From assembly GCA_051294905.1 (NCBI GenBank), contig CM119373.1:4404001-4468000 (forward strand): a stretch of 64,000 nt of DNA, given 5' to 3'. This document shows, piece by piece, positions 1 through 64,000 of this stretch. The stretch comes from Botryllus schlosseri (Eukaryota). Position 1 is the stretch's first letter. The number at the start of each line of letters is the position of its first letter. Made by a program: the position numbers and the translations under genes. The notes below the pieces were generated by a model that saw only the letters and a list, made by a program, of their open reading frames with translations, did not search any database and was not told where the DNA came from.

Positions 1-398
1 GTTGACTGATCAGTTTCCAGTTGAAATCTTGTTAAATCCACTTTTTATAACTCTGTTTGGTGATATCGAATGGTTCGCATTTATAAATATACTAATTTTC
101 CTCACTGATCGAATTTTTAAGTACCAGTACCAATCAGCGTAATCCAAATAGTGTGATTACTTTACTATTCTCCGAAATTTCAATGAAATGTAGGTCTTGG
201 CCGTCTGAATCTTGAGTCATATGACTTGGTTCGAGTCACGCGTAATGACTGGAGTCCAAGTCGAGTCAATACACTGATCGACTCGAGTCGAGTCATTTCC
301 ATATTTTACGAAAATGCCTCGAGTCAAGTCGAGTCATCAGAAAATCGTGACTCGAGTCGGACTCGAGTCGAGTCATGACTCGAGTCAGTACAACCCTG
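1..398 (-). mobile_element. hAT-type MITE with GACTCGAGTC subterminal repeats, truncated by window edge
   Basis: Ends in CAACCCTG at 398; clustered GACTCGAGTC motifs; 1-330 is the reverse complement of the internal part of the copy at 25214-25744. Confidence 0.8.
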
Positions 399-1171
399 AT
401 CTGTGATCCCTTCGAATCCATTCTGAAAGTCAATATTGCCTAAAGAGGAAACGTTTCAAACGTGTTCATGCATCTCTTTCTCTGATTTTCTCTAAATTTT
501 AGGGACCGCATTCAGCAAGAGCAAGATTACATCACAGGAATTAACCAAGTTTAGGAGTATGATGCGAAAACTGAAAGACTTGTTATCAAGCCAGCAGGTA
601 TTACAACTTTGTTAACGACACCTGATGTCAACTTTCGTAGTCGCATATATGAGGTAAACCAAAGCAGAGATGGTCAAAGTTACTAGCGTTGCTACTCAAG
701 TCGATGTAGAAATACCGCCGTCAATTTATACTCGAATACAAGTAGATGCAACAGTTCCCAATACAAGTCAAAACTACGTCAAGTGGAAGTAGGATACGAA
801 ATGTCGGAAGAATAGTCAAGTATGGTAAGCAGTTTTTCGGAAGTTTCTACTTTGAAAATTGCTATATGAATCTTTGCGACTAATATAAAATTACTAATGC
901 CATATGACCCTACTAATAGGAAGAATCTTCAAAAATATATTCAGTTATTCCTGATACAGGTGGTGTTGCCAGACTTTGACAACTAGATATTCTAATCTAT
1001 CTAATTATACTAATTGAAGCTATTCTAATTTGTGAAATGTTTCTATGCTCTAATTCTAATTCTAATCGAATTCCTGAAATCTGTCTATGGTCTAATTTTA
1101 ATTCTAATCTAATGTCTGGTCTTTCTGGAAATGCTACAGGAGAACTATATTGCGAAACAAGCCAAGCTTGC

Positions 1172-1854
1172 TGTACACTAGGGGTGTTAAAAATGACTCT
1201 TTATTCACAAATTCTACTAGCTACTTGATAAAATTGTTAGATTACCGAATTGAAGCTTGCACACCAAATTTGGTTCGATTCCAACCAACAGCCGCATTGC
1301 TACAGGAGAAGAAAGTTTTTTGTTTATTATTTAAAAATTAGTAAAAAAAATTCAAAATTTTCTGTTCACTCATGAAATTGTAAGGTTGTCTATAGAAACG
1401 ATGCCCACCAAATTTGGCTCAATCCAAACCAGCCGAAGCGGAGTTATTGATGTCGAAAGATTTAGATTTGAACAAAATAGTATTTACTGTGGGCACAACT
1501 ATAATAAATAATTAAAGAATTGGTCACCGTAAATACTATTTTATTCAAATCCAAAATTTTACGACGGCAATAACTCCGCTTCCGCAGGTTGGAATTGAGC
1601 CAAATGGGTTGAGCATTGTTTCTATAGACAACCTAACAATTTAATGGGGTGAACAGAAAATTTCAATTTTTTTTATTCATTTTCATATACGATAATAAAT
1701 AAATAAAAAACTTTCTTCTCCTGTAGCAATGCGGCTACTGGTTAGAATCGAACCAAATTTGGTGTGCAGGCTTGAATTAGGTAACCTAACAATTTTATCA
1801 AGTAGTCAGTACGATTTGAGAAAAATATTCAATTTTGAAGACCCCTAGTGCACA
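1172..1854. mobile_element. Foldback (long inverted repeat) MITE, one per tandem unit (also ~2944-4934 and ~6019-6563)
   Basis: ~330-bp imperfect inverted arms: CACTAGGGGTG...CCCCTAGTG; CCGCATTGCTACAGGAGAAG versus CTTCTCCTGTAGCAATGCGG; centre near 1510. Confidence 0.75.
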
Positions 1855-3293
1855 TATCAGATGACTTAAGGAGTTTAGAATCCAATCCAAATTGTCAACT
1901 AGACGTTTATACCTCATGGTTATTTTTTTCAATTTTAGGATGCTACTATACAAGATCATGTCAGGGCATTTCAACCAAGTCGACGTCACATTGAACTGTA
2001 AAACCGTATTCTGCGAAACAGTGATGGATCGTTATCAAACAGCACATATTGCAAGCTAATCATTAGCATCCAGCTAATTTGCTAATTTCCATGTATAAGG
2101 CAAGTCAAGGTTTTCTAATCAGACCTGTATCTGCAGTCGCTTTGAATCCATTCTGAAAGTCAATATTGCCCAACTAGGAAACGTTTCGTGTTTTGGATTA
2201 ATACCAAGTAGTCAAATTTAAATCAAGTCCATGCATCTCTTTCTCTGATTTTCTTCAAATTTCAGGATGCTGCTTAAAGACTGCATGCTGCAAGAGCAAG
2301 ATTATATCACAGGAACTAACCGAGTTTAGGAATATGCTGCGACAACTGAAAGACTCGTTATCAAGCCAGCAGGTATTACAACTTTGTTAACGACACCTGA
2401 TGTCAACTTTCGTAGTCGCATATATGAGGTAAACCAAAGCAGAGATGGTCAAAGTTACTAGCGTTGCTACTCAAGTCGATGTAGAAATACCGCCGTCAAT
2501 TTATACTCGAATACAAGTAGATGCAACAGTTCCCAATACAAGTCAAAACTACGTCAAGTGGAAGTAGGATACGAAATGTCGGAAGAATAGTCAAGTATGG
2601 TTAGCAGTTTTTCGGAAGTTTCTACTTTGAAAATTGCTATATGAATCTTTGCGACTAATATAAAATTACTAATGCCATATGACACTACTAACAGAAAAAT
2701 ATATTCAGTTATTCCTGATACAGGCGGTGTTGCTAGACTTGGACAACTAGATATTCTAGTTGTCTAATTATACTAATTGAAGCTATTCTAATTTGTGAAA
2801 TGTTTCTATGCTATAATTCTAATTCTAATGGAATTTATGAAATCTTTCTATGGTTTACGGTAATTTTAATTCTAATCTAATGTCTGGTTTTCCTGAAAAG
2901 GCTACAGGAGAACTGTATAGTTCGAAACGAGCCAAGCTTGCGGTGCAGTAGGGGTGTTCAAAAGTGACTTTTTATTCTCAAATTCTACTGGCTACTTGAT
3001 AAAATTGTTAGGTTACCTAATTGAAGCTTGCACACTAAATTTGGTTTGATTCCAACCAGCAGCCGCATTGCTACAGAAGAAAGTTTTTTTAAATTTATTA
3101 TATAAAAATGAGTCAAAATTTTCTGTTCACCCATGAAATTGTTAGGTTGTCTATAAACGATGCCCACCAAATTTGCCACAATTCAAGCCAGCCGAAGCGG
3201 AGTTACTGATGTCGAAAAATTTGGATTTGAATAAAATTGTATTTACGGTGGGCACAACTGTAATAAATGATTAAAGAATCGGTCACCGTAAAT

Positions 3294-4612
3294 CAGGGGC
3301 GGGCAACATACGGCCCGAGGGCCGGATCCGGCCCGTCGAGAGTTTTTACTCTGAAAGTGAAATTTTATTCTGAAAGTATTGACAAATTTTTTGCGTCACA
3401 TAATGAATCCAAGTTCGCCAACCTGAGAAAGATGGACATTAAACTACTTGCTCTGTTCGGGTCTACAACATTTTAGACCATGAACCAGTGTTGGGATGAC
3501 TCGAGTCACCATGGGAAAATGACTTGACTTGACTAGACTTGACTCAACGCTTCAGAAATGCAGACTGACTCATGACTCGAAGCAAAATTTACGAGTCAAT
3601 TTCAAGTCATCAAGTAATCGATGTCGACTAAATCGCTGTATCTTGTATAAGTTCGGATTGCCAACCAATGAATCAATGATTGTACGCTTTACCGAATCTC
3701 CATTGTTGTATCACAAATTGATCGCAAACGCAGTGATGGGAGCTTATACAACAGCTTACGTTCTCGTAAACTTGCTTACCTCAACCAACCCTCTTGTATA
3801 TAACTTGAATAAAACGAATATCGCTCATACGTTTATAATTGTATATCAATGATATGTAGGTGGGTAGGGTATTGAACTAGCCCATATTATTTTTAAACTT
3901 TCTGAGGTTTCGTATGTTATCCTGTAATTTGGCTGATATTCTAAGACTAAGGCTATACCGCTTGGCGGCTATACTGGCGTAGTTGAGCAGTTCTATGCGT
4001 GAGCGATACAGCGCCTTTTGCGCGCTTAATCAATTCTTTATTCATTCCTCGATTCAGAATAAATCGGTACTTCATCTGTATTTAAAACAGTTCCAACAAA
4101 ATGTAATGACTTTGAATCATGTCTAGTAGCCTACTCTGAATTTTCAACTTGACTTGAATCGTGACGTGACTTGACTTGTCACGACTTGACTCGAGTCAAA
4201 ATGTGCAATGACTTGAGAGGACTTGTGACTTGAATGTAGTGACTTGATCCCAACACTGCCACGAACATTAACGAGGGAGGCTGTGTTCCAATATAACTGA
4301 TGTTCTCGTGCAGTCTTTACTAAGGGTTTCGGCATACGACATGCAACCAGATTTCAAAAAACTAGTTGACAATATTGAACGACCACATATGTCTGATTGA
4401 CTTCAATAGCTTCTGTAAATAAATTCATTACATACTGTTTTTGGTCTCTATGCTTTAAACTTGAAATCTACATTAAATACAATTGATTACTTGTATATGT
4501 GGATAAATAGGCTACGCGATTAAGGCATGATGTATATAATCTGTAATCCGGCCCGCCAAGTGCTTCATTTTCCCATATCCGGCCTGCCAACCGGAGAAGT
4601 TACCCGCCCCTG
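3294..4612 (+). mobile_element. Non-autonomous hAT (SPIN/Charlie-like) deletion derivative
   Basis: TIRs CAGGGGCGGGCAAC / GTTACCCGCCCCTG; perfect 8-bp TSD CCGTAAAT; transposase C-terminal remnants (KFANLRKMDIKLLALFGST; QSLLRVSAYDMQPDFKKLV). Confidence 0.85.
3486..4258 (+). mobile_element. hAT-type MITE (CAGTGTTGGGAT termini) nested in the 3294-4612 element
   Basis: TIR CAGTGTTGGGAT/ATCCCAACACTG; TSD CCATGAAC/CCACGAAC; GACTT/GACTCGAGTC subterminal repeats; sister copy at 45457-46449. Confidence 0.85.
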
Positions 4613-7027
4613 CCGTAAATACTATTTTATTAAAATCCAATATTTTTCAACGGCAATAACTCCGCTTCCACTAGTTGGAATTGAGCCGAATCGGTTGAGC
4701 ATTGTTTCTATAGACAACCTAACAATTTAATGGGGTGAACAGAAAATTTCAAATCTTTTTTTATTCATTTTCATATAATAAATAAAAAACTTTCTTCTCC
4801 TGTAGCAATGCGGCTACTTGTTGGAAACAAACCAAATTTGGTGTGCAGGCTTTAATTAGGTAACCTAACAATTTTATCGAGTAGCCAGTACGATTTGAGA
4901 AAAATATTCAGTTTTGAAGACCCCTAGTGCACATATCAGATGAGTTTAGAATCCAATCCAAATTGTCAACTAAACGTTTATACCTCATGGTTATTATTTC
5001 AATTTTAGGATGCTACTATTCAAGATCATGTCAGGGCATTTCAACCAAGTCGACGTCGCATTGAACCGTAAAACCGTATGCTGCGAAACAGTGATGGATC
5101 GTTATCAAACAGCACATATTGCAAGGTAATCATTAGCATCCAGCTAATTTGCTAATTTCCATGTATAAGGCAAGTCAAGGTTTTCTAATCAGACCTGTAT
5201 CTGCGGTCACTTTGAATCCATTCTGAAAGTCAATATTGCCCAACTAGGAAACGTTTCGGGTTTTTCATTAATACCAAGTAGTCAAATTTAAATCAAGTCC
5301 ATGCATCTCTTTCTCTGATTTTCTTCAAATTTTAGGATGCTGCTTAAAGACTGCATGCTGCAAGAGCAAGATTATATCATAGGAACTAACCGAGTTTAGA
5401 AGTATGCTGCGAAAACTGAAAGACTCGTTATCAAGCCAGCAGGTATGACAACTTTGTTAACGACACCATGTGTCAACTTTCGTAGTCGCATATATGAAGT
5501 AAACCAAAGCAGAGATGGTCAAAGTTACTAGCGTTGCTACTCAAGTCGATGTAGAAATACCGCCGTCAATTTATACTCGAATACAAGTAGATGCAACAGT
5601 TCCCAATTCAAGTCAAAACTACGTCAAGTGGAAGTAGAATACGAAATGTCGGAAAAATAGACAAGTATGGTACGCAGTTTTTCAGAGGTTTCTACTTTGA
5701 AAATTGCGATATGAATCTTCGCGACTAATATCAAATTACTAATGGCATATGACACTACGAACAGAAAGAATCTTCAAAAATATATTCTGTTATTCCTGAT
5801 ACAGGCGGTGTTGCAAGACTTGGACAACTATAGATATTCTAGTTGTCTAATCATCCTAATTGAAGCTATTCTAATTTGTGAAATGTTTCTATGCTCTAAT
5901 TCCAATTCTAATCGAATGTATGAAATCTTTCTATGGTCTAATTTTAATTCTAATTAATGTCTGGTTTTCCTGGAAATGCTACAGGAGAACTGTATAGTGC
6001 GAAACAAGCCAAGCTTGCTGTACAGTAGGGGTGTTAAAAATGAATTTTTATTCTCAAATTCTACTGACTACATGATAAAATTGTTAGATTACCGAATTGA
6101 AGCCTACTTACACGCCAAATTTGGTTCAATTCCAACCAGTAGCCGCATTGCTACAGGAAAATAAGGTTTTTTTATTTATTATTTAAAAATTGATAAAAAA
6201 AGTCAAAATTTTCTGTTCACCCATGAAATTGTAAGGTTGTCTATAGAAACGATGCCCACCAAATTTGGCTCAATTCAAACCAGCCGAAGCGGAGTTATTG
6301 ATGTCGAAAAATTTGGATCTAGATAAAGTAGTATTTACGGTGGGCACAATTGCAATAAATGATTAAAGAATCGGTCACCGTAAATAGTATTTTATTCTAA
6401 TCCAAAATTTTGCGACGGCAATAACTCTGCTTCCACTGGTTGGAATTGAGCCAAATCGGTTGAGCATTGTTTCTATAGACAACCTAACAATTTAATGGGG
6501 TGAACAGAAAATAGCCAGTAGAATTTGAAGGAAAAAGTCATTTTTGAACACCCCTACTGCACAGTGTACAGACATTTGCTATTCTCATGCTCATAAGATG
6601 AACTATGATTTGATATTAACCGAGTTTGATTCAACTTTTCGCGACTTCAGTAATTCTAATTCTAATCTAATTTGAAAAAAAAAAACTGTTAGCTAGAATT
6701 ATAATTTTAATCTAATTTCAAACTGTGTAGCTATAATTTTAATTCTACTCTTATTCGAAAAAAGACTTGTAGTTCTAATTTAATTCCAATCTAATTTGGA
6801 AAAAGGGAACGTTTTCTAGTTGTCCAAGTCTGCCTGTTAAATACGGTTTTCATGAAAACAATCCATAAATTTTCGTCTTGTCGATGCCTAATTGCCCACA
6901 CATACAGTGATCGTGTGTGATGTGAATATGTTTCCTATAGCGGTAAGTTCACCCTATCGGGCCACAGTCTGTGCTGCAATGCCTTAGAAAGTGAAACATC
7001 TGATTTTTGTAAGTACTTTGTGAAAAT

Positions 7028-8295
7028 CAGAGGTGGTCAAAGTAGTCAAGAAAGCTAATCAAGTAGAAGTAGAAGTAGCAACGAAAAAATCTACTCAAGT
7101 ACGAATAGAAGTAGGCCTACTTCTTCCATAAGCAGCCTAAAACTACTTGAAGTATATGTAGAATTGACTGACTTTAAATCTGCTCAAGTAAGTAAGTAGT
7201 TTTGAAATGGTCTTAATTCGTTCGCATGAACTGTCAAAAGCTGCAAATTGAGCTATGTGGAAGGTGCAGAGAGCTTGATTCGTGTTTATGCACATCCCAG
7301 GAGGTATCAATTTTCGACAAAATATTCCCATCCTGGGATGCAATTTATAGTATTGATATGAAAATACGATACTAACTCCTGTTTACTATAAAACCCCGTC
7401 TTAGAGAATATCATGACATGACGCCCTACCCCATATTATAAGGTCATAAGTTAAGGCGAAGAGCAATACGGAGAAGTTGTATCTGATACGGTTTCAACAC
7501 TTTGCACGATTAGTGTACATTAATTACAAATATTGTGGATCGTAAAATTTATATTTAGTGTAGCTTTATTTTCGGAAAATAGAGGCATTACTATTCACTT
7601 GCTTTTATGCTTCAACATGTATGTTCTGCAGACACAAGAACTGAAATTAATTAGAACTCAAACTATGTTACTCGGAATTGAAAGTGAGATATAAATACCA
7701 CTTCTAAAAAGCGGAAAATGTATTTCATGTCTTTTGTCCATAAAGCTGCAAAAGTGATCTGCTAAAACAGGTGTAACGTTCAAAAAAGCCGGATTTCCAG
7801 ATTAGCAGGACACGTCATGGGCTGCTAGATTACGAAATGATAGGTCATTGCTATAATGCGAAACGGTAGTTTCAAATCTTATGGTGGGCCATATTTACTG
7901 TGATGAAATATTTGTGGTGTGAGCGGAATCAACCAATCCGATACCTAAATAATATTCATTGATACTTTCATGAAAACATATTTCTCACTCCATATAACTA
8001 CTGTTTGCGAAGCGCAACAAAATTTCTGGGCTTTGCTTGACTTTTATGAATATTAAATGCTCATACTATATATAAACAGCCCCGAAATTCCTCAGGCCAA
8101 ACTTCGTATTGGGAGATTAAACTACTTCTACTTGACAAACTGAAAATAGCATAGAGTAATAAGTAGATCACAAAATATTGTTAAGTAGAAGTAGAAGTAG
8201 ATAAAATCGGATCTACTTGAGTAAGTACCAAAAGTAGAGTAAAACTACTTATGTACTTCTAAAAAGTAGAAGTACTTCGTTAGTGACCACCACTG
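7028..8295. mobile_element. hAT-type MITE with AAGTAG subterminal repeats
   Basis: CAGAGGTGGTCA...TGACCACCACTG; 8-bp TSD GTGAAAAT/GTAAAAAT. Confidence 0.8.
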
Positions 8296-8423
8296 GTAAA
8301 AATATATATACTTCGTAACGGCTTCTATTTTTGTGGTCTTTCGTTAAATTATCAATCTTCCAGTTTATTCATGTTAGCATATGTGCCTGTTAATTGGGTT
8401 GTGAATATGCATTTTTATTTCAG

Positions 8424-8892
8424 GATGATGCCACAAGTTTTTGCTGAAGATGGTGACTCAACCTTCGCCGTACCAGGGTGGATTGCGAAAACCAGGAGGA
8501 GGCGCCTTCCCAATATTACATGGGCAACGTTTTTCGGGCAGCATTTCCAGTGGATTTCTTTTCTCCGTCGCTGGGATCTCTGTTTTGGTTATTTCACGAA
8601 ATATGTTTCCATTTTATGTTATTATGGTTCAATTTATATCGAATATATGCATTATGCAATCAAGGCTGTTTATTTGCAATAGTCGGCCATTTGGAAGAAG
8701 ATACAGGATTTCAAGTAGGGTGTCTATAGGGAAAATACACCCCTATCAATTCTAATGGGTGGGGTGGAATATCCGATATACACCGCAAGGAATGGGGTGG
8801 ATTCTTGTCATACACACCGGCAGGGTTACGTAAGTTCTGTTTTCGTGTACCACCTTTTGGGGTGTGCATAACCACTCTTTTCGCTAAGAGTG
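8424..8892 (+). mobile_element. Right end of an EnSpm/CACTA-like relic with a degenerate terminal exon
   Basis: Terminus CTAAGAGTG (CACTCTTAG on minus); GGGGTG subterminal repeats; TTTCAG acceptor followed by frameshifted protein-like sequence (PQVFAEDGDSTFAV / CENQEEA...VFRAAFP) loosely like the 13475 and 59200 exons. Confidence 0.4.
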
Positions 8893-9899
8893 CAGTATTA
8901 TTAAAGCACTGCTAGAAACAAACACTCGCTACCGCCCGTCTTATTCTCTTAGTCAACAGGTGTTTGCGCAGTAAAAATGACCATTTTTAATCATCGGGCA
9001 GATTTATCCTAAGGGGGGAATTTTGGCTAAAATTTCGGCCAAGGGAGGCACGAGATAAAAAAGGTTGGGAACCACTGATCTAACTGTAGCAAGACTGCGT
9101 GCGCATTGATAAATAATTGCGATGTAGACACCGTAGTCAGAATGAAGCAATACAGTGTGTCATCAGCAGTATACGCATAACTTCAGTGTTGTCAGCCAAT
9201 AACTGCTGCTGTTGAACGTTCTTTATCCATTCTTGGCAAGCTATACTTAGTAAGGAAAGACACTTTCTACCCCAGAATGTAGGAAAGTATCATTCGTTGT
9301 ACCACTACAAATTTTATTTATTTCTACCATGATGCGTGATGTAACTACTGGATTTTTTCATTGGGCCAGACTTCGTTAAAATAAAGTTTTTTCGCCTAGA
9401 CATTTGTCAGTTGTTGAGTAAAAAAAAGGATTTTCAGGCCAAACTACTTCGTACGGACAGGCAGTTCCAACCAGAAATGAAGATAAGTGGTACAATTCTA
9501 ACAATATGAGGGAAAACGCCTAATTTGTTTACGTTAGGTCAGAATGTGGTCCAAATTAGGTTCTTTAAGGTCAAAAAATATCAAAATTATGATTTTAGGT
9601 CAATATTTTCCGCTTTTACGTCAAAAAATTGCCCTAGTGATTACTGACAGGGTTTGTCACGGCGCATTCGAGATGACGGTTAATAAAAATTAGATCAGCT
9701 ACTTTGCAACTCACAGAAATAAGGAAAACTGCCCAGACACGAGTTTGAATCAGAGACCCGCGGTCAAGGGAACACCTCACATAGAGTAAGGATAACAAAA
9801 AAACATGGAACCACCTTAATTGAATATTGGCATTAATCAGCTGATTTTTATGAATGACAAATGTTGAAAATATCACAATCACAGTGACACTTATATTCG

Positions 9900-10110
9900 T
9901 ACACTCTGTGCACTGTGACTGTGTCAAAACCAATGTGATTTTTACGAATACACAACCGCCCCCTTCAACGCGCAAAGACGCGCTTCATGCATTTCAACAA
10001 AGTAATGTAGTGCACGAATATAAGTGCCGCTATGATTGTGGCTACGTGGGAAGAATGTCAAAGCGTTTGCAGGAACGCCTAGCCAGCATGTCCCCAGATT
10101 TTTCAGAACA
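9900..10110 (+). mobile_element. Penelope-like retroelement GIY-YIG endonuclease remnant
   Basis: KDALHAFQQSNVVHEYKCRYDCGYVGRMSKRLQER then (frameshift) QHVPRF matches the PLE GIY-YIG pattern; possible C-terminal continuation SPFHLSA...YKPIKLC at ~11690-11757. Confidence 0.7.
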
Positions 10111-10139
10111 CGTGCATCACGCTCGGTGAGAAGCTCACC

Positions 10140-11530
10140 CTTAACTCATCCTCACCACGATCTCCCCGACTAATAAAACCAACATTAGTACTGAATATAA
10201 CCAATTCAAACTGAGAGTAACTAATGGGAAACGAAATCTTCGAATATCTATCAGGAGCTCTTCTTGTCCGTGAAGAGCGTCTAAGAGTCGAACTGCTTTG
10301 AGCATTGTCATTTTCAGCGATTAGAGCAGGGATTGTGGCGTCCTCGCTACAGAATTCAACGGCTTGAGTGACCTTTTCTTCTCCGATTTCGCTGGAGGAC
10401 ATATCCAAGTCTGATTGAGCAGGAAGAGTTATATTTCTGTGTGGCGAGGATTCGGTTACCTCGGTCATACGTGGATAAGGAGCAAGGTCTGTAGTGGAGA
10501 CGGTCCACTCTCTTCCATATGGATAGCAAATCAAAGCAGACGTTGGATTAGCATGGAGCAAATACACTTTATCGCACAAAGGATCACTCTTATCGCGGAC
10601 GAACTTACGCAATAGAACTGTGCCCGACCTGAAGAGCCAATCATAGGCAATTTGTAGCCGTGCACAGAAGCGACCTGATACAATGCAATGCGTCCGGTAG
10701 TACCTCCTCTCATGAGGACAGTGGCATTTGTGGGCAAGCTGTAGTTTTACTGTTCTTCAAACAGTTTGGTTGGTTCTTTCACATTGAGAATTACCTGGTG
10801 GGTGATAAGGGGTTGATTGACTTGTTGTAACACCTTACTTCGTTAGGAAGTCGTTCATTCATTTTCGACATAAATGAAATCGATCTATCGCTGTGTACGT
10901 ACATATTCAGGTAATCCAACGAGAGTGACCAACGTCAATAGACATTCGATGGTGGTTTCTGACGTCATATTGTAGCAAATGGCAATCGTGAATGTTAGTC
11001 GACAATGATTAAATTAAATTTACGTTTACCGTAGACCGGACCTTCGAAATCGATTGATATTCTTTGCCAGGGATAAATGGCTTTTACCAGTTGGTGAGAA
11101 TCTCCTTTATAAAATCTAGGTTTGAGTTCTGCTCATATACGGCAGCTGGAATATGTACGTTTCACGTCGTCCGTGGAAAACGGTAAATCCTAGGATTTAA
11201 CAAGGTGGGACAATCGACAACTCCGGGATGACCAAAGTTGAGCATAGATTTCATTGTAATTTTGACCTGAACCGGTTACGGAGCAAATACGAGACAAGGT
11301 GTCTGCAGCGTCGTTTCGATTCCCTCGCGATGCGAGATGTCATAGCTGGAAGAGCTGAGTTCCAGACGCCACAGCGCAAGTTTTGTATTCTTGATTTTGC
11401 TATGATGCTTCTGAAATAGTCCTACGTAAGAAAAAGCTCTTTGATCTGTAACAAGAAGGTATTTCTGATTGGCAAGCAAGTAATTCCTCTTCCGAACCGA
11501 TTCAATGATTGCGAGAGCTTTCTTTTCAAA
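10140..11530 (-). mobile_element. Decayed Ty3/Gypsy pol fragment (RNase H end, integrase core and tail)
   Basis: LLVTDQRAFSY...KIKNTKLALWRLELS (RNase H); STPYHPPGNSQCERTNQT (integrase core); LLHANPTSA...GREWTVSTTDLAP and LRRSSRTRRAPDRY (tail); many stops and frameshifts. Confidence 0.85.
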
Positions 11531-12211
11531 TTCGTTCCGAATCGGTTCGGAAGAGGAATTACTTACTTGCCAATCAGAAATACCTTCTTGTTACAGATGC
11601 TTAACCAGGTGAAGACAGTGCAGGAGAGAAGTGAACTCAACCGTTTTGACACTACAAAATCTGATCGCTACCGAATTCAGAAGATCGATTGTTCTCCTTT
11701 CCATCTGTCGGCAGAGAGAGATTGGTGTCAGCGTTATAAACCAATCAAATTGTGCTTGACTATCAGGCGTCTTCACCGTGACGTTTTTTCTGCCTAGCTT
11801 TGCCAGGTTCGTGAGCACTTGAGCGTGGAGTTATTGTGATGTCATGAGTCATCGGATGTTGTTTACCGCTGCACACTTGAAGTTCGAATTATCGTCCATA
11901 CCGGCGAATTGCAGTTCCGAGACTACAGCGATGGAAGGGAATATGAATTAAGTTCTTGTTGAGATAAGTTAAGTAAGAGATTGTTCGGGTTATTTTTAAA
12001 TTATTTTACATGCTTGCTTAGATGTGTATTGGTAGTCAAGTGGTGTTTCGAATAGCAGATCAGTCATATTAATTGCTTGTTGGCGTTAGGCCTGTAAAAT
12101 AGGACGTCATATAAATACTGACTTTGACTTTTCCGTGGCCTAAAATGGTCAGGTTGGCGGCAGTAAACAGCGTGATACTTGTCAAGTGCTCTGAACGTAA
12201 TGCGTACTACC

Positions 12212-12528
12212 TAGGCTAACCATACGTCCTCTTTTAAGAGGATTTGTCCTATTTTTTTTTTCGGAGTGAAAAACGGTGATTATAGAGAAAAAAACGGTAT
12301 TTTGAGCTCTGAGCGCAAAAGATGACCTTTTTTTTTAGTCATTCACCTGGCAATGTGGAGAGAAAAACGGTATTTTGAGCTCTGAGCGCAAAAGATGACC
12401 TTTTTTTTAGTCAACCGATCACAAAGTGGGAAAATTCACCGGTTTTTGAGAATTCTACTCCGGTTTTGCAAGTTGCAAATTTCTGAAAAAGTGTCCTCTT
12501 TTTAGATTTCCAAAATATGGTAAGCCTA
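12212..12528 (+). mobile_element. hAT-type MITE (TAGGCTTACCATA family; other copies ~17653-17997 and 52747-53059)
   Basis: TAGGCTAACCATA...TATGGTAAGCCTA; perfect 8-bp TSD GTACTACC. The 52747 copy has TSD ATATATGA. Confidence 0.85.
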
Positions 12529-13474
12529 GTACTACCAGATTGTTGATATTTTAATGCTAAACCGCGGAAGATTGCCGTTACCCCTCGCCGAATCTTGACG
12601 TGTTGTGGTTATGGCTTTGACATTGTTTGTTAGTGCATTCATTAATGTAGGCTATGTATATTAACAAAAAATGGGATATGCTCAACCATCTATTCTGTCT
12701 GCAATATCCGTGACTGAATTTACAATCGTTAAAACGGTTGGCATTTCCACTGTTCAGCCAAATACTATATCTTGTAATAATTTCTGATTACAAATGGCGT
12801 TTCGCAAAGCAATTTCTGGGTGTCCACACACTCAATTGGCAACATGAATGATAACCTAATTTTTAGGCCCAGATTCAGATCATCACGCCGTATATTTAGG
12901 CGATTACAAGTATATAAGTGGTGATCTGCAAGCCATGTTAGTGTTATATACTTCAAGTGGACATCTTGAGTAGTACAGCTTTTTCAAAAAGTAGAACTAA
13001 ACGCATAATTTCAGCTGTATTTCGAAGGTGGCCACTTTTCAACTCGATAGATGCATATTCGCAACTTACTCAATATGAGTAATAACATGAAAGTTGCAGT
13101 AAAATAGAGTTAAAAAATTCAAAAACTTTTGAGGGTGTCCAGCCCGCAGGACTGGACGGTCAAAAAGAGGTCGGCATGGTGACGATAAAAAAGTTGGTGT
13201 CAGCGTGAGCTGCTGACTAACACCTGGTTGTCAAGTCCATCTAATGTTCATATGCCCGAGTTAGAGGCTTTAAACGCAGTTAACAAGGCTATACTGAAGT
13301 AGAAGTAGGAAGACATAATTTTACTCGGTACGAGTTATGTTGTAAACCAGCTACAAGTAGAAGTAGTTTGACAGTCTTTTGATACTACTCAAGTGAGCAT
13401 GTATTTTTGAATAGTTATAATACACTGCCAATATGTATGTTTGACCTGTTTCACAATACCAAACCTTTCTTCAG

Positions 13475-14021
13475 ATGCCCAGATCAGCCTACCTTACAAT
13501 TTGTTCTGCTGTGGAAAAGAAGGAGTGGGCCATCTACTTTGATGGGGAGACAGTCCGAGATATCAACAGCTTCCATGAGGGATTTGCAGTGATGCTTTCA
13601 GTCTACTGGATATTCGACATACAGTTTTCGACAAACATCAGAAATTCCCTCACTTTCATGTCAGTTCTAGCACACTGTTGAAAGAGATGAGTTCTGCTGT
13701 TCGCACCAAACTTGGTAAAATCTGAGACTAATTTGAAAATAAAGTTTTGGAATAAAGGCGATGTTGTGATTTATGTCAGAGTGGATTATGAAGATTTAAT
13801 TTAGATGTTGTGCGCATCGAAGTCGTTTGACGAAGATATCCGGATAGGATGAGGTGGTATCTGGATAGGCTGATGAGGTGGTTTACCGATAGCATAGGGG
13901 AGGAAAATTTTCCACCTAAAATAGGTGGGGGAGCCCACCACCTTTTACGGGTGGAGAAAATACCACCTCCTTTGGGTGATTTTTGAAACACCTCTGTAAG
14001 GTGGCCACAGTTTTTACAGTG
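13475..14021 (+). mobile_element. EnSpm/CACTA-like right end with last exon of a SAMD3-like accessory gene
   Basis: TTTCTTCAG acceptor, then ...EWAIYFDGETVRDINSFHEGFAVMLSVYWIFDIQF..., homologous to 59200-59460; AATAAA signals; terminus TTTTTACAGTG at 14011-14021. Confidence 0.6.
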
Positions 14022-14079
14022 TAGGCTGAGAGGCTACATATATGGAGACTGGATAAACGAATATGTTTTTTTTATTCAG

Positions 14080-14738
14080 CGTGCAAAGTATCTCGGTTCC
14101 GATTTTGTGAAAAGAAACATTTTCAATACGGGAAGTATAGAGGCACATTGCCGAACATGCAGTCATTCAGCACATGTTTCTGGATGGCAAAGTTGACTGA
14201 ATCTCCTGGATCAAAGCAATCAATCGTTAGCTATTGCAAAATTGGCTCCTTCTCTTGCAATACCATCGTAATATGGGTAAAGGATGGAAAAATCAGAGTC
14301 GAGATGCGTTCAAGTTCGCATTCATTTGAACACAATGTGACCGCGAAAACGAGTTATTGGCATCGTACGCATCTGTGCGTTGTGAAATCTGTGACTGCGG
14401 TCAGTGCTTACATAAACGGCTCAATCAATGGTATCGTGAACATCAAAAATGGAAGTATACCAGGAGACGGGGTTCTTATCTTGGGTCAGAATATGGATTC
14501 TATGGAAAATAAAAATTCGAACAAAATAAAACAAGATAAGCAAGGATTTCGAGGCGAAATAGAGGGATTTCAGCTTTGGAAAAGAGCTCTGAATAGGACT
14601 GAAATCGAATTTTTACACACCGCCGGTTGCAGTTGCTCGCGTGATGCGATCGTCACATTTACTGAGTCAGACTCCTTCGCGACTGGTAACTTATCAGCAA
14701 ACTGGAATATATCCTGCCTTGCACTACAGGGCGGATAA
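14080..14738 (+). CDS. Pentraxin-domain terminal exon (paralog A; upstream exons not found in window)
   Basis: TTTTTATTCAG phase-1 acceptor; open frame CKVSRFRF...SFSTCFW...SYC...CNT...THLCVV...AYING...IPGDGVLILGQNMD...QGFRGEIEGFQLWKRAL; same exon boundary as paralogs B and C. Confidence 0.85.
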
Positions 14739-17322
14739 TTCGGTCAGGAGTCTAACATGTATATCGGGCGCCGGTTTCTATGGAACACGATGTTGCATCA
14801 GAGAATTCTATTTGCTCATACCCAATGTACCATATATCAACAGTCTCTAAAATAGGTTCTTTTCCATGCTATACTATGCCTTTTCTCCTTCATTATCCTA
14901 TGATAATAATATTTGTATCTATTGCTCGCATAGCTGATGCTCAAATTTAATTGCATGAATGAGGAGCAGTATAATTAGCGAATTTCCAGGATGCTAACTT
15001 ATAAAGCACCACCCGTGATCGTTTTATTCCTATGTTGTTGCATTTTATTCATCGTTGTCAGCTAGCAATACTCGATTTGTGGCGATTGTTTATCAGTTAC
15101 ATCAGTTTTCTTTCAGTAATTCCTCCATTAAATGATTTCAGTGAACGGAAAGTAATGATTTAGCTAAGGCTTATATCTAGGCCGATATTTTGGAACGCGT
15201 CTGAAACGATGAAGGTCAGAGCCGATGGGATAATTATGCAGCAGCAAAGGCAGTGTAACAATACGGCAACAATCAGTCTCTCGCGGGACGTATGAGAATA
15301 AACTTGCCTATGGATCACGTCAAGTCATATCATATATATTTATATAAATATCGATATAACCGAGTGACTTCACGACACTACAGTATCATATTTGTTTAAA
15401 AATCACTCCAGCTTAGAGTAAATAAAATAAAAGAAATGAAGGAAGGTCATCGGCCTACACGCCATGTCCCTGTTCTGAAATGTAAACTACACTGAGTTGA
15501 CCTTGAGTTTGCACTCTCTACTCCAGTACGGTTGTAACTGTTGGCTTGAGCTGAATAGATCACTGAAGATGCTCGATCGCTTGTTCTAGCATTCTCGGTA
15601 GCGAGGGTGCTCGGTTAGGATACCTTACCAGGATTGTGGAGTTGGTAAATTTTACCACCGACTCCAACTCCGAATCCGTCTACCGAGTCGTTGAAGGTGC
15701 CGTCTCCAACACGAACTCTTACTTCTACTCCGACTCCGAGAGTAGGGGGGACCGGGGACAATTGTAACACTTTTTGTGCTTTCTAACATTACGAGTTTTT
15801 TTTTTTCGTGGAAATTTTATTTCCAACGTTTTATATAAAGAAGCTAACAATTCGATAGTGGATATAAAAACAACAATGGAACTCGATCAACCATACATCA
15901 TTAAAATTTTGGATCACGAAAATTGTCGCCGAAATGTTACAATCGCCCCCTTCCCAGGGGCAATTGTACCACCCGTGTTGGGCAATCGTAACAGGGTTAT
16001 TTATAAATAAAAACGAAAGAAATTAACAACGAATTGGGGCACTAATCGTATATTGCATAAGACTAAATAAAGAAATGTTGGGACGCTATCAGGCGACGCT
16101 CCATCGCAGTTTTTGCATCTGAATACAGCAACACCCATCGTGCATTCTTCACCAGCCCAAAGTGCACAAGAAACACATTCATCCATTTATATACTAGGCG
16201 AGAGACTTGTCAAAATGTTCAACAAAAATCAGGCATATGTTAGATTCATATATTGTTGATGATTATCGTGATTGTATAGGTCTAGTTATTCCTATAATTT
16301 GGTTTTTAATTGGAGTGTCGGTAATTATGGCAGATTCGCGCCTTCTTCAATTATAGTGTCTTTTCGCGGTGGTGCTTTAGGAAATGACAGGACCATAACT
16401 GGAGGAATAAATTCGCCATTCCAGGAAATTCCGGAAAGCTCTAAATTAAAATCTGCCTATGGTGCAATCTGGATAACATCTAGCGAATGGATATTTTGGC
16501 ATACGTCGTTATTAGGAACTACATCTCCCAACACATATTTTGCTTCTGCTACAAAGGTGTTGTTGTTCAGCGTGCACAACAGGTGGAGCACTCGGTCAGC
16601 TGCGAACGTGCTAAATCGACTTGACATTTGTTTGTTGAATGGTCGTCCGATAAAGGTGCAGCAAAATGAGGAAATAAAATTCTGTGGCGTCAAAGCCAAT
16701 GACATTCTTCCAAATGACAAAATGTAGCCTAAGTGGGCCTTACTCAAAGTCAGGGGATCTGGATTGAGTTGTTCAGTCACGAGCAAATTATTAAATGACC
16801 ATTGAAGTCGAGACACCAAAAGTCATTAAACATGAGAATGGATGTTAAAATCACGGAATAACCGTACCATTAGATTCACATCATTCATGTTCGATCTGTC
16901 CGTTACCGATCATGTTAGAATCGGCGTGGAGAAGATAGTAACTGTTTTGGTATTGAACTTCTGACTATTGCAAGATTCATTAGCAGTAGACAAATGAGTT
17001 CAACCGGCATATGAACAAAGATATTCAGCATTGACATGATATTGCAACCTCTGCGGGGCAAAAGTAACACGATGTTACAAGTGCCCCTGACACGCTCGAC
17101 CATGATTACTGTGTCAGTATGGTACTTTCCTGTCTATGCCAGTACGAGTCTATGCCAGCTGCATATATTACGTAGTAACCACTTGAAGACGTCTGACCAA
17201 CTTATTCTAGACCAGAAGATATTTACTCACGTGTCAAAAATTTCGTTTTTCCAAATTATTCCAGGGTTTCACGTTGCAGCTCACCATAACTTCGGGTAGG
17301 CCTATATTAGGAAACAAAACTA

Positions 17323-19799
17323 CCGTAATTTTCCGAATATAGTACGCCCCCATGTATAATACACATCCTTAACATGACGTGTAAATTCTGGGGAAAAGCC
17401 TGCACTCATTACGCATCATACATTCGCGATATATGAGTATTTATGTTTTAGTGGGCTATTCGATTTCATTCTATTTGGCGATGTCACTGTTAAACAATCA
17501 TGACATAACGATCGCTAATCATTATACACGTAACGGCATTGTCTCTAAACCAGTGGTTCCCAACCTTTTTCGGTGTGAGGGCCAAATTTATAATTTCAAA
17601 GTACGGTGGGAGCCGCACGAATAAAAACATTAGTATAGCAAAAATTATAAAGTAAGGCTACCATACGTCCTCCTTTAAGAGGGTTTGTCCTCTTAATTGA
17701 CTTTTTTTAAAGTGTCCTCGGAGGACGCCCAAATGTCCTTTTTTGAGATTTTGTCCTCTTTTACGAGAATGTTGGGTAAATATAGGGCAAAATCGACTGA
17801 GATACAGTAAATCACCACTGAAGTAACGCTCCGGCGGGTATTTCGATAGCTGAGCCAGAAAGTTGACCTTTTTCTTAGTCAACCGACCACGAAGTGTGGA
17901 AACTTTACCATTTTTTCAGGATTTTTCACCAGTTTTTAAAGTCTGAAAATTTTGAAAAAGTGTCCCATTTTAAGATTTAGAAATATGGTAACCCTATCAT
18001 TAAAGCACGTACCAACTTGATCAAATGACTAATTAGCCTATTGCAGCTTTATAGAATTTGTGACTGCTTTAGATCAATAAAAAGTTCACAAAATAGAGTA
18101 AAGTTGAGGAGAACTGGACAACTGCTGCTGGGTTTTGCCGTAATCATAGATTTCCAACATACAGATTGATGCGCAGCACATGATACACGGTTTGAACGCT
18201 GAGAGGCCTACTGCTGAGCCCGGTAAAAGCAGCATAATTGGTTGTCCTATAACTGGCGATCCGAGCTTCCATATTTAATATGTCTAATATGTCCGGTCTT
18301 AATCCAGTGGTTCCCAACCTATGGTGCGCATACCACTAGTGGTAGCCTACGAGAAGGTCTTCCAGGTGATACGCGAGTAGATTCTGTTTTTTTCTCGACC
18401 GAAGGTAGTTATTAAATCAGGTAGGGTTGATTTTTAGTTTTTTGAAGTCGTCGAGGGTAGGGGTAATCCCACCAATGACAGCGTACGGGGAGGAGATCTA
18501 GTCGTAAAGCATTGGGATTTTTGACCGTCTTCGGCGCGCGTAACTCATGTAGGTGGTACGCGAGCACTGCATAAAATCTCGAAATGGTATAGTTGGGTGG
18601 GAAAAGGTTGGGAACCACTGTCACGATCGAAAGCAAGTGTCGCACTGACTCAGAAAATACAAATTTAAATATGGCCAAGGCAATGAAACGAACCCAAAAT
18701 ATCATTAAAATATGTAAATTTGCATAGTTCCGAACAATCGCTCGACGCCACTATCCATTGTTATGGTCAGTGTCTTGCCGCGTTCCCATTGTTCAGAACG
18801 ATCAACCTTCGGCGGCTATTTCGGAGTAGTTTTATTGCCCTGGCCAGATTTGAATTCGCATTTTCGGAATCAGAGCGGCACTAGATTTCAATAAAGACCG
18901 GACATATCAAATTATTCGGACGCTTGGGTCGCGAACCATAGGACTACCGATTATGCTGCTTTTAGCCTACTCAGCAGTATACGCATCTCGGCGTATTCAA
19001 CCGTGAGTCACGTGTTGTACATCTATCTGTAGATTAGTTATCAATACCTATATCTATAGCTACTACTCTGTAGGGCACATTGCCTTGAAACACTAGTGAC
19101 GTAACGTTAGCACTATACTCACAACTTTCCTGCAATCCTAATTAAAAATATAATTTTTTTTTTGTATCACAAATCGATTTGTCAATATTTTGGGGGGAGT
19201 CGCAAGAAGGCTAGCTGGGGGCCGCAGTTGGGAAACACTTCTCTAAACGATAGTAGATAGCAGCCAAAGCCTGCGAGGCCCTCGACGCGACAGTTCAAAC
19301 CAGCGACATCTTGCGCACGGGGCCTATCACAGATGTGATTGCTCAGGCCAACGATTATGTCGTGCGCACCAGGCCTGCTGGAGATGCGACTGTATAGTGT
19401 TTAGGCCAGCCATCACAGCTTGAGCACATGGCGTGTTGTATATGCGATTGTTCAGACCTGTCGTTGACGCGATGAATTAGGGAGGATTGTCACACGCGGG
19501 AATGCAGCAATTGATGACCTCATGTTGCTTGCGTACCAACGGCAAACCAACTCAACAGGATAACACTTGCTGTTGTACAGCGCAGACGCTAATTAGCAAC
19601 ACGCTTCTCGGTAATTGGCAGCGCGTAACACTGATATAACGAATTACGCGGCATGACAAACATGAAGAAAGGTGTGATTTCAAGTTATATTCCAAGAGAG
19701 ATCCATTTCAAGACTCGCTGTGCCCATGTATAATACGCACCCCCGATTTTAGGACAAAAAATCGGGAAAATTTGGCACATGATACATGGAAAATTACGG
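17323..19799. mobile_element. Tigger/pogo-type MITE flanked by TA
   Basis: TA-CCGTAATTTTCC...GGAAAATTACGG-TA; internal CCCATGTATAATAC repeats near both ends. Confidence 0.75.
17551..19240. mobile_element. hAT MITE nested in the Tigger-type MITE
   Basis: CAGTGGTTCCCAAC...GTTGGGAAACACTT; perfect 8-bp TSD CTCTAAAC. Confidence 0.8.
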
Positions 19800-20350
19800 T
19801 ATCTCATGCGCACTCAAAATATCAAGGCTGCTACCCTACCCTACCAGCAGTGAGTTCGATTGTTACATTTGTCTCCGGCCTCCCTACTGCAAATTTACTT
19901 CAGAAATTATTTGCCACAGCGACGTTTAAATGACTTTCACATAAGCATTAAACATATGCCCACATATTAATCACCATGACATGCAAAATAGCTACATCGT
20001 GGTACACCTCGACATATTCGCTGTACAATTAACATGAAAATATTGATTTCGAAATATGTTTTCTTTTTGGCATATGTTATAAGTTTTTCTAACATAGAAA
20101 AGCGCCAGCGACACTGTACTATGTGTAAATCATTCAAACATGATTTATATCCGATCCTGTACAAATAAAATGTAGATTAAAACAATGAAAGTGTAACTTT
20201 TGTGTGTGACTCATCAACTGATACAAAAATGTACAAATTATTATTATTATTACATGCTATTATACTGATCACAAGCACACACTCTTTTTCACCACTAATA
20301 AACTTAGGCCAGAAAGAAATTTAGGGAGTGTCCAAATAGCATATGTCTAC

Positions 20351-20697
20351 TAGTACGGAGCGAATTGGCAAATTCTCAGCTCCGACTCCGATATCCTGTT
20401 CTTCAATTCTCTGGTCCGGCTCCATTTCGGCTAGGGCTCATCCGGCTTCGGTCCATGTTCCACCCTACGAAGGCTCGATGGTTTCGTGAATTTATATATG
20501 CGGAACGGTCTTTCCGCACTGGCTTGGCGGTTACTGACGTATAGTTGGTTGGTTGGTTGGTAGATATTGAGTCACAAAACTGATGCTTTTTAAATAAAGA
20601 TTTTTGCCGTATCAAAAACGTACTGATCGAGTTCCGACCAAAATTGACAAAAATCCGGCCGGATATATAATCCGGCTTCGGTCCATGCTCCGCACTA
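20351..20697. mobile_element. hAT-type MITE with CCGGCTTCGGTCC repeats
   Basis: TAGTACGGAGC...GCTCCGCACTA; TSD ATGTCTAC/ATGTCTGC. Confidence 0.7.
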
Positions 20698-23600
20698 ATG
20701 TCTGCATGCACTTAGTCAAGTCAAGACTGTATTTACACACTTTCCTGAAAAAAATATTTGTAGGACTCAAGCGGCTAAGCTATTTACTAAATATTTTAAC
20801 TTTGTTAAGTGGGATGCAGCATTTGGTTATATTTGCATCAATTTTACAAGTGATATTGCCGCTTACAAAACCATACCATTGTTTATTATTTTATGGTAGC
20901 GTAGTATAATTCTGAAAATTTCACCAATTTGTCACTGCTCCAGTAATTTTCGGATGGTTTAATTGTTATTGTTTTCCTCTATATGTAACTGTATTGCAAT
21001 TTGTCAATGATGTCCAATTTTATCCATATCGTGACTACTAACAGTGATTGTTGGTACATACAACCCAATTTTATTTATTATTGGTAATTTTGACTGCACT
21101 TGTTTTCACATTAACTTTCGTCCGGCTGCATGGGTACAATTGTACCCATTCCAATTTTAAAATACGACAGTCTTTTTTCTAGAAACCCGAGAGACCTGAA
21201 ACTTCCTGACATCTCTATATTTCTGTGTTAGATTATACAGACTAAATGTCGAATAAGTTGGAGCCGGAGTCCGAGTCAGGAGCATTTTCGCATACTCTAA
21301 CCTCGGTCGGTGTTTTAAGACTTCGACTCCGACGCTATTCAGGGGAAAATAAACGAAACTCCGTCACCGACTCCACGACCCTGACTCTGCAGCCCGACTC
21401 CTTACTGGTCGGTTTCTGGCGTGTGTACATTTGGTTGACGTCTGGCTTGGTTGCTGTGTATTTACGTTGCATTCGTGCATGTTTATTAGGCTATCTGCAT
21501 GGTTTTGTATGTAAGCTTTGTGTCAATATGCTTTGACTTGTCTTGCGGGATGTGGTTATGTGAGCATATACGCATGTGATGTATATACATGATACGCATC
21601 ATACCCCTCGGTTTAAGTTAGTCAAACGTAATTTTGATAACTAATAAACTTTTGACCTCCCTGTAACCTCTATTCATACTACACAGTGCTGTCTACTCAC
21701 GCGAAACTTGCGTGCAATACCTCCGATGTGCTAATGAGCCAAGATTAGAAACTGACCAGTTATTCCATGTTTATTGTATGCCAAACTTTTTCACTGGCGT
21801 GTCACGTACAATATCACACCGAATGAAACTAATTTATGGATGGCGTGAATCTCTGAAAGGTTCAGGTTCGTGTGAACGCGAACCTTAATGAATGGTTCTG
21901 TGTGAACGTGAACGTGAGCGTCATGACGTCACGTGACGTCATATTGCTTATTCCTACCCTACATTTCAGTGCAGTGATAGGCTATATTATTGCACACGAT
22001 ACCAGCGACGACTCGGGCCACACAATGCCACAATTCTGAATTACGCATCGACGTTTTAAACGTCGCCAGATTTATCAACGGCGACAATCAACTGATATAA
22101 TAATCCCATAAAATCAATATCTTCCGTCACTTTGCCAACAATTTCGACGAGGACTTGCAAGGGAATGTAAGCTTACGTCTTAACGGTCTATGCCAGACCA
22201 GACAATGTATTCGACGTCTGAGTGTTGAGCAGAGTGCTAAACGGGTTTCTGTACTTGCTACCGATATTACCCCATTGACAAGTTATATCGCAGTAGCCAA
22301 AACTCCAATCGCCTGGATTTGGGTTTTATAATACAATAAACATATGAAGTCAAATTGTAGTAAGGGCATTTTATGAAATATTTCACAAATCTGTGAACTA
22401 TATTGTTACCAAACAATTTCTTCACCAATATGTCTGTCAAGGTCTCTTATAACATGTGTTAAAATGTTGAAGTTCAACTCTTGTGGGAAACCCAGAAAAA
22501 AACTGTTAAATTTGACAAATTTGAAAAAATAAAATAAAATAAAAAAATTGAAAAAAATATCTTTATCGGCTATAAGTAACTAAGGATGGGTTTAATAATG
22601 GTTTTTCATGTTTCTCAATTGATTGTTAAAATTTACATTTTACTACAGGCTGTTTTGTGGAAATATATGTAAAAGTAATGGCACTGATGGCATAGTTATC
22701 TAGTCATAAGTACACCGTTCAGTAATCCGATTCAACAACTTCTGTATACTGTATATTACTGGGTAACACACACATATATAGGCTCAAAACCAGTTCAGTA
22801 ATTCATTAAATACAGTTCTAAGCCATGCAGCAAGGTCTAAAACGGTATTTTCTGTATCATCCCGTTCTATAAGATGGACGCAATTGTACCGAAGTAAAAA
22901 AGCGGCTATTAATCTAGCACGGCCTTGTGTGAGTTCATTGTCAATTGTTACTGAATGGTTCGTCGCTGTTTCACCATAATTTCTGATCCTTGGCATATGG
23001 ATCAGCTTGGATCAGACGCTCATCTATCCAGGTAACACACTATGAGCAGTGGTGGTGGTTAATAAAGCCAACAATCCTGAGTTTCAACATTCCAACTGGA
23101 ATGGCTGGATGAAGAGAATCAATGGTAATGATGCAAAACAGCGCGCACAGATCGAGTTCCTTCCATTTATTGAAGGAGACCCCGATGACCTCAAAACCTT
23201 CTTCGCCAGTCTTAAAGAGTGCACACATGCAGCGCGTTGGGGTAGCTATAGTGACCGTCGATCTTCTGATTCGACTGAAGGCTATATATATAATGAAGCA
23301 GACAAATTTACCAGTCATTCCAAGGTTGAGTGGTTTTCACCTATTGAAATCTTATCTTGGACCAATTGGTGACAACTTGGAATATTCTGGGCTACTAGAT
23401 GTGATCCAGTTGATCTATGCTAGAAGCACAACAACCATCCACATCATGGATGGAGGATTTTTGACAAGGCAATCGCTCCTCGCCTCCTCGTCGATGCAGC
23501 TATCTATCAACATACAATGGAAATTGCCTTAACTGAGGATAAGCGTGGTGACATGAAGTCCTTCATGGAAAAGGTGACTGGTGGGAAAATGGGAGCCAGA

Positions 23601-23787
23601 CAGTGACCCAGTATTGCTGGTATTTGAGCGAAGGTGTGAAGAAACGTTCAATCGATTTGAAAAAAGAGGAAGAACACCTGCACTCTAGGTGGAGTACCAA
23701 TACATAGTAGATATGCCCAATGTCTTTATCAGAACCGAGTGACTCGCAGACCACAATGGAAATCTGTCCTGCATTGTTACCAAGATG

Positions 23788-24144
23788 AAGAGCTTCTTGG
23801 AGGTACAGAACTTCAATATACAATTAAATAGTATATTCATATTGAAATGAACCCGAATATTTTCGGCTGACACTCGTCAGGGGTAATCGTCAGCAACTAG
23901 TAGAGAATTGGAAAGAACATTGTATATCAACAATCGTATCACAAAATATGACGTCACCAGCATGAAATTTCGAATTGAACGTTCTCTCATTCGAAATTTC
24001 ATGCTGGTGACGTCATATTTTGTGATACGATTGTTGATATACAATGTTCTTTCCAATTCTCTACTAGTTGCTGACGATTACCCCTGACGAGTGTCAGCCG
24101 AAAATATTCGGGTTCATTTCAATATGAATATACTATTTAATTGT
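23788..24144. mobile_element. Perfect hairpin element (156-bp arms, 13-nt loop) with a 32-bp one-sided tail; possibly Penelope-like inverted termini
   Basis: Arms 23820-23975 and 23989-24144 are exact reverse complements; flanked by direct repeat ATTGTTACCAAGATG; older related copy at ~52583-53225. The structure is certain; the class assignment is not. Confidence 0.75.
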
Positions 24145-25213
24145 TACCAAGATGCTTCACACCTGCAGACCATCATCAGCGGTTCTCAAACTTTTTTCGG
24201 CACGCCCCTTGATAAAAAATTTCATCCCCCCCCTCTTATCGTCATATCGAAAAGTATTAAAAAGAGCAACCAATGTTTGCAACCCCAATGCATTGATTGG
24301 TGGCACGAAAGGTATTATGGCTGTTGAGACACTTCTCAAATATGTAGTTGCACTTGAATAATTTATTAAAAATAACCATGTGCAATGATAACATGTAGCA
24401 CATAAATGTTTTAGCGCTTTTGGTGCCTAGCCCCTTCTATTACCCCACTTGATTTTAGCTGGAACGGACCTGACCACAACCTAAATCAAAAACCAATGGC
24501 AGCTACACGCATTTACCAGTTACACTTCATTCAGGGACATCTTTTGATTAGTGCAAGGTTCGGTATCACTCAAAATCTAGCATCAGTGAGTGTGTGGATG
24601 GTACGGCGGAATTATGACATTTCAAATCGAAAGGCCTCATTAGGATTATTTCCATTGTTGAAACTGGAGGTTTCAGCACAAATTAAACTCATTCCGAATT
24701 CAAGAAAATCATTTCTCTCAGGCGGATTCGCGTCTCCCCTCAGATGCTTCCATGACCCCCCCCCCCCCCCCCCAGTTTGACAACCATCGCATTAGAACGT
24801 CTGCCGCCCACGGGAACCACGATGGTGAAGCCGCAGAGGAAGAATGAGCAACAGCATTTCTGGCCACAGATGTTGGGTGCCCACTCTCAGTCATCTGTCA
24901 GATGTCAACCGGTGAATGGAGGAGGACGTCAGTAGACATGTACCCCTTCACAGAGAGCTTACCAAGACAGATGAAGCGAGATGCGGGGGCCAATGAACTT
25001 GACCTAAAATGGTTTGAAGAAATGAAGCCATTCGTCAACGATGGATAAAAGGGGTTGCTCATGTATTTCTCAACTGGATTCACAAGTATACGGTTGATGA
25101 CGTAGTCGAAATACGGAGGGAGCAGCTGAATTTGGAATGGCCATTGGCCATGCAGATCAACCTGGATGAAATGTCAGTGACGCCGACCATGGTTGTCATG
25201 TCAAAGGTGAAAA

Positions 25214-25744
25214 CAGGGTTTCAATGACTCGAGTCACGATTTTTTATGACTCGAGTCATTTTCTAAAAATACGGATCTGTGTATTGACTCGAGTTCTTGA
25301 GTCATTGCGCATGACTCGAACTAAGTCATATGACTCGAGACTCAGACGGCCAAGACCAACATTTTATGGTAATTTCGAAGAATAGTAAAGTAACGAAACT
25401 TGGGATTTCGTCTAATGGTACTTGTACTTGACAATGCGACCAGAAATTACTAAAAGTGAGGAAAACTAGTGTATTAGAAATGCGAACCATTCGATATCAC
25501 CAAACAGAGTTATAAAAAAGGGGATTTAACATGGCTTTAACTGAAAACTGAGCAGTATCAACACAATGACTTGGACTTGGACTCGATCCATAATACCATG
25601 ACTCGGAGTCAACCCGCAGCTCGCTGACTTGGACTCGGACTTGACTCGGCGGTGAATTGAAAATGACTCGACTTGACTCGAGTCAAAACTATAAAATTGA
25701 GATTGACTTCTGACTCGGAGCCTTATGAGTTGGTTACAACCCTG
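25214..25744 (+). mobile_element. hAT-type MITE (CAGGGTT...AACCCTG) inside the Academ element
   Basis: Terminal inverted repeats and GACTCGAGTC repeats; homologous to 1-398. Confidence 0.8.
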
Positions 25745-27677
25745 AGTAAAAGCCCTATCATCCCAAAGAGAATGCCCTAAGGTTTACGAATAAAACATTC
25801 TCATTGACTCATTGAAGTTGTTCAACCGACTGATCATTTTCACCCAGCGGGATATGGATGTTGCGACAAGCTTACAGTATGAGTTCAGTCCTTTCCCGCT
25901 GTCTCTGCTCAGCAACAAAAATCAGAAGATGAACAAGGCTACGAAGGCAAAATGTTCGAATACAACCTTGTAGGCCTTAACTGAACTACTTGATTTGACT
26001 AATCAACCATGCTGGACCCTCATAATTGATGGTGGATGGCTTCTGTACATGGTGAAGTGGGGTCAACGTCAGACATGACAGGAAATTGCCAACAATTACC
26101 CAAGCTACGTGCAGTATCTGGGCCGTTGCTTTCAGAATGTCATTGTGGTCTTTGATGGTTACAGCAGTTCACCACAACATACAACATGTTCTCACGGAAG
26201 ACAGCGGCAGCAGTGATAAAACCAGAGACACTGCCTCTAACAGAGGGTGCAGCTTCATAACGTTCACTTCGCGTGTACGTACCTGCAGACCAGGGATTTG
26301 ATTCTTTTACAGAACTTGTCTCCAAACCCCAGCGATTACGGATGGACAATAGGCGTGCATAGATATGAGCCTGATGAGCTATTGCAGTTCAGAAGCTATA
26401 GTTGTCACAAAGATTGCAACAACCGAATATACAGCTGCAAGAAGAATGAGGTCACGTGCATTTCAGCCTGTGGAGTATGTGAAGACCCTATAATGCAATA
26501 ATTGTAGTTACGATGATGTTGAGTCCGAAGAAGGCATAGGCAATGCCTGTTGAAATGTCTGATATTGAGCATGCGAAATAGGCTACCTCTTCAGTGAACA
26601 TAGCTATGCGAAATAAAGGCGATTTTGTGCATGAATATAAAAGTGGTTGTGGCGTTTTTTCACAAAGCAGAGCCTGTAGTGAATTATAAGTGTTAACAAT
26701 CAATTGAGAATCATGGAAAACCATTATTAAACACGTCCTAAGTTACTTATGGGCGTAAAAAATTTTTTTTATTTTTTTTTATTTTAATTCGTCAAATTCA
26801 CAAAGCAGAGCCTGTAGTGAACTATAAGTGTTAACAATCAATTGAGAATCATGGAAAACCATTGTTAAACACGTCCTAAGTTACTTATGGGCGATAAAGA
26901 TTTTTTAATTTTTTTAATTTTTTTTTAATTCCTCAAATTTAACAGCTTTTTGGGGGGGTTCCCACAAGAGTTGAACTTCAACATTTTAACACATGTTATT
27001 ACACACCTTAACAAACATATTGGTGAAGAAATTGTTTGGTAACAATATAGTTCACAGATTTTCATAAGTTTCCCTTACTATTGACCCCGTACGCCTGCTA
27101 GATTTTTTTACATCAGAAAACGACATCAATTTAATTGAATAATTGAATACGCATCATTCGCTGACTTCATGTAGAGTATTTCGCTCTTGATATTGTGTGA
27201 TTGCGGGTCCATCTCAAAGCAGAGAGTCACTAAATATTCACTAACGGAAAGCTGGATATTTCGCGCAAACTTTTGTAGCAAAGTAAGTAAAACTCTTTGA
27301 GACTGTAAAGGTGCATGCCCGTTTTGTGTTTATTTATTTTTTATGTTACCAGCTATATCTACAGAGTGGCCCGCATTTGAAATGAAATAAATTTCATACA
27401 AAGATTATATAAATAAGGGAAAATTATAGTATATGAATAAGGTTCACAGTACAGAACCTATCAGGGTTCGTTTGTGAACGTGAACCTCTAAATTTCCGAG
27501 GTTCACACACAGAACGCGAACGTGAACCTCACGTTCGCACCATCTCTTAAATTTTTTTTCTTGAGACGCACTTCAGAATGCAAATTTCCCTGGGAGCAGG
27601 GCTGAACTTGCCATAAGTTGCACACTGCACAGTCAATACAACGCATGATTCCTGTAGCCGTAGCAGATTCTATATTG

Positions 27678-29850
27678 CAGTGCTTTTCAACCTGTGTGAC
27701 GGTTCGCACTTGTGCGAATGAAAAAAATTGCAGTGCGAATGACGAAGGTGGTGCGAATAGTGCGAATGAAAATCCGGACCAAGTGCGAATGAGGAAGGTG
27801 GTGCGAATGGTGCGAATAAAATTCCGGATCAAGTGCGAATGAAAAATCGTGATTAATTGTTAATTTTTCTGACGTGGAATAATTCAAATAAACATATTAG
27901 GAAATTTAAGATCAGTGTAACATTTGTAGTTGCGACGTAATTGTAAAAACTTAATACGACGCACCACTAATCGTGGCTCTCACAAGCCGTAGTGAATTAA
28001 TATTCCCGCACTATAATCATGACGTAACCAGAAGCCTGGTTTGGAATCTGGTGTAGCGGCAGTATAGAGATCTCTACAATCTCTATAGTGGCAGACATAC
28101 AGTATATCAGCCCATCTGAGCCTGCGACAGGCTGGAAAAATGACGTCATATTGACTTTCTGCTTTCTTTCGCAAACAATCATCATATTTTCGTAATAACT
28201 GTTCGATTAGCGCGAGACACGAGGATAGTAGTAAATACGATCGTTACAGACTCACATTTGCAAGTTACTGTAACGCAAATTTTTACCCCTTTCGGGGAAT
28301 TATTAAAGTATGGACCGCAAAGGGTATAATTTTGGGTCGACACGGTGCCAGAGCTATCTGTTAATATGCATGTAATAATTATTGAATTTATTGCAAACAA
28401 TCCTGCGATCGTTTTTACATTTCCAATATCACTGTGTAGGGTAGGCTACTGTAGCCAATAAGCGAGACACGCATTAAATATGGCTTTATCATGAGAATTC
28501 ATGATAAGATTTGTCCGACACTGATTTTTTCTGGAAAACATGGTCGAAGTACAATGTTCCCTCTAATTTTTGACGAGTCTGCGCACGACCACCAAGTTAC
28601 TGCGCAGACCCTTGGACAACAGTGCGTAACGACTAAAATAAAGGTCATCACTTCGGATTTTTCGTGCGCAACGGAGATTTTCTGTGCGCAGAGACCGTTT
28701 CAGCACTGCGCATTTGCGCACGTGCGCAGCTTAGAGGGAACATTGGTCGAAGACCGTTGGGATGTACTAGTGTAGGGGTGTGCAACGAGCGAGTTCAGGC
28801 CTATGAGACTCATTCATTTCGAGGTCAACCCCTTTTGCGTCGGGGCACATGAAGACGTAAAGTTGTGGCGAAAAACCGCTGATAAAATGCGGTGCAGAAA
28901 ACAAAAGCGGCGACAAACCCTTGTTCTAAAAATGACGGATGCTGGATGGCTAACTCTTTCGAGATGGATTGGATATGTTGCGTTGTCGGCACGGAATAGT
29001 CCCGTTCTTGAAATCGCGTTCGTCAGACATGTTTTGTAGGGCTGTGTTTGGTAGAATTGTGGTGTGCGGGTTCTGTATGTCATACATGTACGTAAAATCG
29101 TAGCATACCACTGCAATATTAAAAATATGTTCCTTTTCATGGGTGAGGCTCGGGTCGCGAAATGTCACAAAAACTCAGATTTTAGTGGTAGTCTAAAAGC
29201 GGCTTTACCGTTATTATACTGTTATGAATTCTCAAGTTAGATTGAGCTATAGAGTAGAACACACAGTATCGTGAGTTATTTGCTCTCCTCGCTAACTTGC
29301 GAGACAGAAGTTGGAGCAACGTATCATCAGGTAGCGAGCTCTAATGTGCCTACTCTGATCGTTTTGCACCTTATGTTCCAAAGACACAAGGCAAAAGCCT
29401 CAACATAAACATCTGGGTTTTTCATCCTGTCGACAAACTGGAGCCTCCGGGACCTTTGTGTCAGCTCTCAAAAACGATTTCTGCCAGCAAGCATTTTTCA
29501 CTCGCGAAAAATACGCTGTATTTTGGATAGGAGTGCAGAACAGATTATAAGACCTGGCCAACCAAGCACTAGTAGACGTTCTTGTACAAATCCCCAACAA
29601 CATTGTTTGGCCGAGAAGGGTTTTAGTGAAATACTTGAAAGCAAAACGAGCGAAAAAAGTTGCCTTTTTGCTGAGATGCTTGATAGCATGAGCTACATAG
29701 TAGCCAGTTTTTTGCCAATCTGAACAAAATATTGTTAAGTAGGCCTATCTTCATCTTCTTTTTGTACAATAATTCTCGATTAGTTTGTGCGAATGAAATT
29801 TATTTTACAAAAAAAGTGCGAACGGAGCTCAAAAAGGTTGAAAAGCACTG
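27678..29850. mobile_element. Non-autonomous hAT element with GTGCGAAT subterminal repeats; contains a nested MITE at 28552-28745
   Basis: TIR CAGTGCTTTTCAACC/GGTTGAAAAGCACTG; perfect TSD CTATATTG; nested CAATGTTCCCTCTAA...TTAGAGGGAACATTG. Confidence 0.85.
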
Positions 29851-30254
29851 CTATATTGGATCAAATTGCTGTGAATATTCTCTGTAGGATATACTCTTCA
29901 TCACGACCAAAACATATCAGGTCGCCAGATGTTGGGTCACGACAACTGTGGTATATGAATAATAAATTATATATATTAAATGACTTCATTACACTGGGAA
30001 GACACAGACGAATGTGGACACATTACATTTAAATTATACGAAGTTACTCGAATCAGAATGAGTGTTAATATACGCCGCTTGAATGAATCAGGCCGTCATG
30101 GTGTGAGCGCGGCCTACTATTGCATTAGTGATGAGTGCTGTGAATACCGCGAGTGTAGTATTGTGTTCATACCAGGAAGTGATAATTCGCGAGGTGTGTA
30201 TAATTGCATCACATAATGTCGCGGGAAAATCAGTAGAATCAGAGGCTAGTTATC

Positions 30255-33200
30255 ATGCCTATGACAGGGATTTTATTGCGAAGAATCTGGCAATGGGCAT
30301 TTGTGATTGTGTTTCTCGGAGAAATGGGTAATGTTTTCACGTTTTTATTCTCAATGTAATGTCCTCTGCCTTGGTACGACAGTAAACTTCTAGACTACCC
30401 AGTTAAAACATCCAATGCGAGTCGAATGTACCGTATCTTCTGTAACAGAATCACTAACACAAGGTCGTACGATCGATTGCTTCCTTAAAGAGGGTATATA
30501 GACATAAGTCGGTCAGATTTCGGAATATATGGTATAAATACAGAAGCAAGGCATATACGAAGAAATAATAATAATTGACATTAATTGCCAGACCTTACAT
30601 ATCAGAGTCAAAATATACCAACGTAAATGTTTGAAATTAATAATGCATTAAAGTTGCATACTAATTTACTGTACGAGTACGCATGATATTCTGCAATATC
30701 ATACTTGAAATGATCAAAAACGTTTTGTGAAAGTGCGGTAATAGATTATAATATGGGCATCACAGATCAGCACTTTGGCCCCGTGCCTGAATATGACAGA
30801 TTAAACGCATACCAGTTTTGCTCGTCATTGAAGTATCAGCCATAGCCTGATGGTAATTGAGTAATTGTCGTCAATACCCACGATTACAGGCATTTTCAGG
30901 TTGTCGTAATCGATTACTTCGCCATTTTGCTGTATTCGAATTCGTAATCGTGTGATTCAGAAGTAATCCTAGTCGCAAAAAATTACATTGCTGAAGTTGA
31001 TTACGCCATGTCAGCTGATGAGGATAAATGTATCTTATTGATGCATCGCAGCAACCACAACTACACCATTAAATCCTAAGTGAGAGAGTAACCGTATGTA
31101 TAGCCTCTGTTGAATAATATAGATTTACATTTTCGTTGGTATTCACATTTTGACTTTAGTTGGGAGATAGCGCAGTGGTATAATCCACAGCTGCTACATA
31201 AATGGGTTGCGATTTCGAGTCCGACCGAGGTCAGTTCCAGAATCCCTATACCTTAGTGTTGGATGTTTACCTGGGCTCCTCCTCCTCATCCTGTCCGTGT
31301 AAGCCGTGTCAGACTAGAAGTGGGCCGAGCTAAAAGTCGGCAGCTACGGAATTAAAATGAAGAAAATTGGCCTGGTGTAAAGACCATAGTAGTGGACCAA
31401 TACCACGAATTTCACAAACAACAACAACGTGTTGAATGTAGAATTGGATGCAAATACAAGCTGCCGTCAGGTGTTCTCGTGCGCCAACTTGGTCCTACTT
31501 TATGAAATCGAATGACGTGTTTATGTTAGCTATGCAAGCTTTTACGGCATCACCAATGACATATGAACGAGCACTGAGTGTGTGTGTATGTACCAGACGT
31601 ACGTATATCAGGTACAGATTACGTACACAAATCGGTAGGCAGAAGAATGTGACTTGAACCGATTTCGCATTTGCTGAGTATGTTGTTTATATTTCGCGTG
31701 GGCTACCATGACACCTTGATCGACTCAGTCATTTAAATACCTAAGAGCCGGAGATGTTTCCACATAAGCTCATAATTTTTATTGAATTGAGTGTGTAATA
31801 TTTCAAAACGCGAAAGGCATAATACTTCATGATAGAAACTAGGATATCGAGTGTCCGTAACGAGATAATATGTCTCGGGAAAACATGAAGACATATGACG
31901 AAATGTGATTGCATAAATAAAAAAGGCATACCCGTTTATGTTGAGATTGAATTTAGCACTATTCTCTCCTCTCACTTCCTAGCATAATTCGATACCTGTA
32001 TTTGTAACAACTCACTTTTTTCAGGTCGAGTTGCTACGTCCGCAGAATACAAGTACCACAAAGAATTCAACATTGTGAGTATTTGTAAATTACTTGAGTC
32101 GTAAGAAAAACAATCCCCTTTTTAGTACATATCAACTAGGGATGGTGTGAACGCGAGGTTCACGTTCGCGTTCTGTGTGTGAACCTCGGGAATTTAGAGG
32201 TTCGCGTTCACAACAGAACCTTGGTAGGTTCTGCACTGTGAACCTTTCTCATATATTACAATTTTCACTTCATTATAACATCTTTGGTTCAAATTCATTT
32301 CATTTCAACTGCGGGCCACTCTATACATGGCTCTGACAGCATTAAAAATCAACACTAAACGAGCACTTTGGCAATCTCAAAAGTTTTACTTGCTTTGTTA
32401 CAAAAGTTTGCTTGAAATATCCAGCTTTCCGTTTGTGAATATTTAGTGACCCTCGGCTGTGAGCTAGACCCGCAATCACACAACATCACGAGCGACATAT
32501 GTAGTCAGCAGCGAATTATGCCTATTTAACAAATCAATGAGATTGATATCGTTTCTGATGTAAAAATATAGCCGGCGTACGGGGTCAATTTTGACTTCAT
32601 ATCTTTACTGCATCATTAATACCAAATCCGTGCGATTGGGGTGTTGGCTACGGCTGTATAATTTGTCGATAGGGTAATATCGGTAGCAAAGGATCCCATT
32701 TTGCACTCTGCTCAATATCAATGTAGCAATACTCAGACGCCGAATAGGCCTACATTGTCCGGTCTGGCCTAGACCGTTAAGGCGAAGGCTTTTATTCCCT
32801 GGTAAGTCTTCGTCGAAATTGTTGGCAAAGCGACGGAAGATATTGATTTTATGGGAGTATTATATCCTTTGATTGCCTTAGTTGATACATTTAGCTACGT
32901 TTAAAACGCCAATATGTACTTCAGCATTGTGGCATTATGTGGCCCGAGTCATCGCTAGGTATCGCGTACATTAATATAGGCTATCACTTCATTGAAAGAC
33001 AGGGTTGAATTAGCAATATGACGTCACGTGACGTCATGAAGTTCACGTTCGCGTTCACACAGAACCTTTTAAAAAAGGTTCGCGTTCACACGAACCTGAA
33101 CCTTTCAGAGGTTCACACCATCCCTAATATCAACGCACCTAATGAATCATTCACCGCATGAACTCTATATCCCTTTCGAAATATTCAGCAAATTTGCTGT

Positions 33201-36200
33201 CATTTCCAACTTTCTGTAAAAATATCTATATTTCCGACAGGATCTTAACGGTGAGAATACCCTTGCTATAACACAACAAAAATGACGGAGCAAGTAATTA
33301 GGAGGGTATCCGGCGATGGCGTTACCCGTAAATGACCTGTGGCAATCGTGACTCGTGCAGCAGCTGGTAACTTTATACTACAGGCGGAAGAAAATCATAT
33401 ATGGTAGTAAATATTATTTTCAATCATGCTTTGGAAGTATACATTTGGGTGGATTACTTCTAATGCTGAAACCAGTTATTTGAGCATGGATCTTAACCTG
33501 GGGTCCATAAATTCCTTGGGGGTCAAAGTTTAGTTCTTTTGGTCACCCTGCAGAAGCGGCGGTTCTAAATGATTCGATTTGTAAATGGTTCGCGACCCAC
33601 CTCTCAATTCGACGTGCTGATTTAAAGAAAAAAGATTCCCCGTCGCCCAGACTCGCGAACAGCTTGTATGTGAAGCTGGCGACTAACTGCGGAGTATTAG
33701 CAATTATGAAAATATGAAAAACTCAACCTGCGTCTATCAAGACTATAGCAACGTATTTGGCGGTTGGAATAATTTATTGCTATTTCTGTCCAATTGAAAC
33801 AGTCAATTAGTGCTTGCGTCACGCGAAACAGAGATAACGATATAAAAGTTTTTCGGCCGCGCCGAACGTGTATGTATGTATAATGTTTACATATGACACT
33901 ATCGGCTCCATAGTCGTTTTCGTGCAGGAAGAAAGTTTCTTTATAATGATATCTATGCCCCTGGTCCTTTAATCTTTATGTAGTGATTGTCAGACACCAT
34001 TCTTACGTTATAGTATATGTGCCGCTGAAATGTTGCCGCGATTGATCTGCTGATATCTTATTGCCAGGATCGCATTCCTCAAAGGTCGTTTCGTTTCAGT
34101 TTTGAAAAATGAGCTGAAATGTTCAGAAATTAGCTGCCCAAAACATTCGGTTCAATAGCATTCTCGTAATAGTCATTATTACGGCTCTTCAAGATCAACT
34201 CGAATTACGTAGCAAGGCTCCCGGTAGTCAACGCGTACCACAACCAAATCCACACTGATATATCCTTCAATATATTGGTTGACTAAAGCCAAGGCGCATG
34301 AATCTTCTTTTTGCAGTGGAAATACGGAAGTGATACGGTGAACTAAAAGTTACACAAAAACAGAATCAATACTAGCCTACTGCGTCCTACCTAACAATGT
34401 GAATCGTACCAATTTATTCCGGCAACAATCCTACACTAACATCATTGATCTTAATTACTAATTATGCCTGTAGAAAGGTAAACAATTACTAGATATGCCA
34501 ATTAAATATGAACAACAGCAAACCAAGAGCACGGCTTACATCAGGATCACACGCATGGCTTGGTACTTCTAAACAACGATGGTACGCTATCGTTACATTC
34601 CCCCCTAGAAATGACTGCATTTCTAAATAACATCAACACCAAAAAATCAAACAGTTTAACAGTAAACAAAAAAGGCTCCTCGTCGGACTATAGTTCGGTT
34701 CTTCTGCCTTCTTCAGTAAAATAAACTTCTGAATCGGTCGCTCTAGAAGCAAGGCATCTTTCGTTCTTCTGCCCTTAGAATCAAGAGCGGAGTTTGCGAC
34801 ACGACACAAAAGTCTGCGAACATGTCCATCTTCATTCGGGTAAACCTTAGTGTTGTTGGGAGCAAACTTCGTGAGATTAAAACCTCCTCTTTTACAAACT
34901 TCTTTACAGGACTTCGTCAACAATAAACTTTCCGAAATGGAATCACAGCTGGCAAGAATATCGTCCACATATGAACTTGATATTATCACTTTGGCTACAT
35001 CAGCACCAAACTCCTCTGCATTGTCCTCGGCAGTCTTCTTCAGAGCAAATATACTACAGCCAGGTGACGAAGAGACACCAAATAAATGTACAGTCATTCT
35101 GTATTCTTCAGGATCCCTGCTCATATCTCCATTTTCCCACCAGAGGAAGCGAAATAAGTCTCGATATTCTGGTTTCAGATGAACCGAATAAAACATCTGC
35201 TCAATGTCCGCAGTGAAGCAATACAATCCTTTGCGGAATCTTAACATGACTCCAATTATGGAATTCGTCAAACATGGTCCTGGAAGCAAGAGATCATTCA
35301 GACATTCTCCCTGATACTTTGCGCTTCCATCGTACACAACTCGAATTTTATTCGGTTTTGTAGGATGGTAGACTCCATGATGAATCAAATACCAGGTCTG
35401 TCCAGGAGTCCCGCGATCATCTTTCTGAACTTTCTCAGCATAACCTTTACTAATGATCTTCTCCATGAACTTACAGTAGTCATGTTTATACTTCGGATTT
35501 TGAGACATTTTCTTCTTCACTGCCTGCAATCGTTTGATGGCAAGTGGTTTGTTGTTACGAATTTTCGGCTCACTACGAAATGGTAATGGTAGCTCATAAT
35601 GTCCAGTTGCCGTCTTCTCTATTCCATTTTCACAAATTCTCAAAAACTTCTTGTCTTCTATAGATATTGGCTTGTCTGAAAGGCTGGCTGACATGATGCC
35701 AGGTTTTAAAGAAATTTCTGAAAAATCTTGTTCAAAGCATTTCAGCACCGTCACTGGATTAATCAATTCTTTAGTCTGATGAATTGGCACAAAACTTGGA
35801 TTGTTAACATTGTGACTCACAATGCGATAACAATGCAGAGTGCTTGGACATGATTTTGTTACAAGGCCAACTATACTCCATCCCAACACTGATTTAATAG
35901 CATAGCTGTTGGACTCTTCATCAGTGATAACTTCCATGGGACTCAGAGCCTCGATGCAATCTGTGCCTATCAGAATGTCAACATCAATATTGGAATCAAA
36001 TTCCACACATTCACTCATTATGCCTTGGTACATAGGGCAATCTTTGATCATAGACCTTGACACTACTTGTTCAGTGCTTACAGGAATCTCATCAGTAGAA
36101 TAACACGATGGTAAATCAATATAAGGTCCGCCCAATCCTCTCACTCTCAACCCCTTTACTTTCCGAGCCGCAGCCATAGTAACGTTATAAAGAGTAGTGA

Positions 36201-39200
36201 TACGAAGATTTACATCATGTGATTCAGCATCAAACATGTCCATCAACTTCTCAGAGATGAAGGTGCAATCACTGTGTTCATCCAAAGCACAATACGTTTT
36301 GATCTCCTTTTCTGGATGCAGCGCATCTTGAATCCAAACCGGCACGATTCTTGTCGACTTGACCCGATCTATTCCAGTCATGAGACAATTTGCGGAACTT
36401 GTCTTCTGCTTACTTATAGCAGGTCTTGACTCTGGAGTAGATCTCTGCATAACTTCCTTGTCGGTACTGTCCCTATGGAGAACTGTCGGGTGAACCTTGT
36501 TGCATACTTCACATCTGAGTCTATGTCTGCAGACCTTTGTGATATGATTCTGCTTTAAACACCCGAAGCAGAGTCTTTTCTCATGAAGGAACTGAATCTT
36601 TGTTGCATGTTCTGCATCTTTGAAACTGGCACATTTGAATAATCCATGTTGGCCATGACAGTAGAGACAGTTCAATTCCTTTCTGGATTCACTTCCAAAC
36701 TTAGGTGCACTCTCTTGCTTACCATCGCTGTCGACTTGGTCACATGAATTCGTAGCGAATGTACGATTGTACGTGCACTTTTATAATCCTTCTTGTAAGG
36801 AGCGTGAATCTTCCTGTTCTCTGCCACAATCTGGTTCAAGATAGCAGTGCCATAAACAGGCTGCGTAGCAACCTTTGCTTCCTTTCTGACATGATCACAT
36901 AACATCAAAAATGTTGCAGAACTGGAGAGAGCAATTCTGTTACGATTACATTCATTTGCTTCAGCGACAAGGTTATGACCATTAGCAGATTCCTTGGCTT
37001 CTGCAATGATTCTGGACCAATTATCTCTCTGAGCTGCAGACAACTTAGATAAAATACTTTGATTGACCTTCTCATCATTTATAGACAAGTACTTGGAATT
37101 TGTCATTAAAGTCTTGCAGCTGGTCAGGAAACTTGAAAATTGTCTGAGTCCCTTACCTCCATCTGTTGTAGAGATCACAGGCCATTCTAGTATCTTCATT
37201 CTGTAACTGTTGTTAATCGCATCAGGATCCCCATACCAATCTTCCAAAATTTGCTGTGCTTCATTGTAACTTTCTGTTGTAGGATTCACAAGAAACGTAT
37301 TAATATGCTGATTTGCTTCTCCTGCAGTGTATTTATTCAAGTAACTCAGCCGTCTACTTGGATCCTTCATGTTTCTTTCAATCAATTCTGTGAAACGAGT
37401 CTTCCATACAGGATACTCCAATATGTCGCCACGGAATACCTTTGGCTCCTCACATGGCAGGATCGGCATAGATTTCTGATACTGTTTACTCGGTTCAACA
37501 GGTGAATCAACTTCTAGAGATACTTTGCGAGCAACAGGACGTGATGCAATCAATGGTTCGTTGAACACAGCACATGGAGATGGAGAAAAAGGTGTAGACT
37601 GTGGGTTTAATCTAGTAACCGATGGCACTTGAGTACCTGAAATTTCGATCGGAACAGGAGCCACTTACAATGACCTGGATACAGTGTTCAAAGTCGGCTT
37701 CGGTGTAGGCACCATTAGCGGATTCATAGTCTCCATTGCTAAATCAGGTCCATGATCAACATCTGCTAGGATCCGTTCACGGACACGAGCTTTGTCCCTT
37801 TCTCTCTGCAACTTTAAATGCTCCATCTGTTGCTTAATCCTGGTTTGAGAAGCATCAAGTTCAGCTCGTAATCGTCTGTTATCTGCTTCCAATTCCTCTT
37901 TTTTCTGTTCTTCTAACACAAGCTTCCGGCTTAATTCGTTTTCAGCTGCTGAATACCGTAGGTCTACATCTAACGCAGCTCTTACAGCAGCTGCTTCTGA
38001 ACGTTGTTGCTTTATTGAGGAAGCATTGGACCTACGAGAACGTATTGAACGTTTACCTTTGGACGAGCTTGAACGGGAGGATCTCATGGAAATTGAATCT
38101 GATTCTTCTGCTTCGACACGATGGATAGTTTCATTTAGCGAGTTCACTGCTTCATTGTACCTCTCATTTGCTCGAGCAAATTGACTATTTGCATCTTCAA
38201 TATCATCTGGCTCAATAAGCTTAGTCATATACGTCTGATGAGCATCAGAAAATTCCTTGAAAGCATCAGTCAGTTTTATTTTTCCTTGTTTAAGTATGTG
38301 TAGCTCGGCTCCTGATACCAGGCTTAGCACTTCAGTGGTCGTCTTTGTCAGAGCCAAACGTGTTGACTTGACCTTATCTCGGCACATAGCAATAGCATAT
38401 TCAGTACCTTTTTCTGTTGGAGTTCTCTTGCGTCCTTCTTGGACGTCTGCTTCAGACACTTCCTGGTTACTTGTTCCCACTAATTCACTTGAGGGAATTG
38501 CATCTTCAGGTTCCTGACGGGCAGGAGCCTCTGTAATTGGATCATCACTATCAAGCATTTTGATTCCTTCCTTACGGCTCAATAATGATGTCATGAATCT
38601 TTACAGTTTAACTCCACCTTCCTTCGGAATGCAAAACCTTCACCAAGCTTGGAATGACTTGAAAACGTCCTCTATTGTTGTGAATTGTTCACACTTGTTC
38701 ACTGTAGATTGTTCAGTAAATTGTTCCCTAAATTGTTCACTATTACGGCTCTTCAAGATCAACTCGAATTACGTAGCAAGGCTCCCGGTAGTCAACGCGT
38801 ACCACAACCAAATCCACACTGATATATCCTTCAATATATTCGTTGACTAAAGCCAAGGCGCATGAATCTTCTTTTTGCAGTGGAAATACGGGAGTGATAC
38901 GGTGAACTAAAAGTTACACAAAAACAGAATCAATACTAGCCTACTGCGTCCTATCTAACAATGTGAATCTTACCAATTTATTCCGGCAACAATCCCACAC
39001 TAACCTCATTGATCTTAATTACTAATTATGCCTGTAGAAAGGTAAACAATTACTAGATATGCCAATTAAATATGAACAACAGCAAACCAAGAGCACGGCT
39101 TACATCAGGATCACACGCATGGCTTGGTACTTCTAAACAACGATGGTACGCTATCGTTACAGTCATCGGTTTTTAATCTTCGTACACGCCATCCCCGTAA

Positions 39201-41262
39201 AAAAAATGAACGACCTCATAGGGTCGCGACCTCTAGGGTGTGAACCCCTGCTCAAAAACATTTTTATATACCGTTTATGCAAACTCTGCTACCGTTCCCA
39301 CGTTCATCGGTATATACTCCATTTTTGCTCATTTTAATTTGCCTAGTACCATCATTCGCATTACAATGTTTTGTTTCATTTATATAGCGTTATAATTCTG
39401 GATTACCGTCAGTTTTCGTGTATTAAAATCTCGGTGTTAATACCCACTATTTTCGCCTAGAGTGCAATGCCTATTGCCTATATACCATGCTGGGCAGCGA
39501 CTATATTTGCACTTAACTCTGGATGGTATAGTGAAAAATCCTTTTCCATTTAGAAACGTCATTTTAATGCGTCAATTACGAGATGATTTGTTTAAAATTT
39601 ATTTCACTGAAGGACCTTTCAGACGGACACTGACAATGAAGCATATATATTGTTCTCATTATTGACATATTTTTATTTGTGATAACATTGTTCTATCCAG
39701 ATTTATATCATAATTCAACTGTTCTAAACGACAGACCAGCGCAGTGTGAATCGAGTCATAGACTATCTACAAAACCAGGCAGACAAGATCGTGTCAATCG
39801 ACACAACTGTTATTGACGTAAACGAATTCACGACAGCGGCCCCGGGTGATGTTCACACTGGCGTGACAACGTACTGCAATTCGACAAATTCTACGCTACA
39901 GACCGCAGGTGAGTTTGTTTTATTTGTTTGATATTCGGGCCGACATTCTTTTATTTTTGATTCCGTATTTATCGACTTATAGCACGGCCCACTTCTAGAC
40001 TTTTGTAAGACACCGCTCACGCGGATGAGAAGGCCAAGGGGAGCCATGATAAACCACCAACAGTTTGGCAGGAATTCCGGAGTTGACATCGGTTGGACTC
40101 GAACCCTCAACCCATTGGTGTTGTAGCAATACGCTATCTCGCCATCGCAAGTGGCTTGAAACATCAGCTTGAAATTGACTAATCGGACGAATTGAGTTGA
40201 GCTTTGAAGACTGCGGGGTTGGGCTGTTCAAAAATAACTTTTTGTTCCGGATTCCAGCCATTTACTAATTATATTGTCCGGTTACTCAAAAAAAAAACGC
40301 TGCACAACAAATTTAGTTCGATTTTAACAACTATAAACCGCCCTAGATCCAATTGAAATTCACAATTTATTAGGGAAAATTTTAAAAAAATAATCCATTT
40401 TTTTGTCAACCCCATGAAATTGTTGAGTTGTCTTCAAAGATGATGCAGAACAACTTGGTCTCAATTCCAACTACTAGAAGCGGAGTTATTTGAGTTTTTC
40501 GTTGATAATTCTCGAAAGTCAAATGTTGACAGCCCGAGTGGTGGCTAAATTTATACGAAAATATCAAACCGTACTCTGTACGGTATAATAATACTTAACA
40601 TTTATCTTCTAGCATGCGATTCCTCACGTTTCACGTTCAAAAGCACAGATCATCTCGATTATATACGATACAACGGTTCTGTACCACGGATGACTTCATT
40701 TTCGGCGTGCGCTTGGATCCAGCCGAAGAACAGAACGAACAGCAGTCACGCAATTATCAGCTATTGCGTACCCGGTACTAAAAACTGCAACACGTTCGTG
40801 GTCTGGCTGATACGCAACAAGATCAGAGTGACCTTCAATTCTAGCGACTTGAAACTCAAGAATATCTACTCCGAGATATCCGACAGAAACACTGAGCATC
40901 GAACACATATTTGTATCGTTAAAGAAAATACTTCCATGAGTTTGTACATCAACGCCTCGAAGAAGGATTTTGAGAGCTTGGTGCCTGCAACACTGGAAGG
41001 TGGTGGTGTATTGATCTTGGGCCAGAATTTGGACGGAGGAATGAACGGATCTGATCCCAAGCCGCGGCATTATAATCAAGGATTTCGCGGTGAAATAGAA
41101 GGTTTCAAACTCTGGAATAGATCACTAAATGGCGGAGAAATTGAGGGAATATACGAGTCCGGAGGATGCAGATGTCCGTTAGGAGTCATTATAAATTTCA
41201 ACCAATCCAATTCGGTGGTAGTGGGCAACGTAATTGAAAATTGGTACATTACCTGCAACTAA
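30255..41262 (+). CDS. Pentraxin-domain gene B, 5 exons (30255-30327, 32025-32074, 33241-33250, 39735-39908, 40613-41262), 318 aa, probably secreted
   Basis: All introns GT-AG with compatible phases (1,0,1,1); total 957 nt open. MPMTGILLRRIWQWAFVIVFLG hydrophobic leader, Thr-rich stalk, pentraxin domain. Architecture mirrors gene C; the 39735 acceptor is the weakest site. Confidence 0.75.
31162..31428 (+). mobile_element. tRNA-derived SINE
   Basis: A-box TAGCGCAGTGG, B-box TTCGAGTCC, (CAA)n tail; homologous minus-strand copies at ~39914-40148 and ~52179-52460. Confidence 0.75.
32137..33126 (+). mobile_element. hAT MITE (TAGGGATGGTGTGAAC family) in intron 2 of gene B
   Basis: Perfect TIR TAGGGATGGTGTGAAC/GTTCACACCATCCCTA; TSD ATATCAAC. 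Confidence 0.9.
34633..36675 (-). CDS. BEL/Pao polyprotein part: three zinc knuckles, aspartic protease, reverse transcriptase fused to the integrase C-terminal tail
   Basis: CLYCHGQHGLFKC, CFGCLKQNHITKVC, CEVCNKVHPTVLH; ALDEHSDCTFI; WYLIHHGVYHPTKPNKIRVVYD, ADIEQMF, HLFG, YVDD; then YPNEDGHVRR...ERPIQKFILL. Confidence 0.9.
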   Translation of the reverse strand: MNCLYCHGQHGLFKCASFKDAEHATKIQFLHEKRLCFGCLKQNHITKVCRHRLRCEVCNKVHPTVLHRDSTDKEVMQRSTPESRPAISKQKTSSANCLMTGIDRVKSTRIVPVWIQDALHPEKEIKTYCALDEHSDCTFISEKLMDMFDAESHDVNLRITTLYNVTMAAARKVKGLRVRGLGGPYIDLPSCYSTDEIPVSTEQVVSRSMIKDCPMYQGIMSECVEFDSNIDVDILIGTDCIEALSPMEVITDEESNSYAIKSVLGWSIVGLVTKSCPSTLHCYRIVSHNVNNPSFVPIHQTKELINPVTVLKCFEQDFSEISLKPGIMSASLSDKPISIEDKKFLRICENGIEKTATGHYELPLPFRSEPKIRNNKPLAIKRLQAVKKKMSQNPKYKHDYCKFMEKIISKGYAEKVQKDDRGTPGQTWYLIHHGVYHPTKPNKIRVVYDGSAKYQGECLNDLLLPGPCLTNSIIGVMLRFRKGLYCFTADIEQMFYSVHLKPEYRDLFRFLWWENGDMSRDPEEYRMTVHLFGVSSSPGCSIFALKKTAEDNAEEFGADVAKVIISSSYVDDILASCDSISESLLLTKSCKEVCKRGGFNLTKFAPNNTKVYPNEDGHVRRLLCRVANSALDSKGRRTKDALLLERPIQKFILLKKAEEPNYSPTRSLFCLLLNCLIFWC
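36672..38594 (-). pseudogene. BEL/Pao gag region interrupted by an in-frame TAA (37665-37667) and a frameshift before the zinc knuckles
   Basis: RKRTPTEKG N-terminal motif, coiled-coil stretch, PKVFRGDILEYPVW...LSYLNKYTAGEA (BEL gag core); the two ORFs share a frame. Confidence 0.85.
39914..40148 (-). mobile_element. tRNA-derived SINE in intron 4 of gene B
   Basis: Reverse complement shows GAGATAGCGTA...GGGTTCGAGTCC...CTAGAAGTGGGCCG shared with the 31162 copy. Confidence 0.7.
40613..41262 (+). CDS. Pentraxin-domain exon of gene B
   Basis: TCTTCTAG acceptor; SFSACAW...SYC...CNTF...THICIV...LYIN...GGGVLILGQNLD...QGFRGEIEGFKLWNRSL. Confidence 0.9.
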
Positions 41263-44200
41263 ATCGTTTTGTTATAGTCCAAGTCTGCGACCAATTTCAA
41301 CGGAAATAAGAAGAAACGAAACATTCAACGTACTCGCTTTAGAGCAGAGGTGGTGGACCCTATGCCCGCGAGAACGTTATGATTGGTCTGCACGGTGAAG
41401 TAGAGTATTTTGGGCATACTTATTCAACTTGAAATTTTTCTTCGCGCCGCGCGCGATATAGTGTAACTATATTTTTTGCTTTAAATGTGGTCATCGATCA
41501 TCTGAAACAAATGCATATCTTATAGATTTAGCTACATCACAGTATAACAACATGTTTCATATAAATAATTTACAGAAATGAACGAAATGGACCGACCAGA
41601 ATCTAACCCGCGAGTTCTTTAGGAATTTTCATTAACCGTGTATCATGCGTGCCCTACATTTTCGAATAGGCCAATATCATCAGCTCGAACTGTAAATCTG
41701 ATCAAGTACATATAAAATATTTGCAAGTTCCAGTATCATTGCCCAAATTAACTTATTAACCAGCTTCGTGCAACTGCTGCGTTTTTGCACATTTAATTTT
41801 CGAAAGTTGAATACTAGCGAGTTTGTTGCGTAAGGAGCCGATAGATCTAAACAGATAAGTATCGCGGAGCAGTGTAGCATAGTTCCCTTGAAACACAAAC
41901 CCGCACAATCAATCGTACACTGTAACGTGGTCACTGGCCAAAAATGTCGGACACATTGCATCCCAGTTTGCGCTTTTAAGCCTTTCGCGAATGATTTTGG
42001 TAAGTGGTCGGCCAATATATATCAGGCGTATGACGTCTGGAATTAAAAACTTGAGAGATATCACCATCATGATATGGTTTGTAGCTGATGATACAAACGA
42101 CGTTGCGTCGCGCCGGAAATTTATACTCCATAATAGTTAAACACTGTATATTAATGGCCATTTAGAACAATTTATAAACTGCCGTGATGCTACATAATAT
42201 GACGGTTGTGCTACCTTAGAAAAGAATTATGGCAATAACATATTTAATTGAAAAACTACATTAATGCACGCAATCAAATGTTGTTGGGGAAAAAGATGTA
42301 TCGGGAGCTTGTCGTTATTACGGTGTTTGAGCAGTTTAGATGTGGCATAAAATAAAAGTCCGCAGTTTTTCTGCAGTGGTACAGGGCAGGTTATTTTGTG
42401 TACCGTGCAGATATCATCCAATAGCATTAAACAGTGCAGTAATCGCTTCAGGTTGGCAAGGATCCGAGTCCGAATAAAGTCAAATCTGGTAGGCCAGCTT
42501 CCGATTACTTCCGGCCTAACTATGGTGTATGCGACTCTTCTCTTCCATTTGTATCGTAAAGGCTAGGATTAACTGCAGAGTTCGGCCTGTAAAATTTTGT
42601 GGAGCGATACCTGCAAGAAATGACAATATGAACAGAAAATGTAACTTTTGATACAGAATGTGAGGAAGAATTTTCATTCAGTGATAATGAAAATTAGCAA
42701 CTGTGCCTTATCTGTCAAAATTCGCTCAATAATAATAATGCTACAGTACCTTGAAACGTTGTTACGAAACCAAACTCCAAAACATTGCCACGAGTTGCCC
42801 GAAAACAGATTCACGGAGTAATAGTATTACCGAGGGGTAATCCTTCCTAAATGCTCCGAAACATTTGGAGGAACTGCTCCGCACTGCTAATCAGCCTGAT
42901 TTCTAACAACTTCCAGTCCAGGGGAGACGCCCGTATCACCACACAATAATAAAACTTCATTCGATAGCTTACATTTCATTGTGACGGAATAAATTCGTAC
43001 TTCTGAATTTTTTGATGTGGTTATTTTAGAACTAATATTTTCTATATGTGTCTCGTGGATGACGCAGGTCTGCCCACCTCTAAACTGTAACATCTGAAGT
43101 TTAAAACTGCGATTTGATTTGAAGATCAAGCTATTGTTGGGATCTAGCGGCATGCAAGTGATAACTTTGAACATACTATATGTCAAACCACTCTGCTAAA
43201 TATTTTATAGGCATCAGACATAGTAACCAACCGGAAGTATTTGGCTGTAGAGGATGCAGCTTATCATCATGATAGCATTTTTATTCTCATGCAGGACGTT
43301 GTCGAGGTAAAGTGTGCCACTAAAGACAGCTGTAGGTAAGGCAACTATATACGCTGACGTAGGATTGTTCATTGTCACTTATAGACATATAATATAATAT
43401 AATACAAATCTATACCATATGGTTATTGTGAACGCCTGAAATATTCTATCTGGTTCTAACAAGAACTTTGATAAAATGTTCGATGTGAAAACGAACGGGA
43501 AAAGAACATGATATCATGTGTCAGAAGTCACAATGAAAATTCAAATATTCCTATTCTGCAGCACTGTCTGTATAACATATTGCTGATGTAATAGTCATAT
43601 TCAGGGAGTATTTGGCATAATTACAAATATGTCAATCATGTCCGCTCATGTCTCATAACAGGCTGTTAGTCTAATCGCAACAGATACGTAGTTAGCTTGC
43701 GGCGCACATATAGTCAGTCCATTCCCTTCATTAGGAGTGTCTGACACAGGAATATAAGCTCTCGCTCTCGCTCTAGCCTGTTTCAACGTCAAGTCCGTCG
43801 CGGCTTAACAGCAATTTGGAACTATATATAGAATAATGTGATATTCCATGCGATATTTTCAAGAATCCATAAACTTTCCGAATATTCTATATTTACCTTA
43901 ATTTGGGGGTCAAGTTTCTCTTTCGCTTACATTGTCACGAAAGGAATTTTTATGAGGTGTGGTTTCTCCATGTTGACAAATCCGTAGACATCGGGTACTA
44001 TGTTTTTTGAAAAGCTGAGACTTTTCCGATTCATTTGGTATATTACTCAAAAATGATGGATTGGAGAAAATAAATAAAATACGTAAACCTGAATAAATGG
44101 TTTTCACCTAAAATTTCCAGATATTTTCCGAGTGTGAAATTTTGTCGAAAATTCTGCCATAACCTCAGAAGACGACTAGTACGGTATTCTGTGTATTTTC

Positions 44201-44900
44201 CCACCATTTCGAACATCAAGCCTCGTTCAGGGGGGGTTATCTGAGGGGGTTTGTAAATTTTGGTCACGTTTCAGTGATTTTAAAGATCCAGGTCATGATA
44301 AAGTCCAAGTTCCTGACGGCATATGACTCATAAACCGGTTTACTGTGTCTGCAAATGATTGGATTTGACCAAGAAAAGCATACTGCGTTGTTTCATGCCA
44401 TAAACCGGAGGTTAAGGGTGCGATTGGCTCCTGATCACGAGCTTGACCTTGATGCTACTCACTGACCACGTCCATTTGTAAATTTACCATGTATCTTCGA
44501 TTTTTCGATATCTGGCGAACCGGGTGGTTCACAACCATGGTTGACGGCTTGTTCGAAATTAAGTAAAGCAACGTTGGCTACGCACTGATGCGTGATTTTG
44601 TCTCTCTGACGCCCTCCTGGGGGTCAGCCTTGATAAATAAGAGAGAGAGAGAAGGGATTATTTGGAGCAGAAGTTTGTTTGTTTGAGCTTATAAAAACCC
44701 TAGACGTGTCATGGGGCGTCGATCACGGGCGGAATCGGTAGAGGGCTGTACTCCGTCCACTTTTAAACTGGAGCGACCCAGATTCAAGTTTTGGTGGAGT
44801 CACAGTGTGAATTTGAAAAGTGCACAATGTGACCCTATAGCGTGCTCTGTCGTGGGCGCGCGTTCTTCTAGGTCCGCGGCTCGGTAAGACATAGTAGACA

Positions 44901-45391
44901 CGTCAGCATTCTTCTTTTATTAAAACTACTAAAACACGACGGCGATGTTCTTCGGAGGCGATGTTCTTCGGACGGTTACTAAAAGCGACTGCACCTCCGA
45001 CGGTGACTAAAAGCCGACTGCACCTCCGACGGTGACTAAAAGCCGACTGCGCCTCGGACAGTGACAAAATGCGACTGGCACACATAGGTTCGCAAACGGC
45101 AACAAATAGCAACATGATTGATGATCAGTGCGGGTAATCATGGTAATCAGGGAGCGGTTACGCTACAACCCCACCTCGTATATGCCCCATCACGAAATGT
45201 GCAGAATGTAGAACCTGGTGTTAGCATAAGCATCGCGATCGTGAACAGAATCCCTAATGTATACGTTGATGATTTACTGGTACATAACGACGTGCTATAC
45301 GCTGATCTTGATCTTGAAGGAACTGCTCCATGAGGGTGTGATCCGACAAAGTTAAATCAGACACACACAGTTTTAGTCAAAGGTGTCACCA
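44901..45391 (-). repeat. Possible solo LTR containing a 29-bp minisatellite (~44970-45078)
   Basis: GACGGTGACTAAAAGCCGACTGCACCTCC about 4 times; ends (C)GTCAG...TCACCA with flanks AGACA/AGACT; AATAAA on the minus strand near the left end. Confidence 0.4.
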
Positions 45392-45456
45392 AGACTATAC
45401 GGCAGCATAACCCACAGGTTCATAAGTTCTGTATGAACTGCCAGGGCGGCAATATT

Positions 45457-46449
45457 CAGTGTTGGGATGACTCGAGTCATGACTTGACTCGAGTCAGACT
45501 CGAGTCACCTTTTTTGTATGACTTGACTTGACTCGAGTCACTTTGCAAAAATGACTTGACTTGACTTGACTCGACGCCTCAGAAATGCGGATTGACTCGT
45601 GACTCGGAGCAAAATTCACGAGTCAATTTCAAGTCATTAAGTAAACGGTGTCGATTAAATCACCCTATATTATGTATGTTTTGGTTGTTAGCGATACGCC
45701 GGTGTCACTTGCGAGAGCAACCAGTCTTCAATAATTGTAAGTTTCACTTATCATCCATAGTTAGCCTACATCACCAATAAATTGACCGCTTACGAAACCA
45801 TCACACCTACGTTGTCGTAGTAGCAGTAGATTTATCTAATCGCATCGTATCTCTGTTTCTTAGGCAGCTTAGTGCTTACATTGAGCAGTGCCCACCTTTA
45901 CCAACACTCTTGTATGATTAAATCGAGCGAATATAGTTTATGCCTTTATATTCTCACAGAGGTGTAGGTGGGTAGTGCCTATTGTACCACATCAATTTGT
46001 TCAACTCGTCGAGGCTTCGTGTTCGATCCTTTATAGTGCCTGATAAAATCAGACTATAGCATGTAGCTATACAGTTACTCACCTATTTTATTATCAGTTC
46101 TACGTGTGCGTGAGCGATACAACACATTTTTGCATGAATATTTAACTTCATAATCGTCATTTGATTCAGGATAAATGGCCAATTAATCTATCCTTCACAC
46201 AGTTAGCAAAATGTAATGACTTTGGATCATCACATATACTTCGAAAATTAAATTTGACTCGAATCGTGACTTGACTCGTGACTTGACTTGACTTGACTCG
46301 ACTTGATTCGAGTCACCTCCAAAAAACGAGTGACTTGACTTGACTCGAGTCACCTTTGAAAATCGATTGACTTGACTTGACTCGAGTCAAAATGTGCAAT
46401 GACTCGAGATGACTCGTGACTCGAAGGTAGTGACTTGATCCCAACATTG
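45457..46449 (+). mobile_element. hAT-type MITE (CAGTGTTGGGAT family)
   Basis: TIR CAGTGTTGGGAT/ATCCCAACATTG; perfect TSD GCAATATT; (GACTT)n subterminal arrays. Confidence 0.9.
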
Positions 46450-47291
46450 GCAATATTCTTAAGTCGTAGTTTTGCCTTCAGGCGATTTATGCATACAATG
46501 CGCCGAACACGTTCACTTGAAGAACTACTCGGTTGTAATGTTGTATCCACAAATTAATATAACTTGCAAATAAATAGTTGATAGAACAACAGCAATGGTT
46601 CATGTCACACCCAATTGCAGTCTTGTGATTAATATGGAACCTGTCGTGATTTGTAACAGGCCGCAAATAAATGAACAAGTAGGTTTGCTGGTAATTGGCG
46701 TATGGCAGAGGAAACGTTACGAACAAAATCGACATATGTTGCGAATAAACTTATAACCTCGTGTGAAGCCGTGACGCCATCTTGGAAAATCTCGTCATTG
46801 CAGAACTGTCTGCACTGGTTCCATGAGACACTGGCTAAACAAATACTTCGTGTCGAGATAGAGCAGTGGCGCGTTCAACGGCTGGAATACCAATGTGCAG
46901 CGAGTTTGAGTTCGACCGAGGTTGACTACAGTATTTCCACCTATGTGTTGGAGGTTTATGTAGGCTTCTACTCATCATCTGACCCGCCAACAGAACAGTG
47001 GTTCTCAACCTTTGCTACCTACGGAATATAGTTACGCTATTCTGCAAGCCTTCGATGACCCTAAAAGGGAAAAAAAGTCAAGGCAATACTGTTGGCAAGC
47101 ATCGACTATGTACCGGGGTAGAGACTGACGACATGATACGGTTTAGTCGATGCTGGGCTTTAATAATGAATTTTACCCACAGCGTGCCATTATATAGTTT
47201 ATTTTACAAGTCTATTTAGCGAGGAAGGTCGTGATGGCATGATGTGTTGGTGCGTGCGTTCCGTTGCATTGCAAATTCACACGCTCTAAAA

Positions 47292-47586
47292 CAGTGGTTC
47301 CCAACCTGGGGGGCGTGAAAGCATCTAAAGGGAGGCGTAAAGAAGCGGTCAACTGAAAGAAATTTTTGCACTCTGCGCGATTTACCTCCAATTCACGCGT
47401 TTTTCTATAGATAGACCGAGTTTCATATTTTTATTTGTATCATCAACAGTCATACCCTTCCATGCCATCAAACAATCTGTTGAGGTTGATAGCATCCCGG
47501 TTGGATTTTGTGATATGACGGTATGACGGAGCGAAATTTTCACTGTCATAAAGGGGGGCGTGTCTAAAAATGGTTGGGAACCACTG
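47292..47586. mobile_element. hAT MITE ~290 bp upstream of gene C start codon
   Basis: CAGTGGTTCCCAACC/GGTTGGGAACCACTG; TSD CTCTAAAA/CTCCAAAA. Confidence 0.85.
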
Positions 47587-47874
47587 CTCCAAAATATATA
47601 CAATTCATTGACATTTATTTCTGTAATATATCAGGATTGTTGTGTGTCAGTATGCCGTGAGAAATTTTTACTAATCAACGGAGTTTATTGTTGGTGACGG
47701 GTAGTGGTTTGAGGAATTGCGCAAGGGTACCTTCGTCGTGCATGTATCCATACTCGCTTCGAAAGGCGAACAATTATTGTACCGATCGAAGTAATAAAAG
47801 CTCAGCCGCTAGCGAAATTATGTAAGACCATACTTGTCACTGTAGGTATAGGATTAGTAGCATCACAAAATAAA

Positions 47875-50800
47875 ATGGAGACAACAGCTCGGTATGTGAA
47901 AAGCTGGAGATGGCTTATAATGGCGATATCATTTGCAGGTACGAGTTTAAGTTATTTCTGATCTACATCCGACGACTCCTTCACGGATTCAAATTTTTAT
48001 TTCCATTGTTCCCATTGCCATCATATTATTTCATCAGTTATTCAGTGACTATACGATGTATTTCTGGTGCCCTTTGACATTTTATCGCTATGAATGATGA
48101 TTATAGGGCGAATCCTGCAAATTGTATGGTACAGAAAATAGCCTTTACATTCTAAGTATGTCTGTGGATATATTTAAAATTTATACGTGACGGCGTGAAC
48201 GCTAAGATTTGATATACTGGTGAAATTGTGGAAGACCTCCTGATATAGTCGATTTAAAGAGATTCACAATAGTTTTTAGACAGCTTTATTTCCGCGTCCT
48301 CACGGCAGCCAGTTCAGACAAGAAGAAACATGCATTGTCATGGATCCACCAAGTGTCCATTTAACGGAGTCGGAGCTAGACACTTGGCGGGCCCTAGAAA
48401 TAACAGTACCATCACAATAGTAACTAACAATCATCACATACACCCATAATGGGTGGGCTGTCACACTGCTCCCCCCCAAAGTAGAGGGAATTACATAATA
48501 AAAAATTCACTCTCATGTCAAACCAAAAACTAACAAAAATAACCAAAATAAACAGTAATCATGACTCATAATCCAACAAATACCTAGGACGCCTAACAAA
48601 ACGTTTCGACCTTGTAGTGTATGCAGTTTCAGGCACGTCCTGGTCATTCACAATATCAAAAATCTCATCACCATGATCAGAAACATCAGCTATTACTGGT
48701 CTTATTCGCGGTATCACTGGACGAATGATCCGCTACTAATGGTTTAAAGCTTGATGGGTCGGTTGAGCAGGCACATTTTGATTAAACACCGGGCCATACA
48801 TCTGGTTCGGAGCAGGATACTGGAATTGACATTGCTCGGCCACGTGACCAGCTCCACGGCACCTCGCGCAAACAGGAACCGGGCAATTACGTATCAAATG
48901 GGACGGATCACCGCACCGGTAGCATTTCGGCATTACACGACGTTCTGGTTTTGAATACTTAACTGGGGCAGATTCCATCGATTTCACCAGTTTCCTAACC
49001 TCCAAAGACAAAGTTTCCAAGTCTTTGCGAAGATCAGAAACACCAGAACACACACCACTACTAGACGTACAATTTCCATCAGAGTCATAACCATCACCAG
49101 TTTTAATCAAAGATTTGGCCACCTTACCCTGGTCTACTTTACTAGAAAAAGCGCCTTCATAAACCTCTGCGACTTTGATCAGGTCGTCCAAATTGCTTGA
49201 ATCCTGCAAGCTAAGTAAAGCACACACATGGGGGTCTGAGAAACCATGGCAAAACTGCTGAATTACCATCTGCTCACAAACTTCGTCAGACATTTGAGGA
49301 TATGCCTTATGGGCTAAACTTCGCAGGGCCGCAGCAAAAGCTGTGGGTGACTCCCCTGGCAAGTTCTTTCTAGTGGTGAAGGAATTACGATAAACCAGTG
49401 AGCCATGAGAACTAGTTTTACACCTTTTTCTCAAATGTTCAACGAGGCGCACATACTGCACACGAACCTCAGCTGACAACTCACACGCAACAGACAAAGC
49501 TCGGCCACGCAAACTAGCACCCAAATAGCAACCTTTACGTTCATTGTTCCACTCATTACACAAAGCAGTAAATTCAAAATGACAGAGGTATTCCTCCAGA
49601 GAAGTACCACTAGCACCATCAAATGTGTCGGGTGCCATTTTAACATAATCAGACGCACCATAATGGAACGGTCCCACATTCATCATTTTAGGACTACTTT
49701 GAGCACCATTACAAGGAGGGACAAATGCTGTCTCATCTCCACAAGAATCTATCACAAATCCAACCGTGGGCCTACTTACAGGATCACAACCTAATTCCCC
49801 ATTGCTGTCGGTATCAACCTTAGGCGAGTTCACCACAGAAGCCAACATACCTTTTATGTCACCCATGCCACTGCTCATTAACTGGAACTTTTCTTCAAAT
49901 CCGCTGTTCATCAGCTGCAACTTTTCTTCAAATCCCCGAACTTGCGAGTTGAGAGCAGCTACATCCCCATTGACCGAATTCATCAATTCCGCAGCCTGAC
50001 GCTTCGCTTCGTATGCCATATTCCGCGGAATACCTTCCATAATTTTTTCCAATCTCGCCAAGCTTTCTTTGACTTTTCCATCCACACCGGTACTGGTATC
50101 AGCAGAGTCATCATCCGAATCCGAAATCGTGTCAAGCACTAGGAATCTGTTGCGTGCCTCCAGATAACTCTCCTTTGACGAGGAAATAGTATCGACTTTG
50201 TTTTTCGGCGTGCTCGCCATTGTGGAAGACCTCCTGATATAGTCGATTTAAAGAGATTCACAATAGTTTTTAGACAGCTTTATTTCCGCGTCCTCACGGC
50301 AGCCAGTTCAGACAAGAAGAAACATGCATTGTCATGGATCCACCAAGTGTCCATTTAACGGAGTCGGAGCTAGACACTTGGCGGCCCTAGAAATAACAGT
50401 ACCATCACAATAGTAACTAACAATCATCACATACACCCATAATGGGTGGGCTGTCACAAAATGTCCGTATACCGATGATATTCTCCAATTGCGAAAAATC
50501 CACATTTGCATAGGGATCAAACGTGCTTTTGTAATGATCACATGATGCGAAATGTTTTTACCGTGGCATGTTAGAGTCGAGATTGACGCAGCATTGACAA
50601 ACATTTTTTAGCTGTGAAAAATCGCACAGATTTTGAATGATAATGATTCTATATTACACGTGAAGGCAGAGACATGCCAATCTAATTTCAATCTATATCG
50701 AATGAAATGAACATCAGAAAATTGGTCGAGTCAGTGGCATATATTCTGTTTGCGTATGTAACAGTCTTGGTTTCGAAGTGCTGTCAGTATTGAAACTTGG

Positions 50801-53800
50801 TATTCCGATGTATTGTCAAAACTATATATATTTATGCATTAAGTTTATTGTTTTGACATAGCATCCGCTTATGTAGTGGGTAGTTCAATAGCCTAATTTT
50901 GAATATATTAATGAACATTGATGAAACGTCATTATGCACAGGTCACACGGGATCAGAGGAGGCAAATGGAAACGAGTGCTTCGTAAGTACAAATCAATTA
51001 CTCATGTTAGTTAACACTGTCATCATGAAACGAATATGATTCAAAATATATCTGGCAACACAATATACAACGCTCTATATGTTACATGGCGAGCTATAAT
51101 TCACAAATGTGTGCAGTTGAGGATAATTGTGGGTTGTGGCTATTTTCATGGATTCGAAATATTCTGTATCGAGATCTGATCGATTGTTGCGAACTAATGC
51201 AGTTTGAAATCTGCCAATATCCTATTTAAAGAATGAATATTTACGTGTAACCGGATAATAGTAGAAAATGTGCATCATGTTCGGTGTTCACTAAAAGTTT
51301 GTGATCTATCCATTTTCAAGACATCAAACATTCAAGTCCTTACCCGACGCCATAAATGCCTGAACGTAAGATATCTGGCTCGTAGTCCACGGGTTTAAAA
51401 CCACTTCTATAACAGATGTATTCCGTCATGTATTCGAGAATTCACCACGCTTCTCAAGTTCTAAATTTCGGAATTATATCATTCTAAAGACGTAATGACA
51501 CATTAACGAACGTATCGAAGTAATTCAGTAATGCTAAGTATAGTTATAGTTCTGAAATTTCAGTATAACTTCCGCAGCTTTATTCGACTAATTCAGCTGT
51601 ATCTCTTGATTTTTACAGGATATCACGAGTAAGTTGATATACGATCCATTGACTACACGTTAGAAATTTACAAATGCACGATATTGACGTTTTTATTACT
51701 GATTTTACCGATACTGCCGCAATATGCTGTCGAGTTTTCGAGATTTTTCGAATCAGAGGTTACTCGGAAGCGAAAATGCTCAACCGTAATGGCGTGATAC
51801 GACAGATGTACATTGATATGCTTTCAGCCCAGGATGGCATGGATCAATTTCAGGAGTCTATAAAAGGTCCGAACATCGTTTCTATCAAAACTAATATCCA
51901 TCCCGAAATCGAGGTCTCCATGAAAAGACGACCAGGTGGGCATCTAAGGACCACAGCAACCGCTAACCAGAGGGATGCGGCAAGTGAGTAAATTGTTACA
52001 ATCAATTGCAAAATATCATTATCATAGACCAGACCTTGGATGGCAACTGACTGCTATTGCTGACCTTATGCAATGCGAGTTGGAAGACGTATTATTCATG
52101 CGAAAAAGTCTGAGCGCACGATTTCTGTGAGAATGATTCTTAATTTTCAGAAGCAAATTTCCGAGTGTTACAGCTGATGTTGCTGTTTGTATTATTCATG
52201 GTGTTTATCGACTAATATGGTCATTTACACCAGCCCAATTTTCATCATTTATAGGCTATTCCGCTGTTGCCGACTTGTAGCACGGCTCACTATACATTAG
52301 GCTTTTATATAAGCCCGCTTACATGGCAGCAGCAGCCTAGATAACCAATCCTCCAACACCTAGGTAGGAATTCTGGATTCGACCTCTCGGTCGGACTCGA
52401 ACCAGAAACCCTTTGGTGTTGCAGCTGTGGATTATACCACTACGCTATCTAGCCACCCCCATGTTACGTTGTTGACATTGCTCATGGATATCCTCCATAG
52501 GAGCTCGGCAATGAAGTACTTCTACTTACGCGGGGTGCTCAAGTAGGTTTTACAGTTTCAAGTCATACATCGAATTCTGAATAGCTTCTTGGAGGTACAG
52601 AATTCAATATTGGATAGGATATATTCAAATAGCAATGAACCAAAATATTTTTCGCTGACACTCGTCAGGGGCGATCGTCAGCAACTAGTAGCAAACTGAA
52701 AAGATCATCGTACATCGGAATATTGGAATGAACGTTGTATATATGATAGAGTTACTATATTTTTAGATTCGAATCTCTAGTCTGGCCTAAGAAAACTGGT
52801 GAATTTGAAAACTTTTCTATCAAAACTTCTGTTTTGAATAAAAAAAAAGTCATCACTTCACTCAACTCCCGAAACACCCGCGTTTTCACGATACTAGATT
52901 GGTGTAGACTAAAAAGAAATGGTCGTCATTTTGATCCCGCTTTTGAGGACAAATTCCCAAAATATAGGACATTTGGGCGTCCCCCGAAGACACTTTCGAT
53001 TTTGTGGAAAGAAGAGGAGAAATCTTCCTAACCGAGGACGTGGACGTATGGTAAGCCTAATATATGACGTCACAGGCATGGGTGTCAGTGAAGTTATATT
53101 TTGTGATACAATTGTTGATGTACAAGGTTCTTGCCGATTCTCGACTAGCTGCTGACGATTTCCTCTGACGAGTCTCAGCCGCACATATCCGGGTTCGTTT
53201 CAAGATGAATATACTATTCATTTGTACATGTACTTCATATGGAGAGTTGTTAACACAAAACTACTTAGTTTCTACATTTTCATCATCAGCTATACATGTA
53301 AGTCTGACCATCTACCCCAGTGGTTCTCGAAGTGGGGGGGGGGTGAGAGTATCTGAAGTGGGGCGCGAAGCTGCGGTCAACTGAAAAGTTTGGTGCATGG
53401 AAGGTTATGACTGTTATGGCGCCAAATTATACTCAAGTACGAGATATACTTATTTTAGCAGCCCAAAACGACGTTAAGTTGAACTAAAATTGGCTGAATT
53501 TAAATAGTATAGTCAAGCATAAGTATATATTTGTGAAATGCAGTCTCAGGTTGGAAACTGACATGTGCAGACGGTGTAGAGAGCTGGGTTTGTTGTTGTT
53601 ACTACATTACAGTACTTGGAAAATCGATCGTTACTGACTCAGTTTGCATTTACTATATTGTTGAAATCTCAGCTTGAGATGAAATAATAACTATACTCGA
53701 CCGGTGACCACTTCCGCTCTCATTTCATTCGATCAACTTTTTGAATTATTAATCACAGTTATATTTTTCATTTTAGCGTGCAACGTTTCTGTTTTCAATT

Positions 53801-54429
53801 TCCCGAAGAAGGATCATTGCCATTATTTGCAATACACCGGAACCTTGCCAGAGTTGACTTCACTAACTGTTTGCCTCTGGGTTAAGCCTGGTAATCAAAG
53901 TGAGTTCGCGAAAGGATCCGTCATTAGTTACTGCACAAAAAACGCGACAGGCTGCAACACTTTTCTCGTGGTGCTACGTAAGACGGATGCTGCTGTGTTC
54001 GTCAACTCTCATGAGTATAGGTTTTACCAAGTACCCCCCATCACAACCCGGTCACACTTATGCATTACCACGAACATGACTACAATAAAGTTTTACATCA
54101 ATGGCTCTGTGTACCTTCCAAGTAAAATCGGTAGTAACAAGGAAAACATACCGGGAGGGGGAGTACTTATCTTGGGGCAGGATCAAGATGGTTTTATCAA
54201 GGGGAATTCTCCTGGCGCACCAAAGCAGAACTATCAGGGATTTTATGGAGAAATACAAGGACTTCATCTTTGGAATAGAGTTTTCGATCATGGAGCAATC
54301 AAAGACTTATTATATCTGTCGCGATGCAATTGCGCGAACGATTCCATAATAACCTTGGATAGGTTCAACTCCATCTTAAAAGGAAGCGTGGCCGCCGCCT
54401 ACGACATCTCCTGTAACGAACATGAGTGA
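47875..54429 (+). CDS. Pentraxin-domain gene C, 5 exons (47875-47938, 50942-50982, 51619-51628, 51828-51983, 53777-54429), 307 aa, probably secreted
   Basis: GT-AG introns with phases 1,0,1,1; 924 nt open. METTARYVKSWRWLIMAISFAG leader with the same W-x-W motif as gene B; stalk exon shares IVSI-x-T with gene B. Confidence 0.75.
48227..50458 (-). mobile_element. Gag-only Ty3/Gypsy-type LTR retroelement (2232 bp)
   Basis: TG...CA LTRs at 48227-48465 and 50221-50458 differing only by a 1-bp indel; TSD AAAT; PBS TGGCGAGC; PPT GGGGGGGAGCAG; single intact gag ORF. Confidence 0.95.
48736..50220 (-). CDS. gag: Retrotransposon Gag (494 aa): coiled-coil N-terminus, capsid-like core, two CCHC zinc knuckles
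   Basis: PDTFDG...YLCHFE...NEW...LGASLRGRA; GESPTAFAAALRSLAHKAYP...QFCHG; CYRCGDPSHLIRNC and CARCRGAGHVAEQC. Confidence 0.92.
   Translation of the reverse strand: MASTPKNKVDTISSSKESYLEARNRFLVLDTISDSDDDSADTSTGVDGKVKESLARLEKIMEGIPRNMAYEAKRQAAELMNSVNGDVAALNSQVRGFEEKLQLMNSGFEEKFQLMSSGMGDIKGMLASVVNSPKVDTDSNGELGCDPVSRPTVGFVIDSCGDETAFVPPCNGAQSSPKMMNVGPFHYGASDYVKMAPDTFDGASGTSLEEYLCHFEFTALCNEWNNERKGCYLGASLRGRALSVACELSAEVRVQYVRLVEHLRKRCKTSSHGSLVYRNSFTTRKNLPGESPTAFAAALRSLAHKAYPQMSDEVCEQMVIQQFCHGFSDPHVCALLSLQDSSNLDDLIKVAEVYEGAFSSKVDQGKVAKSLIKTGDGYDSDGNCTSSSGVCSGVSDLRKDLETLSLEVRKLVKSMESAPVKYSKPERRVMPKCYRCGDPSHLIRNCPVPVCARCRGAGHVAEQCQFQYPAPNQMYGPVFNQNVPAQPTHQALNH
52179..52460 (-). mobile_element. tRNA-derived SINE in intron 4 of gene C
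   Basis: Reverse complement shows TAGCGTAAGTGGTATAATCCACAGCTGC...GGTTCGAGTCCGACCGA matching the 31162 copy. Confidence 0.75.
52583..53225. mobile_element. Diverged copy of the hairpin-plus-tail element, split by MITE 52747-53059
   Basis: AGCTTCTTGGAGGTACAGAA tail, GCTGACACTCGTCAGGGG left arm and CTGACGAGTCTCAGCCG right arm. Confidence 0.75.
53777..54429 (+). CDS. Pentraxin-domain exon of gene C
   Basis: TTTTCATTTTAG acceptor; SLTVCLWV...SYC...CNTF...SHLCIT...FYING...IPGGGVLILGQDQD...QGFYGEIQGLHLWNRV. Confidence 0.9.
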
Positions 54430-56643
54430 TTGCAAATTCGCGTATTCTATTTCGTTTGTCTATTGTTGTCATTTGAAAATGAAACAGTTAATTTGTTAAA
54501 TAGTATCTAATCACACAACTCGTCGTCGCCGAAAAATATGCAAAGAAGTACAAACTATGCATTTGTATAGCCTGCGCGCTACTACGATTAGATTTGCTGA
54601 AATAATATTTCCCAGTAGCAGGGGGTATTCCTATTGGTATAGGCTACCGAAATGTTTGAACTTCCCAAATTATTCGACGTTCTCACACCAACCTCGATGT
54701 CAATGTGAGTGTCGATTATTGATCATGTATAACTGCTATATTCATAGAACATGCATCGTTAAAATTGTAGTTTTGGATAATATATTAATGCATGTGGTAG
54801 GTGGTAACTATATACTTACGACATTGAATATTATCAAATGATATCAATTTTTTATCCAGACTTCGTTTATTTCATCATGTGTTCGTTGATGATGAATACT
54901 TGAGCATTTGTTAATTCCGTAATAATATAACATTGCCGTCGTTTTGATTTGCCGTGCCTGAGGCTGCCTTACGAATAGTGGGTGGCGTAAGTAGGAGAGA
55001 TATGAACGTGGAGTTAATTCGTAGAGAGGTTAGATGCGGTCTGAAGAGGTACTATTTCTCAATTCGGTAGGTCTACATTAGGGCAGGCCTGGGCAAAGTG
55101 CGGACCGTGAAGCTATTCGGTGCGGCCCGCGAAAGGTTTCTTGGAATTCTAAACATAAAACTTGCTTTTTGGATGACTAAAACCATAGGTATTATCAACT
55201 GAACATGAAATTCGTTTACTTGGAAGCCTGTTCATTAAGACGCCACAATTACGCTGCCTACGTATCTCGCATGCGTATTCCAGATTCAAAATAAAAGCAA
55301 TGTGGCAAAGTTTTAGTCGCAATTAAAGTCACAAGAAATCACTCTTTCCATAAAGCTTAGTTCAAACCTTCTTTGTTGCCATTGTCACATTACGCATTAT
55401 ACGGTTTGTGCTTCAAATTGTTACGTGATACGTTTCCAAAGCCCTAATTCATAATTCAAGTCAATTAGTGCTGGCGATTACTATATGACTCATCAGCCGG
55501 AAATTGTGATGCAAGTATAGGCTGAATATGGCGGATTTGAATAAAAATAGAATTCAATCGAAACGAATGGCTCAAGTAACTGCCCTGCTTTGTGGAACTA
55601 GATCGACCTCGTTCATTTTAATATTTCAGGATGGAAAATCTCTTGCGAACGTCATGGTCGACTTGAAAAAGCTTGCAGAACAAAAAAAGCGTGGGTCTAA
55701 CTATCAGGGTAATATAGCGATGAATTAACAGTTGCCGCGTACAGAACTGCCAAACGTGGGCACATTTAAAGATATGGTCATAAAGCATATGCGATATGAA
55801 TCCGACTGCCAATTTTTACCCACAAATAAAATTTTATTGGTTATCAAAATTGCAACAATTAAAGGACACGAGTTCAACTTGTGCTCATGAAAAAGGCTAA
55901 AGGTTAGCATTCGGTTAGTTGCAACTGACCAGTCTTCCATACACCAGGCTTCACAGATGACACAATCCTTTACATTGTTTGGGGTGACTGACAAAACACG
56001 AAGTATGCATACTTTCCAGCAACCAATAGCTGTGACACGATAATATTGTAGTCACGAGGTCATGAGTTCAGAAATTATGATTCAATTCATATATTATATC
56101 GATCTCGTGTATATTAAACGTGTACAGGATGGGGCTATTTATACTGCATAGGCCAGGGCTCTTCAACCGGATGTATCGTACACCCTAGGACTGGGGCGGG
56201 CAAACTACGCCCGCGGGCCGCATGCGGCCCTCGACAGCATCGATAAACACAATAAAATTATTGATTAATATTTAATTGTTAGCGCAATAGCCCGTCCTCG
56301 AGGCCCACGTATTTGGAAACGTTTCGGTTGCGAAACAATGTAAACATCCAAGAAAATCCAAACGTAAATGAATTAGTTCCGATCACAATTGTGATTTTAC
56401 AATATAACTCAAACTTTCAGTGCTGTATTTGGGGAATAACGGTTCATGAGTGTGATGTAGATTCGTCTTCTATGCGTTGTTAGGTTCAAATCATTCATAA
56501 CTCGGGTCTTAAGTCATTCATAATGAGATGCCCAAATCAATACAAAAAAGCGAAAAGTTTTTTTGCTGCACTTTGAAACACCATTTAAATTATGACCATC
56601 CAAATCACAGGCACAGTTTATCAAATGATGAGGTACAAAATAA

Positions 56644-57644
56644 TAGGGATGGTGTGAACGTGAGGTTCACGTTCGCGTTCTGTGTGTGAACCTCGGAAAT
56701 TTAGAAGTTCGCGTTCACAACAGAACCTTGGTAGGTTCTGCACTGTGAACCTTTTGGTAAATTGTAATTTTCACTCCATTATAATCTTTGGCTCAAATTT
56801 ATTGCATTTCATCTGCGGGCCACTCCATGCATGGTGCTGGCAGCATAAAAAATCAACACTAAACGAGCATGTACCATGCACCTCGACAACCTTAAAAGTT
56901 TTACTTGCTTTGTTGCAAAATTTTCTCGGAATATCCAGCTTTCCGTTTGTGAATATTTAGTGACTCTCTGCTGTGAGCTTGACCCGCAATCACACAACAT
57001 CACGAGCGATATAATTAGTCAGCGAATGATGCTTATTCAACCAATCAATGACATTGATATCGTCTTATGATGTAAAAATCGAACGGTCGTACGGGGTCAG
57101 TCTTGACTTCATATCTTTACCGTATCATTAAAACCAAATCCGTGCGATTAAGGTGCTTGCTACTACTGCATAACTTGTTGTTGTTTGTGGTATCGGTAGC
57201 GAGTATAGGAACCCGTTGTACACTCTTCTCAATATCAATGTAGCAATACTCAGACTCCGAACACATTGTCTGGTCTGGCTAAGACCGTTAAGGCGTAAGC
57301 TTATATTCCTTGGTAAGTCATCGTCGAAATTTTTGGCAAAGCGACGGAATGTACTGATTTTATGCAATTATCATATCCTTTGATTACCGCGGTTGATACA
57401 TTTAGCGACGTTTAAAACGCCGATATATACTTCAACATTGTGGCATTATGTGGACCGAATCTTCGCTAGGTATCGTGTACATTAATATAGGGCATAGGCT
57501 ATCACCTCGTTGAAAGATAGGGTTGGAGTTCGCAATATGACGTCACGTGACGTCACGAGGTTCACGTTCGTGTTCACAAAGAACCTTTCAAAAAGGTTCG
57601 CGTTCACACGAACCTGAACCTTTCAGAGGTTCACACCATCCCTA
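56644..57644 (+). mobile_element. hAT MITE (TAGGGATGGTGTGAAC family)
   Basis: Perfect TIRs; collinear with 32137-33126. Confidence 0.9.
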
Positions 57645-59590
57645 CGAAAATAAATCAATCGAATTAATCAAATGTTAGAGACAACAGTAAATTATGTCGT
57701 AAGGTGATTTGATGGATATGAAGCTGTCTGCATTTCGCGTTCTGAAGTTGACCAAACGCAGAATCACCATGCGTCTATGAGACGATCGCTGCTACCATAT
57801 TCTAATTTCCTTCCTTTCTTAGGAATCGGCACAACCTACTTTTGTCCCTAAATTTGACGAATTGATTGGGAATGGACATATTATAAAATCTCGTTAATGG
57901 TTCTGACGCACGCACGTTTATCAAATCAATGTTTTAATTGTTTTGTGCAACCTACCGCACTCATGTCTCTGGTTAAGATATGGTTACTATATAATGATAT
58001 AAAAGCTTGCGACGTGGCTTATAATTCCAATTATCCTATAATCCGACCCGCAAAGGGATGCAGGTTTTGAATGCAGCCCGCGAGCTGAAACGTTTGCCCA
58101 CCTCTACCCTAGCGTGTACTATAATATTTGAAGGGTGTACCACTCGGATGGGGAGTAGAGGGGTGAACCAGATTTGCATTACAATCGACTTGAAAATAGC
58201 TCAATATCGTACAATGTTCATCTCAACTTTGTACGCAGCTTCTAAATGACATTCCTTCTGTGATGTCACCAGCAAATGTTCTCCTTGTCAATTAACCGTT
58301 GGTAATGGATTTCCTGGTTCCCTTTGGAGTAGAACAGGCTGGAGGTAATATGTGTTCAGCTTGTGATATATGTCTATATAATCTAATGATACTAGTGGAA
58401 ACCGACACGATGGCTAAGAAATTTTGAATTGGTACTTACAGATGCTTATAAATAGCGCAGTGTACATAAAATAAGGGGGCCGAGTTCGAAACCCACTATT
58501 TTAGATGGTGGTTAGGGAACCTTGAGTCGTAATTAGTATGTACTATGTAGCATCTCCAATACGTTGCAGCCTTGCTCATTCATATTTCGATTAGGCCATT
58601 GGTGGACATCTGGTCAACCTTCGAACGTACGGCCGCATCACTGTAAAAATTATTCTTGTAAAATTACAGGAAAAATATGGTATACTCGATTATTAGTTTA
58701 CAGTATTTTTCTTGTAATTCGTTACAAGCTGACAAGCTAAATCTAGTAAACTCAGTACAAGATATATCTTGTAACTCTCTTTTTCTCTCTCTTATTATAC
58801 CCAAATCTTGCACCTGAACTGGCAGAAAGACCCAATGCATTCGGCGGCCACGATTGTTCACAAAACTATATAGCGAAAAGGCTCATTTATTTAAAGCCGA
58901 TTAACAGCAGCAGATCAGCAGGAAATATACAGCAGGCTCAAGCACAGTATATGAAAATCAACAGCAGCATGTATAAAAAGAAATTGTGCAAAAACTATTT
59001 GCATGACTTAGCCTGCAGCAGACCAAGCATGCTCTACAGGAGTGCAGCTTGAATGGCTTGACAAGCACTCATGTAGTTCCCAAAGTATCATTAGGTCCAG
59101 TACAAACCTATTTTCTACATTACAACGTCAGAATTGTCAAGTAATGAAGTATGCTGAAAATATAATCACTTGAGGCCAAATCTACTTCAGCACTGCAAAT
59201 CAATTTGTTTCACACATTGAAGCGACCGCAGACGGCATATGCAGCCCTTTGATTTTTGCAATGCAGATGGACAAGAAATGTAGAGTCTTATCCACACCAC
59301 GTGCGAACTGGATATTGAATACCCAATGTATTGACAGAATGAGAGCTAAAGCATGTGTGAAATCTACTACGTCATTTATCACTAGCCCGTCGAAGTGCAC
59401 CATCCAATTGGTTTGTCGAGTGTCAAGATGTATAACTGGGTGCGGTGATTCTGGATTATCCTGAAAAAAGAGGGCACACAACTGTATACTGAAAGGCAAA
59501 GAGAGTATGAACTTATATAGCCAATAATACTATCAGAGTAATAATGGCTGATGTATTAGGTCAAAATTATGACTATGACAGCACTTATAC

Positions 59591-60388
59591 CAGGGGTACC
59601 TTTTCAGCCAAAGGGACACAAGAGATTTAGGAACCATTGAGTGGGCCACTTGAATGTTAATGACCTTTCTTAAGTCGTCCGATAGGAGCCAACCAAATTA
59701 GGTAACATTAAAAATAAGACTTACATTTTACATTATGTCATGAGAACTCTGTGGGCATTCATGTCGTGATCGCGCTAGGTGGGAAATTTTTTCAAAAACA
59801 ATGAATGAATTCGATAAATAAATATGTTACTTGCAAATATTGAGGGTTGCCTTTGTATACCACTGGGTTAATTTTGCAAGGACATGATTATTCGGCGTTT
59901 AGATATAGCAATATCGAAGGTTTCGGTGAACATCCCTCCGTCCTATTGTGCAAAGTTTCATTGTCGACGATCTCGCTGCGAGCACACAAGCGAAGTCGCA
60001 TGTTGGACGACACAACGTTATCTCCTAATTGCGAATATATAGTTGGACTCAATTCTGTAAGTGACGCGTATTTATAATTTTCAGGAGGGCTCCAACACTA
60101 AATGCAAAAAATCGAGTGACAATAAATCATGCGAAGTGCCAAGAAAAATATCAAGTCGAATAAATCTGCTGCGAGATATTCTACTTAATGGTCATATACG
60201 AAAATCTGCGATAAATGTGGCTGGCCCCTAAATACGCCAATGCGTCGGAACTGATTTTTTAGTCATCATCAAATTTCGCGGTCAGACCAATCAAATTTTG
60301 GCAGACCTTGCTATTTTACCCGATGTTTCGAGAATTACCTCGAGGGCCATACACAACCATCTCGCAAGCCACAGGTTAGCCGCCACAG
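59591..60388. mobile_element. Degenerate hAT MITE in the last intron of the SAMD3-like gene
   Basis: Starts CAGGGGT; perfect 8-bp TSD ACTTATAC. Confidence 0.65.
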
Positions 60389-60718
60389 ACTTATACTGAC
60401 ATATCTAGCTGTGAGCCTATTATCAGCGCAGTAAAGTATATTTTATAGCAATGCAATGTCGACATGTACTTGGTACAAACCTTGTTTAGAACCAAGAATT
60501 TGTCATAGGATTCGTTGAACATTGAAGGTATACCGAGCATCCAATTGAGTTCTGCAGAATATGAAAAAAAAATTCATATTTTGAGTTGTCCAATAATTTG
60601 TATATTCAAAGCATTGTACCTATCACATCTACAATGTTGGCTGGCAAGCGATCCCACTTGATTCTTCTTGCATGCTTGGAGAATTTATTTTCTTTGATCT
60701 TGTCCAGAATATCTAGAC

Positions 60719-61909
60719 CAGGGGTTCTCAAAGGGTGGGCCATGGCCCACTGGTGGGCCACAGAGCATTTTGAGGTGGGCCACAAAGCTATTTAGGAAAT
60801 TTTAGAATTAATGTGAGTTTAGTTATATTTGTTATGTTAAACGCTAGAAATATATTCATAAACTTTTCATCAGACTCTGATGAAAACGGGTGGGAGGGAC
60901 AAACGGCGGCTTTTTCCAGTGGCTATGACAACCTACGGCTAACAGTAACTAAAGTAATTTCGAGTATATGATAACTGGAACGTAATGCTGAAGTAACCAA
61001 GTATTCCGGCAGGGTCATATGTCGTATGCCGTGGAAAGGGTATGCAATAAAATCGGAATGAAGTGTAATTGATGTATAGATTTACTGTACTTCGGCAGGT
61101 CGAATTATTGTAAGACAAAAATATCCATAATTGAAAATTATTAGCAACTTCTGGTGATGGTATACTGCACCACCGCAACGAATCGTGATGTATTGAGGAT
61201 ATAGCGGAGCGCATTAATCTTTGCAGTCGGTTTAAAATGTCTGGCCTGGAAATCATTGAACGTAATGTAAGAGTCACATGAATTGATTGTATCATTGGAT
61301 TGAATATTGTGACATCGCAACTTCAGATGGTTTGGCACAAGACATACAATGTACATTGTACAGCATGCATATTAAAAAACTCTTTCTCCACTTCTCTGTA
61401 GTACTAGCACCCCATTCATTAATTAATTGTTTGAAGCTGGCCCAGAATGATTATATTATTCCCCACAATAGTGGAACTAAAACCCAATCACACAGTGAAT
61501 GCGGGGATGTGATCATTGTATTTCGCGACGCGAATGGAGCAGCGGACGATCATAATATACACAGGAGTTTTAGTCTATGATCTACCAGGGCCGTAACAGC
61601 CGTTCCGAATCCCCCAATTGGGGGATCTCGAAGGGGTCCAAGATTATTTTGTTGGTCGTTTGTTGGAGGATATATATTCAACTTGAAAATTTTCGCCGCG
61701 CTTCGCGCGATTTCATGTCCCTGGTTGTCTGGATTTAAATATCATCAGTAAATTAAGAGAAAAATGCGCATATTTTAGATAAATAGGCATATCGGCGCCG
61801 TCGATTACCACGCATTGAACAAAATTATGACTCTAAGATAAAAGGCGGGCCACAGCACACTTTCAAACCGGAAAATGGGCCACGGCCAAGAAAGGGCTGA
61901 GAACCCCTG
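60719..61909. mobile_element. hAT MITE inserted in a coding exon
   Basis: CAGGGGTTCTCA...TGAGAACCCCTG; perfect TSD ATCTAGAC; removal restores LLEEMKLINNGLDILDKIKENKF. Confidence 0.9.
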
Positions 61910-62513
61910 ATCTAGACCATTGTTAATCAGCTTCATTTCTTCCAATAGCTGAAACATTATCAGTTACCGTTAAACAGAAATCAAACCAATGATATTGCTT
62001 CTTACCCAATATGAATTTCTGATAAGGGGATACTCCACAAGAATGTCAGCAGTTGGCATGTTCCCGTCTTCTATATCTAACCGACGCCTTTTGAAAGTGG
62101 CTTTCATTGCTTTCATAAGCTTTGCCTTGGCTGGGTTAGATGAACTTGATTCTGACAATATGATTGACTTATGTTCGGCGAAGCTTTCCTCATTGTTCGA
62201 GGATTCTCGGACCTGAAATTTTTAATTAATATATGAATCAGCGGTTCCCGACTGACAAGCCACGAAAATAGTAATTTCCTACTTCGTTAGCAGGAAGACC
62301 AGAACTTCAGGGTTTCTTGGATCGAGGGCTGCTCGTGTCGGATTCTTCAGTATGGAGCCGTCTCCGTGGACCAGGTCTTCCATAATTTATTCTATTTGCG
62401 ATGAGAACCGGATCGTCTGGATTTTTTTACTTTCCGACGTTCGTTAAAAATTTTGTGATCGAGTTTCTTTTTCCAAGCGTGCTAAAATGTTACCGATTTT
62501 AGAGAGTGTAGCA

Positions 62514-62948
62514 CAGGGGTGGGCGAACTTTTGAGCTCGCGGGCCGCATTCAACATCTGAATTCATTCGCGGGCCGTCATATCACAAAACGCACCCATGA
62601 TGCTAAAAAACCTAACGGGTAGTTTGATGGCATGGAAGGTTACGACTGTGGATGAGAGATTTTAAAATATGTAATCGAGACTAAATACAGAGCAATAACT
62701 ATGAATGGGATGCAAATCGCGCGAAGCGCGAAAATTTTTTTCAGTCGAGCTCAGCTTCGCGCCCCCATTCAGATGCCCACCAGTTTGAGAACCACTGTCT
62801 TAGAATTATCGTGGTGAAATATACTAAGAAAAATTTAATCAAGTCCCTGCATTAATTTGATTTTTTTGTACGCATTTTATCAATATTTAAAAAAAGTTTC
62901 TTTAGACTCTCGCGGGCCGCACAGAACGGCGTAGTTTGCCCATCCCTG
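62514..62948. mobile_element. Intronic hAT MITE
   Basis: CAGGGGTGGGCGAAC...GTTTGCCCATCCCTG; perfect TSD GTGTAGCA. Confidence 0.85.
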
Positions 62949-63826
62949 GTGTAGCACTACCATACTTCAAGCTTCAAAACTCACCCATGCAGGAAGATAA
63001 TGATCTTCATCTGCCAAGCTTGATCTCAGAACTGTATATTCTTGCACTAGAGCTGTACATACCAGTGTTCTTGTATACGGTGGCACGCCAAGTCTGAATG
63101 AAAAGTGGACGAAAGTTACATAGTCAAGAAGCTGAATGCACCAAAATTGGTATCGGGTCATCTCCAGTATTTTCATTCAGTATATCCTGAGTACAGAGGA
63201 CTATGGTTGTCACAAAGCGTTAGTCTGTGAATAAGGACGTAATAGAACCGACCTGATGCTGTGCATGGCCCAAAATTATACCCTTTGTGACCCATCCCAC
63301 ACGTTGAAAAACGCTGCACTAGAATATAGATCACTTCAACAGCCAATACATACCCAAAGTGTTTCGTTAGATCTTGGAACAGATGGTCCACAATTGCTTT
63401 TCTTAATCTTGGCCTCAAGTCGCTTTTTGACTCCAGGTTTTCCACCTCGTTGTGCAGATAAGCAGGAAGGCACACCTTATACTTGCCGTCAGACCATCTT
63501 TGAGGAATTTTAGTACATTCTTCAGCATCCATCAATGGCGTATCAGTTATAGGTGTAGAGGGCTCCAGATCATTCATGAATGATGAAGCATCAACGCCTT
63601 GTTCTGAATTTCGCAGACCACTGCACATATCTCCTGCAATCAAAATATCACTTATGAGACAAAATTCTGGTTCCCAAAGGAAGCGCTAGCTACAAACAAG
63701 GCGACTGGGTGGGGGGTGGGGGATAAATGTTAAAATAATTGCTATTAATAAATTCAAATGAAAAATCTAAATATTGATTGACTTCTCCATTCTCAAAGTA
63801 TTCGGCTGTAAGATAACGTTGCGCAA

Positions 63827-63937
63827 CACGACTACATTTAAACGCCGGAACTAGAAAGCTATACTTAGCTGTCAGTGTTTATATTCTTGATTATACTAAG
63901 TATAGCTTTCTAGTTCCGGCGTTAAAATGTAGTCGTG
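63827..63937. repeat. Near-perfect inverted repeat (42-bp arms, 27-nt loop)
   Basis: CACGACTACATTTAAACGCCGGAACTAGAAAGCTATACTTAG and its reverse complement with one mismatch. Confidence 0.85.
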
Positions 63938-64000
63938 ACGGTGTATATCAGTGTTCCCAAATACATTCTTACACAATGTGTAAGTGACATTCACAATTAC

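Follow-up and report, generated by a model that had tools for sequence, protein, structure and literature searches.

The element on the minus strand at positions 48227-50458 (2232 bp) of the window, i.e., of the whole 64-kb stretch of DNA analyzed here, is probably a freshly inserted, still polymorphic and internally deleted copy of an active invertebrate Ty3/Gypsy (Metaviridae) family, generated by a single event. We hold this reading with moderate confidence and count within it a deletion that took place soon after insertion.

The ends of the element are those of a Metaviridae retrotransposon. Both the 5′ LTR (50221-50458, minus strand, 238 bp) and the 3′ LTR (48227-48465, minus strand, 239 bp) have the form TG...CA, and a 4-bp target site duplication (TSD), AAAT on the plus strand, lies on the 5′-LTR side at 50459-50462 and on the 3′-LTR side at 48223-48226; the computed chance of finding AAAT at both ends is ~0.005. 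A primer-binding site (PBS; 50208-50219) and a polypurine tract (PPT; 48466-48478, the purine run before the 3′ LTR) are present on the minus strand. The two LTRs differ by no substitution and by one indel, an extra C in a short C run, which places their divergence at no more than ~1.3% (95% bound). Within the 5′ LTR, an AATAAA occurs at LTR position 175, and no ATG is found from position 135 to the LTR end. The original prediction of a 2232-bp element with LTRs identical except for one indel, an AAAT TSD, a PBS, and a PPT holds in its coordinates and features, and these results support a very young Ty3/Gypsy-type copy. No second copy was found elsewhere in the 64-kb window.

The surroundings of the element contain other repeats and host-like frames. 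The element sits antisense between the second and third of three pentraxin/laminin-G-like frames on the plus strand (14025-14738, 40549-41262, and 53683-54429), which represent either the exons of a single host gene or the members of a tandem family. Several repeats, both dispersed and inverted, that measure 0.3-1.8 kb and are 78-91% identical (395-6512, 21834-33127, and 56637-57644) are probably non-coding DNA transposons. At 34173-39164 (minus strand), a BEL/Pao-type LTR element of ~5 kb carries 428-bp LTRs that are 98% identical and an apparent 5-bp TSD, with no TGG-type PBS seen by eye after its 5′ LTR. It encodes a DUF1759 Gag and an RT, its last ORF ends at 34633 beside the 3′ LTR, and it lacks RNase H and integrase. 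Since this is the second pol-truncated LTR element of the window, pol loss is not rare here. A 217-codon frame at 10103-10756 (minus strand) has no Pfam match and ends in an R-rich RR.P..Y tail resembling the pol end of an LTR element; it is probably an unrelated remnant.

The gag ORF (48736-50220, minus strand; ATG at 50220, stop at 48738-48736) encodes 494 amino acids and a stop codon. The protein comprises a predicted helical N-terminal region, a capsid at residues ~190-368, and two CCHC knuckles at residues ~433-464, so that the intact 494-aa Gag with two knuckles reported at first sight was confirmed both as an ORF and by Pfam zf-CCHC matches in two stretches. The structure predicted from 58 sequences (mean pLDDT 74) contains a confident helical domain at residues ~190-368. 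Among known structures, the PNMA2 capsid matches it best (E = 1.3e-4, the sole match under 0.001), ahead of the Arc, MLV, and dArc capsids, and the Gag profile matches Ty3 Gag (E = 3e-5). In Pfam, the element's own Gag (P0001) matches zf-CCHC alone, and the 58 aligned homologues match Retrotrans_gag (29), PNMA (14), and Ty3_capsid (10). Given that 14 of these 58 homologues match PNMA, we conclude that a likeness to PNMA is ordinary for Metaviridae Gags. The metaviral capsid joined to a CCHC nucleocapsid is the arrangement that characterizes Metaviridae.

An unindexed protein search with Gag returned 3841 matches at E ≤ 0.001, the best of them at 36% identity, which indicates that the searched protein libraries hold no close relative; when the protein search was word-indexed, neither the full-length Gag nor residues 190-470 as query gave a match at E ≤ 0.001. 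A locus search with Gag found nothing in viral or metagenome contigs. Using instead an alignment of tighter relatives (A3, built without P0001), we obtained 33 metagenome loci (L001-L033) and nothing in viral contigs. These loci are a sister group, ~30% identical (25-39%), and not the element's own family. The pol domains of the Gag relatives follow the motif order PR-RT-IN, and PR and/or RT motifs were detected in 10 of the 11 related loci with at least 2.5 kb downstream.

Several of these relatives have unusual layouts of their own. P0004 (Mytilus edulis, CAG2245062.1) joins Gag and protease to an integrase-like C-terminus and pol tail in a single 919-aa frame with no room for RT; it represents either a further relative with an internal deletion or an artefact of the gene model. 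L019:4736-8195 is a degraded relative in which gag, a single integrase-like motif, and an LTR-like stretch with a match in L022 were found but no PR or RT motif; it is possibly another internal deletion. The contig ends of L001, L002, and L014 carry terminal repeats of 63-127 bp around a whole element with one LTR region, a layout as expected of collapsed or circular forms. Within the gag studied here, a 33-bp in-frame tandem duplication (49868-49933, 85% identical) lies in a predicted long helix. A loose contig end at 49935 in one of the sequencing runs described below (X5) resembles a further 33-bp unit, suggesting that the number of units may vary among copies.

To place the copy within its family, positions 47800-50900 were compared with 4 of 24 public runs: X1, X5, and X12, which yield DNA-type contigs and carry the species labels A, B, and C, respectively, and X21 (RNA). 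In X1, gag contigs reach a depth of ~170-200 compared with 7-10 per flank haplotype, a rough ratio of ~17-23; in X12, gag depth is ~20 compared with ~2 in the flank, a rough ratio of ~10; and in X5, gag depth is ~20 with almost no flank depth. In addition, contigs of X1 pass from the LTR into dissimilar DNA, 15 of them at its end and 9 at its start, which implies many insertion sites. The element therefore belongs to a young multi-copy family, very roughly of ~10-20 copies, summed depth being no copy number.

The contigs also reveal where the copy departs from its family. On the gag side, contigs of X5 and X12 run past 48695 for up to 426 bases into DNA absent from the window; on the tail side, contigs of X1, X5, and X12 diverge at 48700. 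These two divergence points identify the element as a longer family member that has lost an internal segment. The deletion junction is thus at 48695-48700 (minus strand), rather than at ~48690 as originally placed, and consists of a 6-nt microhomology common to the gag side and the tail side of family copies; the chance of a microhomology of 6 nt or more is ~0.002. As an undeleted parent would, the gag contigs of X5 and X12, 98-99% identical to the copy, continue past the junction. At 48739, the depth lying in contigs unlike the window from 48695 was 17.9 plus 2.0 of 19.9 in X5 and 19.9 of 19.9 in X12. Since the undeleted path holds the whole depth in both runs, a dominant gag-only family is excluded.

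The lost segment would be pol, a reading that we base on the PR and/or RT motifs in 10 of the 11 informative loci and on the pol end that three loci share with the copy. Beyond the junction, loose ends are seen for 30 letters per side; those of the gag side contain no stop in any of the three frames (by eye). With a relative's polyprotein as query, the gag region alone of the element was matched, and no PR, RT, RH, or IN. What is left of pol is its remnant 3′ end at 48559-48699 (minus strand), which comprises 46 codons without a recognisable domain: an acidic stretch followed by an R-rich RRP..DY tail. This R-rich tail ending in DY is shared with the pol ends of L001, L002, and L005.

The end of gag retains the signature of a gag-pol parent. 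A slippery heptamer, TTTAAAC, lies at 48742-48748 (minus strand) in the -1 phase at the gag end, and a predicted stem-loop (48702-48739, minus strand) has its main stem starting 8 nt past the heptamer; its predicted energy is -11.5 kcal/mol (z = -3.1), with 1 of 200 shuffles equally stable. The original prediction was right to place TTTAAAC in the -1 phase and to find the -1 frame open for 18 codons before it closes, with the refinement that the surviving pol tail shares the frame of gag and follows two TAG stops in tandem. Because of this arrangement, a -1 product never reaches the pol tail. Among the 150 matches listed, 120 homologues end 4-60 residues past a knuckle, and 62 of these 120 have [LGE]N within the last three residues of Gag (background 0.011 per position), a pattern that would fit the whole group of Gags ending at a slippery site. 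Altogether, these results support the views that the -1 frameshift signal was inherited from a parent with gag and pol, and that Gag is the only product the element still encodes intact. At most, the copy would make uncleaved Gag and a minor frameshift form in which ~18 residues differ at the end.

The insertion itself is recent enough to be polymorphic. X1 contains an exact flank-to-LTR contig (depth 7.4) and an exact contig in the other flank, together with a second haplotype that skips the element, passing from 48159 to 50459 (depth 9.8). Since filled and element-skipping haplotypes are both present, the insertion is heterozygous in X1, which may be the source individual and so is not independent support. 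In the rows listed for X5 and X12, the flanks are not joined to the element.

The copy also differs from the bulk of its family. Compared with ten main gag contigs, 35 of 2845 bases differ (1.2%), and X1 also contains a subfamily (record 6) that is 87% identical. The letter shared by both LTRs at 50248 and at 50338 is missing from 78-100% of the depth, and at six gag positions the copy has a letter that no depth in any of the three runs supports; three of these six changes alter an amino acid. Because the LTRs have no substitutions between them (P ~0.003-0.05 otherwise), this divergence predates insertion, and the donor is a minor sublineage. Among the best-supported 40 of 315 variants, in which sublineages are mixed, 12 of 19 are synonymous compared with an expected 28% (P = 0.0015); in this biased subset, the synonymous excess reflects selection on a mobile family and is not evidence of domestication. 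As to expression, none of the reads in the ~12% of RNA run X21 that was sampled matches the element, which is no test of its transcription, and the presumed-RNA runs X9, X10, and X17 contain 34-45% of the element's words.

Taken together, these features outline how the copy may have arisen. The parent would have had the layout LTR, tRNA-Arg PBS, gag, -1 frameshift on TTTAAAC with the stem-loop, pol, PPT, and LTR. Almost all of pol, an estimated ~3.5-4 kb by analogy with relatives, would have been lost between the two copies of the 6-nt microhomology in a single step, most likely a template jump of reverse transcriptase during copying of a full-length donor of the minor sublineage, with repair soon after insertion as an alternative. 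Having kept its cis signals, the copy could in principle be mobilised by its relatives, and borrowing Pol in trans is possible; no spread was seen.

The same observations bear on a different history, in which the deletion would be older and the copy would come from a small non-autonomous sublineage, its donor RNA packaged (perhaps by its own Gag), its Pol supplied by intact relatives, and its junction shared by a few loci. All cis signals and gag are intact, as such a sublineage would have them, and the rare letters in both LTRs and at the six gag positions, with no substitution between the LTRs and ~1.2% divergence from the family majority, fit a donor already deleted no less than a minor donor of full length, which keeps this explanation alive. 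Two reports provide precedents: deleted Ty1 and Ty3 RNAs transpose with proteins supplied in trans, as in the mini-Ty1/Ty3 helper systems (PMC4974528), and new insertions of a cattle ERV are mostly defective copies (PMC10924933). However, among the listed contigs of X5 and X12, which drop rare forms, the junction was not seen a second time; at the gag end, the full depth passes into other DNA on unbroken contigs; and the 64-kb window holds no other copy. A few junction copies could hide, as the window's private letters are invisible in X1 despite X1 carrying the insertion, and the comparison covers 40 of 315 variants, with 119 loose ends and 552 pieces outside it. We thus regard an older, deleted sublineage as possible, if on balance doubtful. 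The proposal of a recurring capsid-only element is therefore not supported, no second junction having been seen among these contigs.

Other internally deleted or non-autonomous LTR derivatives have been described, among them the D-type of bovine ERVK[2-1-LTR], ETn/MusD, and IAP I-delta-1 (PMC10924933); a sugar beet survey regards derivatives of this sort as forming a continuum, moulded by recombination and template switching (PMC13570524). Like these, our copy keeps the terminal cis signals, has lost the enzymes, has near-identical intact relatives in its own genome, and was inserted recently. It differs in that gag is fully open with almost all of pol gone, and in that it is known from one junction copy.

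The plant TR-GAG elements offer a closer formal parallel, and we consider it very unlikely that the copy represents an established family of this kind, with many dispersed gag-only copies, conservation across species, and no close autonomous partner. The resemblance lies in a length under 4 kb, LTRs, PBS, PPT, and TSD, and a single Gag ORF with a zinc knuckle and no PR, RT, RH, or IN. However, TR-GAGs are described as transcribed, multi-copy families, of which at least two copies are required and 60 complete copies are given for TR-GAG1, which had no close autonomous partner (PMC4350172). Here, by contrast, there is one junction copy with a pol tail and a frameshift site in an animal host, and copies 98-99% identical to it pass the junction on both sides, so that a longer, close partner dominates and takes the whole gag depth of X5 and X12 past the junction. 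In the literature searched, whose coverage is incomplete and leaves subscription papers mostly outside, no gag-only family of animal Gypsy elements came to light. The MaLRs of mammals and bhikhari of zebrafish carry a gag-like single ORF. As animal LTR elements without pol they would resemble the present copy, and they differ from it as amplified families, MaLRs being ERVL-derived. One source lists MaLR as a non-autonomous ERVL type (PMC7778262).

It is likewise highly improbable that the structure is an assembly error joining gag and a pol tail across a short repeat. No listed contig spans the junction, X1 has no depth at 48739-48740 (gaps that prove nothing), and the sole LTR difference falls in a homopolymer run. 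Nevertheless, on either side the flank agrees exactly with X1 contigs, the two copies of the TSD are identical, the gag frame is unbroken, and assemblers are not misled by a repeat as short as 6 nt.

An incipient domestication of the capsid for host use, as a step towards Arc/PNMA-like genes, had been proposed and has in its favour an intact ORF whose capsid fold resembles that of PNMA2 more than any other solved structure, but is scarcely credible given the empty haplotype in X1, flanks unjoined in the rows listed for X5 and X12, the intact LTRs, PBS, and TSD of a mobile element, the PNMA/Arc similarity common to ordinary Metaviridae Gags, and a youth that explains the open frame. Arc, PNMA, and RTL share the capsid fold, and are described in one source as host genes that are fixed and orthologous and have long been under purifying selection (PMC11011659). 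The present insertion is LTR-flanked and polymorphic, its locus being filled and empty on different haplotypes of X1.

One trait of the deleted copy sets it apart from its relatives. A single A separates the end of the 5′ LTR from TGGCGAGC, and this A together with the following TG forms the first in-frame ATG, at 50220. The gag ATG (50218-50220, minus strand) thus consists of the 1-nt spacer and the first two bases of the tRNA-Arg-like PBS (50208-50219, minus strand), which encodes Gag residues 1-4; the original claim that the start codon is built from spacer and PBS, with the PBS encoding the Gag N-terminus, is borne out in the sequence. For the primer suspected from the start, tRNA-Arg, the match is partial and was made by eye against tRNAs of other species (supplement rows of PMC13524379): the PBS matches the 3′ end of Arg-ACG at 8 contiguous positions and 10 of 12 overall, and those of Arg-UCG and Arg-UCU at 10 of 12 with one internal mismatch. 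No host tRNA gene was found within the 64-kb window. Self-priming of the Tf1 type was rejected, as pairing of the PBS to the element's own LTR is no better than in shuffles: the longest match is 5 (Watson-Crick) or 6 (with GU), equalled in 398 and 953 of 1000 shuffles, respectively.

The PBS ATG is probably the real start of gag. It has a strong context (A at -3, G at +4), and the next in-frame ATG lies 60 codons on, with three out-of-frame ATGs earlier; the chance of the 59 stop-free codons after the PBS ATG is 0.024. No unusual RNA structure was predicted around the PBS and AUG (z = -0.25). Among relatives with an evaluable frame, the gag ATG is the first ATG past the PBS in 10 of 12. Since gag translation in the group begins at whichever AUG comes first past the LTR, the PBS AUG is the expected start here. 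Translation would most likely begin by scanning at this AUG, and primer annealing and initiation would then compete for the same bases. We consider it likely that the AUG is really used, family-wide.

The overlap of PBS and ATG is not general in the wider group. The LTR end and PBS were recognisable in 18 of the 33 sister-group metagenome loci; all 18 have C or T before TGG, a Leu-type PBS, and the first ATG 30-289 nt downstream, and none shows the overlap. Compared with these marine-invertebrate Ty3/Gypsy elements (L001-L033 and CAG2245062.1), our copy has the same capsid-knuckle Gag, [LGE]N end, R-rich tail ending in DY, and short spacer followed by a TGG PBS; it differs in that they have a tRNA-Leu-type PBS with a pyrimidine before TGG, whereas its own PBS is Arg-like and carries the ATG. 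The overlap and the deletion are 1.5 kb apart, and the overlap is most likely a trait of the parent family rather than of the gag-only state. No variant was listed at 50200-50221 among 40 of 315, which is no proof of fixation in the family. The second-best database match (P0003, 34% identity) also begins with MASTP, a hint that the layout is older than the family, S-T-P being common in these Gags. In yeast Ty1, the ATG lies upstream in the LTR. The Ty1 PBS falls within the GAG ORF (PMC4974528). Both elements thus read the PBS as Gag codons, and here the initiation codon itself is made from PBS bases. The literature covered, which is incomplete and omits most subscription papers, contained no PBS-formed start codon in an animal Gypsy element.

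A more ambitious proposal combines this trait with the gag-only state. Annealing of tRNA-Arg would occlude the AUG and switch the RNA from translation to reverse transcription, the tRNA end would template Gag residues 1-4 in each cycle, and a gag-only sublineage would package itself and borrow the Pol of its siblings. We consider this combination unlikely.

Altogether, the element is an ordinary young defective retrotransposon copy, and neither a new capsid-only class nor a step of domestication is shown. Its start codon overlapping the PBS is one unusual trait, probably inherited from the parent family. If confirmed, this overlap would offer a natural test of how an RNA is divided between translation and priming; and if the junction recurs elsewhere, the copy would be an animal Gypsy counterpart of the TR-GAGs known from plants, captured at its origin while its parent still exists.
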